Shown here: piece after piece, positions 1-64,000 of the stretch
Numbering within the stretch: the stretch's first letter is position 1
Layout of the letters: each line of letters opens with the position of its first letter
Source of the DNA: an uncultured Gammaproteobacteria bacterium
GTDB taxonomy: Bacteria > Patescibacteriota > Microgenomatia > UBA8517
Direction of reading: 5' to 3'
Assembly (NCBI GenBank): GCA_964635715.1
Contig: CAZWNZ010000001.1
Location: forward strand, 248,122-312,121
DNA length: 64,000 nt
Notes under the pieces: model-generated
Seen by the model: only the letters and a program-made list of their open reading frames with translations
Told to the model about the DNA's origin: nothing
Databases searched by the model: none
Translations under genes and position numbers: made by a program

Positions 1-606
1 GCATTATCAGTCAGTGTGGATCGTTTTCCTTCGGCACTTTTTATTAATTCGACGAATCTTAGAAAGTTTATTGACGAAAATTTTAAATCTACAACACAAT
101 TTTCTACGTGGTTTCTGTTAAATCCTGTTTTTACTCCAACGAAAGGTGATAGTAACTTTAAAGAAAGGTATTCCTTATACTCAAACCTATTAAAGGAAGT
201 GGCTAAAGATTATCTCGATGATTTTGATCTACTAAATGCATATAAACATGGTTACCGAATTAAAGCTAAACATGACCAAGCAATCCTCTCGATTGTCACA
301 AATAGTGGTCAACATTTTAAATTGAATGAATCGGATAGCACGATTATCTATTTTTCTAAGGAGACCATAAACGGCACCCCAATTATCTTTGAACATTCAT
401 TGAGTTTTAAGATTGGTAGAATTTTTGTTAAGTGTATCTTTGTATGTTCATTATTGAATAACATAAGAGCAAGTACACTTTTGTATTACAAGAAGAAATT
501 ACGAGGTAAAAGTATCTCTAGATTTTATATAGACGATAAAGAGGCATGGAGTAAGACATTTGGGGGCTCACATTTTAAAAGTACTGTTTTTTCGTTGGTT
601 AAATAA
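1..606 (+). CDS. hypothetical protein; the frame is open to the window edge (GTG at 16) and is probably 5'-truncated
   Basis: 196-aa ORF in the six-frame track; no recognisable motif; overlaps the next ORF by a few bases (operon-like). Confidence 0.3.
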   Translation, partial: ALSVSVDRFPSALFINSTNLRKFIDENFKSTTQFSTWFLLNPVFTPTKGDSNFKERYSLYSNLLKEVAKDYLDDFDLLNAYKHGYRIKAKHDQAILSIVTNSGQHFKLNESDSTIIYFSKETINGTPIIFEHSLSFKIGRIFVKCIFVCSLLNNIRASTLLYYKKKLRGKSISRFYIDDKEAWSKTFGGSHFKSTVFSLVK

Positions 607-611
607 CATAT

Positions 612-1388
612 ATGGCATTAAGTGATAATTACAAGGAAATTGCTACAACAATAACTAATGTTATTAAAAACTATTCGCTAAATTCAGAAAGAGAGGTTGA
701 TGAAAAATTCAAAATACAACTTGCTCACAGTATTCTTCTGCTTACCCATATTTATGTATTACTCAAGTCAGTTGCCGACCATCCAAAACAAAATGAAGTG
801 ACAGATGAACTTTTTGATTCTCAGATACTAATTTGGCAAGCGTGTAATAGTATGCTCGCAGCAATCCAATTAATTAGGCAGGGATACCCATTAGAGCCAC
901 AATTCCTTATGAGGGTAGCTATTGAAAGCCTGTCTTTAGCAATAAGTTTTCATTTTGACGAAAGATCATACTCACAATACAAAAATATGAAATTAAGTGG
1001 AAAAGATTGTATAGGCATTGCAAAAAAGGCACTAAAGGAAATCGGCCAAATTTACGGATTATTAAGTGAGGTTACCCATCCATCCAAAAAGACTACTGGC
1101 AATAATTATAATGAGCGAACTGGTTCAATAATAATCGGCGGTGGATATACCGATCATCTCTCTCATAGAGTACTTTTTAACTTCTCGTTGCTTAATTATT
1201 TACTTTTAACTCTTTGGAAAGGTTCGGAGCTTATATTCTATTCTTTTGAAGATGAACCAAAGTTCTGGGTCGAGAATGACGGTGGTTACAACTTAAAACT
1301 AGACAATTCTATAAAAGAGCTCGTGAAAACCATTGGAGAAGATTTTAGAAGTGCTATTGCCGCTGTAGATAAGAACGGTATCACCTAA
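612..1388 (+). CDS. hypothetical protein
   Basis: 258-aa ORF tightly coupled to the upstream ORF; no recognisable domain. Confidence 0.35.
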   Translation: MALSDNYKEIATTITNVIKNYSLNSEREVDEKFKIQLAHSILLLTHIYVLLKSVADHPKQNEVTDELFDSQILIWQACNSMLAAIQLIRQGYPLEPQFLMRVAIESLSLAISFHFDERSYSQYKNMKLSGKDCIGIAKKALKEIGQIYGLLSEVTHPSKKTTGNNYNERTGSIIIGGGYTDHLSHRVLFNFSLLNYLLLTLWKGSELIFYSFEDEPKFWVENDGGYNLKLDNSIKELVKTIGEDFRSAIAAVDKNGIT

Positions 1389-2035
1389 GGCGTCGGAACG
1401 TCTGACCAACCGTCTTTGCCTTGAGTAAATTCTCTACCGTCGGGAGCGACACATCTTTTTATTCCAGTTCTTTGGTAATACTGCTCTGAAGAGAGCTGTC
1501 CACCGTCGTGTCCAATTGCTTTTGTGCAATCTTCGTAAGTTTTAACCCAAGAGTACTTTTCTTTCAAAGTGGGTGCTAAGTCGCCACCTGGAAGAAGCTC
1601 TGGATCAAAATTACTATCAGGACAGCCGTGGTCGCAGGTACTGAGTTCACCTTGGTTAAGGAGCACATTCGCTATTTGCCAAGCAGTCATACTTTGGGAG
1701 ATCTTATATCTGGCTTCTCTTTCTATTGTCTTACTACCTCTACCCACTTTGATAAAATTTGTTCCACCTTTGGTTGTATCTTGTGTGTGCTCTAAAGCGA
1801 ATTTAAATGCATTCTCATCCTTAATGAATCCGTAGTAATGAAGATCACCGACTATAGCCATTAAGGTAGTATCTTTCTTAATTGTATATCCTATTAATTG
1901 CGTGTTTTGTCTTGGTGCCTCAAATTTGTTTTGCCAGTTTTTATACCATATACCGAATCCCAATCCGAGGACTACTAAGGCAAAAACAAGATAGGATACT
2001 AATCTTCTTTTTGAGACTTGTTTCTTCTTTGCCAT
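1385..2035 (-). CDS. membrane-anchored hypothetical protein (possibly MltG/YceG-like)
   Basis: N-terminal Lys-rich segment followed by one TM helix (LVSYLVFALVVLGLGFGIW), then a soluble domain; the family assignment is only a weak resemblance. Confidence 0.35.
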   Translation of the reverse strand: MAKKKQVSKRRLVSYLVFALVVLGLGFGIWYKNWQNKFEAPRQNTQLIGYTIKKDTTLMAIVGDLHYYGFIKDENAFKFALEHTQDTTKGGTNFIKVGRGSKTIEREARYKISQSMTAWQIANVLLNQGELSTCDHGCPDSNFDPELLPGGDLAPTLKEKYSWVKTYEDCTKAIGHDGGQLSSEQYYQRTGIKRCVAPDGREFTQGKDGWSDVPTP

Positions 2036-2271
2036 ATTCTTACTTAAGTATAGAACTTAACTAGTTTCCATGCCACAATCAAGTATGTCAAACTACATCA
2101 GTCTCAAATTTGTGAGACGCCCTTTTTATAGTGTCTCATTTGTCTCATTTAGCCTTGATATGAGACAATCAGTTATAGGGATAAGAAGGTCCGTGACCGT
2201 CCCGCTCAGCCATTCGACTCCTTGCAGTCGCTCATGGCCTTCGGCCCTATAAATAATGTCGAATGTCCTGA

Positions 2272-2574
2272 GTGAGCAAGGCGAATCGAAGGAAGCCCAG
2301 AATGTCCTATTACCTTTATATTCTCCGTACCACCTCTAACACTCTATATATTGGTCAAACAAATAACTTGGAGAGAAGATTAAAGGAGCACCAAACTAAA
2401 AATTCAAAATCTGCAAAATATGTTAGATATTTTGATTCAGTTAGTTTGGTTTACCAAGAAGAATATAAAACTAGAACCGAAGCTATGAGGAGGGAGTCTC
2501 AACTTAAAAAGTGGACGAAAGCTAAAAAAGAGGCGTTAATAGGTGGAGATTTAAGTTTATTGAAGAAATCATAG
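2272..2574 (+). CDS. GIY-YIG nuclease superfamily protein (YhbQ/UPF0213-like); the true start may be M at 2302
   Basis: YYLYILRTTSNTLYIGQTNNLERRLKEHQ plus a conserved K/R-rich C-terminus (ESQLKKWTKAKKEALI) is the classic small GIY-YIG (URI) domain. Confidence 0.8.
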   Translation: MSKANRRKPRMSYYLYILRTTSNTLYIGQTNNLERRLKEHQTKNSKSAKYVRYFDSVSLVYQEEYKTRTEAMRRESQLKKWTKAKKEALIGGDLSLLKKS

Positions 2575-2898
2575 ATTAGTGAATCCAGGCTCTCAAACAC
2601 AACTTTTGACTTATAGTCTGCAAAGTACTACAATTGCTCCATATAATCAGCACGACTTGATTATTATGTAGCTTAATAAAACCCTTGAAACAATTTTGCT
2701 GCTTCAAGGAAGAAGCCGGAGCGAAGCATCTTGAAATACTCGGTGCCCGCAAAGCTTATAGATTGAGAGGAGACTTAAAATGGGTCCAAAGTTACATTTA
2801 TTTAGTTTTGCTGAAGATCCGGATCCGAATGGTACCTATACGGACAGCGATCCGAACGATTCAGACGCAACCTGCCCGGAGGATTTTGACTCATAGCC

Positions 2899-4041
2899 TT
2901 GAGATCCGATCCTCAACCGGTCACTTATGTTAATTGTATCTACAAATACAAACCTCTAAGTGACCGGATTTTTTTTAGTTCTCTTCGCTATTCAATTTGC
3001 TTCATCTTTAAAGGTTGGAGTACTATTTTATTAGTGAGAATTCTCAAACAAATTCTTCCGTTGATTTTTATAGTCGCAGTCTGCGCTGCCTATTACTTCT
3101 ACATTCCCAAATCCGTCAAGGTTATGAATGAAAGGATCGACATATCTGATCCTGAAATTTTGAATGAGGGGAGGATGAAGCTCTCCGAGGATCTGGCAGA
3201 CTATTTGGCTAAAGGGCTTCCCAAAAATCCCGGTAAAACTCCGACAATTTTGCATCTTTTTATTGGCAATCAAAGAAAGCTTGTGGACTTGAGGATTAAG
3301 AAGGCGATAGAAGAAATTAAAAATACGGAAGTTGGCCAAGGAAGTATCAGGATTTGGAGCACTATTAATATGGGTGCTGTCATAAAAACCGAAAAAAGAG
3401 TGATTGCATTTGATATTTCTGATATGGCTTTATCTTCCGCCCAAAGGGAACTGGCGGAAGTTGTGGATATTTTTTTGGTAACGCATAGCGACGGAGATCA
3501 TTATGGCCCCACACTTCTTAATAAAGCGCTGGCTTCGGGAAACAGCGTAGTTTTACCCGAAGGTATGGGATTTTTGTATGGAGATAGTCAAGCCAATTTG
3601 TATCATTTGGAGTATGATACGGAAACAGAAGTTGACGGAGTTAAAATTACAGCTTTCCAGACGGATCACAGGGGAGATAGAAATTTTGAAGAGCCAAATG
3701 CCTGGTATCTGGTTAAAATTGACGGGTTTACTCTTTTGCATACGGGAGACGGAATGAACCTAAAAAATGCAAAAGATAAAGAAAATATGGGCGGCAAATA
3801 TGATATTGATATCTATTTGGCCAACAGGAAGAATCATCCAAATGATGCCAAGAATGTGAGCCCGAAAGTTTTTGTGCCTCTCCATCTTTATAAATTTATT
3901 CATAGCAGGGAGGAACTTGAGGAAAGTACTTTTGGGTATGTTACGGAAGCTTACAGTAAGTACGAAGGTGAGTTAAAAGGGATTGGTATAAAGCTTCTTT
4001 TTATGGGGGAGAGTTTTGAGTATCCCGGCAATTTGTATTAA
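2899..4041 (+). CDS. membrane-anchored MBL-fold hydrolase-like protein (start uncertain)
   Basis: N-terminal TM; VTHSDGDHYGP resembles the HxHxDH metallo-beta-lactamase motif (second His replaced by Asp). Confidence 0.45.
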   Translation: MRSDPQPVTYVNCIYKYKPLSDRIFFSSLRYSICFIFKGWSTILLVRILKQILPLIFIVAVCAAYYFYIPKSVKVMNERIDISDPEILNEGRMKLSEDLADYLAKGLPKNPGKTPTILHLFIGNQRKLVDLRIKKAIEEIKNTEVGQGSIRIWSTINMGAVIKTEKRVIAFDISDMALSSAQRELAEVVDIFLVTHSDGDHYGPTLLNKALASGNSVVLPEGMGFLYGDSQANLYHLEYDTETEVDGVKITAFQTDHRGDRNFEEPNAWYLVKIDGFTLLHTGDGMNLKNAKDKENMGGKYDIDIYLANRKNHPNDAKNVSPKVFVPLHLYKFIHSREELEESTFGYVTEAYSKYEGELKGIGIKLLFMGESFEYPGNLY

Positions 4042-4298
4042 TATTAATTTATGGTAAGGAGGTGGAAAAATAAAAGTATGAAAGGAGAAGCTTGCGGAGT
4101 GTATGGAGTCGGATTCATTGGTGCTTTGATTTACTTTATTCAAAATGCCAGTACTTTTGGCGAGGGAGTTTTAGGTGTGCTAAAAGCTATTGTCTGGCCG
4201 GCTTTTGTTGTTTATAAACTGCTTGGTTTTTTGAAATTATAAGCCGATGCCCAAAAATCCCCTTATGACAGGGGATTTTTGTGCCCAAAGTGGGAGAA

Positions 4299-4781
4299 TT
4301 AATTACCTTGCGGTCCTTGCCCTTGTGGAGCTGTTCCGCCAAGCTGCATCAATTCTCCTCCAATAGTAATAGTAACTGCACTAACTGTGCCGTCAGAACC
4401 AGTTGTTCCGTTGACGACAACAGTATCGCCTTCAGTAAGGTCAGAGATTGAGCCTTCGTTGGCAATCTTGATGGCAGTTGAGCTTGAAAGAGTTACTATT
4501 TTGCTCCCTCCATCTTGAGTCTTTATAGTAATACTGCCGTCATCAATACTTGTTATTTCACCGCTAACGGGCTGGTTGCCTGCAGACCCGGCTCTTCCGT
4601 TGGTAGACCCTTTTCCGTTGGGAAGAGTGTTTTGCTGAACGTTATCCGGCATGTCTTTAGACTTCTGGCTGCCTTGATATTTCATGCCGGCAAAAAATCC
4701 GGCTCCGAGACATATTAAAGCAGCAATAATAATTGCTATTGCTTTTTTATTGTTTCTTTTTACTTCTTTTACCTCATTCAT
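4299..4781 (-). CDS. signal-anchored Gly/Thr/Ser-rich secreted protein
   Basis: Start MNEVKEV at 4781 with a GGAGGGGG RBS 8 nt upstream; TM (AIAIIIAALICLGAGFFAG); low-complexity body. Confidence 0.4.
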   Translation of the reverse strand: MNEVKEVKRNNKKAIAIIIAALICLGAGFFAGMKYQGSQKSKDMPDNVQQNTLPNGKGSTNGRAGSAGNQPVSGEITSIDDGSITIKTQDGGSKIVTLSSSTAIKIANEGSISDLTEGDTVVVNGTTGSDGTVSAVTITIGGELMQLGGTAPQGQGPQGN

Positions 4782-4913
4782 AATAATCACCCCCTCCCAG
4801 TTGGATAGCCCTTTGGGCATCCAACGGGATCCCGTGAGATGGTAAAGCCTATCTCACTGGGATCTTACAACGATAAGATTTTCATCTTAAAAAATACTGA
4901 GAATTATAAGTGT

Positions 4914-6140
4914 TTACTCATAGCGTAACGCTTCAATTGGCTGAAGGTTTGCCGCTTTTCTTGCAGGATACCACCCAAATACTATTCCAATTCCTGCAGA
5001 AACAGTAAAAGCTAAAAGAACTGAACTGATTGAAACAAAAAACGAAGAATCGTTTAGTTTTGTGTAGATATAAAAACCGGCAAGTCCGAAAATGACTCCC
5101 AATATTCCGCCCGCAAAAGTTAGAATAACCGATTCTGCTAAAAATTGAGCGATAATTGTTTTTTTCTTGGCGCCAAGCGCTTTCCTAAGACCGATTTCGC
5201 GGGTTCTTTCGGTGACTGACATAAGCATAATATTCATAATTCCAATTCCTCCAACGAGTAGGGAAATGGCTGCAACCCCGGCCAACATGGAAGTAAATGT
5301 ACCAGTGACAGCAGTAGCGGTTTCTAATATATCCGATTGGGACATTATTGTGAAATCTGCATTAGCAATTTCGCTGATGTTATGTCTTTTGAGCAGTAGA
5401 TATCCAACCTGATTTGCTGCCTTGTTCATCAAAGTATCGCTTTTTGCCTCAACCGCAATTGTAGATAAATATTTGACACCAAAAACTTGCTTTTGGGCGG
5501 TCGTCAAAGGAATATATATTCTGTCATCGGCGTTGTCCATACCACTTCCACCTTTGCTTTCGGTAACGCCAATTACAAGAAAAGTTTTTCCATTAATTCG
5601 AATCGATTGACCTACCGGATTTGCACCGGTTCCAAAAAGATCTTCGGCAGTAGTCGGTCCGAGTACTGCCACTTTGGAAATGGCTTCAACATTCTCATCG
5701 GTGATAAATGACCCTGAATCAATTTCCAACTTTCTGACTTCAGTATAGCTTGGTGTGACTCCGATGATTGTTGTGTTTGTATTATTACCGCCTGCGGTTA
5801 CCTGAGAACGGCTGGAATATTCCGGTGACACATTTTTGATCGTAGTTACGGAAGTCGAATCAAGAATTGCCAAAGCGTCATCGTAAGTCAGGGTTTGAAC
5901 ACTGGACGCACTGCGAACCCCGGCGGTTGTACTCCTGGTAGGGGAAACGGTTAGTAAATTTGAGCCAATTGATTGTATCTGATCTTGTACAGATCTTTTA
6001 CTGGATTCACCCATAGACATAAGGGCAATGACACTTCCTATGCTAATAATAATCCCAAGCATTGCAAGACCTGTTCTGGTCTTGTTCATACCTAAATTTT
6101 TAATGCCGGTTTTAAGTAATTTGACGAGTATCATTTGCAA
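4914..6140 (-). CDS. ABC transporter permease, MacB/FtsX-type
   Basis: N-terminal TM, large extracytoplasmic domain, then the C-terminal FtsX motif (REIGLRKALGAKKKTIIAQFLAESVILTFAGGILGV) with 3 TM. Confidence 0.8.
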   Translation of the reverse strand: MQMILVKLLKTGIKNLGMNKTRTGLAMLGIIISIGSVIALMSMGESSKRSVQDQIQSIGSNLLTVSPTRSTTAGVRSASSVQTLTYDDALAILDSTSVTTIKNVSPEYSSRSQVTAGGNNTNTTIIGVTPSYTEVRKLEIDSGSFITDENVEAISKVAVLGPTTAEDLFGTGANPVGQSIRINGKTFLVIGVTESKGGSGMDNADDRIYIPLTTAQKQVFGVKYLSTIAVEAKSDTLMNKAANQVGYLLLKRHNISEIANADFTIMSQSDILETATAVTGTFTSMLAGVAAISLLVGGIGIMNIMLMSVTERTREIGLRKALGAKKKTIIAQFLAESVILTFAGGILGVIFGLAGFYIYTKLNDSSFFVSISSVLLAFTVSAGIGIVFGWYPARKAANLQPIEALRYE

Positions 6141-6846
6141 TTTTTTGTATTAGACGTTGCTTATGCCCATTGCCTTCGATAATTTTCCCGTCCTTGATAT
6201 GAATTATGCGTTTGGCATGCTCTGCTATGTCCGGTTCGTGGGTAATCATTATTATCGTTCTGCCCTGTTTGTTTAATTTTTGGAAGATTGACATAACTTC
6301 TTCAGCCTGAGCTGATGCAATGTTACCGGTTGGCTCGTCTGCCAAAAGCATGGCAGGGTCCATAGTAAGACTCCGTGCGATGGCCACTCTTTGCTGTTGG
6401 CCTCCGGAAAGTTTGTTGGGAGGAAAATTAATTCTTTCCTGCAGTCCGACAACAGAGAGAAGTTGTTTTGCCTTCGCCCTGGCTTCATCTTCAGGGATAC
6501 CGGCATATTCCATAGGGACAACAACATTATCGATTGCGGAAGTTCTTGGCAGTAAATTATAAGCTTGGAAAATAAATCCGATTTCCTTATTTCTTATTTC
6601 CGCAAGCTCATCGTCGGAGAGCTTCCCCACATCTTTGCCGTTAAGCAGATATGTTCCGCTTGTAGGCTGATCAAGCGCGCCGAGGATGTGCATAAGAGTA
6701 GATTTTCCGCTTCCGGATGGGCCCATTATGGCTACAAATTCACCCTCGTTAATTGTCAGGGAAATATCTTGAAGAACCATGGTTTCCAGATCATCGGTTT
6801 TATAAGATTTCACAAGATGAGAAATCTCAATAATAGGTTTGGACAT
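6112..6846 (-). CDS. ABC transporter ATP-binding protein (MacB/LolD-type); start chosen at [11 protein letters not shown]
   Basis: Walker [13 protein letters not shown] signature [15 protein letters not shown], Walker [10 protein letters not shown]; the upstream 59 in-frame codons overlap the adaptor gene and are probably not translated. Confidence 0.85.
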
Positions 6847-6850
6847 AACT

Positions 6851-8293
6851 TTAGAAGCCTCCCGGCATACCACCTCCCGGCATTCCACCTCCCATATTAG
6901 AACTGCCCGAAGAAGAGCTCTTTGTGCCGGAAGTGGTTGTGTTTCCAGTGAAGAGAGAGGAGTCGTCATCTTCGGTGCTGTTGTCAACAACAATAATTGA
7001 TGTAACGACAATTTCTCCTTCATTTATTCCAGAAGTAATTACGGTATAAAAATCGTTAGATGTTCCAACTTCTACGGTTGTGGTAACGGGTTTACCATCT
7101 TTCATTATTTGAACGGTTGAGACACCGCCTGCTGTGTTTATTGCGTTTGAGGGCACCATGACAGCGTCTGCAACGGAGTTGGTAATAATCTCAACATTAA
7201 TTGCCATGTTTGGATAGATATCAACACTGGATGAGTCAAGCAGTATTGTGACAGGGTAAGAAGTAACGCTTGATGTGACACTTCCGCTGGTGTTTACTGC
7301 AAGAACTTTTCCGGTGAATGTCATATCCGAATACGCATCTATTGTAATGACCACTTTTTGATTTGCCTTAATATTTAATACGTCCGTTTCGGACATGCTT
7401 ACTGTAGCAATAAGCTGTCCATCCGGGTCGTTGATTTTGCCTACAGTCTGCGATGAGATAATAGTAGAGCCAGTAGTAGAACTGGTTGAAGAGTTTGCGG
7501 ATACGGACAATCCCTCAAACAATGCAAGATCCGAGACGGTTCCGGATGCCGGTGCGTAAATAGTTGCAGAATTTTCCTGGTAATCACGGAGAGCTGAAGT
7601 TATGCCTGCCTGCGCTTTGGCTATATCGGCAGTTGAGTTTGTGTATTTTGTCTGATTTGCCTCGAATGTTAATTTTGCGGCTTCATATTCTTTGGTCAAG
7701 ATAGCCTTTTCGTTATATGTGTATTCCGCATTTGTATCGGGATTCCAGGCTCCTGCAATCATGTTGTTGTATTCTTCTTCCGTATCGAGCCATGTTTGAC
7801 GGGAAGTCCACATATCTTTATCTGAGTTTATCTGCGCGATTTTGGCAGTGTTAACTGCTTCGACAGCGTCAAGATAACTTGCCCAAGCATCAGCTTGGCG
7901 TTTAACAGCATACTCATCAAGAGTAACCTCTGCTAATTTTTGACCTTTGGTGACAGTATCACCATTGGTTACATATACTGTTTTAACAGTACCGGAAACC
8001 TTGGTTGTAATGTTGGTGTAATTGCCTGAAGTAATAGTTCCTGATCCTGAAGTTGAAACAATAAGAGTTCCTTTTACTGCCGCCTCTGTTTCGTAGGTAG
8101 TTTTGGGTTTTTGAATTTTATCAATGAAAATCCAAATTCCGGCAGCCAACAAGACAGGAATTAAAGGGAAAATTATCTTTTTTGTCAGAGAAAGATCATG
8201 ATAATATTTCTTAATATCGACAGCTTTCTCTTTCAGAGAAGTTCGAAACAACCACTTGGCCGTTTTTTTGTTTGCCTTTTTAATAAATTGCAT
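6851..8293 (-). CDS. HlyD/MacA-family periplasmic adaptor (membrane fusion protein) with a Gly/Pro-rich C-terminal tail
   Basis: N-terminal TM, long coiled-coil region (AKIAQINSDKD...EYEAAKLTFEANQ), beta-barrel-like C-terminal half; forms an operon with the ABC ATPase and permease. Confidence 0.65.
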   Translation of the reverse strand: MQFIKKANKKTAKWLFRTSLKEKAVDIKKYYHDLSLTKKIIFPLIPVLLAAGIWIFIDKIQKPKTTYETEAAVKGTLIVSTSGSGTITSGNYTNITTKVSGTVKTVYVTNGDTVTKGQKLAEVTLDEYAVKRQADAWASYLDAVEAVNTAKIAQINSDKDMWTSRQTWLDTEEEYNNMIAGAWNPDTNAEYTYNEKAILTKEYEAAKLTFEANQTKYTNSTADIAKAQAGITSALRDYQENSATIYAPASGTVSDLALFEGLSVSANSSTSSTTGSTIISSQTVGKINDPDGQLIATVSMSETDVLNIKANQKVVITIDAYSDMTFTGKVLAVNTSGSVTSSVTSYPVTILLDSSSVDIYPNMAINVEIITNSVADAVMVPSNAINTAGGVSTVQIMKDGKPVTTTVEVGTSNDFYTVITSGINEGEIVVTSIIVVDNSTEDDDSSLFTGNTTTSGTKSSSSGSSNMGGGMPGGGMPGGF

Positions 8294-8373
8294 ATTTTAA
8301 CCGGATACTTACGAGTCTAAATTTGAAACCTGAGGATTTCCTTAAGATTTGACGATATATAATTAAATATAAA

Positions 8374-9459
8374 ATGAAAAAGATTCTTCCTTACGTTTTG
8401 ATATTCTTTGTTTTTGCAATGATGCTGTTGATTACCCACAAAGACTCTTTCAGTTACCGATTTGATCAAAATCTAATCCGTAATTATTTAAGAAGCCAGG
8501 ACATTGAAGACTTGAGGGGGGAGATAAAAGACAGGGTAATAATAAGCGACAGTGATATTTATATTGCATCGGGATATCTTTATACCATAGGCGAGAACCC
8601 TGCCAAATATAATTTTCAGCACCCTCCATTTATAAAATATTTGTTTGGCTTTTCGACTCTTTTAACAGGAAATCCTTTATGGGTGCAGATGTTTTTTGGT
8701 TTGATATTTCTATTTTTAACTTATTTTTTGTCTGCAAAGTTGATTAAAAACAAATTTTTGTCTTTGATCCCTGTCGGACTTCTGCTTTTTGACCCTGTTT
8801 TTGGAGAAATGATGAATGGTGCTTATTTGGATTTAGGACAGGCGGTTTTTGCTCTAGTGTTTATAATTTTGGTATTGTATTACCCCAAAAAATGGCTTTT
8901 GACTGGGATTGCTCTTGGACTTTTTGCGACATCAAAATTCTGGAGCACTACAATAATATATATTATTGTAGTGACGGCATATAAGTTTATTAGGAAGGAA
9001 AAAATAAACTTCAAAAATCTAATTTTTACTTTTGGGATCGCATTTTTTGTTTTCGTTTTAACTTACATTAAGTTCTTCATAGATGGGGGAGGGATAGTCG
9101 GTTTTATTGAAATTCAGGGAAGGATTTTGAAATTCATGCTTTCTCATAATTCTGCAGGAACTGTTGGAGGATCTATTCTTTTATTTTTGACAGGATTTTT
9201 CTCACCCTGGTGGGAAGAAGGGGTTGAAAGAGCCCTGGATTGGAGTTTTCTTTGGCCACTGGGGCTAGTCAGCTCGATTATTTTGGTAATAAAATCTAAA
9301 CTAAAATCTGCGGAATCTGTCCTTTATCTTTTACCGTTTACCTATTTACTGCTGATAGGAACAGGCGTTCCTTTTACCAGATATTTTTTGATAACCCTGC
9401 CCTTTGTCCATATAAGTTTGGTAAAATTAATTGCTGGTTTTAGACAGTTAAATAAGTGA
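8374..9459 (+). CDS. polytopic membrane glycosyltransferase, GT39/ArnT/PMT-like
   Basis: About 10 TM helices; the QHPPFIKYL motif resembles the HPPL(G)KYL signature of GT-C family 39 enzymes; ends with a TGA stop. Confidence 0.45.
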   Translation: MKKILPYVLIFFVFAMMLLITHKDSFSYRFDQNLIRNYLRSQDIEDLRGEIKDRVIISDSDIYIASGYLYTIGENPAKYNFQHPPFIKYLFGFSTLLTGNPLWVQMFFGLIFLFLTYFLSAKLIKNKFLSLIPVGLLLFDPVFGEMMNGAYLDLGQAVFALVFIILVLYYPKKWLLTGIALGLFATSKFWSTTIIYIIVVTAYKFIRKEKINFKNLIFTFGIAFFVFVLTYIKFFIDGGGIVGFIEIQGRILKFMLSHNSAGTVGGSILLFLTGFFSPWWEEGVERALDWSFLWPLGLVSSIILVIKSKLKSAESVLYLLPFTYLLLIGTGVPFTRYFLITLPFVHISLVKLIAGFRQLNK

Positions 9460-9475
9460 CGTATATAAGATTATT

Positions 9476-11278
9476 ATGAAAAAAATTTTTCCGGGGCTAA
9501 TTTCCCTTTTTCTGCTTTTAACACTTCCGGCAACAGTTTTGGCTAAAGACTATACAATAGATAAAGCAAACATTGTTGCAGAAATAACACCCGACGGATC
9601 GGCCAATATTACTGAAACGCGTACATACAATTTTTCCGGTAGTTTTTCCTGGGCGGATGAATGGATACCGAAAGAAGAATATGGAATCACGAATTATGAA
9701 TTGTGGGAGGGAACACTAAAATATAAACAAGATGACTCAGGGGCAGCAGGAACGTATTCCGTGACCGATGAGGGGGACAATGTCTATGTTAAATGGTTTT
9801 ATACCGCTACGGATGAGACAAAGACTTTTAAACTTTCTTACACAGTTAAAAATGCCGTTGTTAATCACAAAGATATCTCCGAATTCTACTGGCAATTGAT
9901 CGGTGATGGATGGGCAAAAGGGGTGGGGGAGGTAGATGCAAAAATAATTTTGCCGTATATAGCGCCTGATGACCAAATATGGGCTTTCGGACATGGGCCT
10001 CTAAACGGGACTGTAAATATAGTATCGGGAAACGAGGTGTATTTCCGTGCAACAGATTTTCCTCCCGAAACATTTTTTGAAGTGAGGGTTCTATTTCCTA
10101 CTAATACGACATTTGTCATGGCCAGAAATGGCAATGAAACTCTAAATTCGATTTTAGAAGAGGAAAAAGGCTTCATTGATAAAACTAGGGCAAAACAGGT
10201 ATGGAAATTCGTTCTGGCGTGCTTTTTTATTGCTGTAATTTTATGGAGAACTATAGTTTGGATTATAAACTGGAGTAAATATGGAAACGACGAGGAATTG
10301 CCCGAAGTGAATTTGGCCGGGACCTTGCATGAACCTCCGAGTGATCTGGCTCCGGTTTTGGTTGAAACTATGCTGAATCAGACTCCGACAGGCAAATCCA
10401 TCGTTGCTACTATTTTAGAACTGACTCGTCGCAAAATTTTGGCGATAGAATTTGTAAAAGGCGGCAAAAAGACATTTTTTGGTTCAAAAGATAAGTACTT
10501 TTTGGCCCTTAAAGACGTCAGTTATAAAAATAAAACTTCGAAAATGGAGAAAGATTTAATTGATTTTCTTTTTTCCGATTATTTGATCGGGAGCATAAAA
10601 ACTGACCTGAAAATAGATTTTGATGAAATAAAAAACAAATCTCAATCCAGCCCCACAGTTACCCGGAGTTTTTGGACCGAGTGGATAGAGGATGCTAAAA
10701 AGAATTTGAAGGATATGGATTTTTATGAAAAGAAAAGTTTAGATATGCAAACACGCGGACTTGTTGAATTGTCACTTTTGACAGTTATTAATTTTTTATA
10801 CTTTATTCTTGTGGCTTCCGCTTGGCCTTTAGGAATACTGATTATTATCATCTGTGATATTCTCCTGGTTATTTTTATAGGTTCGATGCGCAAGAAAAGC
10901 AAATGGGGAGATATGGAATTGGCCGGATGGAAGGCATTTAAAAAATGGTTGAAAGATTATTCGGTTACAAAAAATTATCCGATAGACTCCGTAATCCTTT
11001 GGGAGAAATATTTGGTTTACGGAACGGTTTTAGGAATTTCTGCTAAGGCGCTTTCACAACTTCCCGTCAACTTTTCAAAAGCGGTAGAGAAAAGCTCGGC
11101 AATATATACGGCTTTTTATCATGGAGCAGGGATGTCCGGAATGCAAAATTTTGCCTCTTCATTTTCAGCACTCTCCAACTCATTCGGTAGTTATGGCGCC
11201 TCGGGTGTTGGGAGTTCCGGAGGTTTTTCCGGCGGAGGGGGTGGAGGAGGAGGCGGGGGCGGAGGAGGAGCAGGTTAG
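9476..11278 (+). CDS. DUF2207-like membrane protein with a poly-Gly C-terminus
   Basis: Signal peptide, large N-terminal extracytoplasmic domain, 2-3 TM and a tail GGFSGGGGGGGGGGGGGAG, as in DUF2207 proteins. Confidence 0.5.
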   Translation: MKKIFPGLISLFLLLTLPATVLAKDYTIDKANIVAEITPDGSANITETRTYNFSGSFSWADEWIPKEEYGITNYELWEGTLKYKQDDSGAAGTYSVTDEGDNVYVKWFYTATDETKTFKLSYTVKNAVVNHKDISEFYWQLIGDGWAKGVGEVDAKIILPYIAPDDQIWAFGHGPLNGTVNIVSGNEVYFRATDFPPETFFEVRVLFPTNTTFVMARNGNETLNSILEEEKGFIDKTRAKQVWKFVLACFFIAVILWRTIVWIINWSKYGNDEELPEVNLAGTLHEPPSDLAPVLVETMLNQTPTGKSIVATILELTRRKILAIEFVKGGKKTFFGSKDKYFLALKDVSYKNKTSKMEKDLIDFLFSDYLIGSIKTDLKIDFDEIKNKSQSSPTVTRSFWTEWIEDAKKNLKDMDFYEKKSLDMQTRGLVELSLLTVINFLYFILVASAWPLGILIIIICDILLVIFIGSMRKKSKWGDMELAGWKAFKKWLKDYSVTKNYPIDSVILWEKYLVYGTVLGISAKALSQLPVNFSKAVEKSSAIYTAFYHGAGMSGMQNFASSFSALSNSFGSYGASGVGSSGGFSGGGGGGGGGGGGGAG

Positions 11279-11812
11279 ATTTTTTGGATAATCAGCGTAC
11301 CATTTATATAGATGAGTGTTGAGTGCGAAATTCTTGAGCGAGCCGTAAAGATACGTGGCAGGATAAACTGCCGCGAAATTTGCAAAAATGATTTGATGTG
11401 TCCTTTTATTGATGATGCGAAAGTTATTCCCGACAAAAAGGGTTCTTCTTCTCAGGGTGTTCCGAATGAGACAATTCCTTACAATCAAAGTATTCTCCAA
11501 TTGATTAGGGGTGAAAAATAATTTTTGGCAATTTGTGCTAATATATGCCATCGCGAGGCCAATTGCGGCCTTTTAACAAGCTAATTACAAAATTGGAGGG
11601 ATATAATGAGATTTATTGGCTTTTTGCAGTGGTTTAAAATCTTCTTTTTCCCGACAGGTGCTATGATCCCCGGAATTTTTGGGGTGTATGGGAAGGAAGC
11701 ACTTGAAGCTGCACTGACGGCACTGTTGGTCAAAATTTTGGTTCCTGTGGTAATAATAGGAATCGTCTGGTGTTTAACAAAATAAAATCAGAAATCAGAT
11801 AAGGAGGGAAAA

Positions 11813-12049
11813 ATGGTTTTACCGCTAGTGAATAATGCTTTGTTCGTGGTAGGGCAGGTGGTGCTTTACGAAAGCCATTACGTAGGTAGATTGGCTCTCA
11901 GAGCAAAAGTGATAATCAAGATGGCAGGTCATCAAGCCTCCGAAGTAAGGGTGATTGAGATCCTGGAGAAAGGAGAAGATAACACTACCCTGGATGGAGA
12001 TTTACTAGTGGTTCCAAACATCGAACTTTTGTTTTTTTCTGATCTATAA
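11813..12049 (+). CDS. hypothetical small protein
   Basis: AAGGAGGG RBS directly upstream; 78 aa. Confidence 0.25.
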   Translation: MVLPLVNNALFVVGQVVLYESHYVGRLALRAKVIIKMAGHQASEVRVIEILEKGEDNTTLDGDLLVVPNIELLFFSDL

Positions 12050-12075
12050 CATTGTTGCAGTTAAGGCCAGGAGGC

Positions 12076-12112
12076 ACAACTTTTACTAAAAAGCTGTGCC
12101 TTTTTTTTGGAA
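12076..12112 (+). terminator. putative intrinsic terminator
   Basis: aggcaca...tgtgcct stem followed by T8. Confidence 0.4.
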
Positions 12113-12342
12113 AAAAGGAGATAAAAAAAGTTGGGAATGAGAATTCGGAGTAAATCTAGCCTCAAGAATTATCAGGAAAAACAGCTTCAGATTGTTATTA
12201 CAAACCGGAATTAATTCGCATAACAATCAAAAACGTTCGTGTTGTTAAATATCCATAGCGTTTTGATAGTAAAGATGTTTTGAGACTGCTGGTTATTTAG
12301 GACAGGGAAATTCCGTTTATCAAAGCATAAAAACGGTAAGTG

Positions 12343-12816
12343 TTATTTGTGGAGCTGTGTTTGTACTTGGACGCCTAAAGATTGCAGAAAATCGTTAGGT
12401 GAATCACATCCAAAAATTTCGTTAAATTCCTCGATTGCATATTTTGAAGGCTTTCCTTTTAAACTAAGTCCCAAACCTCTGCAGTCAATATTGGCACTGA
12501 CTCTTGTATCGGAGTGTAGGCTGAATTTAGGACTGTCAGAATCATTTTTGAGTATTTTGTCGGCCTTCTCAACAGCTTCCCCTAGATTTTTAGAGTAATT
12601 TTTTATGCCTCTGTCCCCGGAGCGGCCAATATAAACAAGAACAATACTGCTGCCGGTTTGTGCTACTAGGAAATCAGAGAGGAAAATAGCTGTAGCCTCG
12701 GTTGCTTTTTGTCTGAAATCAAATGCGTCTGTTCCGGAGATTTGAACAACAGGAACACTTTTGTTGTCGGCAGATTCAACTATTCCAATGTTTACTGCGG
12801 TTTCAACCTGTCCCAC
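12343..12816 (-). CDS. hypothetical protein, flanked by imperfect direct repeats
   Basis: 157-aa ORF; the repeats tagc(c/t)tcaagaattatca...agcttcagattg lie at 12156-12197 and 12951-13075. Confidence 0.3.
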   Translation of the reverse strand: MGQVETAVNIGIVESADNKSVPVVQISGTDAFDFRQKATEATAIFLSDFLVAQTGSSIVLVYIGRSGDRGIKNYSKNLGEAVEKADKILKNDSDSPKFSLHSDTRVSANIDCRGLGLSLKGKPSKYAIEEFNEIFGCDSPNDFLQSLGVQVQTQLHK

Positions 12817-13163
12817 TGAGACAAATATATAATAAAATCCCCAAAAGTCAAATTTCTTGTCTTCCTTTATGCGGACTTTTTATGCAAATATAAAAGTAAC
12901 ACATAAACACTTTAATAAATTAAATTATTAAACTCTTGGAAAAGTGGGTGAATTTAGCTTCAAGAATTATCATGCATTGATGCATGATAATTGGGAGTGT
13001 CCTAATGATTCGAATCATTAGGACAAGTAGCACTGGATGGGAATTTGGTGGGGTGGGGAAATAGCTTCAGATTGACCGATAGTGTATAATAATTGCCTGA
13101 TTAGCTAATTGCAGCTAACTAATATTTAAGTTGCTCTTAAAAAAAACCAAAAAGGAGGCAGTG

Positions 13164-13487
13164 ATGGCTTGGAAAGGCGATGTTCAAAGGATTGTATCTG
13201 AAAAAAAGAAACGGGAAGAGGAAGAAGAGAGTGCTAGGCAAACTGCTCAGGTAGAAACAAACCGTGAGGGTTTGAAAAAGTTTAAATGCCATATTTGTGA
13301 TAAACCGGCAAGTAAGCCAAAGATGGTTCCTGTTATCCAATATGGAAATAACCATATGGCTCCTGACTGGACCCAACCGGGGGATTTATACACATGCATC
13401 AAATGCGGTGGATTAACGTGCGACGACTGTCAATATGACGGCGTGTGTAAAACTTGTTGGGAAAAAGAACTGGGGATTAAGCTTTAA
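13164..13487 (+). CDS. Cys-rich zinc-ribbon-like small protein
   Basis: CHICD...CIKCGGLTCDDCQYDGVCKTC; AAGGAGG RBS upstream of MAWKGD. Confidence 0.4.
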   Translation: MAWKGDVQRIVSEKKKREEEEESARQTAQVETNREGLKKFKCHICDKPASKPKMVPVIQYGNNHMAPDWTQPGDLYTCIKCGGLTCDDCQYDGVCKTCWEKELGIKL

Positions 13488-13510
13488 AAACAATTGAATA
13501 ATAGTTAAAG

Positions 13511-13550
13511 ACCACTCTTGCGAAAGCAAAAAAAGAGTGGTCTTTTCTTT
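13511..13550 (+). terminator. intrinsic terminator
   Basis: gaccactct/agagtggtc stem followed by a T-rich tract. Confidence 0.45.
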
Positions 13551-13671
13551 TGGGAAAAACGCGATAACTTGAGGCTAAAAACTATGATATATCGATATAT
13601 AATATTCTTGAAAAGTTTGTACTGGTGATTTGAATCATTGATACAAAATTAAGTTGGTATAATTACTTCTG

Positions 13672-14358
13672 ATGGGGGACTATCAAGATAAACAGTTTCA
13701 GATTATTTCCAAAATTGAAGATAAAATAAAAAATAATAGTGGAAATTTTAGTGTAGTTACTCCTGTAACCGACTTTGAGAATGATGAAAGAATATGTCTG
13801 ACAAGCGTGCACTTGCCGTCAAACGAGTTTAAGGAAAAGATCCAAAGATTGACCACGCCTTTGAAAGACAAATACCCCGATCATTATTATTACGAACCTG
13901 AATCGACACATATAACAATAAAAAACGTTCGTGTAATCAATAAACCCCCACATTTTAATGAAGGTGATATCAAAAAAGCCAGGGAAATATTTTCGAGTGT
14001 TATTCCAAATCACCTGAAATTTAGTGTTTATTATTACAGATTAATGCTTTTCCAAAATAATTTAGCCATAATAGGTACGACAGATGAGGAATATGGAAGA
14101 ATAATTTTGGATTTGGATGAAAAGATGAATCTGGCCGGCCTGAAAGACGATAAGACATATATAGATTCAAAAGTGTTTTTCAGTAATATTACTCTGGCAA
14201 GATTCTCAAAACCAACAAGCTCTGAATTCAAAAAGAGAGTAGAGGAGATTTCTAATTCCTTAAAATTTGAACCCTATGAAGTTGATTCTGTGAGTTTAGT
14301 AACTGCCAATGCAGTCCTTAAAAAACTCAATGTTATTAAGACCTGGAAACTTAAGTAG
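13672..14358 (+). CDS. possible 2H phosphoesterase (LigT/CPDase-like), uncertain
   Basis: HITIKNV (HxT motif) present; the second motif is degenerate (NITLARF). Confidence 0.3.
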   Translation: MGDYQDKQFQIISKIEDKIKNNSGNFSVVTPVTDFENDERICLTSVHLPSNEFKEKIQRLTTPLKDKYPDHYYYEPESTHITIKNVRVINKPPHFNEGDIKKAREIFSSVIPNHLKFSVYYYRLMLFQNNLAIIGTTDEEYGRIILDLDEKMNLAGLKDDKTYIDSKVFFSNITLARFSKPTSSEFKKRVEEISNSLKFEPYEVDSVSLVTANAVLKKLNVIKTWKLK

Positions 14359-14401
14359 ATTTAATTGACTTTCTCTGTCTTTTTTTATATCTTTCTTCCA
14401 T

Positions 14402-14941
14402 ATGACTCCAGATAGAAAATTGAATGAAATTGAGAAACCGTTCGTGGGTAGCGAAATATACTTTTCTAATTCAATCGTGGGTGTATTAAACCAAGACCCA
14501 GAGTTTGGATGGCAGATAGTTAACTATATGATAGAAAATGGGGCCCATGTTTTAGATAAACATGTTGCTGGGAGGACCTCGGAAGAAAAAGACCTACTTT
14601 TTATTGAAGACAATGGATTTGATTACAAACTTTCCAAAAACCCTAAGACTGCGATCGAGTCCTCTGATATTGCACAAGTTGATCAGGCAACCCACGTAAT
14701 TGCTTTTGTTGATGGACCAAGTCATGGAGTGGGGAATGAGATACAAAGGGCAATAGATAGATATGAGTTTAAGGGAGAAAATGTCCAAATTCTTTGTCTG
14801 GTGAGTGAAGAAAGAGCTGGTAAACTTTCCTGGATGATAAGTGGCAAAGAATGCCCAAAATATCCAAATTTTCATCTCAGCGTCTACAAAGACATCGAAG
14901 ACGTCAAAAAACACATATTTAATTTTTTAACCTCAAAATAG
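14402..14941 (+). CDS. nucleoside 2-deoxyribosyltransferase-like (Rossmann/SLOG-like) protein
   Basis: THVIAFVDGPSHGVGNEIQRAI resembles the NDT-family DG(s)SGtxfExGyA motif. Confidence 0.35.
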   Translation: MTPDRKLNEIEKPFVGSEIYFSNSIVGVLNQDPEFGWQIVNYMIENGAHVLDKHVAGRTSEEKDLLFIEDNGFDYKLSKNPKTAIESSDIAQVDQATHVIAFVDGPSHGVGNEIQRAIDRYEFKGENVQILCLVSEERAGKLSWMISGKECPKYPNFHLSVYKDIEDVKKHIFNFLTSK

Positions 14942-14950
14942 TAATTTTGC

Positions 14951-14993
14951 CAATAAAAAACCGCCGAGGTCTAAATTGCACCTAGGCGGTTTT
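14951..14993 (+). terminator. intrinsic terminator
   Basis: aaccgcc...ggcggtttt hairpin plus T-run after the stop at 14941. Confidence 0.5.
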
Positions 14994-15018
14994 CCACTCT
15001 TTCTTTGTCTATTTATTG

Positions 15019-15414
15019 CTAGTTTGTTTCCAGGTTTTTCCCGGTCTCGATGAATATTGCAAAAAAGCGGATCAGATATTTAAATCTGTTCCATTTGCCG
15101 ACAATGTTTTCCGGAAACCGGAAAGGTAGAATTGACATTGGTGTTAGGTCAATAGCGCCAAGGTATTTTTCAATTTGATCAATTAGAATCAACACCTCTT
15201 TGTATTGACCTTTTGCCTCGATGAAATAGGCATCCCATGGATTTGCGCAATGTGCAGCTTTCAGTTTAGCGTTTTTGGAATGAATGTTGATGATTGGCAT
15301 ATATTTTTTAGGCAGCACATGGTGAATAACATCGATGTAGCTTACTTCATCTCCGGGCAATGGATTAATTCCGTTTTCCAAAAGCCGACCGTTAGCATAT
15401 CTCCAACTAGACAT
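15019..15414 (-). CDS. hypothetical protein
   Basis: 131-aa ORF. Confidence 0.3.
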   Translation of the reverse strand: MSSWRYANGRLLENGINPLPGDEVSYIDVIHHVLPKKYMPIINIHSKNAKLKAAHCANPWDAYFIEAKGQYKEVLILIDQIEKYLGAIDLTPMSILPFRFPENIVGKWNRFKYLIRFFAIFIETGKNLETN

Positions 15415-16528
15415 TTTAAAGATCCTTTCTTCTTTCTGTCCTGAGTGGTCTCAAGATCAGTGAGTGGAATTTGATCGCCGAATCGCAATCAATAGGGGAA
15501 TAATACACTTTTAGGTGCGAATAATCAAGTTATAGGATATATAAAATTTCTAGGTGCGACTTCAATGGAGATTTGAACACCAGAATCACTTCAAATTTCA
15601 GGAGCGTATTCAGATGGGTTTTTGGGAATAGAGCGACTTCAAGGGAGATAAAAAACCGGTAGTTTGCGTCTATGTGACTCGGGAAGTAAAATTGCAGTAT
15701 GAGCCTTGAGGAAAGAGTCAAAAAAATTGAGGAGAGGAATAGGCGGGTAGAGGTGGATAAGGCTTGGGAAGTGAGCCTCGTCAGGAGAGCGCTTCTTGTT
15801 GTTTTTACATATCTTTCAATCGGAATTTATTTAAATGCGATAAAAATAGCAAACCCCTGGTTAAATGCTATCGTTCCAGCTTTTGGATTTCTTCTTTCCA
15901 CCCTCACGCTCCCTTTCTTCAAAAAGATGTGGATGAAATATAGGAGAAAGTAAAAATTTGGGAAATTTGGCCTCAAGCGTTGACAACGCCTTTTCCACGA
16001 GTCATTATGAAAGTATCGAGCGCTTGCTAATTGAATGATGCAAGCCTATAATGTTCAAGCTCTTTTAATCGCTAGTTAGGTTGGCAAGAGATGCTGTTGT
16101 TATGCGGAGGAAGAGGGATTTAAACCCTCGGATGTGCTTTAACACATCAACCGTTTTTAGGACAGTTCCGGAGAACATCACATACCGGGTTTCCTCCCAA
16201 TCTCTTGCCAGCTTAGCTAGCGATCTTTTGTTTTCTTCTTAGGTATGTTAAAGAGCTGCACCTTTTCAAGACCTGGAAACCTCACATTCAAACTATGATT
16301 AGTAGAATTAGTTCAAGACAATAGGTATTTTTCCCAACAAAAAACCGCCCTAAATTGGCGGTTCGGCTCAGCAGCTATAACTTACGTTTCTAACTATTGT
16401 GCAGGACGGTTAAGCTACAAAATAGCTGAACCGCTATACTCTTATTATAACATATTTGCAGGCTAATTATAAGGGAATTTTGGTGGAATTATTGGAAAAA
16501 GAGGAGTAAGATTTGGCGAAATACCACA

Positions 16529-17032
16529 ATGTTTGAAAAATTAGTAACAAAATTAGAAGATTTCATATACAAAATAGTTAAAAGGGGGATTTTTGGAATT
16601 TCCTTTAGAGCATTGTCCTCAAGGGACTGGGACATTGTCGAGAGCAGAATATTTGATATGGATAAAATATTAATGACAGTGTCAGCCTCTGCCCTCGCGC
16701 TATCTCTCCTTCTAATTAATTCTAGAAGCGTAGCACCGAAGTTAACATTTTTTATCTTTTCGTGGGTACTCTTTTGGATTGCTATCTCCATAGGAGCGCA
16801 GATCTATCTTTTTGGAGTTAAATACTCTTTAGGTAATGTGATTCTTAAAGGGAGAAAAAATAAAAACTGGTTCCTAAAAAAGTTTGGTAAATATTCAGGA
16901 GACTATTTTTATAAGCTCAACAGGGGAATAATTTTCTGGTTATCTACTATACAAAATTTTGCCTTTATTTTAGCTTTTATCTTTTTATTCCTTGGTGTAC
17001 TTGAAAACTTTACTCCACAAACAGTAAAGTAA
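16529..17032 (+). CDS. hypothetical membrane protein (conflicts with the antisense ORF 16489-16791)
   Basis: 3-4 predicted TM helices; weak RBS; a minus-strand terminator at 16340-16372 argues that some minus-strand transcript also ends here. Confidence 0.25.
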   Translation: MFEKLVTKLEDFIYKIVKRGIFGISFRALSSRDWDIVESRIFDMDKILMTVSASALALSLLLINSRSVAPKLTFFIFSWVLFWIAISIGAQIYLFGVKYSLGNVILKGRKNKNWFLKKFGKYSGDYFYKLNRGIIFWLSTIQNFAFILAFIFLFLGVLENFTPQTVK

Positions 17033-17308
17033 TCTATGGTTTTAAGGTGCTTTGCCCTCCTGTGCCAAGGCTATGGAAGGGTGAAGAGGTTATATAGGAT
17101 TCTTAGAACTCTGAATATCTAGCATGAACTCTATGCGTTTTTCATATTTTAGCTCTGGATTCGGCCATGCTCACCATTCGCTCAAGTTTATTAAGCTTGA
17201 GAAATTCTTTTTTGATACTTGAGCTCACCTCTGTCTTTGTAAACAACTGGTTCGGCGAGGTGGAGGGTGACAAGTTCCTTGGTTCGATATGACTCACCAC
17301 GTCGCTGA

Positions 17309-17890
17309 TTATTTCAGACTTTTGAGTAAGTCTTCATATTTCAATTTTCCTCTGTCTTGATATGCAACAACGTCTGCACAATCTTTTTTGACCAGCTCCG
17401 CATTCACTAGTTTTCCTTTTTTACATCCTTCAGGATTATCTATTAAACCTTCATTACTTTCATTATCACTTTTGTGCATATAGTCACTCGGTAAGAATTG
17501 GGGAGTGGTTTCGCAGTCTATCCAAACCCATGCAAGGACCCTGCCATACTTGTCATCCTGGTATCTGTCGTATTCTAAGTAAACTTTTTTATTAGTTAGA
17601 TTTTCCTCTAAATAGGCCTTGGCAGGCGTCTTTCCCGCCTCAGCATCAATGCCCAGAAGACGGACTTTTACACCATTTTTGAGCACAAAAGTATCGCCAT
17701 CCTCAATCTTTGTAACTACACCACTTTTTGGAAAAAGGGTTTTGAGTTCATAGTAGTTTTTTACCTTTTCAAAAGCTTTTGCATTCCATCCCAGTGCTTG
17801 GGTAGTTAATATTCCTGCAATTAAAACTGCTGGAACGCCAAGTTTTGCAAGAGATTTGGCAGTTAGTTTTTTCTTTGAAGTTTTTGGCAT
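17309..17890 (-). CDS. secreted thermonuclease (SNase/micrococcal nuclease family)
   Basis: GDTFVLKNGVKVRLLGIDAEAG...KYGRVLAWVW matches the SNase fold signature; N-terminal signal/TM. Confidence 0.8.
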   Translation of the reverse strand: MPKTSKKKLTAKSLAKLGVPAVLIAGILTTQALGWNAKAFEKVKNYYELKTLFPKSGVVTKIEDGDTFVLKNGVKVRLLGIDAEAGKTPAKAYLEENLTNKKVYLEYDRYQDDKYGRVLAWVWIDCETTPQFLPSDYMHKSDNESNEGLIDNPEGCKKGKLVNAELVKKDCADVVAYQDRGKLKYEDLLKSLK

Positions 17891-18377
17891 TAATTAAATT
17901 TACCATTTCTATGATGATTAGTTAATTTCAGAAAAATTGAAGTGGGGCATTGACCAAAATACGATTCTAATATATAATACCCATACACTGAAGGAATAAG
18001 TTGATCCCAATTAGAAAGCTAAAGCTTCTAACGGGACAGGTTCGTCTTCAGTAATATAGAGGTTAACTTTCCGTTCGACTCCAAAGTCGCTCAGGATTAA
18101 CAACTTCATTTTTTAGTTGGTACACTTACATTTAGGCGACAGAATACAGTTTTGAATAATAGGGACCCGAATTAGTTTATTTTAAGTTAGTCCGTTAGTA
18201 TTTACGACTGTCGTTTGTTACTTAAATTATCTGCACTTTAATATCCAAAGATGACAGGTTAATACAATTTTCCAGACCTCAGTGCGAAGTCTGGAAAGAA
18301 AACGTTTTGGAATTCAAAACGTGATTGAAAGCAGGATTATCCCATTGGATGCGTAAGCTATCCAAATTGGGAACTAT

Positions 18378-19970
<1,593 letters not shown>

Positions 19971-20294
19971 TAAGGAGATGACTTTCCCGCCAAATTGGCG
20001 GGACTGTTTCACCCCCATTTTAAGTTAAGGGTTTTTTGGTTAAAAAACTATAAACATAGCTTTCAATCACATTTGGAGTTCCAAATAAATTAATCTAAAT
20101 CTTTGGAGAGTCAACGAGAAATCCCGCTACAACGCGGGATTTTTTGTGTCCTTCGATTTCACTCAGTATCTTTGAGGAAAAATATAAAAATAGGAGAGTG
20201 AGGAGCTGGGATATTGAAGTGTAAGTTCTTTGGCGGGCTTTTTTGTTTGATTAATATCAAAAAGCCCGCCAAGAGCAATGAAACAAAAAGAGAT

Positions 20295-20963
20295 TTATTG
20301 TTTACGAATTTTTTTGATGATCCCCGTCGCAATAAGGCAGAGGCCAACAATGCCCAGTGCCGGGAAAGGCCAAGAAATCTGTCGATCGACACCCGTGACA
20401 GGTATCAGAGCGGCAGCCGCGGTTTCAGCCGGAGGATCATATGGTTCCGGAGTTTCGGACGGCTCAACCGTTGGTTCATCGGTTGGTTCGTCGGTGGGTT
20501 CTTCAGTAGGTTCCGGAGTGCCAGTAGGTTCCTGAGTTGGGTCCTCGGTAGGCTCATCGGTTGGTTCTTGTGTTGGTTCATCAGTTGGCACTTGTTGCTG
20601 AATTGCCTCCAAGTGGCTGATGTCTTTACAATCAGAACCGCTTCCAACTTTCGTCACTGTGACAGAGTTGGTTCCAAGACCACTCACAGAATAACAGCTG
20701 TTGCTTCCGGTGAGAGTGATGCACTCATTGCCACCAGTTGACATTTCTGACCCTGCCTTTACTATGACCGAATTGATCACAAAACCTGGGTCGGCATTAA
20801 TGGTAACAGACGTTCCACCCGAATCTTCTTTGATGTAACCATCCGAACTGGGGTTTAAACAATTACCCGCCCCTTGAGCACTTACTGACGTGGTATTGAG
20901 TAAACCCGCCGTGAGACATGTGATGGCCAAAACGGCCACAAACACGAACACTATCTTTTTCAT
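20295..20963 (-). CDS. secreted surface protein with a Pro/Thr/Glu-rich linker and a sortase-type C-terminal sorting signal
   Basis: Signal peptide; (PTDEPTQE)n linker; C-terminal LIPVTG, then a hydrophobic helix, then KKIRKQ. Confidence 0.55.
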   Translation of the reverse strand: MKKIVFVFVAVLAITCLTAGLLNTTSVSAQGAGNCLNPSSDGYIKEDSGGTSVTINADPGFVINSVIVKAGSEMSTGGNECITLTGSNSCYSVSGLGTNSVTVTKVGSGSDCKDISHLEAIQQQVPTDEPTQEPTDEPTEDPTQEPTGTPEPTEEPTDEPTDEPTVEPSETPEPYDPPAETAAAALIPVTGVDRQISWPFPALGIVGLCLIATGIIKKIRKQ

Positions 20964-21625
20964 AATCTCCTCCTTTGGGGGAACTAAAATAGGTTTGTCC
21001 TTTTTTAAATCTCTTTTGTTTTAAAAGGGCTAATTAACTAACAATAAATTAAATAAATCCGCTGTGGATTTATATATTTTCTGATTGGAATTATAGACTA
21101 AGAAGTCAAATTTTACAAAATTATGGGCTATTTATTCATATACATTTCTTATATCCCAAGAAGCAATCTATCATATATTCTTTGCTCGTCCAAAGAATGT
21201 AAATCCAATTTCTTGCTTCTCCAAGAAATTGGAGAAAGAAAGAGCCCCATGATACTTTTTAGGTAGTCACTCCATTCGTTCATACAATACAAAAGAACTT
21301 CTTCGGGACAAGCCCTCGTCAAACATCTTTTGTTTCTTGATATGTATTCACTCATTTCATTCGAATCTAAAAAGTAAATGGGATTTGGTGAACAAAAGTA
21401 AATTTTATAGGCGGAATTGGAATACAAATACAAAAATCTGAAGCTAAATTTATTATGCATTAATACATCGTTAAAGCATTCAAATTTTCTTTCGGAGAGA
21501 GTTTGTGATAATATCGTTGCCTAGTGGAGAATTCCAATAAATGCATTCGGCAATTCTCTTTAACATTATTAATAAAACGATTCCGATTAAATCAAATTAA
21601 ATCCATAAAACTTAAGGAGGAAGAA

Positions 21626-21886
21626 ATGGGAATATTCGATAAAGTTACTATTGCGGGAGGCTTATGCTCGACTGGGTTTTGGGGTTTAATACCCGGAACT
21701 ACACTTCTTTTTAAACGCGGTTACGGAGCTGCGCTCGCTGCGGCCGAAGTGACGGTCGTGGAAATACTGTATGAGGAAGAGAAGTGTAAGGTGAAGATCG
21801 ATCAAATCGTAAGCCAGGGAGCGGCAACCAATTACAAAATTGGAGACGTTTTGGTTGCAACCTCTGACGAGCTCACCGCGGTGTAA
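21626..21886 (+). CDS. hypothetical small protein
   Basis: AAGGAGGAAGAA RBS directly upstream of MGIFDK; 86 aa. Confidence 0.35.
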   Translation: MGIFDKVTIAGGLCSTGFWGLIPGTTLLFKRGYGAALAAAEVTVVEILYEEEKCKVKIDQIVSQGAATNYKIGDVLVATSDELTAV

Positions 21887-21927
21887 TTTTCGATGAATTG
21901 TCAGTTTTGTAGTATTAGTTTTTTGCC

Positions 21928-21972
21928 CCCAAAAGGCCAACTTTGAAATTTAAGGTTGGCCTTTTTTCTTGG
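21928..21972. terminator. bidirectional intrinsic terminator between convergent genes
   Basis: aaaaggccaac...gttggcctttttt, with A/T runs on both sides. Confidence 0.45.
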
Positions 21973-21973
21973 C

Positions 21974-24109
21974 TCAAACCCCTTTTCTTGCCCAATGCTG
22001 TCTACTGGCTGCAATAACTTTTTCTTTATTTTGATTACTTGATATAGGCAAGGGGAGGGTGGTGGAAACAAAAGGTCTGGTAATCTGTCCGTCAATCGTC
22101 ATCTTGGTAGCAATCTGGTATTTTCCAAGATTGATCAAATCCTGTGCAGTGAAAACTTCGGCAAATTCTTTATTTAAAACGTCCGCGTCGTTTGCTCCAA
22201 CAGCAAAAGTCATAACAGTACCCGCATTTCCCAAAATTGCCCTTGTCACTTCCTCAGGAATCTGAGCCATGTATTGATTGGCAAGCATGATATCGAGTCT
22301 GTACTTTCTGGCCTCACTCATGATTTTGATAAAAGATCCTGTGGCAAAGTTTTGGAACTCGTCGACATAAAGATAAAAATCCCGCCTCTTTTCCTCATCC
22401 ATAGAAACTCTGTGCATAGCTGCAAGCTGGAATTTGGTAATAAGCATGGCGCCAAGAAGAGCCGCATTGTCCTCTCCAAGCCGACCCTGAGAAAGATTGG
22501 CAAGTAAGATTTTCCCGCCGTTCATAACATCATCCAGTTTAATTGAGCTTTTGGGCTGACCTATGACGCTTCTGATGAGAGGTGAGGCAACAAACTGCCC
22601 GACTTTATTTAAAATAGGGGAAATTGCCTCTTGTTGTAATTTCTCCGGCATTTTGTCAAACTCGTTAACCCAGAAATTTTTCAAAACTTCATCTTTAAGC
22701 TCCATTTCCACTTTGGTTCTGAAAGCTTTATTAGTTAGGATTAAAGGAACATCTTTCAGTGTTGAATTCGGAACTTGTGCAAGAGTTGAAAGGGAATTGC
22801 GAAGCACATATTCCAGTCTCGGGCCCCAGGAGAAGCCGAATATTTTATTGAAAATTGAAACAATTCCGGAAACCACAAGCTCCGCCTCTTCTTTGTTGGT
22901 TACCTCCAGGGGGTTAATTACAACGGGGTAGTTGATATCTGCGGGGTTAAAATAAATAACGTCATTAATTCTATGCTTGGGAATATAGTTTAAAATAATG
23001 TCGCAAAGATCTCCGTGAGGATCGATTATGGCCAAACCGCGATCTTTCTTAAGATCATCGATAGCCATATTGGCAATAAGAGTGGATTTACCTGTACCCG
23101 TTTTTCCGATTGCCCAAATGTGACGGCGCCTGTCAATATCTTTTATACCGAAAATTGTATCCTTGTTCTTAAATACAGTCTTGCCAAAGAAATTGACATG
23201 AGCGCGTTCTTCTTCACGGGTTGTGATTGCGTTCGGAAGGTTTTCAGGAGGTTCGGATAAAACTTTTGTGCCCCAAGCAATTCCTGTCGTTTTAATTTTT
23301 TCGGAAGGTAGATGCCATAGGGTAGCTAATTCTAATATGTTTAGGATATTGTTATCGGTTACTCGCCTTAAAAGAGTATTCTTTGAAACATTTGACGAAT
23401 TACGAATCTTGAATAATGAATTATGAATAGTGGAAAAATGGTTTGCATCTGCTCTGTTGAAAACTCCAAAAGCAGAACAAAGCTCTGTTAGGTATTTCTT
23501 CGTATTGTTTACCAGGCGAATGGATGTCTTAAAACCCGGGTAAGAAATTTTCTCAGTTATTATGTTTTTGTCCGATCTTGGCTGATAAGTTCCATCCTCA
23601 TTTTTGGTACCGCAATCGGCATAAGAAGCACCTTGCGACTGCCATTTAGTACTGATTGCCTCAAGAGCTATTTGGATCAAAACAACATCAGTTGGCTCAA
23701 CTTTTGATAGAACTGAGAGGACGGAAGAAAGAGGGTCGACATCTGTAAACTTATCATAAGTAGCAATAGGATAAAAATTTCCTTTCGAAAGCTTCAGCTC
23801 TTTAATGTCCAAGTTTGTGGCCTCCGCCAGCGGGTCTGCGACTTTTTCAATAACGACAAGTGGGTAGTTGCTTTGGATTTGAGCTTCCAAAAAAGGAACT
23901 AAAGAGGGATCACAAGTTATCAAAAATCTGATTTGTTGATTTACTGAGGCTATTTCAAGAGATAGGGATAAGGATTCTGTTCCAAGAAATTTTTGGAAAT
24001 TGGAGACGCCATTAATTTGGGTTAGAGCAGAAAGAAAAGTCTTCGCTGCTTCAGGAGTAACTTCCTGATTTCTTGGAAGCTTCAAAAAAAGTGTAGTAAG
24101 CTCGGACAT
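21974..24109 (-). CDS. VirB4/TraC-like type IV secretion ATPase (FtsK-HerA superfamily, DUF87/AAA_10-like)
   Basis: Walker A IGKTGTGKST; IIDPHGD; Walker B LYVDEFQNF followed by the ARKYRLDIMLANQ motif typical of VirB4/TraC; 711 aa, no TM. Confidence 0.65.
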   Translation of the reverse strand: MSELTTLFLKLPRNQEVTPEAAKTFLSALTQINGVSNFQKFLGTESLSLSLEIASVNQQIRFLITCDPSLVPFLEAQIQSNYPLVVIEKVADPLAEATNLDIKELKLSKGNFYPIATYDKFTDVDPLSSVLSVLSKVEPTDVVLIQIALEAISTKWQSQGASYADCGTKNEDGTYQPRSDKNIITEKISYPGFKTSIRLVNNTKKYLTELCSAFGVFNRADANHFSTIHNSLFKIRNSSNVSKNTLLRRVTDNNILNILELATLWHLPSEKIKTTGIAWGTKVLSEPPENLPNAITTREEERAHVNFFGKTVFKNKDTIFGIKDIDRRRHIWAIGKTGTGKSTLIANMAIDDLKKDRGLAIIDPHGDLCDIILNYIPKHRINDVIYFNPADINYPVVINPLEVTNKEEAELVVSGIVSIFNKIFGFSWGPRLEYVLRNSLSTLAQVPNSTLKDVPLILTNKAFRTKVEMELKDEVLKNFWVNEFDKMPEKLQQEAISPILNKVGQFVASPLIRSVIGQPKSSIKLDDVMNGGKILLANLSQGRLGEDNAALLGAMLITKFQLAAMHRVSMDEEKRRDFYLYVDEFQNFATGSFIKIMSEARKYRLDIMLANQYMAQIPEEVTRAILGNAGTVMTFAVGANDADVLNKEFAEVFTAQDLINLGKYQIATKMTIDGQITRPFVSTTLPLPISSNQNKEKVIAASRQHWARKGV

Positions 24110-24243
24110 ATTTCTATTATATATGGTTAATGGCTAATGGTTAATGGTTGATGGTTAAAGAATGATTGTGGAGCCTGTACCATAGATATCTAATTTCTAG
24201 ATACTTTTGATTGGCAAGGCTCCACAATGAGGAGGGGGAAATA

Positions 24244-24405
24244 TCTATGTTAAAAAAATAATTGCTATCACCGCAATCAGGATAACAATTGCCAATATGA
24301 TGCAAAAAACACCCGACCTTTTGAGTGATTTTATGAGGCACGCAATAAAAAAAATTGCGGCCAACGAAATTAAAACGGCGGCCGGGTTGAGTATTCTTCC
24401 TTCCA
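24244..24405 (-). CDS. small two-helix membrane protein (possible VirB2/VirB3-like), not in the ORF track
   Basis: AGGAGG RBS upstream of MEGRILNPAAVLISLAAIFF...; sits directly upstream of the VirB4-like gene. Confidence 0.3.
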
Positions 24406-24417
24406 TTTTTCCTCCTT

Positions 24418-24925
24418 TCAGCCAGTTTTGATTTGGTAGATTTTGTAACCCGAGCAGACTTTTACTAGAATATCATCCGTTTCCGGGCCGTGGGAACATG
24501 TGTCGGAAACAACAACCCAGTCAGGGTGTTTTTTGAGTTCTTCCTCATCCCTTTTTGTTATCTCGACCCTGATCTGACAGAATCTCCAGCTACAACCGCA
24601 TGTGATTTCTGACACTTTTCCAACCCACCTTTCTTTGTTTTGTTCAAAAAAAGATATGAACTTTATTATTAGTAGGACAACCCATGCACACGACATTTAG
24701 CCACATTCCATAACGGCTAATTTTATAGGTGAAGGTATTTCCCCGCCACTTCCGCAATCTCTCGTTCAACGTTTTTTCGAGGGATTCAATATTTTCTTGA
24801 CTGAGCACAACCATGTTGCCGTTCTCGTCATGAAATTTAAAAAATTTTTTATTGCCAGGATTCATTCTTGTACAGTATTTGATTGTGTCTGTACAACAAC
24901 AAGATCTGATGGGTATAGCTACCAT
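24418..24925 (-). CDS. Cys-rich hypothetical protein split into two overlapping frames (frameshift or pseudogene)
   Basis: ORFs 24644-24925 and 24418-24696 overlap by about 50 nt in different frames; strong GAGGAGGAG RBS at 24930. Confidence 0.3.
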
Positions 24926-25146
24926 TTTCTCCTCCTCTTTTAATTTTTAGGTACCTTCCAAAAAGCAAATTTTTTGAAATTGCTGCAAGTTTACTATTAT
25001 GGGGTAGGGAAGTCAAACTGGGTTAGTAGCTAGTGGTTAGTAGATAGGAGGCGGAGACAAAATTTGAAAAATGCACATAAGTAAAGAACAGTGAATTTAA
25101 CACTGTGGCTAACAAATCAACCTTATGTTAAAATATGCGTCGATGG

Positions 25147-25218
25147 GGGTGCGTGGCTCAGTGGTAGAGCGCGTTCCTGATAAGAACGAGGTCCATGGTT
25201 CGATCCCATGCGCACCCA
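25147..25218 (+). tRNA. tRNA-Ile (anticodon GAT)
   Basis: Cloverleaf folded by hand: acceptor GGGTGCG/CGCACCC, D arm GCTC-AGTGGTA-GAGC, anticodon loop CTGATAA, T arm CATGG-TTCGATC-CCATG. Confidence 0.9.
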
Positions 25219-25325
25219 CTAAATCTTCTCGTTCGGCATTTCGTTTTGCTCAATGAAAGAACGAGGTTGGGGAATGATCCTCTTTCGACAGGCTCAGGAT
25301 CATGACATGCGCACCCACCAATTAG
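25219..25325 (+). other. partial duplicate of the tRNA-Ile 3' half, ending ...catgcgcacccacca
   Basis: gaacgagg and catgcgcaccca of the tRNA recur 90-100 nt downstream around an 8-bp hairpin (atgatcct/aggatcat). Confidence 0.4.
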
Positions 25326-25609
25326 TTTAATTAGTTTTCTTCAGCGGTACCTTTCTTCCTTGGCAAAAAACACTATACACACCTTTAAAGGTCCGACCTT
25401 GTAAGGTGTGTAAAATCTAGAGTAGTCGGTTTGATTCTATTTGAATTTAGGGGTAGAATCGGGGTGTTTTCAATTTGCGGAAACAAAAATTGTCAGGAAT
25501 TATTTCCTGTTTTTATTTATCGGCTATAGCCTTGAGCGTAGTCGAAAGGTACTTTAACTTTTCAATCAAATTCATATTCAATTCTTTTTCAGAATGAGGA
25601 GGGAGAAAG

Positions 25610-25873
25610 ATGAAAACAGTAATGAGGGTAATTTGGATGGTTTTTGTGTTTTTGTTTGGGGAGGTGATTTTGATAACTATTTTAGGAGATGCTTTCTACC
25701 TCTGTTTTTATAACCACCTGGAATCTATTCCAAAAGGATTTGTCTTTTTAGGTGTGATTTTGTGGGCTCTATCAACATGGTTTTTAGTAGATGAAATAAA
25801 AAAAATGTGGAAGTGTGACCTGAAAAATACTAAGGATTATGACAAGATTTTGCCCCCAAGCTGTTTTAGCTGA
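25610..25873 (+). CDS. small hypothetical membrane protein
   Basis: GAGGAGGGAG RBS; 2 TM. Confidence 0.3.
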   Translation: MKTVMRVIWMVFVFLFGEVILITILGDAFYLCFYNHLESIPKGFVFLGVILWALSTWFLVDEIKKMWKCDLKNTKDYDKILPPSCFS

Positions 25874-25885
25874 GAAGGAGAAAAA

Positions 25886-26149
25886 ATGTCTTTTTTGACG
25901 AAATTAAAAAACTGGATTGGTATTTTTTCCCTGCAAATAAAATTAGGAAAAATTACCAGAAACGTTCAGAGACTGGAACAAGAGCCAGATATTTCGCAGG
26001 GTATGTTGGGATATGCGGTATATCTGAAAAATCAAAAGGAAAAAATACTTGTCCAAATATCCAAGTTAGAGGAGGAGAATTATGGAAAAAATAACGGTTT
26101 ATTTAAACGAATTAAAGAAGAGAGAAAGCCTGATTTGTTGTCTGAATAA
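25886..26149 (+). CDS. small hypothetical protein
   Basis: AAGGAG RBS; operon with its neighbours. Confidence 0.25.
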   Translation: MSFLTKLKNWIGIFSLQIKLGKITRNVQRLEQEPDISQGMLGYAVYLKNQKEKILVQISKLEEENYGKNNGLFKRIKEERKPDLLSE

Positions 26150-26405
26150 TGTTTCCTGGGGAGAAGGATACCACTCAAAGACAGCTTTCGGCAAATCCGA
26201 ACGGGTATCTTTTCCGGGGGACACAAACCTTTATTGGTGGGCTTTGGTTAATGATCTTGGTGCCATGGTTTTTGGTGTTCTCGAAGAAAGAACAGATAAA
26301 ATCATTATTATTGCCAACTGTGATCTTTCGGTTCGGCAAAAACTAATGGATGTCTTGGCCAATGTCTTTAAGGCCCCAGTTTTTTCAACCATAACGATAA
26401 ATTAG
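26082..26405 (+). CDS. small hypothetical protein
   Basis: GAGGAGGAG RBS; overlaps the previous ORF. Confidence 0.25.
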   Translation: MEKITVYLNELKKRESLICCLNNVSWGEGYHSKTAFGKSERVSFPGDTNLYWWALVNDLGAMVFGVLEERTDKIIIIANCDLSVRQKLMDVLANVFKAPVFSTITIN

Positions 26406-26628
26406 GAGGAAAGATGAGAAAAAATATCGGAAAGATTATCGCATGGTTTGTTGTGATTTTGTTCACCCTTTGTGCGATAGGTTCACTGCTTTTGTTCTAA
26501 AAGATATTTGATTGAAATTGTTGGGTAGTAGGCGGGAGCCGATCTTTGTAAAAAGACCGGCTCTTTTTTTGGCAAAATTACTCTTACATTAGAAGGGTGA
26601 AATCACACAGATTTATAATTTGTTGGTC

Positions 26629-26657
26629 TTGACGCCCAAATCCATTCAGGATATAAT
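26629..26657 (+). promoter_or_regulatory. sigma70-like promoter TTGACG-17-TATAAT inside the rRNA spacer
   Basis: Perfect 17-nt spacing; lies upstream of ORF 26815, tRNA-Ala, 23S and 5S. Confidence 0.5.
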
Positions 26658-26780
26658 ACGCTTACCTTGAAAAAGGTAAATCTTTTGAGTTCGGAATTTT
26701 TAATGAGAATCAACTTAATTTCTAAAAAACAAAGCGCGGCCCTGCGTGGTTAACGGAAATTAGTATCTTCTTTTTGAATT

Positions 26781-26808
26781 TACCGGCTCAAAAGCCGGTT
26801 TATTTTTT
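26781..26808 (+). terminator. hairpin plus T-run (attenuator or terminator) just before ORF 26815
   Basis: ccggctcaaaagccgg followed by tttatttttt. Confidence 0.35.
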
Positions 26809-26814
26809 GTCAAA

Positions 26815-27057
26815 ATGAAACACCTGTCCGACAAAGAAAAACTGGAAGCACTTTACATAAAGATAAATGAGGCTGAAACTAAATATCGGGAACGTCTGAA
26901 AAACTTCAGAGGTGTCCCGCACGAATCAGCCATGGGTGAACTTAATTTTTCCGAGCTTAAGGTTCGTGAAGATTTTGTTCGCTCTCTGAGGGAAGAGATC
27001 TCGCAATTAGAGAAAAAACTGGGACTGTCTACAAAATTGTCTCCGCATTTTCCCTAA
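26815..27057 (+). CDS. hypothetical protein encoded inside the rRNA spacer
   Basis: 80-aa ORF. Confidence 0.3.
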   Translation: MKHLSDKEKLEALYIKINEAETKYRERLKNFRGVPHESAMGELNFSELKVREDFVRSLREEISQLEKKLGLSTKLSPHFP

Positions 27058-27064
27058 TAGGTGA

Positions 27065-27137
27065 GGGCTCGAAGTTTATCTGGCTGAACACCTCATTTGC
27101 AATGAGGAGGTAGGCGGTTCGACCCCGCCCGAGTCCA
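27065..27137 (+). tRNA. tRNA-Ala (anticodon TGC) with a G3:U70 pair
   Basis: Acceptor GGGCTCG/CGAGTCC (G3-T70), D stem GTTT/GAAC, anticodon loop TTTGCAA, T arm GGCGG-TTCGACC-CCGCC. Confidence 0.8.
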
Positions 27138-27170
27138 CAAAATTTTTGAGTAGTGGAATATACCGCCACG

Positions 27171-27213
27171 GGGCTTAAAGGTAACTAAGTAGGTTCGATT
27201 CCTACTAAGTCCG
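27171..27213 (+). ncRNA. tRNA-like minihelix (acceptor stem plus T arm only) with G3:U70
   Basis: gggctta-aaggtaactaa-gtagg-ttcgatt-cctac-taagtcc-g; no D or anticodon arm. Confidence 0.3.
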
Positions 27214-27706
27214 CATTAATTCTGTTAGCGCAGAATTCTAGAACGTTAAAATTTGAAGATTTAAGGTTTTTTTAAAATGTGTAGGTAAGTGATAGGGAAT
27301 TTTAGATGAAGAAGTTTTATATTTCTTTTATCTTTTACCCTTTATCTTTTACCTATTATTAGAAGAGGAAGGTCGCGTCCCAAACTCGAATTTATTCGAG
27401 TTGTGTGGGATCGCAAGTAAACAACGCAGACAGTGAATGCCTTGCTTTTCGTCTCCGAAGAAGGACGTACATAGCCACGAAAGTCGCCGGTTAGCTGCTA
27501 CGAAGCTTTGACCCGACGGTGTCCGAATGGGGAAACCCATCCCGCTTTGCGGGATATCTTGAGGCCAAAATGTTGACGCAAGTTAATATATAACTTTAAG
27601 TATGGAAACCACCTGAACTGAAACATCTAAGTAAGGTGAGGAATATAAATCAACGAGATTCCGCCAGTAGCGGCGAGCGAAAACGGAACAGTCTAAACCA
27701 TTGTGC

Positions 27707-27835
27707 ATAGCACAAGGAATGTCACACAAATAAATACCAATAAACCAATAAATACCAATTTACAATGGAAACATTTAGAATTGGGCATTGGTGCACATTG
27801 GTACTTATTTGAAATTTGGCGTTTCCTGCGCTGTG
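27707..27835 (+). other. 23S intervening sequence 1 (5' domain)
   Basis: The 22-nt block cacaaggaatgtcacacaaata is identical to the 16S insertion; shares taccaat repeats and ggaaac...gggcattggt. Confidence 0.6.
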
Positions 27836-28029
27836 CAGGATGGGGTTGTAGGACTCTAATGTGAGATCTCTATTTTAGTAGTAGAACAGTCTGGAATGGC
27901 TGATCAAAGAAAGTGAAAATCTTGTATACAAAACTAAAATAGGCTCTAGGAGTATCCTAAGTACCACGGAACACATATTCTGTGGGAATCCGGGGGAACC
28001 ATCCTCCAAGACTAAATAAGACGAAAGAG

Positions 28030-28066
<37 letters not shown>

Positions 28067-28656
28067 CTGAGTGAGACACTCAATGAAATAGAACCTGAAA
28101 CTGTTTGCGGTCAAACCGTGAGAGCTGGTCGTAAGACTGGTGATCGCGTGCCTATTGAAGAATGAGCCGGCGAGTTTTCAGTTACTTCTTATGTCTAACT
28201 CCAATTTGGAGGGAGGCGAAGGGAAACCAAGTGTGAATAGCGCGTTTGGAGTAACTGGAAGACCCGAAACTGGGTGAGCTAACCATGAGCAGGGTGAGCT
28301 CCGATGAAAATCGGAGGGAGGCCCGAACCCGTTGTCGTTGTAATGACATGGGATGACTTGTGGTTAGGGGCAATATACTTATCGAACCCAGAGATAGCTG
28401 GTTCTCCCCGAAAGGTCTATGGGGACCGTGGTCCGTCACGTTCTGCTGGTTGTAGAGCACTGGCTGGGTTGGAGAGCGCAAGCAATTCAATCTAATCAAA
28501 CTCCGAATACTAGTGTGAGCTATCGGACTAAAAAGCCGCATCGGGCTAAGCTGATGCGACGAAAGGGAAACAACCCTTGACTCTCAGTTAAGGCCTCTAA
28601 ATTACATCTAAGTTTGAAAGGAAGTTTTCTTTCTCAGACAGCCAGGAGGTTGGCTC

Positions 28657-28694
<38 letters not shown>

Positions 28695-28771
28695 TGGTCG
28701 ATTGAGAGGATGCGCCTAAGATTTATCGAGGATAAGATGTATGCCGAAGCTAGAGATATCCGTGCCTTGCA

Positions 28772-28874
28772 CAGGAATGATTAATAAATACCAATAAACC
28801 AATAAGTATCAATCTCCAATTAAAACTGGAATTGGGAATTTGGAATTGGATTATTTGTAATTTGTCATTCCCGT
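28772..28874 (+). other. 23S intervening sequence 2 (helix-45 site)
   Basis: Inserted between ccgtgccttg and agagcgcgggtgtggtaggggagcgttcc; aataaataccaataaaccaataa is identical to IVS 1. Confidence 0.6.
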
Positions 28875-30263
28875 GCAGAGCGCGGGTGTGGTAGGGGAGC
28901 GTTCCAATTGCGGTGAAGGTGAACCGGAAGGTTTGCTGGAGCGGTTGGGAGTGAGAATGTCGGCTTGAGTAGCGTACAATACTAGTGAGAATCTAGTACG
29001 TCGAATGTCCAAGGTTTCCACTGCAAGATTCGTTCACAGTGGGTTAATCGGTTCCTAAGGCGAGGCCAAATGGCGTAGTCGATGGACAATTGGTTAAAAT
29101 TCCAATATATGTGTTAAATCGAAAGATCCCGCAAGGGATGAGCTAGGGATTGACTGAGCAGGAGTTTTGAAGCTTTTTCGTGAAGTAGAGTGCAGAAATC
29201 GAAGTAGTTCTGACTGGAAAATCCGTCAGAATGTTTAATTAAGATGGTGCAAAGTTCTCCGCGAGGAGGGCGATTTCAAACGCTTCAGCTTACAAGAAAA
29301 GATTCGTAGCGAGAGTTAACATATGCCGTACCGCAAACCAACACAGGTGGACTGGGGGAGCACCCTAAGACGATCGAGAGACAAATCCTCAAGGAACTCG
29401 GCAAAAAAACTACCCGTAACTTAGGGAAATGGGTTGTCCAGCGCAAGCTGGATTGCAACTAAAGTTTATTGGTCGACTGTTTATCAAAAACACAGGCCCG
29501 TGCAAAAGCGAAAGCTGAAGTATACGGGCTGACGCTTGTCCAGTGCCGGTAAGTTAAGAGGAGGGGTGTTCTGAACTTGTTTCAGGATGCTCTGAATTTA
29601 AGCTCCGGTGAACGGCAGCAGTAACTATAACTGTTCTAAGGTAGCGAAGTTCCTTGCCAGGTAAGTTCTGGCCCGCATGAATAGCGTAACGAGCTAATAA
29701 CTGTCTTGAGGGTTTACTCGGCGAAATAGCGATGGCTGTGAAGACGCGGCCTACTTCCACATGGACAAAAAGACCCCGTGGAGCTTTACTGCAGGTAGAT
29801 ATTGCTTTCATATTTTTTGATTGTCTAGAATAGGTGGGAGCCGCAAGGCGATCTTGTAATACCACTCGTTGAGAAATGTGAGGCTAACTCAATTCCGATG
29901 GAAACTCGGAAGAGGAACGTGTTTGCCGGGCAGTTTTACTGGGGCGGTACCCTGCCAAATTGTAACGCAGGGACGCAAAGGTTGGCTTTCTACCGATGGA
30001 AACGGTAGTTTTAAGCGTAAAGGTTTAAGCCAGCTTGACTGCGAGGGAGATGTCCCGAGCAGGTACGAAAGTAGGTCTTAGTGATCCTCCGAAGCACAAT
30101 GGGTGTGCTCGGAGCTTAATGGATAAAAGCTACCCCGGGGATAACAGAGTAGTCGCGCCCGAGCGTCCATAGCGACGGCGCGGTTCGCTACCTCGATGTC
30201 GGCTCATCACATCCTGGCGCTGAAGAAGGTGCCAAGGGTCGGTCTGTTCGCCCGTTAAAGTGA

Positions 30264-30301
<38 letters not shown>

Positions 30302-30428
30302 ACTCTATCCTGTGGAAGCGTTGGAATCTTGAGGAGAGCTGGGGACAGTACGAGAGGACCTCCCTGGAGGAATCCCTGGTGTGCCGGTTATTGCGTCAGC
30401 AGTAACGCCGGGTAGCTATATTCCTAAC

Positions 30429-30464
<36 letters not shown>

Positions 30465-30600
30465 TCCAAGATTAGGATTCCATATTAAATCCCCCGTAGA
30501 AGACGGGGTTGATCGGCAGGCACTGGAAGATCTGTAAGGGTTTAAGGTAACCTGTACGAATAGATTGATTCTTGCGATCCCACACATGTGGGGCGCGACC

Positions 30601-30718
30601 TTCCTTTTCTACGAAATAGTACAGAGTACAGGAGTACATAGTACTTAGAAAAACAAAAAATCTAACGTCTTAGTCTCTGTACTTTTGTACTTTGTACTAT
30701 GTACTAGTTTCAAGGCAA
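30601..30718 (+). repeat. 23S-5S spacer with inverted arrays of the AGTACAN heptad
   Basis: agtacagagtacaggagtacatagtact on the plus strand and tgtacttttgtactttgtactatgtact in inverted orientation. Confidence 0.5.
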
Positions 30719-30840
30719 TGTTCTGGTGGTCAGTGCGAAGTGGCACCACCTGATCCCTTTCCGAACTCAGAAGTGAAACGCTTTAGCGCAGACGATAGTT
30801 TACGGGCAACTGTACGCGAAAATATGTCACCGCCAGAACA
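30719..30840 (+). rRNA. rrf: 5S rRNA
   Basis: gttctggtggt...ccgaactcagaagtgaaacg...cgccagaaca. Confidence 0.9.
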
Positions 30841-31018
30841 TTTTCTTGAAATAAATCTTCAGATTGCTATAAACCTCGAATCAAATCGAGGTTTTTTAGT
30901 GGGAAAAAAGGCGGCCTGCCCCGACACTTTTGCCCTTGCGACGCAAACACGTAGTATTTGGGAGCAAGTAAAAACAGTGTGGGGGATTTTTTGTGAAAAA
31001 ATATACTATAATAATCTC

Positions 31019-31900
31019 ATGTCTAAGAAGAGCTTGGGATTTTTAGCATTGGTGGCGGCGGCTATCATTTATTCAACCTTCGGCATTTGGATGAGACTAC
31101 TTGGAAGTGAGTTGGGAGCATATCAAACAACCGCACTAGCTAATATTTTTGCAGCAATTATTTCACTTGTAATAGTACTTATCCAGAAAAAGAAAATAAT
31201 TCTTGAAAAAGGTCTAAATTATAGAAACCTTTCACTATTTATCCTCGTTGTGCCTGCAGCTATTATCTTTTATAACTTTTCAGTCATGAATACTAAGGTG
31301 GCGACAGCCACTTTTGCACTTTACGCAGCTTCATTTATCGTCTCTTTCTTAGTTGGGAAGTTTATATTTAAAGAAAAAATATCCAAATTAAAAGTAATCG
31401 CACTGTTAATTGCTTTTGTAGGTCTTTCTTTTCTTTCGTTCCCATTTAGCTTTAATTTTGGTTTTTTGATGGGGCTTGCTAGTGGGGTAGCGGACACTTT
31501 TGCTAACAGTTTAAAGAAAGATTTGTCGGGAAAAATAGAAAGAATGTTTTTAGTTTTAGTTTCCAGAGTGGCTGCTGTTGTTGTGTCACTTGTGATGGTG
31601 GTGGGAACTGGAGAAAAATTGATAATTTTTTCGGCATTACCGTTAAAAACTTATTTAATAGCATTTCTTTTTGGCGTCCTTTTTGTGGGAGTAATTTACC
31701 TAACAATTGTTGGTTTCCAGTATTCAGATGTTTCGGTAGGGACAATAGTATTGTCTTCTGAGCTTTTCTTTACTCCAATAGTTGCATTTCTAGCTTTCAA
31801 AGAAATTCCGGTATCAACAGAAATTATCGGTGGTTTTTTGATATTGGTAGCAATGATACTTCCAAATTTAAGCCTACTAAAGAGAAAAACATCTTCATAA
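31019..31900 (+). CDS. DMT superfamily (EamA-like) transporter; start set at MSKKSLGF
   Basis: 10 TM helices in two 5-TM halves; the ORF-track start at 30692 would overlap the 5S gene. Confidence 0.6.
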   Translation: MSKKSLGFLALVAAAIIYSTFGIWMRLLGSELGAYQTTALANIFAAIISLVIVLIQKKKIILEKGLNYRNLSLFILVVPAAIIFYNFSVMNTKVATATFALYAASFIVSFLVGKFIFKEKISKLKVIALLIAFVGLSFLSFPFSFNFGFLMGLASGVADTFANSLKKDLSGKIERMFLVLVSRVAAVVVSLVMVVGTGEKLIIFSALPLKTYLIAFLFGVLFVGVIYLTIVGFQYSDVSVGTIVLSSELFFTPIVAFLAFKEIPVSTEIIGGFLILVAMILPNLSLLKRKTSS

Positions 31901-32333
31901 ATGGGGGATTTTTTGTGGGAAAATGCTATAATCGCCCTAATGACAATTGAATCTGATTTTTTGAGTTTTAAAGATCCTGAGAAGTTTGTTGCCTCGGTGC
32001 AAGTTAAACCTATTTGTGTAAAAGACGTTGTAAATGCGGCTTTGCAAAAAATTGTCAGAAAAGAAAATTGGCTAGAGAAAGATAACCACCCAGTAGCCTC
32101 CGAAAGTCCTATCCACGAAATTGAATATTAGGGTACGTACAAGGTCTGACCTTGTATGTATTATATTGCTCTGCGAGCTAGCTGAACCAGACCCAATCAT
32201 GACTCCGACAGATCCTGAAATTGAGACTCCAAAATGGGTAAAGCCGGAAGAAATTCCAAGCTATTTTACCTCCAATTTCGACCCCAAGGTTAAAAAGTTT
32301 TTGGATATTTAAAGAAACTAATCTGTGAGGAAC

Positions 32334-33074
32334 TTAAATTTCTGCTATTCCTTTTGTACTTCTCTCTTCTGAGGAAAGCTCCTTATATCTTTTATAGAGT
32401 TTTGGTGCGTGTTTCTTAACCTCTTTTAGTAATTGTTCGTATAATTTATAAACATTTTCTTCTTTCAGATATCCTTTCGAAAAAGCTTGTTTTAGAACAT
32501 CGTCAATTAATTTTGGATCCCTGTTAACGATTTTTTCACCCAAAATAGCAATCATGGAGAGCGGGCTTTTTGATTCTTTAACAGATTGCTCAAGTAAGTT
32601 GTAACCTTCGAGCATTCGGGATTGTGTTCTTTTTGCTTTATCACCAAAAAATACTATCAACTCTCGTGGAACGGAATACCCCCAAGGTGTGTCATTTGAG
32701 CTAATTTGGGTAAGATGAGATTCTGGGGTTGAATTCGGTTCATGTTCACCAGCAAGTTCACCTTCGTCTCTTTCTAAAGGTTGGTTGATCAGCCAATAAA
32801 GTTCAGGATTATGTTCAGCTGCTTCCATTTTGAAGATTTGCCTAGTCATAATGACGTCACCATATCTATCCCTTGCCTCCTCAGGGCCATTCCTTCGGAT
32901 AACTTTATCTTTGACTATGCAGCCTTCAGACCAAGCCATTCTATTAACTTGATTTTCAACAGGTTGATTAAAAAAATCTTGACCATTATCGCCCAAGAGC
33001 ACATTATCGCTCCATTTACGGTCATATCTTCGGTCTCCTCCATAACTTGCTTCAGTCATGCTTGTATTATACAA
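32334..33074 (-). CDS. hypothetical protein
   Basis: 246-aa ORF, acidic. Confidence 0.35.
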   Translation of the reverse strand: MYNTSMTEASYGGDRRYDRKWSDNVLLGDNGQDFFNQPVENQVNRMAWSEGCIVKDKVIRRNGPEEARDRYGDVIMTRQIFKMEAAEHNPELYWLINQPLERDEGELAGEHEPNSTPESHLTQISSNDTPWGYSVPRELIVFFGDKAKRTQSRMLEGYNLLEQSVKESKSPLSMIAILGEKIVNRDPKLIDDVLKQAFSKGYLKEENVYKLYEQLLKEVKKHAPKLYKRYKELSSEERSTKGIAEI

Positions 33075-33110
33075 CTTTTGTAAGGGTGGGGAATTTGGGG
33101 GGAAAAGAGT

Positions 33111-33671
33111 TTAAAAGCCGTTTTTCCTTTTGTAATCCAACCGTTTTATGAGTAAATTTTCGTTGTAGCCGCCCTCCCGTGTGTGTTTTTCTTCCAGTGC
33201 ATTCATTTGCCGATCAAGAAGATAGCCACAGCGAATAAGCAGATCTATCAGGTAGTTTACTGTGGTTTCTAATCCCTCTTTTCCTTCTAATCCTAAAACA
33301 GAAGGAATAGAGGTGGTAGATGGGTAGGGAGGATTAGGCGTTTCAAAGAACCGACGCAATTTAAAAAGCCGCCTGTCATTTTTGTTCCAGCGCGGTAGTT
33401 TTTCCCTTCGCAATATATCTTCAAAGTCTTCAAGTGCCTCCATTCCAGAGGATTTTGCTACATTATACAAGTTTAGCTTACGGCTCAAGCTTCTTTCGGA
33501 AGACCCTTCGACAATATTTTGCTTTAGGCTTCTTAGTGCCTGTTTAATTTAGTCTCTTTGTCTTCCATCTTCAACTCTCCCGTAGTATTTAGGGGTAAAA
33601 TCCCAGCCCAAATCAAAGGCTATTTGGGAAAGTTTATAGCTAATAAGCTCTTTATATCCGCTCTCAGCCAT
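33111..33671 (-). pseudogene. four-helix-bundle protein ('23S rRNA IVS protein' family) with a suffix domain, interrupted by one in-frame TAA at about 33550
   Basis: MAESGYKELISYKL...QNIVEGSSERS...LNLYNVAKSSGMEALE; a single frame runs from the ATG at 33671 to the stop at 33111, apart from TAA at codon 41. Confidence 0.45.
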
Positions 33672-33758
33672 AATTTATTTTATCATCCTAATTCATCTTG
33701 TCCTTCTAATCCTTCTGGGGTATAATACCCATACCAATAAGAAAGGTGGATATGATCA

Positions 33759-34880
33759 GTGACAACAAAATCAACTTCTAAAACAGAACCAACAATGGCT
33801 GAGCTCTTGGCTCGTGCCAAGAACAAAATTCAAAGGTTCACAAAAGGCCAAAGAGTTGAGGCAGTGGTTCTCTCCAAAACACCTTCCATGGTCATTTTTG
33901 ATATTGGTGGAAAAAGTGAAGGTTTAGTTAAAGAAAAAGGCTACACAGACGCAAAAGAGTTTATCGAAGGGCTAAAAATAGGGGATAAAGTTTCTGTTAC
34001 TATTTTAGTGCCTGAATCCCGCGATGGAACAATAGTACTAGGCCTTAAAGATGCCATGCATGACGTTTCTTGGGACAAACTTGAAGAAGCCAAAAAGTCT
34101 GGTGAGGCAGTTCCTGTTTTGGGTAAGGGAGTTGGAGCCCCCGGGTTTGTGGTTGAAGTAATGGGCATTGAAGGATTTATTCCAACCTCTCAAATGGGCA
34201 AGGAAATCACCGGAAATGCACAAAACTTGGTTGGAAAGTACTTCAAAGCCCGTGTTATGGAAGTTAATAAAATGGATAAAAAAGTAGTTCTTTCAGAGAA
34301 AGAAGTGTCAGAAGCAGGGGATATTGCCTTAACAAAAGAAGCATTAAAGAAGATTAAGGAAGGGGATGTTTTTGAGGGCGAAGTTAGCACGGTTGCAACT
34401 TTCGGGGCATTTGTTAAAATCGAAGTCCCTGTTGAAGTTAAACTAAAAACCAAAAGCCAAAAGCAAATAGCTGCCGTGGAAGGCCTTGTCCACGTTTCAG
34501 AGCTTTCATACTCCCGAGTCAATCTTCCGTCTGATGTCATTAAAGTCGGCGATAAGGTAAAAGTCAAAGTATTGGCAGCTCATGAAGGAAAATTGGCGTT
34601 TTCTATCAAGCAGGCTAAAGAAGATCCTTGGCTGGGAATTGAGAAGAAATTTAGGCCTGAGGAAAAAGTTTCCGGTAAAATTGTCAGAGTTTCTGACTTT
34701 GGATACTTTGTTGAACTTCTCTCTGGAGTTGAAGGACTTATTCATATTACCCAAGTTCCTCCTTCCATGAAGCTTGGGATTGGAGACGAAGTAAAGTGTA
34801 ATGTAGAAGAAGTCAATGTAAAAGACAAACGTATTGCTTTAGGTTTAGTTCTCACCTCAATTCCGCTCGGGTATAAATAA
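33759..34880 (+). CDS. rpsA: 30S ribosomal protein S1 (four S1 domains)
   Basis: Repeated S1 folds: GQRVEAVVLS..., GKYFKARVMEVN..., GDVFEGEVSTVATFGAFVKI, GKIVRVSDFGYFVEL. Confidence 0.7.
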   Translation: MTTKSTSKTEPTMAELLARAKNKIQRFTKGQRVEAVVLSKTPSMVIFDIGGKSEGLVKEKGYTDAKEFIEGLKIGDKVSVTILVPESRDGTIVLGLKDAMHDVSWDKLEEAKKSGEAVPVLGKGVGAPGFVVEVMGIEGFIPTSQMGKEITGNAQNLVGKYFKARVMEVNKMDKKVVLSEKEVSEAGDIALTKEALKKIKEGDVFEGEVSTVATFGAFVKIEVPVEVKLKTKSQKQIAAVEGLVHVSELSYSRVNLPSDVIKVGDKVKVKVLAAHEGKLAFSIKQAKEDPWLGIEKKFRPEEKVSGKIVRVSDFGYFVELLSGVEGLIHITQVPPSMKLGIGDEVKCNVEEVNVKDKRIALGLVLTSIPLGYK

Positions 34881-34887
34881 GATTTAT

Positions 34888-35202
34888 TTGACAATTCCTT
34901 TTTCGTATTATTTAATGTGCCTGATGACTGAAGGGGAAAACAATAAAGACGAAACACCTCGACTGGATTATTTTGTAAATAATCACTATTTGGAAATATC
35001 AAGACGGCCACAGGAGGAGATTGATGAATTCAAACAATTAGTTTTGCAGTTTATGCAAGTAACACAAAAACTTGCTCGATTTTTACACCCTGATAATACA
35101 AGCAGGTCAATAGATTCTTTTGAAAAATTATTTAAATTCCCCCTGGATGTTCTAACTTCGATTGTGAGAAAAATAAACGAGTCGAAAGAAATGAATAAAT
35201 AA
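34888..35202 (+). CDS. hypothetical protein
   Basis: 104-aa ORF. Confidence 0.25.
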   Translation: MTIPFSYYLMCLMTEGENNKDETPRLDYFVNNHYLEISRRPQEEIDEFKQLVLQFMQVTQKLARFLHPDNTSRSIDSFEKLFKFPLDVLTSIVRKINESKEMNK

Positions 35203-35534
35203 AATTTGACTTCTTTCTTCCTAAATTGTATAAAACTATATGGCTGGAATCGAAATTCCACGAATAAATGATGATAGAATAATATTCCCAGAGGGAACCC
35301 AGAAAGGGAATGTCAAGATTTACTGCGGAACCTGTCCATTAAATATTGACTGTCACGGTTATGATTCAAAAGGATTTGCAGAGATAGATAGGCCTCGCAA
35401 TATCAACCGCGGCCAATCACTTGCTACCTACATAGAGGAAAACGCTTCTTGCATAAAACAATAATATTTCTTGATAAAATATTCAATATTAATATTGGTA
35501 CTTATTGGTATTTATTGGTATTATTGCCTTAATG

Positions 35535-36971
35535 GCATTTCACTCAAAATACGTTTGTCAGCAATGCGGTTATGAATCTACAGGCTGGATGGGCAAATGC
35601 CCCGAGTGCGGAACATGGAATTCTCTTGTTGAAACGGTAGTTGAAACAAATTCCAACTCACAATCTCCAAGTTCCAAAAAATTTTCAAATTCCAAATCAC
35701 AAACTATCAAACTTTCCGATATCAAATCTTCATCAATTAAGCGTATTTCGACCAATATTTCGGAACTGGATAGGGTACTTGGTGGGGGTTTAGTTCCCGG
35801 ACAAGCTGTTCTTATTGCAGGAGAACCGGGGATCGGCAAGTCTACTCTTCTTACCCAATTAGCAGCAGAGTTGTCAGTCGGAGTTAGTCAAAGTCGGTCG
35901 GCTGAGCCGTTAGTTAAAACTAGTCAGAAGTTAGCCAAAGTTAGCTATGATACTAACCGCGCTAGCGGACCAACTATGACTAATTTTAACCGAAAAACCG
36001 TTCTCTATGTTTGTGGTGAAGAATCATCCTCGCAGGTTGCTGTGAGAGCCAAAAGGCTAGGTGTAAAAGGTGAAAGTATAGAACTTTTAGAAGAGACTGA
36101 TGTTGATAGTGTGATCAATCAGCTATCAACAATTAACAATCAACTATCCGCTGTTATTGTTGATTCTATTCAAACTATGACTACAGGTGATTTAACGGGG
36201 ATGGCAGGAAGTGTTGGACAAGTACGAGAGTGTGCGTTTCGGTTGCTTAAAGCCGCCAAAGAGAAAAACATTCCTTTATTCCTGGTAGGGCATGTTACCA
36301 AAGAAGGAACGGTGGCCGGCCCTGCGGTACTGGCCCACATTGTTGACACAGTACTCTGGTTTGAAGGAGACAAGACTTTAACCACACGCATTTTGAGGGC
36401 CGTTAAAAATAGGTTTGGCCCCACAGATGAGGTTGGGGTATTTGAGATGGTAGATAGCGGATTAAAACCAATGGATAATATATCAAAAGCCTTTTTGGAG
36501 AAAGGTAAAAAGCAAGTTTCCGGAAGTATTGTGACGTCAGTTTTGCAGGGAACCCGCCCAATTTTAGTTGAAATTCAGGCTTTGGTTGTACCCACAAAAC
36601 TGGCCTTTCCGCGCCGTATTGCGCAAGGAATTGACTCAAGACGATTGGAACTCCTTTTGGCAGTATTAACAAGGCGCTCCGGACTCCCGCTTTATGATAG
36701 TGATGTTTTTATAAATGTTGCGGGAGGTTTCAAAATCATGGAGCCCGCGAGTGATTTGGCAATTTGTATCGCAATTGCCTCTGCTTTTTATGATAAACCC
36801 CTGTCCGGTAATATTATTGCGGTTGGGGAAGTAGGGCTTTTGGGAGAAATCCGGGAGGTAGTTGCAGAGGAAAAACGCATTAAGGAAGCTAAACGCTTAG
36901 GTTTTACTGAGGCTGTTTCCTCAAAAAATTTTGGATATCTTAGTCAAGTTGTGAATCGGTTGCTGAAGTAG
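35535..36971 (+). CDS. radA: DNA repair protein RadA/Sms carrying a ~40-aa in-frame insertion after Walker A
   Basis: Zinc finger CQQCGY...CPECGTW, Walker A GEPGIGKST, KNRFG motif, Lon-like C-terminal domain. Confidence 0.9.
   Translation, partial: AFHSKYVCQQCGYESTGWMGKCPECGTWNSLVETVVETNSNSQSPSSKKFSNSKSQTIKLSDIKSSSIKRISTNISELDRVLGGGLVPGQAVLIAGEPGIGKSTLLTQLAAELSVGVSQSRSAEPLVKTSQKLAKVSYDTNRASGPTMTNFNRKTVLYVCGEESSSQVAVRAKRLGVKGESIELLEETDVDSVINQLSTINNQLSAVIVDSIQTMTTGDLTGMAGSVGQVRECAFRLLKAAKEKNIPLFLVGHVTKEGTVAGPAVLAHIVDTVLWFEGDKTLTTRILRAVKNRFGPTDEVGVFEMVDSGLKPMDNISKAFLEKGKKQVSGSIVTSVLQGTRPILVEIQALVVPTKLAFPRRIAQGIDSRRLELLLAVLTRRSGLPLYDSDVFINVAGGFKIMEPASDLAICIAIASAFYDKPLSGNIIAVGEVGLLGEIREVVAEEKRIKEAKRLGFTEAVSSKNFGYLSQVVNRLLK
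35872..35992 (+). repeat. MITE-like repeat element inserted in-frame within radA
   Basis: gtcagtcggagttagtcaaagtcgg ... actaaccgcgctagcggaccaactatgactaattttaacc; near-identical copies at 44138-44215. Confidence 0.55.
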
Positions 36972-37497
36972 TGTTTTTGTCATAAAAACATCTAGTCATT
37001 ACCTCTGCATTTTCTGAGTATCCACTTAAGCATCCATATTCACGAGCCAAGGTTCCACCTTTGTCATAGCTTATTATTTTGGTTCCTACTGCTATTCCTA
37101 TGGCTATGGCAGAATTCATTTCATCGGCTCCGTAAACGCTGATAACTAAATCATCAATATGTATAGCTCCGTCGTGCTTTGGAAGTTCGTTATTCGGTTT
37201 ATTGAGTGAATCGCACCGTTCCAGATCCTGCCTCTGCGAATATGCATGTAATAAAGCCATGCGTTTTGAACTTTCACTGACGTTTTCTCCAATTTCCTCA
37301 GTTTTTATAAATGCTGAATTTTTCCAGGTAATAGATACGGCAAAGTTAATGCCATGAAATTTTGGCAGAGAATCAAGTGAATCACGTACAACTCGTGCCG
37401 AACCGACAATGTTATTGGCAAGAAACTTTTTCTCTTTAGATATTGTTTTTGATTTTTCAAAAGATAAGTTTTCCAACCCAAATATCTCTTTAAACAT
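36940..37497 (-). CDS. hypothetical protein
   Basis: 185-aa ORF; overlaps the radA 3' end. Confidence 0.3.
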   Translation of the reverse strand: MFKEIFGLENLSFEKSKTISKEKKFLANNIVGSARVVRDSLDSLPKFHGINFAVSITWKNSAFIKTEEIGENVSESSKRMALLHAYSQRQDLERCDSLNKPNNELPKHDGAIHIDDLVISVYGADEMNSAIAIGIAVGTKIISYDKGGTLAREYGCLSGYSENAEVMTRCFYDKNTTSATDSQLD

Positions 37498-37640
37498 ACT
37501 TGTATTATATTCTATAGTGTCAATATTAACAAGTTATCCACATTTATTTTTGAGGAATTTTTTTGCCCGAAAATACGGAATGAAAGCTAGTTAAAAAAAC
37601 TATGGGGAAGTATATTTTATAGTATATTTACGTTATAGGG

Positions 37641-37670
37641 TTTGACAAATTTGACAGCGGGGTGTAACAT
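37641..37670 (+). promoter_or_regulatory. putative promoter TTGACA-17-TAACAT
   Basis: Motif spacing; followed by ~660 nt lacking ORFs before the sortase gene. Confidence 0.35.
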
Positions 37671-38335
37671 TTCTTTGAACCTTGAAAATTAAGGGAGGAT
37701 ACCCGTCCTGACCTTACCGTTCGCCTTCAGGTACTATTCGTACACGGCCCACGGAGCAGTTTCAGGAGGGTTTCACAAATTGCTGAAGCTAATTTTGGCA
37801 ATTTGCTCAAAAAAAGAGCATCGCCATCGTTGGGTTCTCCTCTAAAATAACCTTAGCGGAACTCGCCACGAGTAGAGATGCTCTTTCAATTACTTAACCA
37901 GACCTTTCGTAAAAAATGTCTGGACATGGGATTTGTCTTGCGGACAGGAAACTTTACTAACAATCAAGACAAATCGTAATCAGACTAAAACGATTATCAT
38001 GGCTTGTCAAGCCCCTTTGAGTGGCAAAATTGGCTTTGGTAGGGACGGGTGGAATATAAGCGAAGCTTGGCACTGAGCGCATAGCGCTCATTGTAGGGCA
38101 AAAAAAAGAGAGCGCTTTGTTCTGGATTTGAGGGACGGGTGGAATTTAGGGCAGGAATTCTACCCGCTCCTCAAGCTTAGAATGGGCGCTCTTTTTTTGC
38201 GGAATTCTACATAGATCCTATGACAGGATTCAAGAGCACTCGCAATTCATTGCGAGGATGAATTGAACGCTGACAGGCGTTCTAACCAGAACGCCATTGG
38301 AGCCGATTTTTTGTGATTAAATTAATATAATCAAC

Positions 38336-39022
38336 ATGTCTGGATACAATTTTATAAATTTGATAGAAGGCATAACTCCCCAAGAGGTTAATGTTGTTGC
38401 GGCTTCAAAAAAGGAAGATACAGAGCCCAAAAAAAAGCGTTTTTCAATAAAATTGACCAAGATGCTGGCTTTAATTGGTATTGCTATTTTGTTGATTTAT
38501 TTTGCTCCGATAGTATTTAATTTTATTAAATACAGACTTTCCAACAACGAAGTTAATAAGCTTACCGAGGCGGCTCAAAACGCCACAGAAAGAGCCTTGC
38601 CGCCTCCGGACCCAACTCTGCCCAAAACCAACCGTTTGTCCATCCCTTCAATTGGTGTGGATACGGAGATAGAGGAGTCGACCTACGACAATTACGAGAC
38701 AGCACTCAGGAAGGGGGTCTGGAGAGTATCCAATTTTGGTGAACCTGACATAACAGGGGCTCCGATTATTCTAGCTGCTCACAGGTTCGGATATCTGGCT
38801 TGGACTAATTCATACAGGCACTATAACTCTTTTTACAACCTACCAAAAGTTAAAGAGGGAGATATTGTTACCATAGCCTGGGAGCAAAGGGAGTATAGAT
38901 ACGGTGTTTATAAAACTGAGCAGGGCGAGGAAATTACCGATTACTCAGCTGATCTTATTCTTTATACATGCGAAAGCTTAAGTGGTAGTGAGAGGATTTT
39001 TGTATACGCAAAACTGATTTAG
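38336..39022 (+). CDS. sortase (cysteine transpeptidase)
   Basis: N-terminal TM; catalytic His in ILAAHRFGY; TLxTC motif LILYTCESL; RLSIPSIGVDTEIEE beta-strand signature. Confidence 0.75.
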   Translation: MSGYNFINLIEGITPQEVNVVAASKKEDTEPKKKRFSIKLTKMLALIGIAILLIYFAPIVFNFIKYRLSNNEVNKLTEAAQNATERALPPPDPTLPKTNRLSIPSIGVDTEIEESTYDNYETALRKGVWRVSNFGEPDITGAPIILAAHRFGYLAWTNSYRHYNSFYNLPKVKEGDIVTIAWEQREYRYGVYKTEQGEEITDYSADLILYTCESLSGSERIFVYAKLI

Positions 39023-39049
39023 TCCTGTAGTATTGACAAAATAATAATT

Positions 39050-39310
39050 ATGAGATACAATGCAGCCCTGATGAAAAAGTTAATAGCGATAGTACTTAGT
39101 ACTATGTACTTAGTACTTGGCGCAAACACAGTCAAAGCTGAAGACACAGTTACCGTCTGCACCCAGTATTACGGGGGCGGAGTTGTTTGTGGAGTTCACA
39201 CCCCTGTTGAAACCGGCATTGCAGACAACATTCCTCTTATAGCTTCAGGTTTTCTTGGCGCCAGCGGCGTTCTTGCATACTTGTCAAGAAAATTCAAAAA
39301 AACCGAATAA
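39050..39310 (+). CDS. small secreted sortase-substrate-like protein
   Basis: Signal peptide; C-terminal TPVETG, then a hydrophobic segment, then SRKFKKTE. Confidence 0.45.
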   Translation: MRYNAALMKKLIAIVLSTMYLVLGANTVKAEDTVTVCTQYYGGGVVCGVHTPVETGIADNIPLIASGFLGASGVLAYLSRKFKKTE

Positions 39311-39410
39311 GTAGTTAGTTAGAATCAGTCGAAGTTGGTCAAAGTTAGAGATTTGCTCTAACCAATTTCAACCAACTCCGACCAGTTTTAACTAAAAACT
39401 AAAACTAGGG
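39311..39410. repeat. palindromic copy of the MITE-like element
   Basis: gtcgaagttggtcaaagttagag and its reverse complement ctctaaccaatttcaaccaactccgac. Confidence 0.5.
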
Positions 39411-39672
39411 TTCTTTAACAAATCGAGGCAAAGCAAAGCGGAGTCCCTCTATAATTTTGGCACAAAGCGTGAACGAATAGTTCCAAAAAGCTGAGTGCGA
39501 AAATATGTGGGACAAAATTCTTTGGCAGATTATTAATCTGACGGTGAGATTCTGAAAATTAGAAGCTTAAGTTATTTTTTATTTTTCGTGTTTAGTTTTC
39601 AGACACTCACCGTTAGGTGGGTTCTCTGGCCAGAGAAATTTTATTTCAATCACACAAATAAGGAGGTGTGAG

Positions 39673-40725
39673 ATGAAAAAGACACTCTTTTTCATTTTTG
39701 TAATTCTTGTATTGGTTTCGAGTGCATCCTGCACTCAATCTGCAACCAAAACACAAGTTGCAGATATTGGTATTGACAGGGAAGCAACCGTTGTTCTAAC
39801 AGAAGTTGTTGAGGCAACGGAAGCACCCGCTACAAGTGAACCGGCAGCTGTAAATACAGAATCGGTTGTATACACCGTACCCAAGAACGCGATTCCTTTA
39901 ATAGATGGAAAGATAGGAGCTGTAAAAGGTTTCTTCTACGTTCTGAATAAGGAAGATCCGTATACCGCCGAATATCCATACCAGTCGCTCGTTATGATCA
40001 CTCTTGGCAACGGCAAGATCGAGATCGGAAAATACAGCGAAGCACTCACCGCCAGCGAAACTGAAGGCAATATTTTTGCAGATGTTTGCGCTGAGGTAGG
40101 CGGTTGCTCGGCTGTCATCTCCGGCTATACCGCTGGGCATGTTGGTATCACCGTCATTTTCGCCGGGTATGAAAACCCTGACGACTCATTGATTGGTGGT
40201 ATCAAAAATATGTTTGAACCCAGCAATTGCGGCGGATCGGGATGCAACACAATTTTTGCTCATAACATAAAAGGCAATGCATTAACCTTCGAAAAGAAGG
40301 CCAATGTCGTCGTAGCAAAATTCCTGACCCCGGCCGAATCGCCGTATGCAAGCGTCAATTTCAGATATGATGGTGTTCCTTCGGGAGCAATCGTCATACG
40401 GGATGATGCTAAAAACATCATCGGCCACGAGTATTTTCTGACCGATAAGGACGCATTCGTTTCTGTTCCTGAGGGCGGTGGCACTCTTATCTATTGCGGT
40501 GCAAAAGCCACAATTGACGATGTAAATTGCCCAGCGGGAACAGCGATGCTCTTTAAGGGCATAAAATCTGATGGTGCTACACCCTCAGATTTAAACTACA
40601 CGATTAATCTCGTGACCACTGACTCTTCAGCAATCCGGGTTGTGATGATCTACGCTGCTGAATCGTTCGAAGGTCAAATCGCCCAGTTTAAGGCGCAATA
40701 TCCTGACTGGGACTGGCCAGAGTAA
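39673..40725 (+). CDS. putative lipoprotein / secreted protein
   Basis: Signal peptide with a lipobox-like LVSSASC. Confidence 0.4.
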   Translation: MKKTLFFIFVILVLVSSASCTQSATKTQVADIGIDREATVVLTEVVEATEAPATSEPAAVNTESVVYTVPKNAIPLIDGKIGAVKGFFYVLNKEDPYTAEYPYQSLVMITLGNGKIEIGKYSEALTASETEGNIFADVCAEVGGCSAVISGYTAGHVGITVIFAGYENPDDSLIGGIKNMFEPSNCGGSGCNTIFAHNIKGNALTFEKKANVVVAKFLTPAESPYASVNFRYDGVPSGAIVIRDDAKNIIGHEYFLTDKDAFVSVPEGGGTLIYCGAKATIDDVNCPAGTAMLFKGIKSDGATPSDLNYTINLVTTDSSAIRVVMIYAAESFEGQIAQFKAQYPDWDWPE

Positions 40726-40873
40726 TAAAGTAACAAATGTTTGCCTCGATTAGGCCCTGCTTAAGCATTTTGCTTTTTCTTTCACCGTTTTGGTGTTTGA
40801 TTAAGTAATTTGTTTTTGCAGGGCCGTTCGACTTAGCGAATAATTTCACTTATTATTAATTAAGTCGAACGAA

Positions 40874-43780
40874 ATGAAAAAATACTGCTCAAATCTCCTT
40901 TACCCATTATTAATTATTTTTTTGGTAGGCTTCTTGGCTTTCAAAAATTATGTTCCCGGTACTTTTCTTTCCGGTTGGGACACACTCCATCCTGAGTTCA
41001 ATTTTCATCTTTATTTAAATAGAATTTTATCCGGTGTTTGGCAGGAACACCAAGGGGTAGGGGCCGTTGCCGCCCAATCCCACGCAGCAGAACTTACAAG
41101 AATAACTTTCCCTTATTTTTTATCTTTAGTTTTGCCTATTAATTTAGTTAGATACGCTTTTATATTTTTGACTTTAGCTATTGGGGGGATAGGACTTTAC
41201 TATCATGCAAAATATATACTTTCAATTTCTTTGGAAAAATCCGTAAAACCGGCGGCTTTTTTAGCCTCAATTTTCTATATTTTAAACCTCGCGACAATTC
41301 AGCAATATTATGACCCATTAGAAATGTTTACGGTTCATTTTGCTACACTTCCGTGGCTATTTTTCCTCGCAATTAAATATCTTCGCGAAGGTAAAAAGAA
41401 AAATATAATTTGGTTTTCAGTTGTTACGATTCTTTCATCATCCATTTCTCACACAGCAACACTTTTTTATGTTTATTTCGGTTTGTTTTCCTTATATGTT
41501 TTAACGGTTGCTCTTTTGACAAAAAGTAAAGGCAGATTTAAGAGAGGAGGATTTTTGGTTGGATTAACTCTAATATTAAACCTCTTTTGGTTGGGACCAA
41601 ATGTCTATTATGTTACAAAAGAGTCTCAGACAGTTAGCAATTCGCAGATTAGTAAAACCTTTTTGACAGAGGCGTTCCTGCAAAGTCGCGCTTTTGGAGA
41701 TTCCCAAAATCTGGCTCTTTTAAAGAACTTTCCATTTAACTGGCGGGAGTTTGATTTTTCAGAAAATGCTTTTGTCGATCAAATGGCTCCTTGGATCTCT
41801 CATTTGGGAAAACCTTATATAAAGGAGATTGGCTATGTTTTTATGGGTTTGTCGCTTTTGGGAATTGTTGTGGCCCTTTTTCGAAAACAAAAATATGCCC
41901 TTTCATTTTTGCCAATTTTGGCCGTTTGTGTGATTTTCTGGATTAATGAAAATCCTCCATTTACGGTAGTTTTTGCATATTTGAGGCAAAATATTCCTCT
42001 TTTTGCAGAAGCGCTGAGATTTCCATTTACTAAATTTTCAATACTACTCATCACCTGTTTATCTGTTTTTCTAGCATTTTCTTCTCATTTTGTTTTAAGA
42101 ATTTTTGCCAAAATCAAGTTGCAATTTCTAGTTGTTCCGGCAATTTTGGCTTGTTTTATCTATTACACACTACCTGCCTTTAATGGATATTTTATTGATC
42201 CGGCCATGAAGGTTGATATTCCAAATGAATATTTCCAGGTTTTTTCTTGGTTTGAGAAGCAGGATTCTAATGCTCGTGTGGCAAAGTTTCCCATTCAGTC
42301 TTTTTGGAACTGGGTTTATTATTCGTGGGGTTATCAAGGTGCGGGCTTCACTTGGTTTGGAATTCCCCAAGCAACAATGGATCGTGAGTTTGACCGCTGG
42401 GGTCTTTACAATGAGGACTTTTATTATCAGGCTTCAAACGCTCTTTATTCGGGTAATAGCCAGGCACTCTATAACGTTTTTGACAAATATCAAATTAAAT
42501 ATTTTCTTCTTGATGAGTCTGTGATTAATGCGGGAGGGAATTCCAAAATCCTCTACACAGAAGAGCTGAAAAAAATGATCGCTGAATATCCCGATTCCAT
42601 TCATGAAGTAGCAAAATTTAACTTTTTAACGGTTTATGAAACTAAATTTGGTGATTATGACAAATATGTTTGGGCTCCAAGTGAATACAAAGAAATTAAT
42701 ACGGACATGACATATGCAAAAGTAGATCCCTTGTATGCAACTTATGGGGATTATATAGAGGATGGAAATATTAGTTTTCCATTTGTAAATATGGATAAAA
42801 GGGGAGATATAAAGATTTTTGTTGTTGAATCTAACCCTGCAACAAGCTCAGCTAAGCTAACAATTGAAAATATAGAAACAAATGATAAAGTAGATCTAAA
42901 TATATCAAATACTATTAAAACGAGCCTGGAGAGTGGCAACGGTTTTGAAACGGCACATAACTGCGATATTAAAGGAATCGGAAGTGTCTATAGGGACTAT
43001 GTAACAGATGGGGTATTGTATAGGGCGGAGGATGGCGGAGTTTCCTGTGATTATGCAAATTATCCGGATTTGAAGTATTCCCAGGCATATATCCTTCATA
43101 TAGTTGGAGAAAATAAAGAAGGTCGGAGTTTAAAAATTTATCTAATTAATTACCAGACTGAAAGAGCAGATCTAGAAGAACTGCTGCCGGAAGGTAAGTT
43201 TGATGAAACATATTTTATTTATCCGTCTGTTTTGGATGGGTCGGGATACACTCTTGATTTTGAGACGCGTTCCTATGGGAAAATTGCTTCGGAGAATCTC
43301 ATTTCTACAGTTGAATTTTATCCTGTTGATTATGCTTACCTGGCGAACTATAAAACCAGTGGCTCAAAGATAATACTTGAGGAAAGTGTTTCTAATGAGA
43401 TTGGTCGGATTCAAAATAACCTCCAAATTAAATCGGTTAAAAAATACGTGACGTGGGGGTACTCGGTTGAGACCGAAGGAGCAGGTCTCATGGCCCTAGG
43501 GCAAGGCTACGAGCGCGGTTGGATCGCAGTCGGAGTTCAAGGTTCTAAATTCAAGGTTCTGGATCACAAAATGGTCAACAGTTGGGCAAACGGATGGATA
43601 GTAGACAATAATCAAAGTTGGTCAAAGTTAGTCGGAGTTGGTACTAACGGCAAAGCCGACCAATTACAACCAGTTTCAACTATTTACTTGTTTTTCTGGC
43701 CCCAGGCCCTGGAGTGGGGAGGAATGGCGGCAGGGGTGATTACACTAATATTTATTTTGGTTAAAAATAGTCGAAGTTAG
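40874..43780 (+). CDS. large polytopic membrane protein (GT-C/YfhO/arabinofuranosyltransferase-like) with an extracytoplasmic C-terminal domain
   Basis: About 14 TM helices in the first 480 aa, then a ~480-aa soluble domain and a C-terminal TM; the last 60 codons and the stop codon come from MITE-like repeats. Confidence 0.4.
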   Translation: MKKYCSNLLYPLLIIFLVGFLAFKNYVPGTFLSGWDTLHPEFNFHLYLNRILSGVWQEHQGVGAVAAQSHAAELTRITFPYFLSLVLPINLVRYAFIFLTLAIGGIGLYYHAKYILSISLEKSVKPAAFLASIFYILNLATIQQYYDPLEMFTVHFATLPWLFFLAIKYLREGKKKNIIWFSVVTILSSSISHTATLFYVYFGLFSLYVLTVALLTKSKGRFKRGGFLVGLTLILNLFWLGPNVYYVTKESQTVSNSQISKTFLTEAFLQSRAFGDSQNLALLKNFPFNWREFDFSENAFVDQMAPWISHLGKPYIKEIGYVFMGLSLLGIVVALFRKQKYALSFLPILAVCVIFWINENPPFTVVFAYLRQNIPLFAEALRFPFTKFSILLITCLSVFLAFSSHFVLRIFAKIKLQFLVVPAILACFIYYTLPAFNGYFIDPAMKVDIPNEYFQVFSWFEKQDSNARVAKFPIQSFWNWVYYSWGYQGAGFTWFGIPQATMDREFDRWGLYNEDFYYQASNALYSGNSQALYNVFDKYQIKYFLLDESVINAGGNSKILYTEELKKMIAEYPDSIHEVAKFNFLTVYETKFGDYDKYVWAPSEYKEINTDMTYAKVDPLYATYGDYIEDGNISFPFVNMDKRGDIKIFVVESNPATSSAKLTIENIETNDKVDLNISNTIKTSLESGNGFETAHNCDIKGIGSVYRDYVTDGVLYRAEDGGVSCDYANYPDLKYSQAYILHIVGENKEGRSLKIYLINYQTERADLEELLPEGKFDETYFIYPSVLDGSGYTLDFETRSYGKIASENLISTVEFYPVDYAYLANYKTSGSKIILEESVSNEIGRIQNNLQIKSVKKYVTWGYSVETEGAGLMALGQGYERGWIAVGVQGSKFKVLDHKMVNSWANGWIVDNNQSWSKLVGVGTNGKADQLQPVSTIYLFFWPQALEWGGMAAGVITLIFILVKNSRS

Positions 43781-43803
43781 TCAAAGTTGGTTGGAACTGG
43801 ATT

Positions 43804-44142
43804 ATGGAAAAACTTAGAATCTATCAAACAGCTTTGGATTTAGTTTTGGAAATCTATAAGCTCATACAGCAAGATTCAAAACTTGCTAGAGATTGGTCGC
43901 TTTGCGATCAAATAAAGAGAGCATCTATTTCTGTGGTTGCCAATATCGCTGAAGGATATCTAAGATCCAAAAAACAATTCAAAAATTACTTACAAATAGC
44001 CTCAGGTTCAGCTAATGAAGTTGTAGCTCACTTGCAAGTGATAACAAAAGTTTATGGAAATAATACCGATAAATTACAAGAATCATACAAAGTTCTTGCA
44101 CGTCAAATAGGTGCATTCTCCAAGACTCTCGGCCAGAGCTAG
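43804..44142 (+). CDS. four-helix-bundle protein (TIGR02436, '23S rRNA intervening sequence protein')
   Basis: VANIAEGYLRSKKQFKNYLQIASGSANEV signature; flanked by repeat copies at 43768-43800 and 44138-44215. Confidence 0.8.
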   Translation: MEKLRIYQTALDLVLEIYKLIQQDSKLARDWSLCDQIKRASISVVANIAEGYLRSKKQFKNYLQIASGSANEVVAHLQVITKVYGNNTDKLQESYKVLARQIGAFSKTLGQS

Positions 44143-44215
44143 TCAGGAGTTAGTCAGAGTTGGTTTGCAGACTAACCGCAATAGCGGACCAACTTGACTA
44201 ATTATAACTAACTAT
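44138..44215 (+). repeat. MITE-like repeat copy that also supplies the stop codon of the upstream gene
   Basis: agctagtcaggagttagtcagagttgg...actaaccgcaatagcggaccaacttgactaattataac. Confidence 0.55.
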
Positions 44216-44389
44216 TGACCCAATACCCCATAATTCTTGACTTTTAGCCTCAAAAATGATAGTATGTCAACCTTAGGTGAATATTTGCTCTTTAAAATTT
44301 TTCCTCAGAAACACACCCTAAATTCATTTTAGAGGTGTTCGAACAATCTAAAAGAATTCAATTTTTGAAACACTGCATGGAGGTGCAGA

Positions 44390-45115
44390 ATGACAACCTC
44401 AAAAATAATTCCGTTCTACGAAGTTCCAATTGAGCTACTTGTTGCAAAGCAAGAACAATTGGCAAATAATGGCCATCGCCCGTTTTATTCGCCGGATGGC
44501 CAAGTTGCAGGGTTTATTAGCCCGTTTTCCGCGACCCGGCATGTTGCCCAGGTGCAAGTCGATGATGACGGTAAAATCGTCGCTTTTGACTTTGATCAAA
44601 TGGAACGTACTGATGGTCGAATGAATGTTCATGATCCTTGGGGTCATGCAACACCCAACGCAATGGTAGTTGTTTTGGAACGAACCAATGATGGTACGCT
44701 TCTTGTTCACTCGGTAAAGGAAGTCCGTCCATTCATGTATGATCACCGATCGGGTGTCAAAGGCATGACTATCATTGGTGTAACTGGTAAATGGGCAAAA
44801 TCACTGGGTGCAAATCCGGCTGAAACAGCTCTCCAAGGACTGATGGCAGATTCCGGCATTGAAGTCGACGAAGGTTCTGTCGAACTTCTCGGGATTCATA
44901 ATCCCAATCGTGCCTGGGTTGAGACCTGCAACGAAGTCTTCGTGGCGATTTTTAAGCGCAAGATTGTGCCTGTAGCAGATGGTACTCACGATCAGGTCTT
45001 GCCTGATGGTGTTTATCCCCTCGCGGATTTTCCGCTTGGACCAGATGCTTTGGTCAACTCTGTTCTTTGGCTTACCGCCAAGCATTTTGGCTGCATTTCA
45101 TCCAAACCCTTGTAA
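44390..45115 (+). CDS. hypothetical protein
   Basis: 241-aa ORF. Confidence 0.35.
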   Translation: MTTSKIIPFYEVPIELLVAKQEQLANNGHRPFYSPDGQVAGFISPFSATRHVAQVQVDDDGKIVAFDFDQMERTDGRMNVHDPWGHATPNAMVVVLERTNDGTLLVHSVKEVRPFMYDHRSGVKGMTIIGVTGKWAKSLGANPAETALQGLMADSGIEVDEGSVELLGIHNPNRAWVETCNEVFVAIFKRKIVPVADGTHDQVLPDGVYPLADFPLGPDALVNSVLWLTAKHFGCISSKPL

Positions 45116-45299
45116 TTTTGTTCGAACACTTCTGGCGCCAGTACTCCGGAAATAAATTGCAGCTTGCTGCTTTTGAAATAAAGAGACATTGGTTGTCATG
45201 AAGGTTTGCTAGTGCGGTAGAGACATTAATCTAAAAATTAATAACAACTCTACCGCACAGCAATAAAAATAAAGTTTGTGATAAACTCTTCTTAAATCA

Positions 45300-45875
45300 A
45301 TGGACAAACTGGACAGCATCCATCAAGCACATGGTGAGTGGCCACAGGCAGTCAGTCTATCTGAAACTGGAATTTCTTCAAACGATTTATTTAATTCCGA
45401 CCTGACTCAAATTGCTCTTAATTTGGCCGAAAAGAATCCACGTAAGCGTGCCATTGTTCGTATTCATGAAAAACTTAGTGATGAAAATCATTTGATGATT
45501 AATGCAATTTTAGGTGAATCTTATGTTCAACCTCATAAACATGATGAATTAGAAAAAACTGAAATATTTCGGATTATTAAAGGAAAAGCCCTAGTTGTGT
45601 TTTTTGATGAGGAGGGAAGAGTTGAAGATAAAATTGAGATGGATAGTGATCCTGATGGAAGAAAAATTGTGACAGTACGGCCGGGGAAGTGGCACACAGT
45701 GATACCGATGAGTGATGAGACTGTTCTTTTGGAGGCCAAAAAACAGCCTGCCGGCGGCTATAATCCCGAAACAGATAAGGAAATGGCTCCTTGGGCACCA
45801 GATCAGAAAGATATCGAATTCGGACTTAAATACATAATGAAATTAAAGGGAGAGCTTGACATATCAAGAGAGTAG
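45300..45875 (+). CDS. cupin-fold metalloprotein, WbuC-like
   Basis: YVQPHKHDELEKTEIFRIIKGK...VRPGKWHTV...LLEAKKQP cupin motifs. Confidence 0.45.
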   Translation: MDKLDSIHQAHGEWPQAVSLSETGISSNDLFNSDLTQIALNLAEKNPRKRAIVRIHEKLSDENHLMINAILGESYVQPHKHDELEKTEIFRIIKGKALVVFFDEEGRVEDKIEMDSDPDGRKIVTVRPGKWHTVIPMSDETVLLEAKKQPAGGYNPETDKEMAPWAPDQKDIEFGLKYIMKLKGELDISRE

Positions 45876-45972
45876 GCTATACTAATACTTGTTATCTTCG
45901 AGTTCTGTCCGGATTTCGCAATTTTTATGTTTTTGCATAATTCATGATTCATAATTCCTAATTCTATTTTGT

Positions 45973-47349
45973 ATGCCAAGAAAAACTGTTAGTAAAATTC
46001 AAAGAGAAGAAAAAGCTGATATACAGTCTTTAGTTGGAACCCCGAGCACGACCGAGGGGATTTCAGCTGTGGCAGAAAATGTTGCAGACGCTGATAGTGG
46101 GGTAGCAATGGCTCCTGTTACAGAAAAACCTCTAGTCGAAAAGCCGCTCATAGTTGATGACAGAATGATTCCTGATGCAGGTCTTCCGACAGAGAGCGTC
46201 ACCGGAGTACTCGACATTGCCAATGAGGGAAGCGGACTTCTAAGACCTGTAAGTTTTGCCCCAAGTGATCGTGATATCTATATTTCAGCATCCCAAATCA
46301 GGAGATTTAGCCTTAGGGTTGGTGACACAATTACCGGACAAGCAAGACGTCCGAAGGAGAATGAAAGATATTGGGGACTTCTGAAAGTTGAAAAGGTGAA
46401 TGATGAGCTGGTTGAAAAAGTCGGTCAAAGGCCGGATTTTGACAGTATGACAGCCGTATACCCTGATGCACAAATTGTACTTTCGACCGATAAAGATACA
46501 TTAACTACCAGAATGATAGATTTAGTCGCTCCAATCGGTTTTGGACAGCGCGCATTAATCGTTTCTCCTCCCAAAGCGGGTAAAACTTGGCTTGTAAAAG
46601 ACATTATCAAAGGCATTGCTGGTAATTATCCTGAGGAAGGGAAACTAAAAGAAGTTAATGGAAAAGAAAGACCGGTTCACATAATGGCAGTCCTTATTGG
46701 TGAGCGCCCTGAGGAAGTAACTGATATTGTAAGGACAATGAAAGAAGTAACGGGAGGTTGCGGAGAAGTTGCCGCAAGCAATTTTGATGAAGCACCATCC
46801 GATCAGACAAGGGTAGGAGAATTGGCTCTTGAGAAAGCCCGACGCATGGTTGAAATGGGACATCATGTTGTAATAGTCCTGGACTCCATTACCAGAATGG
46901 CCAGGGCTTACAATTTAGCCCTTCCAACAAGCGGTCGCACTCTTTCGGGAGGTTTTGACCCGATGGCTCTTTTTCCGGCCAAGAAATTCTTTGGCGCTGC
47001 CAGGAACATTGAAAACGGGGGAAGTTTGACCATTATCGGAACATGCCTTGTTGATACGGGCTCCAGAATGGATGATCTTATTTATGAGGAGTTTAAAGGA
47101 ACTGGTAATATGGAGCTTCATCTCGATAGGAAATTGGCTGAAAGAAGGATATTCCCGGCAATAGATATTGCACGTTCTGGTACAAGACAGGATGAGCTTC
47201 TTTTCGGAATGGAGAAGTTAAGAAAAGTTAATACTTTGCGCCGTATGATTGACTTGATGAACGATGATGAAAAAACTCTTACTCTTACCGACAAGCTTTT
47301 GAAGTATGAAACCAACGACGAGTTTTTAGACTCCCTAAAAACTGCTTAA
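45973..47349 (+). CDS. rho: transcription termination factor Rho with an N-terminal low-complexity extension
   Basis: GQRALIVSPPKAGKT Walker A, GERPEEVTD, RMARAYN, FFGAARNIENGGSLTIIGT, FPAIDIARSGTR. Confidence 0.85.
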   Translation: MPRKTVSKIQREEKADIQSLVGTPSTTEGISAVAENVADADSGVAMAPVTEKPLVEKPLIVDDRMIPDAGLPTESVTGVLDIANEGSGLLRPVSFAPSDRDIYISASQIRRFSLRVGDTITGQARRPKENERYWGLLKVEKVNDELVEKVGQRPDFDSMTAVYPDAQIVLSTDKDTLTTRMIDLVAPIGFGQRALIVSPPKAGKTWLVKDIIKGIAGNYPEEGKLKEVNGKERPVHIMAVLIGERPEEVTDIVRTMKEVTGGCGEVAASNFDEAPSDQTRVGELALEKARRMVEMGHHVVIVLDSITRMARAYNLALPTSGRTLSGGFDPMALFPAKKFFGAARNIENGGSLTIIGTCLVDTGSRMDDLIYEEFKGTGNMELHLDRKLAERRIFPAIDIARSGTRQDELLFGMEKLRKVNTLRRMIDLMNDDEKTLTLTDKLLKYETNDEFLDSLKTA

Positions 47350-47400
47350 TTTCTTCAGAATGTGATTGACAAGTTAATTCAGGTGATCCATATTTAATTT

Positions 47401-48150
47401 ATGGATCCTACATTTACTCAAAAAATCCAAACTCCCGTATCTCAAGAGAGTTGTTGTTGTTCAAATTTTACCTTTAAGAAAGTTTTGGCAATTCTTGGAT
47501 TTGTTTTTGTGGTTTTAGTTTTATGGCAGTGGATCAGTTCTCCTATGGTGGTAACAGTTACAGGGACAGGGGAGGTTTCAGTTCCTGCGACGAGTGCCAC
47601 TGTGACCACCACAATTTCAGTAAATTCCGATTCAGCCCAAAATGCGATTAACGCAATTAAAGACAAGTCGAATTCTATTAAAACCGTACTTATGAACAAT
47701 GGAGTTGCCGAATCGGACATTTCAGAATCCCAAATTACTTCCTATCCTGCAGGATTAGTTACAACAGGTGCAACAGGTTATCAGGCAGCAATACAAGTGG
47801 ACGCAAAAACAGATCATGTCTCAACTATTGATGGTCTAATTGCCAATCTATACTCGGCTGGAGCCACATTAGTTTCCCAACCGGTTTTAAGTGTTGAGAA
47901 CCAAGGCGAACTGGAACAACAGGCATCGGATGCTGCAATCAAAGATGCAAAGACTCAAATTTCAAAAATTTCCTGGAAAAATTTAAGATTTATTAGGAGA
48001 AAGGTGGCTCTTTATGAAGATGAAGGTGAAACAACATCGACGACCACTTCAAAGGCTGACGTTGTGACAGGCTCTCAAAATCAACTGGCTGTTCAGAATG
48101 GGGTATTTAAGATAACTAAAACTGTATCCGTCTCCTACAAACTGTGGTAG
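47401..48150 (+). CDS. SIMPL/DUF541 (YggE-like) domain protein
   Basis: TM anchor, then VTGTGEVSVPATSATVTTTISV...; family resemblance. Confidence 0.5.
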   Translation: MDPTFTQKIQTPVSQESCCCSNFTFKKVLAILGFVFVVLVLWQWISSPMVVTVTGTGEVSVPATSATVTTTISVNSDSAQNAINAIKDKSNSIKTVLMNNGVAESDISESQITSYPAGLVTTGATGYQAAIQVDAKTDHVSTIDGLIANLYSAGATLVSQPVLSVENQGELEQQASDAAIKDAKTQISKISWKNLRFIRRKVALYEDEGETTSTTTSKADVVTGSQNQLAVQNGVFKITKTVSVSYKLW

Positions 48151-48204
48151 ACAATTGTAGTGGCGGTAATTGTTTCCATTTTTGCATTTTCCCCTTGACG
48201 ATTA

Positions 48205-50151
48205 TTATTTACGTATTGTAGTTGGCGTGTAGTTATAAAAAGCTGGGAATTCATTATAAGTTGTTGGAATAGAATAGACATTAAATAGGGACTGATTTTG
48301 GTTTATTTCCTGAATCATAGTTTGTTGAATTTGTGGAAGTTGTTCAAATTGGGTTAGTTTATAAGAAACTAGTGACTCTCCTGATTGTAAGGTTGCTGTA
48401 ACCCTATTTGCGCCATCAACAGTATATATCTTTCCTCCATATTGAGTTATTCTGATTGGATCCAAAGTTCCACCCTCTTGTAATATTTGCTTTAATTGTG
48501 GAACTGTTTGCATATTGTAACCTGGTTCATGAGGGCTTAATAAGTTGATATCGATTTGTCCAGTTGAATTTAGTGAAAAAGTTGTTTTCTTTGTTGCAGT
48601 ACCTATTAAATTGCTTGTAGAATTTGTTAGCTGGATCATTGCCATAGGATCTCCTTGAATAGCTGCAACATATGCAACACAGGCATCAGAATATGGATTA
48701 TTAATACATGAGGCTGTTCCGACACCGACCCCTGCATATCCAACTACAGCACCTGTTATGGCAGCAGCAGTTTGTACACTTGCAGGAAGCGTGGTAAGGT
48801 ATGCCGTTCCGTACGAGTACGCCAACAGACCCAACTCTCCTAACGCTGGGCCTGCCAAAGCGGTAAGTATTGCAGTATCTCCAATAGCAACCGCCGTATT
48901 TAGATTTGTTTGGGTTGTGTCTATTGTGACAATCGGGTTGGCCTTGCAGGTTTTGCTTGTGTCAAAAATACTTCCACCTAAAGTTTGGCTTCCTGAGTAA
49001 CAATTACCTGATTCACATTCATTGTCGCTGCCGCAAGTTAACCCATTTGCCTTGAGTTTTATTGATCCACAGCTACAAAATCCGGACAAGCACGTTCCCG
49101 TATTTCCCGGTACCTGACTTGCGCAATTGGAGGCACATGTGATTGTTTCACATACATTTTGAGTTGTTGTACATGGGTAACCAGACGAGTGTCCGCATGC
49201 CCCAACATAAATATTATTAACACAAAGACACCCTGCATTTACTATTGGCACAGAAGTTGGTACAGGAGTAGGTGTCGGGCTGGGTGTCATGATTTTGCAA
49301 TCACTATCACTGGCACAATATGATGTAGGGCAAGTTTGAGAATATGGAACTGTTGTAGAAGTTGCTACACATGATACTCCGGAACAATTTCTCACAGTAC
49401 AATTCCTACTCGACGGTGTGGGAGTGGGGGGTGTCGGCCTGCGACAATAACAGTAAGAAAATGATCCGGACGCTGTACAATCTTTCTTTTCAAGCCCCTC
49501 ACAACAGTCTCCCATACCACTTGCAATAACGGAACCTTCTCCTATGCATGTTGTACTATCATCATCGTTACCGCCAGTTATGGGTGGATCTGTTGGTTGG
49601 GGATCGGAATTGCAGTCGGAATTATCTTCACAGTCATTTAAGTATGGATCACAATGACTGCTTTTTTTAACACAACTTCCTGACGAACATGTGTTACAAG
49701 GCAGAATGTCGTTGTCGCTATCATCATCTTCACTGTCGTCATCTGATGAATCGTCATTGGGTGGATCTGCTCCGCAATCTTGGTTGTCTGCGCACTGAGA
49801 CGATGGACAAGAACTGCCCCTTGCAACATATACGGTAGTAGCTATGCAGGAAACTCCACTACATTTTTTAATTGAGCAAGGTGTGGTGGAAGGGGACGCA
49901 CTGGGACTTGGAATTTCAACACACACTTTACAACCTCCGGATGTGGCACATCTGTATCCGGTGCCACAATCAGAATTAACCTCACATTCATTATCCAGAC
50001 AAATTGCTTTCTCTGCAAAATTTAGGCTGATATTTCTGTTGTTGGCAACGACCGTACCAACAATAGCAGTAATCAAAAGAAATCCAATGCCAATCAAACT
50101 CAAAGGATCAATAAATCCTCTTGAATATTTTGATTCATTTTTATCAGGCAT
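48205..50151 (-). CDS. signal-anchored Cys-rich surface protein with an acidic poly-Asp/Ser linker
   Basis: N-terminal TM; repeated CxxC/CxC modules; DDSSDDDSEDDDSDND tract; PTPTP linkers; ~230-aa C-terminal Cys-free domain. Confidence 0.5.
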   Translation of the reverse strand: MPDKNESKYSRGFIDPLSLIGIGFLLITAIVGTVVANNRNISLNFAEKAICLDNECEVNSDCGTGYRCATSGGCKVCVEIPSPSASPSTTPCSIKKCSGVSCIATTVYVARGSSCPSSQCADNQDCGADPPNDDSSDDDSEDDDSDNDILPCNTCSSGSCVKKSSHCDPYLNDCEDNSDCNSDPQPTDPPITGGNDDDSTTCIGEGSVIASGMGDCCEGLEKKDCTASGSFSYCYCRRPTPPTPTPSSRNCTVRNCSGVSCVATSTTVPYSQTCPTSYCASDSDCKIMTPSPTPTPVPTSVPIVNAGCLCVNNIYVGACGHSSGYPCTTTQNVCETITCASNCASQVPGNTGTCLSGFCSCGSIKLKANGLTCGSDNECESGNCYSGSQTLGGSIFDTSKTCKANPIVTIDTTQTNLNTAVAIGDTAILTALAGPALGELGLLAYSYGTAYLTTLPASVQTAAAITGAVVGYAGVGVGTASCINNPYSDACVAYVAAIQGDPMAMIQLTNSTSNLIGTATKKTTFSLNSTGQIDINLLSPHEPGYNMQTVPQLKQILQEGGTLDPIRITQYGGKIYTVDGANRVTATLQSGESLVSYKLTQFEQLPQIQQTMIQEINQNQSLFNVYSIPTTYNEFPAFYNYTPTTIRK

Positions 50152-50283
50152 AATTTATTATGTCTTATTGATTGGAATATTCAAGAAGATTCAAATGGGT
50201 ACATTTTTTGAACCCCGCTTAAGTTTGCTTCACTCATTTTCATAATGTATTATCAAGACTCTGTACAAAGTACTTTGTCTTAG

Positions 50284-51387
50284 GTGCTGAAATCTATGGA
50301 AAAAAATTTTGAAATTATTCTCGAGATCTGGGAAGAATTAAAAACCTTCTTTTTTGAGTTAATAAATTTTATTTTTAAAAGTTTGCACATTAGTTTCCTG
50401 AAGATCGAAGAAAGAAAGGGCATTGTTGTTACAGCCCTGTATAAGAAAAGAGGTAAACTGTCCAGAACCTTGAGTCATTCGGGGATGGCGGCGATCGCTG
50501 CACTGGGAGTCATGTTGGCACCTCTTATTGCGCAAGAATTTCCCGGAAAATCAGTTGATCCATGGGAAATATCCGCTGCTCCATCAGTACTTTCTGCCTC
50601 AACAGACGATCCGACAGTTGATACACAAATATCTAGTAAGGTAAGGGATAGTATTATTGATTATGTTGTTCAGGAGGGTGATACAGTTGCGTCAATTGCT
50701 GAAAAATTTGGTGTTTCGGAAGATACTATCCGTTGGAAAAATGATTTAACAAAAGACAGAATAAAAATCGGAGAGACTCTTAAAATTTTACCGACGACGG
50801 GTGTTGTTCATACGGTTGTAAAAGGGGATACTGTTTACTCCATAGCTAAAAAGTACGATGCGGTGGCACAGGCGATAGTTGATTTTCCTTTCAATACTTT
50901 TACTAACGATGAGACATTTGAATTAGCAATTGGGCAAACAGTAATTGTACCTGATGGCGTTATGCCTTCTGTCCAGACAACCACCAGAACCAGGCAGATA
51001 ACTCCAAACGCCGGTACCGTAACTGCTTCGGGACAATTTGTTTGGCCAACCAATGGATCCATCACTCAGAGATTCTCTTGGTATCATCCCGGACTTGATA
51101 TTGCCAATCCAAGTGGTCCGACAGTTGTTGCGGCAGACTCCGGTAGAGTTGTGTTTGCGGGTTGGGATTCGACAGGCTATGGATATATGGTTCTTATCGA
51201 TCACGGTAACGGATATAAGACTCGTTACGGACATCTTTCCCAGGTAATGGTTATATCGGGTCAAACTATCGGTAGAGGACAGGCCGTCGGCAGAATGGGA
51301 AATACGGGACATTCGACCGGTACTCACCTTCACTTTGAAATTTACTTTAATGGAGTAAGATATAACCCCCTGAATTACCTCAAATAG
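50284..51387 (+). CDS. LysM-LysM-M23 peptidoglycan endopeptidase
   Basis: Two LysM motifs (GDTVASIAEKFGVS, GDTVYSIAKKY) and M23 motifs HPGLDIA ... GNTGHSTGTHLHFEI. Confidence 0.8.
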   Translation: MLKSMEKNFEIILEIWEELKTFFFELINFIFKSLHISFLKIEERKGIVVTALYKKRGKLSRTLSHSGMAAIAALGVMLAPLIAQEFPGKSVDPWEISAAPSVLSASTDDPTVDTQISSKVRDSIIDYVVQEGDTVASIAEKFGVSEDTIRWKNDLTKDRIKIGETLKILPTTGVVHTVVKGDTVYSIAKKYDAVAQAIVDFPFNTFTNDETFELAIGQTVIVPDGVMPSVQTTTRTRQITPNAGTVTASGQFVWPTNGSITQRFSWYHPGLDIANPSGPTVVAADSGRVVFAGWDSTGYGYMVLIDHGNGYKTRYGHLSQVMVISGQTIGRGQAVGRMGNTGHSTGTHLHFEIYFNGVRYNPLNYLK

Positions 51388-51456
51388 AGTAATATTATTA
51401 GCTTTTGGTGCCTAGATTCTAATTCCTAATTTCTAGCTACTAGCTACTTGTTGTCC

Positions 51457-51617
51457 TAGTGAGTGGACTCGCCGGGAATTGTGTGCACAATATCACACCC
51501 GAGCACTATCGATTCCCAAGAGGGCACGAACTTTAGTGAGTGGACTCGCCGGGAATTGTGTGCACAATATCACACCCGAGCACTATCGATTCCCAAGAGG
51601 GCACGAACTTTAGTGAG
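51457..51617. repeat. two tandem 77-bp direct repeats plus a third partial copy; each begins with the 3'-terminal 17 nt of tRNA-Ala(CGC) plus 7 nt of trailer
   Basis: Units at 51457-51533 and 51534-51610 are identical by eye; the third copy at 51611 runs into the tRNA. Confidence 0.85.
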
Positions 51618-51688
51618 TGGACTCGCCGGGAATTGAACCCGGAACTTATCAATGCGAATGATACGGTATACCGTTTGCCTACGAGCCC
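51618..51688 (-). tRNA. tRNA-Ala (anticodon CGC) with G3:U70; the D arm is atypical
   Basis: Reverse complement: GGGCTCG ... anticodon stem-loop TATCA-TTCGCAT-TGATA ... T arm CCGGG-TTCAATT-CCCGG ... CGAGTCC-A. Confidence 0.65.
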
Positions 51689-51897
51689 GAATCGAAACCT
51701 ATATTCTTTTGGGTATTGAACCAAATCTGGCTAGATTATATCATCTTACTTTTCCTTCTGTAAGAAGTTTTGAGCGTGCTAGGCCTCAAAGGGGATTGAC
51801 AGGGGGTGTAAAATGTGCCAAATATTTTATATATAGTATTAAGTATTTGTAAATACTTGTAAAAACAAAGCCATGATCCTTTGTAAAAACTGCCAAA

Positions 51898-53745
51898 ATG
51901 CCCAAAAATACATATACAGTTAAAGAGGTTGCCAATCTTCTGGAATTTTCTACAAATACAGTTTACAAGTATCTTGATGATGGCAGTATTAAGTCGGTTC
52001 GTTTTGGGAGTGAGGGCCGATTCAGGATTCCCAGGACAGAAGTCGAACGTCTTCTTCAAGAGAGAGGGAAAACTTTACCTGAAGATTCAACCATATCAAA
52101 AAACCAAAATTTACATGGAATAAGAGGAATCCCTAGTTTATTTGATTGGTTTGTTGCATTTTTATCTATTTCGATAGGGTTTTCAATTTTTATCTTTCCT
52201 GTTCCAAGCGCTGTTCGGGTGGTCTTTGATCTAAATAAGTTTGTCATTCCGCTTCAGGTGATTTTATTGCTTGGTGGTTTTCTCATCTTGGTCTTGGATA
52301 TGTTTAGGATGCATGACAGCCGCCTACGCAAATCTATAAATTTAATTGTTGGAATTGACTACTTGGTAACAGCTCTTGTGTTTGCTTTTGCGGACAATTT
52401 TCCCTTGACCGTCGGTTATTTGGCGGTTGCATTTATTGTTATATTGTCAGTTTTTATAAAAATGGGCCAATATACAAGATTTCTGCTTTTTATAAACCTA
52501 TTGCTTGTTTTTCTGGGGATAGGAGTTTTGGGTTGGCCTGATACGTTTTTTCTTGCCGGTGTAATCGGAGTAAATTCAAAAAACTTAATAATTTTCTTTT
52601 CGATATGGTCACTTTTGATGATATTTAATGTTTACATGACATATTTTGCAATCAGAAAAAATAAACACCTTGTTTGGTTTCTTGCATTTCCAACAGCTCT
52701 AACATCTCTTTTGTATGCAACGATTAGTTTTACACAAGGGCTTTGGGCTAAGGCGATTTATTGTGTTGTTTTGTCGTCTTTTGCCGTAATTTTCCCCTTT
52801 GCTGACGAATTTGAAGCATTTACTCTGAAGTCAAAAAAAGAGGTGGCTGCCAGTTTTGCATGGCTTCTTGGTCTTTTCCTGGTCGGATCACTCATGCTTT
52901 ACTATATCTTTCGTTCATTTCAAAGTTATGGCTTCTTAGAACTGACTAATAGAGTCGATACCGCTAGTGATATTGTCACAAATTTCATGGATGGAAATAT
53001 CGCAAAGATCTCTGCATTTGCTGTCGACGAGGAGTTGATCGGTGCTATAGAAAACTATTCCGGGGACAATATCAATTTGGCAAATAATAAATTGAAACAA
53101 CTATACCAAGCGTCCAATTGGTCGATTCGAAGAGTGGTGTTAGTTGATAAGAACGGGATAATTCTCGATACATATCCTCTGAACCCATCAAGTCAGGGTG
53201 TAGATATTAGTAAACGTGACTATTTTGAAAGCGTTAAGGTAGGTGGTCAAACTTTCGTGTCGGGGATCGAGCAACCAAGCTCATCAGGACTCAGCCCTGT
53301 GGTTTTGGTTTCAGTTCCCATAATCGATTCTAGCGGAGATTTTTTGGGAGTTGTTATGGGAGATACCGATTTGGATGAACTTACAAGAAGAGTTAATCAA
53401 ATTAAATTTGGACAAAGTGGAAGTTATTTATTAGTAGATCAATTGGGTAAATATATCATTCCACCAACTAAGGATCAGATAATGGCAAAAGCCTCTGCCG
53501 GAAGTCCCGCATCGATGGTAGTTTTGGGTGAAAAAGGTACTTTGCAAGGAGAAGATTCTTTGGGAGAACTTTCTTTAATTGCCTATGTAAAAGTTAATAA
53601 ATACAGTTGGGGTATAGTGGCTCAACAACCGGTTGATGAGGCATTCAATCCATATAGCAAAACTGTCTTTATCACGTTTCTGATATATGTAACAGCAGGG
53701 GTAGGAAGTTTAATTCTTGTATTTTCGTCACAGAGAAAGCAATAA
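51898..53745 (+). CDS. fusion protein: excisionase-family HTH, then a polytopic membrane domain, then an extracytoplasmic Cache-like sensor domain and a final TM
   Basis: N-terminal VKEVANLLEFSTNTVYKYLDDGSIKSVRFGSEGRFRIPRTEVERLL (HTH_17 / excisionase-like); about 10 TM; the C-terminal ~230 aa look like dCache; last TM VFITFLIYVTAGVGSLILVF. Confidence 0.5.
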   Translation: MPKNTYTVKEVANLLEFSTNTVYKYLDDGSIKSVRFGSEGRFRIPRTEVERLLQERGKTLPEDSTISKNQNLHGIRGIPSLFDWFVAFLSISIGFSIFIFPVPSAVRVVFDLNKFVIPLQVILLLGGFLILVLDMFRMHDSRLRKSINLIVGIDYLVTALVFAFADNFPLTVGYLAVAFIVILSVFIKMGQYTRFLLFINLLLVFLGIGVLGWPDTFFLAGVIGVNSKNLIIFFSIWSLLMIFNVYMTYFAIRKNKHLVWFLAFPTALTSLLYATISFTQGLWAKAIYCVVLSSFAVIFPFADEFEAFTLKSKKEVAASFAWLLGLFLVGSLMLYYIFRSFQSYGFLELTNRVDTASDIVTNFMDGNIAKISAFAVDEELIGAIENYSGDNINLANNKLKQLYQASNWSIRRVVLVDKNGIILDTYPLNPSSQGVDISKRDYFESVKVGGQTFVSGIEQPSSSGLSPVVLVSVPIIDSSGDFLGVVMGDTDLDELTRRVNQIKFGQSGSYLLVDQLGKYIIPPTKDQIMAKASAGSPASMVVLGEKGTLQGEDSLGELSLIAYVKVNKYSWGIVAQQPVDEAFNPYSKTVFITFLIYVTAGVGSLILVFSSQRKQ

Positions 53746-53785
53746 ACCGACAAATAAATTGGAAAAACAAAAGTTAAAAAATAAA

Positions 53786-56700
53786 ATGGCGGGAAAAAAG
53801 GAAAAATATCAAGCGGGAATAACACCGCTTTTAGTTTTAATAACAGTGGCAACATCTTCAATCCTGGTGTTTACCGGTGGATTAACGTTTAATAATTTGA
53901 AAAACAAGGGAATATTAAATTTTACGGATCCAACTCTTAGAAATATTATTAGCCAACAAGCTGATTATTTGGATTCCTCCAAGCTTAACAAGTCACGCAT
54001 TGAAGGAGGCCTTGTTGGAACAGTACTTTTGCCGGACGGATCATACTCGGCTTATAAGATTCTGGATGGGAACATAGAAAGTAAAGGATCGAAGTTTACC
54101 GGTGAGGTAAGGATTTCATTTTTTTCCGATGATGTAGGGCTTAGTAATTACACAGACGGAAACATTAACCCATTTTATTTAATGGATGGGACTAAAACGG
54201 TGGGGGTAATTGTAGACAGGATGCTTGCGAATTTGAACGATGGGGATACAAGTCATGCAATTAAAATATTAAAAGGAACCGTTAAAAACAATTCTCTTAC
54301 AGGAGAATTTGTAGCCCAGACGTTGGATACAGGATATTATATTGGAGGTTTTGTTGAGGATGATGGTCGAATAACGAGTGCTACAGTACTCACCGGTGCT
54401 CCGAGGCTTACGGAAGCTCAGATTTCGATAGCAGAAAATGCTCTTTCAGTTCTGCCTTTATTTAAAAATGTTACCGCTGACCTTGCCACACCTAGCGATG
54501 CCAACATTTTAGGAGAGTCAACCATTGCTACATCAAAATCTGATTTAGGGAAGCTAAATAAGCCGGTTTTTAATAAAAAAACAGGTACATGGACTTTCGT
54601 TGGGTCAGGAGATGGGGGAGCGGTTTCAACCTCTGCAATGCAGGGAGTTGTGAATTATATTCAAAATATCGCCGAAACCATTTCGACATCGCCTTCTGCA
54701 GGACAGGTTGTACAGCAAATTGTCCAGAATGTTGTTCAGGGTATAAGTGAAATAAAAAGTGCAAATTCAAAACTAACTGTATCGACAGAAAACAATGTCT
54801 CAACTCTTTCACTTGATCTATCCGGGATTACAGCATCGGGGGTAAATGACGGATCAGTTAATCCCTCAGGACTCGTTCATTCAAATACCCCCATAGACGG
54901 CCAGTGCTTGACCTACAACAGTTCTACAGGAGGTTTTACATGGAGTTCTTGCGGTTCGGGTGGAGGAGGAACAATAACCGATGTAATAGCCGGTGATGGT
55001 CTGGTGGGCGGAGGAACAACCGGAAGTATTGACTTGGCGATTAATCCGCAAACAGGCGGGGGATTGGAAGCGGCCACGTCAGGAATTTCTTTAAACAGAG
55101 AATGTGCAGATGGAGAAATTCTGAAATGGACAGAAAGCACCTCCTCTTGGGATTGTGCTGCAGACAACGGAGGAGTGGGGGGGGGAGTTTCAACTCTCCA
55201 AGTTGACGACTCGACCATTGTTTCGTCAGCAACTGTGATTGATTTTTTGGGTTCAGATTTTGATTTAACAAATTCGCCGACTGGTGAGGGTAATTTGTCA
55301 ATTGACTACACTAACTCCAAAATAGTCAGAAGTGATCAAAATCAATCAATAAACGGCACCTGGACATTCTCTACGGCTCCTGTTATCTCAACAATTTCAA
55401 ATACTGGAGTCCTGACGCTTCCGACTTCAACAGATACTCTTGTAGGCAGAAATACCAGCGACATATTGACCAATAAAACAATCACAGCGGGATCAAATAC
55501 TATTTCGGGTCTTACAGCAAGTAATCTAACCGCCGGTGATTTTTCGACTAAGATTAATTCCGGTACTTATTCAATTAATATTTCGGGCAATGCCGGAACT
55601 GTTACAAATGGTATTTATACAACAGGAAGTTATTCCAACCCTTCCTGGATCACAAGTCTTTCTCCTGCAAAAGTTCTTCCCGACCAAACAGGAAACAATG
55701 GAAAGGTCCTTAGTACAAATGGTTCGGCTTTGTCCTGGATCACCGATTCTTCAGGGGTTGCCTGGGGAGCAATCACAGGGACTTTGTCAGACCAGACAGA
55801 TTTAAATACAGCCCTTTCAGGAAAACTTTCAACAACTGGATCTGCCGCCAATTTGACCAATTTCCCGACATTCAATCAAAACACAACTGGAACTGCAAGT
55901 AATATCACAGGAGTACTTGGTGCCATATCATTTCCGGCTCTTGATGGAGATGTGACAACTATACAGGGAGATCTGACAACAACAATTGCCAGTGGGGCAG
56001 TAACTTTAGGTAAGATGTCCAGTTTGGCGGCAAATTCAATAATCGGTAATAATACGGGAAGCTCGGCAACACCGGTTGCATTAACAACCACACAAGTTAA
56101 GTCTTTGTTATCAATTGCAAATACTGATGTGTCAGGATTGGGTACAATGTCTACCCAAAATGCAAATAACATATCCATTACGGGCGGAAGCATCTCTGGG
56201 CTTAGCTCAGTTGGGGCGACTACGTTCACGGGTGCATTGACGGGTAATGCAAGTAGTGCCACAACTGCCACTACCGCAACCACAGCCAACGCTCTCGCCA
56301 ATTCAGATTCTGCGGGTCAATCCGCAATCACAGCCATTAATTCGGCTACTGCGGGCACCCTTAACACAGCACGTCTTAACTCGTCTGTTACAACCCAGGG
56401 AAATACATTTAACGGAGTTTCCCAACTGGTTAAACTTGACACATCAGGATATCTTCCGACTATTAATGGATCATTATTAACAGGACTTGCCAAATCTCAA
56501 GTTGGCCTTTCTTTAGTTGAAAATACAGCCCTTTCTACTTGGGCGGGGACTACTAATGTAAATACAATTGCGGATAAAACAGTCACTTTAGCCAGAATGG
56601 CTGATATGGCAACTGCGTCATTCCTCGGAAGAAATACTGCAGGAACAGGATCACCTGAAGTTCTATCAATTTCGACTGCTAAATCAATACTATCCCTTTC

Positions 56701-59700
56701 TACGGGTGATATTTCAGGTCTTGGAACGATGGCCACTCAAAACTCAAACAATGTTTCCATTTCCGGAGGATCTTTATCGGGTCTAACCTCAGTTGCTTCC
56801 ACCACTTTTACAGGTGCATTAACCGGAAATGCCTCAACAGTTACAAACGGAGTCTACACCAATGGTTCCTATTCAGACCCTTCCTGGATTACAGCAATAT
56901 CTCCAACTAAAGTTTTGCCAGATCAAACAGGACAAAATGGAAAAGTACTTTCAACTAACGGTTCAACTTTATCCTGGATTACCAACTCATCAGGTGTGGC
57001 TTGGGGAGCAATCACAGGGACTTTGTCAGACCAGACAGATTTAAATACAGCCCTTTCAGGAAAACTTTCAACAACTGGATCTGCCGCCAATTTGACCAAT
57101 TTCCCGACATTCAATCAAAACACAACTGGAACCGCCGCAGGACTTTCATCAGTGTTGGTTTCAACCATGGGTGGATCAGGAGTGAATAATGCTGGAACTC
57201 TAACCTGGGGAGCAGGTGGAACTTTAGGAACAGCGGCCTATACCGCCAGTACCGACTATGCAACTTCAGCCCAGGGAACATTGGCAACAAATGCATTACC
57301 ATCGGCGTCATTCACTGATGCGGCGGTTACGGGAAAACTTTTGACAGGTTACATTAGTGGTGCAGGTTCAGTTTCCGCCACCGACACAATTCTTCAAGCC
57401 ATTCAGAAACTGAACGGAAATGATGCCACAAATGCTAACTTAACGGGAGTTGTTACCTCAATCGGAAATGCAACATCCATTGCCGATGGTGCAATTACTA
57501 ATGCAATGCTTGCAAACGGTGCTGTTGCCAATCTTTCAGGCACGAACACAGGCGACAATGCGGTAAATTCCAATTACGCTTCCGATTATCGTGCAGCTAA
57601 TTTTGTTGCGGGGACAAATTATCTAACTCCTACAGGATCAGCCGCCAGCCTAACCAATTTTCCAATTCTCAACCAAGATACAACGGGGAATGCGGGAACG
57701 GTTACAAACGGGGTATATACAAGCGGCAGTTACTCAGATCCAAGCTGGATTACTTCGCTTTCACCGACAAAAGTCCTTCCTGATCAAACAGGACAAAATG
57801 GAAAAGTACTTTCAACTAACGGTTCAACTTTATCCTGGATTACCAACTCATCAGGTGTGGCTTGGGGAGCAATCACAGGGACTTTGTCAGACCAGACAGA
57901 TTTAAATACAGCTTTATCAGGCAAATTAGGTACCGGACTTACATCTGCCAACGTCTTTGTAGGTAACGGATCGGGTGTTGCGACAGGAGTTTCCATGAGT
58001 GGAGATGTAACAATTGATAATACCGGGGCTACGACTATTGGAAATTCCAAAGTTACACTTGGAAAAATTGCAAGTATTGCAAATAATACCATTCTGGGAA
58101 ATAGATCGGGTAGTGCGGCAGCACCCTCCGAACTTTCTGCGTCGGATGTTAAAAGTATTCTATCGTTGTCAACCTCTGATATCTCAGGTCTGGGAAGTAT
58201 GGCAACTCAGAACGCAAATAGCGTTTCTATATCAGGTGGATCTTTATCAGGTCTTACTTCAGTTGCTGCAACTACATTCACAGGTGCTCTGACGGGCAAT
58301 GCATCTACTGTTACAGGTCTTTCCGTCACAAGCGGCAAGACCTTAACTGTCCAAAAATCAATGACACTTACATCAGCCGATGACACAGGTGTCTACACAT
58401 TCCCAACAGGAACAGCCACACTTCTTTCAACAACAGGATCAGCAGCCAGCCTTACAGACTTCCCAACATTTAATCAAAATACAACAGGTACTGCTGCAAA
58501 TATCACGGGAGTTTTGGGTGCAAGTTCTTTCCCAGCCATGTCAGGCGATGTTACAAACACACAAGGAAGTTTAACTACGGCCATTACTTCCGGGGCGGTC
58601 ACTTTAGGCAAAATGGCTAATTTAGCAGCCAACTCCATCATAGGCAACAATACCGGGAGTCCTGCAACACCTGTTGCTCTTACCAATACTCAAGTTAAGA
58701 CCCTTCTTTCTATCGCCAATACCGATGTTTCAGGCCTTGGAACAATGTCTACCCAAAACTCCAACAATGTCTCAATCACAGGCGGCTCATTATCTGGTCT
58801 TACATCGGTTTCTGCAACAACATTTACCGGTGATTTAACAGGTAATGCCGGAACTGTTACAAATGGAGTTTATACAAATGGTTCGTATTCAGATCCTTCT
58901 TGGATCACAGCTCTTTCCCCAACAAAAGTCCTTCCTGATCAAACAGGACAAAACGGAAAAGTATTGGGTACTGACGGATCCAATCTTTCTTGGGTAACCA
59001 ACTCATCAGGTGTGGCCTGGGGAGCAATCACAGGAACATTATCCGATCAAACAGACTTAAATACCGCATTGGGGCTAAAAGCAAATACTTCCAGTCTTGG
59101 GACAATTTCTTCTCAAAATGCTAATGCAGTTAACGTCACAGGGGGAACAATCGCCGGACTGACAGGATTTTCAATCAGATCATCAGGTTCAGGTGCTTTT
59201 GATTTAACGATAAACAATACCGAAAACTTGACGGCAGGTCGGGCTCTTACAATTACAACAGGAGACGCTGCAAGAACTTTGACATTGACGGGCGACTCAA
59301 GTATTTCAGGCACGAACACAGGTGATAATGCGGTAAATTCCAATTACGCTTCCGATTATCGTGCAGCTAATTTTGTTGCAGGAACGGATTATTTAGCACC
59401 GAGTGGAAGCGCTGCCAGTCTCACTAATTTCCCGACATTCAATCAAAACACAACTGGAACCGCAAGTAATATCACAGGAGTACTTGGTGCCACATCATTC
59501 CCGGCTCTTGATGGAGATGTGACAACTATACAGGGAGATCTGACAACAACAATTGCCAATGGGGCAGTTACCTTAGGCAAAATGGCTAACCTTGCCGCAA
59601 ACTCAATAATAGGAAATAACACGGGAGACCCGGCAACACCAATCGCTCTGACTGCTACTCAGGTAAAATCTCTTCTTTCCATTGCAAATACTGATATTTC

Positions 59701-62700
59701 CGGATTGGGGACCATGTCTACCCAAAATTCCAACAATGTTTCAATTTCTGGAGGTTCATTATCTGGTCTTACTTCCGTTTCGGCTACAACATTTACAGGG
59801 GCACTAACTGGAAATGCCAGTTCAGCAACTACTGCCACAACTGCGACAACCGCAAACGCTTTGGCAAACACCGATTCCGCAGGACAATCTGCTATTACAG
59901 CAATCAATTCAGCTACAAGCGGAACGATTAACGCTTCAAGAATTGCATCTCTCCCATATATTTCAACAACCTTAAATTCCGGAAATGTATTAGTAGGGAA
60001 TGGAAGCAATGTTGCAACGGGTGTATCAATGAGCGGGGATGTAACGATTGACAACACCGGAGCTACAAGTATAGGAAACGGCAAAGTAACTTTAGGAAAG
60101 ATTGCCAATATTGCAAATAGTACAATTCTTGGAAATAATTCAGGGAGTGCAGGAGCACCAATTGCATTAACAGCCTCACAAGTTAAATCGGTTCTTGGAA
60201 TATCAACAGGTGATGTATCAGGTCTTGGAACCATGGCTGCACAAAATTCCAACAGTGTTTCGATTTCTGGTGGATCGATCAGTGGTGTGACTGTTGGAGG
60301 AACCGCTACGGGGTTATCAATTTCAGGATCGTCAAACACTTTATCAAATATCGGCAACTCCAGCCTTACCAATTCTTCAGTCACAATTAACACCAGCGGG
60401 ATCCTGTCGGGCGGCGGAAGTTTATCACTTGGGGGAACTCTCAATCTTTCTGCAACCGAGGCAGATACTCTTTCTGCAGTTACAAACAGAGGAGCGTCAA
60501 CCTCTGATGGTATTACTCTTTCTTCGGCCTCTCCGTTAACTCTTTCTGATTCTGCTCCGGTCTTAACTTTGGGCACAGGTGATGCTGAAGGTGTACTAAC
60601 CATCAAAGATTCTAATGGCACACCACATACACTTTTAACTTTAACTGACATAGGTACAACTGGTAATTTGTCGGTTACAGGCACACTTAATGGAGCAACT
60701 ATCACGGGTGGTTCTTTATCGGCAACCGCAGTTAATGGAGTTACAACAGGAAATATTGTTTTGACAAGTGGTTCGTATTCCAATCCGAGCTGGATTTCAG
60801 GACTTACAGCCAGTCACCTAACGGCAGGAGATTTTTCTTCTAAAATTAATTCCGGAACTTATTCTATTGATATATCAGGAAATGCATCAACTGCAACAAC
60901 TGCAACAAGCGCAACAAGTGCAACTTCTGCCACCAGTGCAGACTCAGTTACAGGACTATCAGTTACGGCAGGCAAAACTCTTACCGTACAAAAATCTATG
61001 ACATTTACGTCCGCTGACGATACTGGGGTTTACACTCTTCCGACGGGCACAAAAACGCTTGTATCGACAGATGTTTCAACTCTTTCCTCCCTGACATCAA
61101 TCGGAACCTTAACTGATCTTACGGTGACAAATGCAATTACCGGTTCGGTTACGGGCAATGCCGGAACTGTTACAAATGGTATTTATACAACAGGAAGTTA
61201 TTCCAACCCTTCCTGGATTACAAGTCTTTCTCCTGCAAAAGTCCTTCCTGATCAAACAGGACAAAACGGAAAAGTATTGGGTACTGACGGATCCAATCTT
61301 TCCTGGGTAACCAATTCTTCAGGTGTTGCCTGGGGAGCGATAACGGGAACTCTTTCTGATCAAAGTGATCTAAATACAGCTCTTTCAGGAAAGCTTAGTA
61401 CTTCTTTAACTTCAGCCAATATCTTTGTTGGTAATGGGTCTGGAGTGGCAACAGGTGTTGCCATGAGTGGGGATATCACAATTGACAACACAGGAGCGAC
61501 AACAATTGGTAATTCCAAAATTACTCTGGGGAAGATTGCCAACATCGCAGATGGAACCATATTAGGAAATAACTCAGGAAGTAGTGGAGCTCCAATTGCT
61601 CTTACCGCGTCTCAAGTTAAATCGCTTCTTTCTATCGCCAACACCGACGTATCAGGCTTGGGGACTATGTCCACTCAAAATGCTAACAATGTCTCAATTA
61701 CAGGTGGAAGCATGTCAGGATTAACGTCTGTATCAGCAACTACATTTACAGGGGCACTAACTGGAAATGCCAGTTCAGCAACTACTGCCACAACTGCAAC
61801 AACTGCGACAACTGCAAACGCTTTGGCAAACACCGATTCCGCAGGACAGAGTGCTATTACTGCTATAAATAGTGCAACAACCGGTACTATTAATGCGGCC
61901 AGAATTGCATCTCTTCCTTATATCTCAACATCCTTGGCTTCGGCCAATATAATCGTTGGTAATGGATCAGGAGTTGCCACTGGTGTTGCCATGAGTGGAG
62001 ATATAACTATCGACAATACCGGAGCAACAACAATTGGAAACAGTAAAGTCACCCTTGGAAAGATTGCAGATATGGCAACAGCCTCATTTATTGGAAGAAA
62101 TACTACAGGAACAGGTGCTCCTGAGGTTCTTTCAGCCTCAACTGCCAAATCCATCCTTGCCATTGCCAACACAGATGTATCAGGTTTAGGGACCATGTCT
62201 ACCCAAAATGCCAATTCGGTGTCAATTTCTGGAGGATCAATCGGCGGAGTGACAATAGGAGGGACTGCATCAGGTCTTACCCTCGCCGCGGGAAGCAATA
62301 CTTTAAGTGGAATAACAGCATCCAATATGACAGCGGGGGATTTTTCGGGCGTAGTTAATACAGGAAGCTATTCCATTAATGTATCAGGTAGCGCCGGATC
62401 AGTTACGGGACTTTCTGTTACAGGAGGTAAAACTCTAACTGTTCAAAAATCTATGACATTTACGTCTGCTGACGATACTGGGGTTTACACTCTTCCGACG
62501 GGCACAAAAACACTTGTATCAACAGATGTTTCAACACTTTCTTCTTTAACTTCGGTCGGAACATTATCAACTCTGGGTGTCTCAGGTGCAATAAGCGGTG
62601 CGACTTCTACAAATACTATTAATGGAATAATTATTAATTCGGGAGCCGTCTCGGGTGTTACAACACTGGGAGCATCCAGTACTGTGACTATCGGAAGCGG

Positions 62701-63286
62701 CGGAAATACTTTTACATTTAACCCCGCAAGCGGTCCAACCTATGCAGGTGCAGCCAGACCTGACAGACGGGAAGAATTGATTCCCGAATTCCCCGGAGCT
62801 GTTTTAACCGGTAGTGGAACAGGTACTATGACATCTGATTTCTGTGCAGCATCAGCGGGTGTTGGTGGACTTACCGCAACCAATACTACGGTTTGTAACA
62901 CCTCAGGAGACACACACAATTATTATAATTGGACAACTTCTCAAGGGACTGCTCAAACATATTCAATCTATTTGAAATGGAGAATCCCGGATAATTTCTC
63001 GGCATGGGATGCCAGTAATTCAGTTCAAGCGTATGCTAAAAGGAGTGACGCCACAAATGGGCATGTAAATATAAAAGTTTACGATACTGCAAATGCTCTA
63101 AATAATTCCGGCGGAACTGAAGTTGCAGGAACTGCAAATACCTGGGTGCAAAATGGAATTAATATATCCGGCGGTACTTGGACAGCCGGTAGCTACATGA
63201 CTATCCAGATAGATATTACGGCAGCTGCAAGTGGTGGAGTGACGGATGTGGGGGAAATCAATCTTAATTATTTCACTACGAACTAG
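53786..63286 (+). CDS. giant (~3170 aa) modular repeat surface protein: N-terminal signal anchor, shuffled repeat modules, C-terminal jelly-roll/lectin-like domain
   Basis: Single ORF; recurring modules NPSWITxLSPxKVLPDQTGQNGKVL, SSGVAWGAITGTLSDQTDLNTAL, QNANNVSI(T/S)GGS(L/I)SGLTSV and VQKSMTFTSADDTGVYTLPTGT; several copies are nucleotide-identical. Confidence 0.7.
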   Translation: MAGKKEKYQAGITPLLVLITVATSSILVFTGGLTFNNLKNKGILNFTDPTLRNIISQQADYLDSSKLNKSRIEGGLVGTVLLPDGSYSAYKILDGNIESKGSKFTGEVRISFFSDDVGLSNYTDGNINPFYLMDGTKTVGVIVDRMLANLNDGDTSHAIKILKGTVKNNSLTGEFVAQTLDTGYYIGGFVEDDGRITSATVLTGAPRLTEAQISIAENALSVLPLFKNVTADLATPSDANILGESTIATSKSDLGKLNKPVFNKKTGTWTFVGSGDGGAVSTSAMQGVVNYIQNIAETISTSPSAGQVVQQIVQNVVQGISEIKSANSKLTVSTENNVSTLSLDLSGITASGVNDGSVNPSGLVHSNTPIDGQCLTYNSSTGGFTWSSCGSGGGGTITDVIAGDGLVGGGTTGSIDLAINPQTGGGLEAATSGISLNRECADGEILKWTESTSSWDCAADNGGVGGGVSTLQVDDSTIVSSATVIDFLGSDFDLTNSPTGEGNLSIDYTNSKIVRSDQNQSINGTWTFSTAPVISTISNTGVLTLPTSTDTLVGRNTSDILTNKTITAGSNTISGLTASNLTAGDFSTKINSGTYSINISGNAGTVTNGIYTTGSYSNPSWITSLSPAKVLPDQTGNNGKVLSTNGSALSWITDSSGVAWGAITGTLSDQTDLNTALSGKLSTTGSAANLTNFPTFNQNTTGTASNITGVLGAISFPALDGDVTTIQGDLTTTIASGAVTLGKMSSLAANSIIGNNTGSSATPVALTTTQVKSLLSIANTDVSGLGTMSTQNANNISITGGSISGLSSVGATTFTGALTGNASSATTATTATTANALANSDSAGQSAITAINSATAGTLNTARLNSSVTTQGNTFNGVSQLVKLDTSGYLPTINGSLLTGLAKSQVGLSLVENTALSTWAGTTNVNTIADKTVTLARMADMATASFLGRNTAGTGSPEVLSISTAKSILSLSTGDISGLGTMATQNSNNVSISGGSLSGLTSVASTTFTGALTGNASTVTNGVYTNGSYSDPSWITAISPTKVLPDQTGQNGKVLSTNGSTLSWITNSSGVAWGAITGTLSDQTDLNTALSGKLSTTGSAANLTNFPTFNQNTTGTAAGLSSVLVSTMGGSGVNNAGTLTWGAGGTLGTAAYTASTDYATSAQGTLATNALPSASFTDAAVTGKLLTGYISGAGSVSATDTILQAIQKLNGNDATNANLTGVVTSIGNATSIADGAITNAMLANGAVANLSGTNTGDNAVNSNYASDYRAANFVAGTNYLTPTGSAASLTNFPILNQDTTGNAGTVTNGVYTSGSYSDPSWITSLSPTKVLPDQTGQNGKVLSTNGSTLSWITNSSGVAWGAITGTLSDQTDLNTALSGKLGTGLTSANVFVGNGSGVATGVSMSGDVTIDNTGATTIGNSKVTLGKIASIANNTILGNRSGSAAAPSELSASDVKSILSLSTSDISGLGSMATQNANSVSISGGSLSGLTSVAATTFTGALTGNASTVTGLSVTSGKTLTVQKSMTLTSADDTGVYTFPTGTATLLSTTGSAASLTDFPTFNQNTTGTAANITGVLGASSFPAMSGDVTNTQGSLTTAITSGAVTLGKMANLAANSIIGNNTGSPATPVALTNTQVKTLLSIANTDVSGLGTMSTQNSNNVSITGGSLSGLTSVSATTFTGDLTGNAGTVTNGVYTNGSYSDPSWITALSPTKVLPDQTGQNGKVLGTDGSNLSWVTNSSGVAWGAITGTLSDQTDLNTALGLKANTSSLGTISSQNANAVNVTGGTIAGLTGFSIRSSGSGAFDLTINNTENLTAGRALTITTGDAARTLTLTGDSSISGTNTGDNAVNSNYASDYRAANFVAGTDYLAPSGSAASLTNFPTFNQNTTGTASNITGVLGATSFPALDGDVTTIQGDLTTTIANGAVTLGKMANLAANSIIGNNTGDPATPIALTATQVKSLLSIANTDISGLGTMSTQNSNNVSISGGSLSGLTSVSATTFTGALTGNASSATTATTATTANALANTDSAGQSAITAINSATSGTINASRIASLPYISTTLNSGNVLVGNGSNVATGVSMSGDVTIDNTGATSIGNGKVTLGKIANIANSTILGNNSGSAGAPIALTASQVKSVLGISTGDVSGLGTMAAQNSNSVSISGGSISGVTVGGTATGLSISGSSNTLSNIGNSSLTNSSVTINTSGILSGGGSLSLGGTLNLSATEADTLSAVTNRGASTSDGITLSSASPLTLSDSAPVLTLGTGDAEGVLTIKDSNGTPHTLLTLTDIGTTGNLSVTGTLNGATITGGSLSATAVNGVTTGNIVLTSGSYSNPSWISGLTASHLTAGDFSSKINSGTYSIDISGNASTATTATSATSATSATSADSVTGLSVTAGKTLTVQKSMTFTSADDTGVYTLPTGTKTLVSTDVSTLSSLTSIGTLTDLTVTNAITGSVTGNAGTVTNGIYTTGSYSNPSWITSLSPAKVLPDQTGQNGKVLGTDGSNLSWVTNSSGVAWGAITGTLSDQSDLNTALSGKLSTSLTSANIFVGNGSGVATGVAMSGDITIDNTGATTIGNSKITLGKIANIADGTILGNNSGSSGAPIALTASQVKSLLSIANTDVSGLGTMSTQNANNVSITGGSMSGLTSVSATTFTGALTGNASSATTATTATTATTANALANTDSAGQSAITAINSATTGTINAARIASLPYISTSLASANIIVGNGSGVATGVAMSGDITIDNTGATTIGNSKVTLGKIADMATASFIGRNTTGTGAPEVLSASTAKSILAIANTDVSGLGTMSTQNANSVSISGGSIGGVTIGGTASGLTLAAGSNTLSGITASNMTAGDFSGVVNTGSYSINVSGSAGSVTGLSVTGGKTLTVQKSMTFTSADDTGVYTLPTGTKTLVSTDVSTLSSLTSVGTLSTLGVSGAISGATSTNTINGIIINSGAVSGVTTLGASSTVTIGSGGNTFTFNPASGPTYAGAARPDRREELIPEFPGAVLTGSGTGTMTSDFCAASAGVGGLTATNTTVCNTSGDTHNYYNWTTSQGTAQTYSIYLKWRIPDNFSAWDASNSVQAYAKRSDATNGHVNIKVYDTANALNNSGGTEVAGTANTWVQNGINISGGTWTAGSYMTIQIDITAAASGGVTDVGEINLNYFTTN

Positions 63287-63306
63287 CGGGAATAACTTAA
63301 GGTATT

Positions 63307-64000
63307 GAAAATAAAATATGTTCATTAATTCGGCCAAAATTCGATTAAAAAAAAGATCCAAAAGGATTATAAAAAGTTTGGCTGTTTTTCTTCTGGTTGC
63401 TTCCTGGCTTTTGACAGGATACCCCGGTTTTTGGCTGAGTCCGGTAAGGGCCGCAACCACTACGGTTTTCTTGACAACGGCAGATTCTTCCCCTTGGACA
63501 GTTCCCAACAACTGGGGAGGAATGGTATCAATTGAGGTAATTGGAGGGGGGCAAGGCGGAACTAAAGGTGTACAAGGAGGCAATGGAGGAGTGGGAGGAG
63601 ATGGCGGGGGCTACGCAAAAATAACATCGGGAATTACTACAACAGCAGGAAGTACGATTTCTTTTCAAGTAGGTACAGGGGGGAGTGGTGGCTCGTCTCC
63701 CGGCAATGGTGGTGATACTTGGTTTAGTTCGACATCGACTGTTTTGGCGAACGGAGGGGGAAGCTCTACCTCGAGGGTCGGGTCGGTAACTTATGCGGGT
63801 GGAGCTGGGGGAACAGCTTCCTACAAGGGAGGCGGAGGTGGAGGTGGGGCTGCTGGTCCGATTAAAACAACAACGGGTATCGGTAAAGATGGGGGAGACT
63901 CTCTATCAAGTGCTTTAGGTGGCGGCGGCGGAGGCGGAGCGGAGGGAGATAGTGCTACTGCCGGCGGTACCACAATTGACTCATCTTTTGGATCGGGCGG
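63307..64000 (+). CDS. Gly-rich secreted protein, 3'-truncated by the window end
   Basis: MFINSAKIRLKKRSKRIIKSLAVFLLVASWLL signal anchor, then GGGQGGTKGVQGGNGGVGG... repeats; not in the ORF track because no stop falls in the window. Confidence 0.45.

Follow-up and report, generated by a model that had tools for sequence, protein, structure and literature searches.

A giant membrane-anchored protein with a shuffled array of phage tail-fibre-type modules and a conserved jelly-roll C-terminus in a Patescibacteria-like bacterium

Results

The giant gene and its surroundings

The window, by which we mean the whole 64,000-nt stretch of DNA that was analysed, carries a giant gene between two neighbours.

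51898..53745, + strand: HTH_17-dCache protein, the conserved upstream neighbour (Pfam HTH_17 and dCache_1; hydropathy)
53786..63286, + strand: giant gene, 3,166 codons plus stop (ORF list and translation)
63318..64000, + strand: secreted Gly-rich protein, downstream, running past the window end (Pfam Gly_rich_2)

As the initial annotation had proposed, a single ~9.5-kb ORF runs from 53786 to 63286 and encodes 3,166 aa. The open frame itself spans 53717..63286 (+) without interruption in the ORF list, and the ATG at 53786 was picked as the likely start by alignment to the N-termini of orthologues (e.g. P0138). The richness in Thr, Ser, Gly and Asn noticed at the outset is real, as T+S+G+N make up 51% of residues, and charge is very low. 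From N- to C-terminus the protein consists of a membrane anchor, a unique part of ~485 aa, an array of shuffled modules (~2,400 aa) and a C-terminal stretch of ~190-236 aa that is again unique. Over its whole length it has no sequence match in Pfam (at E <= 1), NCBIfam or PDB, and its sole match in PHROGs is a weak one, to PHROG 33080, on the module that we call A. Alternate-frame and minus-strand ORFs also lie within the gene (e.g. 59659-60783, minus); we treat them as by-products of repeat composition. Codon position 3 of the plus frame is where the differences between module copies are concentrated. The giant gene encodes a real membrane-anchored protein of 3,166 residues, presumably exposed at the surface.

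The HTH_17-dCache protein comprises a DNA-binding HTH_17 domain and ~8 TM segments, followed by a dCache sensor on the extracellular side and one last TM segment. Its gene also lies directly upstream of the orthologue in two other loci (L002 and L003), and the protein is a candidate membrane-bound regulator of the locus. The Gly-rich secreted protein that had been placed downstream is present and matches Gly_rich_2 (30.5 bits, cut-off 24.3), but it starts at the ATG at 63318 and not at 63307; the downstream gene in L003 encodes a product with 34% identity to it over 178 aa. The surroundings include an rRNA operon and genes for Rho, SIMPL, an M23/LysM peptidase, RadA-like and S1 proteins, and a sortase gene lies 15 kb upstream of the giant gene. 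The orthologous locus also holds Wzy_C/TPR and SBBP beta-propeller proteins. No phage structural genes were found among the scanned ORFs of the locus, which is chromosomal and cellular in origin.

In the nearest relative, Candidatus Woesebacteria UBA8517, synteny and gene ends are the same, and the orthologue, of 2,712 aa, carries a module set different from that of the giant protein. It is found in two separate public records that are identical to each other at 8,116 of 8,139 nt. Sequencing run SRR8925806 contains the source organism of the window, matching it at 100% identity over 6.5 kb. The source organism is Patescibacteria-like and closest to this UBA8517 lineage, which makes the earlier guess of an episymbiont a reasonable one.

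A membrane anchor and a unique ectodomain

53786..53890, + strand: Lys-rich cytoplasmic leader and single hydrophobic anchor, aa 1-35 (hydropathy)
53891..55345, + strand: unique N-terminal ectodomain, aa 36-520 (without internal repeats in self-comparison)

The predicted N-terminal anchor holds up: behind the Lys-rich leader, aa 15-33 form a hydrophobic stretch that is the only one in the protein to pass the hydropathy threshold, with no further TM segment. Five related proteins share this leader/anchor layout, and a conserved Gly stands ahead of the hydrophobic stretch in 6/6 related proteins. The class III signal peptide of a type IV pilin reads G|F-T-L-I-E, with Glu at +5; we rejected a pilin-like N-terminus, as there is no FTLIE-type motif, no Glu at +5 and no Pfam N_methyl match. 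A baseplate or tail docking domain found no Pfam or PHROG match here either, the N-terminus consisting instead of the Lys-rich leader and one TM segment.

The initial annotation overlooked that the first ~520 aa are non-repetitive as well. The ectodomain carries two Cys pairs (374/389 and 440/457) within 'G.(C)L.....G...W..C' motifs, and aligns to P0138 with 53% identity over 593 columns. It has few other relatives: a word-index search with aa 1-345 returned just one further homologue, a partial one, and in a metagenome scan the same region hit a single distant locus, carried by a 5.8-kb contig.

A mosaic array of diverged modules

55346..62575, + strand: shuffled tail-fibre-type module array, aa ~521-2930 (repeat families D1-D8; protein self-comparison)
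55583..55882, + strand: module A, copy 1 (family D2; other copies start at 56822, 57683, 58838 and 61151)
56099..56191, + strand: C-core, copy 1 (family D4; other copies start at 56681, 58151, 58697, 59666, 60185, 61619 and 62147)
56921..57132, + strand: mosaic tract in module A, copy 2 (exact-repeat scan, mismatch maps, permutation test)

A protein self-comparison, akin to the dot-plot that had been suggested, detected repeats over aa ~521-2930 and none in aa 1-520 or 2931-3166. It bears out the description of shuffled modules in varying order (families D1-D8), with module lengths of ~20-120 aa. The proposed period of ~290-430 aa does not survive, since start-to-start spacing between copies varies from 519 to 2,598 nt, every value being a multiple of 3. 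Module A ('SYSxPSWI..GKVL..LSW..WGAITGTLSDQTDLNTAL') occurs in five copies (5-6 by another count) that share 67-74% DNA identity with the reference copy and 69-82% aa identity over 100 aa; pairs of copies differ at 66-100 positions each, 36-54 of them at codon position 3. The C-core ('SGLGTMxTQNxNNVSIxGGS', also written 'K.LLSIANTDVSGLGTMSTQNANN.SI.GGS') is present in eight copies with 63-80% DNA identity, and the remaining module families have 2-5 copies each.

The repeats had been described as identical at the nucleotide level. Across families, copies are just 60-87% identical, and what stands of the claim is a set of exact tracts of 50-131 nt embedded in DNA otherwise ~70% identical. Two of them measure 131 nt: 55763-55893 in copy 1 of module A equals 57002-57132 in copy 2, and 56921-57051 in copy 2 equals 57782-57912 in copy 3. 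Shorter ones of 67, 67, 58, 56, 53 and 50 nt came from the exact-repeat scan. Together these tracts account for the recurring alternate-frame peptides that had drawn attention to the gene. Runs of 131, 93 or 67 nt were reached in 0/20,000 permutations preserving codon position, so the identity tracts form a mosaic well above chance.

It is quite improbable, in our judgement, that the long ORF, the repeat number or the 131-nt tracts are products of collapse, chimerism or short-read polishing. Such an origin would agree with both longest tracts being exactly 131 nt and lying symmetrically in one copy (81 + 50 + 81 nt), with the break of a short-read contig from the same organism at a nearby perfect repeat, and with the state of homologues of the C-terminal domain in databases, mostly fragments on short contigs, from which it follows that such genes fragment assemblies. 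An exact-sequence look-up in a public collection also found no identical protein, and hence no second assembly of the same allele. However, the frame stays free of stop codons over 9.5 kb at a genomic GC content of ~40%, copy differences are concentrated at codon position 3 of the giant-gene frame, the identity tracts are of several lengths and join different copy pairs, and the 2,712-aa orthologue agrees in N-terminus, C-terminus and synteny in both of its public records. An artefact could alter copy number or tracts, but could not create the gene.

The size variation anticipated from the repeats is seen on an evolutionary scale: related proteins with the same type of N-terminal anchor range from 1,529 to 3,166 aa with very different module counts, module A for instance being present in 0-2 copies against 5-6 in the giant protein. 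Modelling of a repeat unit, also suggested earlier, was less productive. A monomer AF2 model of modules A-B-C was poor (pLDDT 62.6, pTM 0.27), too much so to serve as a query in a fold search, a result that would be compatible with an obligate oligomer, without showing one.

Kinship of the array with phage tail fibres

The resemblance to tail fibres noted at the outset is upheld by several searches. A query with aa 560-870 has 182 homologues, which are short proteins; nine with a precomputed Pfam family were rescanned, and they carry T4_gp9_10_N, BppL_N, Mtd_N, Peptidase_S74, K1-lyase_C, Phage_T4_gp36, PTR, DUF5907 or DUF2793. Over 54 aa, module A shares 80% identity with P0016, a protein encoded in a tail-fibre gene cluster, and the module is present in at least 300 IMG/VR viral contigs. 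The only matches of a tblastn search of aa 560-870 against GenBank phages were 24 'hypothetical proteins' of Rhodobacter phages, aligned over the C-module. Judged by these similarities, phage tail-fibre and baseplate proteins contain modules homologous to those of the rod.

This homology, together with a tRNA gene 2 kb upstream whose 3' end is triplicated in an att-site-like manner, could be taken to mean that the gene derives from a phage tail fibre, by way of a prophage, a tailocin or the like, and sits in the chromosome by chance. We consider this very improbable, and a prophage tail fibre in particular was rejected for lack of a phage context: no phage structural, packaging or integrase genes were found in the flanks, here or at the orthologous locus, the gene keeps its position and neighbours between species, its N-terminus is a membrane anchor rather than a baseplate-attachment domain, and its C-terminal domain is missing from 2.9 million viral contigs.

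A conserved jelly-roll domain at the C-terminus

62753..63283, + strand: conserved C-terminal jelly-roll domain, aa ~2990-3166

The C-terminus had been called non-repetitive, correctly: self-comparison and a window search found no match to aa 2931-3166 elsewhere in the giant gene or in the window. The domain within it has two invariant Cys, 3020 and 3037, and bears the motif 'ARPxR..L.PE(F/Y).GA.L..GTMTSDFC...C..H.YY.WT'; the protein ends in '...GEINLNYFTTN'. A profile, seeded by the giant protein itself so that its own match is by construction, defines a family of ~1,760 cluster representatives (1,344 at E <= 1e-10), with an invariant GTMTSDFC...C...H.YY.W and a terminal GEI.L.Y strand (alignment A1). 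The two invariant Cys fit an extracytoplasmic domain. The domain is common in CPR. Half of the genome loci that carry it (14/28) have CPR titles (Woese-, Gottesman-, Magasanik-, Peri-, Gracili- and Saccharibacteria, WWE3 and 'Patescibacteria group'); others lie in 12 MAGs labelled, as submitted, uncultured Pseudomonadales (10), Gammaproteobacteria (1) and Planctomycetia (1). Some of the family are fusions with a cytoplasmic HTH_17 domain.

The structural check of the C-terminus proposed in the initial annotation gave a fold but no sequence family. The domain is a beta-sandwich jelly-roll of the kind found in carbohydrate-binding modules, with 6-16% identity in structural alignments to CBM61, CBM4, CBM6, CBM16 and CBM36 and to MAM domains. 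It has no Pfam-A or NCBIfam match; the likeness to a carbohydrate-binding module does not go beyond the fold (13% identity, no Pfam or PDB sequence match), and the domain is not joined to a glycoside hydrolase. We take it to be of the lectin/carbohydrate-binding-module type; most likely it would bind a glycan, either on a surface or on another cell, be that host or prey. Two other identities were rejected: a DGR target, as no template/variable repeat pair that would match the C-terminus turned up in the window and its fold differs from that of a C-type lectin, and a polymorphic toxin or Rhs protein, as the C-terminus is conserved, neither variable nor toxin-like.

The placement of the domain raises another possibility. 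It ends at the C-terminus, or at most 1-6 residues before it, in 150/150 matches listed, behind N-terminal parts that differ greatly among them; many of its residues are invariant across distant CPR lineages, and most family members have a cleavable-looking signal peptide in place of an anchor and no other obvious means of attachment. SLH, CWB2 and T9SS C-terminal domains are the anchoring or sorting counterparts in other bacteria. The giant protein could accordingly be a structural part of a surface layer, whose jelly-roll domain binds the cell's own wall polysaccharide or acts as a sorting or assembly signal, and envelope-related neighbours (the M23/LysM peptidase and the Gly-rich protein here, Wzy_C/TPR and SBBP proteins at the orthologous locus) would suit such a coat. 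We hold this to be unlikely. The giant protein and the five examined members of its subfamily already possess an N-terminal membrane anchor, so that a second one is not required, and the S-layer-like role suggested earlier found no backing; no SLH, CWB or S-layer family was matched in Pfam or NCBIfam. Moreover, the two ends of the proteins are discordant: the giant protein and P0141 share 27% identity at the N-terminus and 85% at the C-terminus, P0138 and P0221 75% and 44%. As sequence patterns go, this is the one expected of an exchangeable tip, and it suggests exchange of a specificity module rather than a uniform anchor.

Discussion

What was observed here comprises the domain layout, homology of the modules, a chromosomal setting, the tip's fold class, mosaic identity tracts, and orthologues that differ in length and modules. 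We read this as probably the mark of a cell-anchored surface fibre that binds glycans with its tip and evolves in length and tip by recombination; surface exposure, an oligomeric fibre, glycan binding and attachment are the parts that we infer. The hydrophobic N-terminal segment would anchor the protein in the cytoplasmic membrane, leaving the remainder extracellular. A lineage-specific domain of ~485 aa would form the base outside the membrane, ~2,400 aa of the module kinds that phages use for tail fibres would form the rod, and the disulfide-containing jelly-roll domain would be presented at the distal end as a tip. In-frame recombination between diverged copies probably drives evolution of the array through duplication, deletion and short gene-conversion tracts, and whole end domains are probably swapped between family members. 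Between them, array recombination and end-domain exchange would make fibre length and tip differ between related species. The initial annotation is partly confirmed in what it observed, the architecture standing and the nucleotide identity of copies not, and partly supported in its interpretation; the protein is probably a long fibre for attachment, putatively to a host. Against this reading, one may note the poor monomer model of modules A-B-C, that invariant tip residues suit a common ligand or self-binding better than host-specific recognition, and that in the relatives with a signal peptide the C-terminal domain could be the part that holds the protein on the cell.

Compared with phage tail fibres and receptor-binding proteins, the likeness lies in rod sequence homology (up to 80% over 54 aa), in a mosaic of shuffled modules and in an exchangeable distal domain of jelly-roll type. 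The differences are a cellular location that is syntenic between species, an N-terminal membrane anchor in place of a virion-attachment domain, the absence of an S74 chaperone, a length 5-10x that of the homologous phage proteins (200-550 aa) and a tip domain that, unlike the rod modules, is not found in viral contigs. Giant membrane proteins have been proposed as host-attachment factors in another CPR bacterium, and in Saccharibacteria epibiotic growth needs glycan-binding surface proteins (PMC8080830; PMC10633639). The giant proteins of Vampirococcus lugosii (1,392-4,163 aa), to which a role in recognition and attachment has been ascribed, are likewise very large, membrane-localised, repeat-rich and from an ultra-small bacterium, but the domains reported for them are WD40, PKD, integrin, fibronectin and DUF11 (PMC8080830). 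The giant protein has none of these; it carries tail-fibre modules and a C-terminal domain without Pfam-A or NCBIfam match. LPXTG MSCRAMMs, giant RTX/Bap-type adhesins and trimeric autotransporters, found in Gram-positive or Gram-negative bacteria, also combine a repetitive stalk with a terminal binding domain (putative in our case), and repeat number likewise varies among relatives of such repeat-array adhesins. The giant protein differs from them in its N-terminal anchor and in having no LPXTG, RTX nonapeptides, Ig-like, cadherin or YadA elements. It is accordingly neither a sortase-anchored LPXTG adhesin, as no LP.[TSA][GAN] motif occurs anywhere in it, nor an RTX protein, as RTX motifs are absent.

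To our knowledge, little is known of how ultra-small CPR bacteria recognise and hold their partners, apart from type IV pili and a handful of adhesins in cultivated Saccharibacteria. Neither Pfam nor NCBIfam has a model for the jelly-roll domain; with its ~1,760 cluster representatives, it offers a way to find candidate surface and adhesion proteins across Patescibacteria. Most of its public homologues are fragments, and repeat number in such genes should not be trusted without long reads. The shafts share modules with phage tail fibres and appear to evolve as these do, by shuffling, short conversion tracts and tip exchange. A bolder and rather doubtful idea, which we nevertheless think worth stating, is that Patescibacteria took over the modular design of phage receptor-binding fibres for their own surface, giving rise to a CPR-wide family of secreted or anchored proteins with an exchangeable lectin-like tip and with shaft modules drawn from a pool in common with phage tail fibres, in which recombination of the array and tip swapping would tune how far and how specifically an episymbiont recognises its host. 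As part of this idea, the HTH_17 fusions and the HTH_17-dCache neighbour hint that the surface fibre might signal to gene expression. If the tip does bind host glycans, tip variants could predict host range from metagenomes.

Architecture of the giant gene

The ORF is open without interruption from 53717 to 63286 on the + strand in the ORF list of the window, in agreement with the single frame of ~9.5 kb given in the initial annotation. Alignment with orthologue N-termini makes the ATG at 53786 the likely start, for a product of 3,166 aa. Hydropathy recovers the expected N-terminal signal anchor as a hydrophobic TM-like segment (aa 15-33), the only one in the chain, behind a Lys-rich leader, and the composition is as anticipated, Thr, Ser, Gly and Asn making up 51% of residues and Glu and Arg less than 1% each. 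Self-comparison of the protein divides it as follows, the C-terminus being non-repetitive as described:

to aa ~520, unique N-terminal region
aa ~521-2930, mosaic of recurring modules (the rod)
aa 2931-3166, unique C-terminus

The modules are indeed shuffled: module A ('SYSxPSWI...GKVL..GS.LSW...WGAITGTLSDQTDLNTAL') is present in five copies plus a truncated one, the C-core ('SGLGTM.TQN.NNVSI.GGS') in eight, and at least five further types in two to five copies each, in differing order.

Divergent copies with exact tracts

The copies had also been described as nucleotide-identical. This does not hold for whole copies, which share 60-87% DNA identity within repeat families, but it does for tracts embedded in copies that are otherwise ~70% identical. 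An exact-repeat scan yielded two tracts of 131 nt (55763-55893 = 57002-57132 and 56921-57051 = 57782-57912) and others of 67, 67, 58, 56, 53 and 50 nt; when codon-position classes were kept, the observed runs of 131, 93 and 67 nt were reached in none of 20,000 permutations. Most differences between copies affect third codon positions of the + frame (37/66 in one example), which implies old copies kept by purifying selection at the protein level. Within module A, copy 2 is a mosaic: it matches copy 3 on its left and copy 1 on its right, and the three share a core of 50 nt. Judged from the sequence, this pattern of exact tracts looks like gene conversion or recombination. Homogenisation of the tracts by read polishing is possible too, and oddly both of the longest are exactly 131 nt. 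That the gene itself, open throughout its length, is a gross assembly artefact is unlikely; such an artefact could, on the other hand, affect copy number and the exact tracts. All copy spacings are multiples of 3, so that unequal exchange would preserve the reading frame. In the orthologue from Candidatus Woesebacteria UBA8517, the longest exact repeat is not above 47 nt.

Relatives and size variation

That orthologue (P0138, 2,712 aa) is the nearest relative found, encoded in an ENA scaffold (L002) and in the Woesebacteria record (L003), both with the gene order of the window: Rho, M23/LysM, HTH_17-dCache, giant gene. It is 53% identical to the window protein over the first ~590 aa and 89% over the last 240 aa, and the middle is not collinear. 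The same type of N-terminal anchor is found in five proteins of 1,529, 1,903, 2,204, 2,342 and 2,712 aa, which hold 0-2 copies of module A, versus 5-6 in the window protein, and amplify other modules in its place. Length and module composition clearly differ between species, bearing out on that scale the size variation foreseen for this gene. Identities at the two ends can be discordant (N 27% and C 85% between the window protein and P0141; 75% and 44% between P0138 and P0221; 42% and 88% between P0150 and P0149), suggesting that the C-terminal domain, or tip, has been exchanged among family members.

Phage tail-fibre-type modules in a chromosomal gene

The proposed resemblance to phage tail-fibre repeats is supported by homology. 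Searching with aa 560-870 yielded 182 proteins; the 120 listed are all 200-550 aa long. Nine, chosen among the homologues with a precomputed Pfam family, were rescanned and carried T4_gp9_10_N, BppL_N, Mtd_N, Peptidase_S74, K1-lyase_C, Phage_T4_gp36, PTR, DUF5907 or DUF2793. Over 54 aa, module A shares 80% identity with P0016, whose gene sits within a cluster of tail-fibre-like genes, and it has relatives encoded in at least 300 IMG/VR viral contigs (45-87% identity in the 80 kept). The rod is therefore drawn from the phage tail-fibre module pool. An AF2 monomer model of modules A-B-C (pLDDT 62.6, pTM 0.27) consisted largely of coil, apart from a single hairpin and three short helices; so poor a model is to be expected for a fragment of an oligomeric fibre, and is no proof of one.

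A prophage origin of the gene itself, which such modules could evoke, is very unlikely: the window is chromosomal, with 16S, 23S and 5S rRNA genes, tRNAs and cellular genes (Rho, SIMPL protein, M23/LysM peptidase, S1, RadA-like, sortase and others), and none of the ORFs scanned was recognised as a phage structural gene. Positions 44932-51486 are matched at 100% identity by a Logan contig from SRR8925806.

Other features of the region are as follows:

18374-30838, split rRNA operon, with ~5 kb between 16S (18374-19969) and tRNA-Ile, tRNA-Ala and 23S; the gap holds ORFs including a PT-repeat ORF and the next feature
21974-24109 (-), 711-aa VirD4/TraG/HerA-like ATPase
38336-39022, sortase gene, then two secreted-looking proteins of no known family (350 and 968 aa, to 43780), both without a recognisable LPXTG motif
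51457-51688, tRNA-Ala(cgc) (51617-51688, -) with, directly 3', a perfect 77-nt tandem repeat of 2.3 copies
51898-53745, HTH_17 protein with a dCache sensor and ~8 TM segments; its place directly upstream of the giant gene is conserved
63318-64000, secreted Gly-rich protein, cut by the window end

The 23S match measures 3,171 nt against 2,925 nt for the model and so probably contains an insertion. The final ~25 nt of tRNA-Ala(cgc) close each 77-nt unit, so that the tRNA 3' end is present three times, resembling an att site; a contig assembled from short reads of this organism breaks off inside the repeat. The direct fusion of an HTH_17-like cytoplasmic domain and a TM segment to giant proteins with the same C-terminal domain, seen in other lineages (P0177, P0206, P0231, P0256, P0272), suggests that these surface proteins are connected with membrane-tethered DNA binding. 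Downstream, the Gly-rich protein already annotated matches Pfam Gly_rich_2; Woesebacteria UBA8517 (L003 10906-15527) has a corresponding 598-aa protein, then a 926-aa DUF7948 and SBBP beta-propeller protein, and these genes suggest a cluster encoding surface proteins.

The C-terminal domain family

A word-index search with the C-terminal domain gave 15 homologues, one named Candidatus Andersenbacteria; an exhaustive profile search raised this to 1,763 cluster representatives at E <= 1e-3, of which 1,344 reach E <= 1e-10. The domain ends at the C-terminus or a few residues short of it in all 150 listed matches, in proteins of about 110 to 3,899 aa, and its alignment has invariant M, S, D, F and C...C...H..Y.W, including the Cys pair. 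It is lectin/CBM-like in fold, belongs to no curated CBM family and has no model in Pfam or NCBIfam; no relatives were confirmed in a scan of 2.9 million viral contigs. Among species-representative genomes, domain-bearing loci are titled Woesebacteria, Gottesmanbacteria, Magasanikbacteria, Peribacteria, Gracilibacteria, Saccharibacteria, WWE3 and 'Patescibacteria group'. Twelve more MAG contigs (L004, L006-L012, L016, L022, L025, L030) are titled uncultured Pseudomonadales, Gammaproteobacteria or Planctomycetia; either these titles are wrong or the domain is present outside Patescibacteria. A second conserved element, recurring in many members of the family, is an N-terminal domain right behind a signal peptide ('INFQG(K/R)(V/L).N..G..V.DG.Y.F.F.IY'), paired with the jelly-roll in proteins of 600-3,900 aa (e.g. 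P0137, P0148, P0152, P0176, P0209).

Discussion

The most economical reading of the giant protein is an attachment fibre, in which a type II-like membrane anchor would hold the chain, a lineage-specific base would sit beyond it, a long tail-fibre-type shaft would extend from the base, and the distal tip is predicted to bind glycan. In the main rival view, the conserved C-terminal domain would serve to anchor surface proteins to the cell's own wall or to sort them there. In favour of this, the domain lies strictly at the C-terminus and is strongly conserved, and most other members of the family have signal peptides that look cleavable; the N-terminal anchor of the window protein and the suggested tip swapping are less easily accommodated.

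The product can be placed with the giant repetitive proteins of surface or adhesion type, a class already known. In CPR, giant membrane proteins of Vampirococcus have been proposed as attachment mediators (PMC8080830), and epibiotic growth of a Saccharibacterium requires glycan-binding surface proteins (PMC10633639); giant adhesion-related proteins have been discussed more broadly (10.1101/2023.11.21.568195). Our full-text literature search returned no account of CPR proteins that combine a shaft of tail-fibre modules with a C-terminal domain of this family. The finding would gain importance should the tip turn out to determine host recognition.
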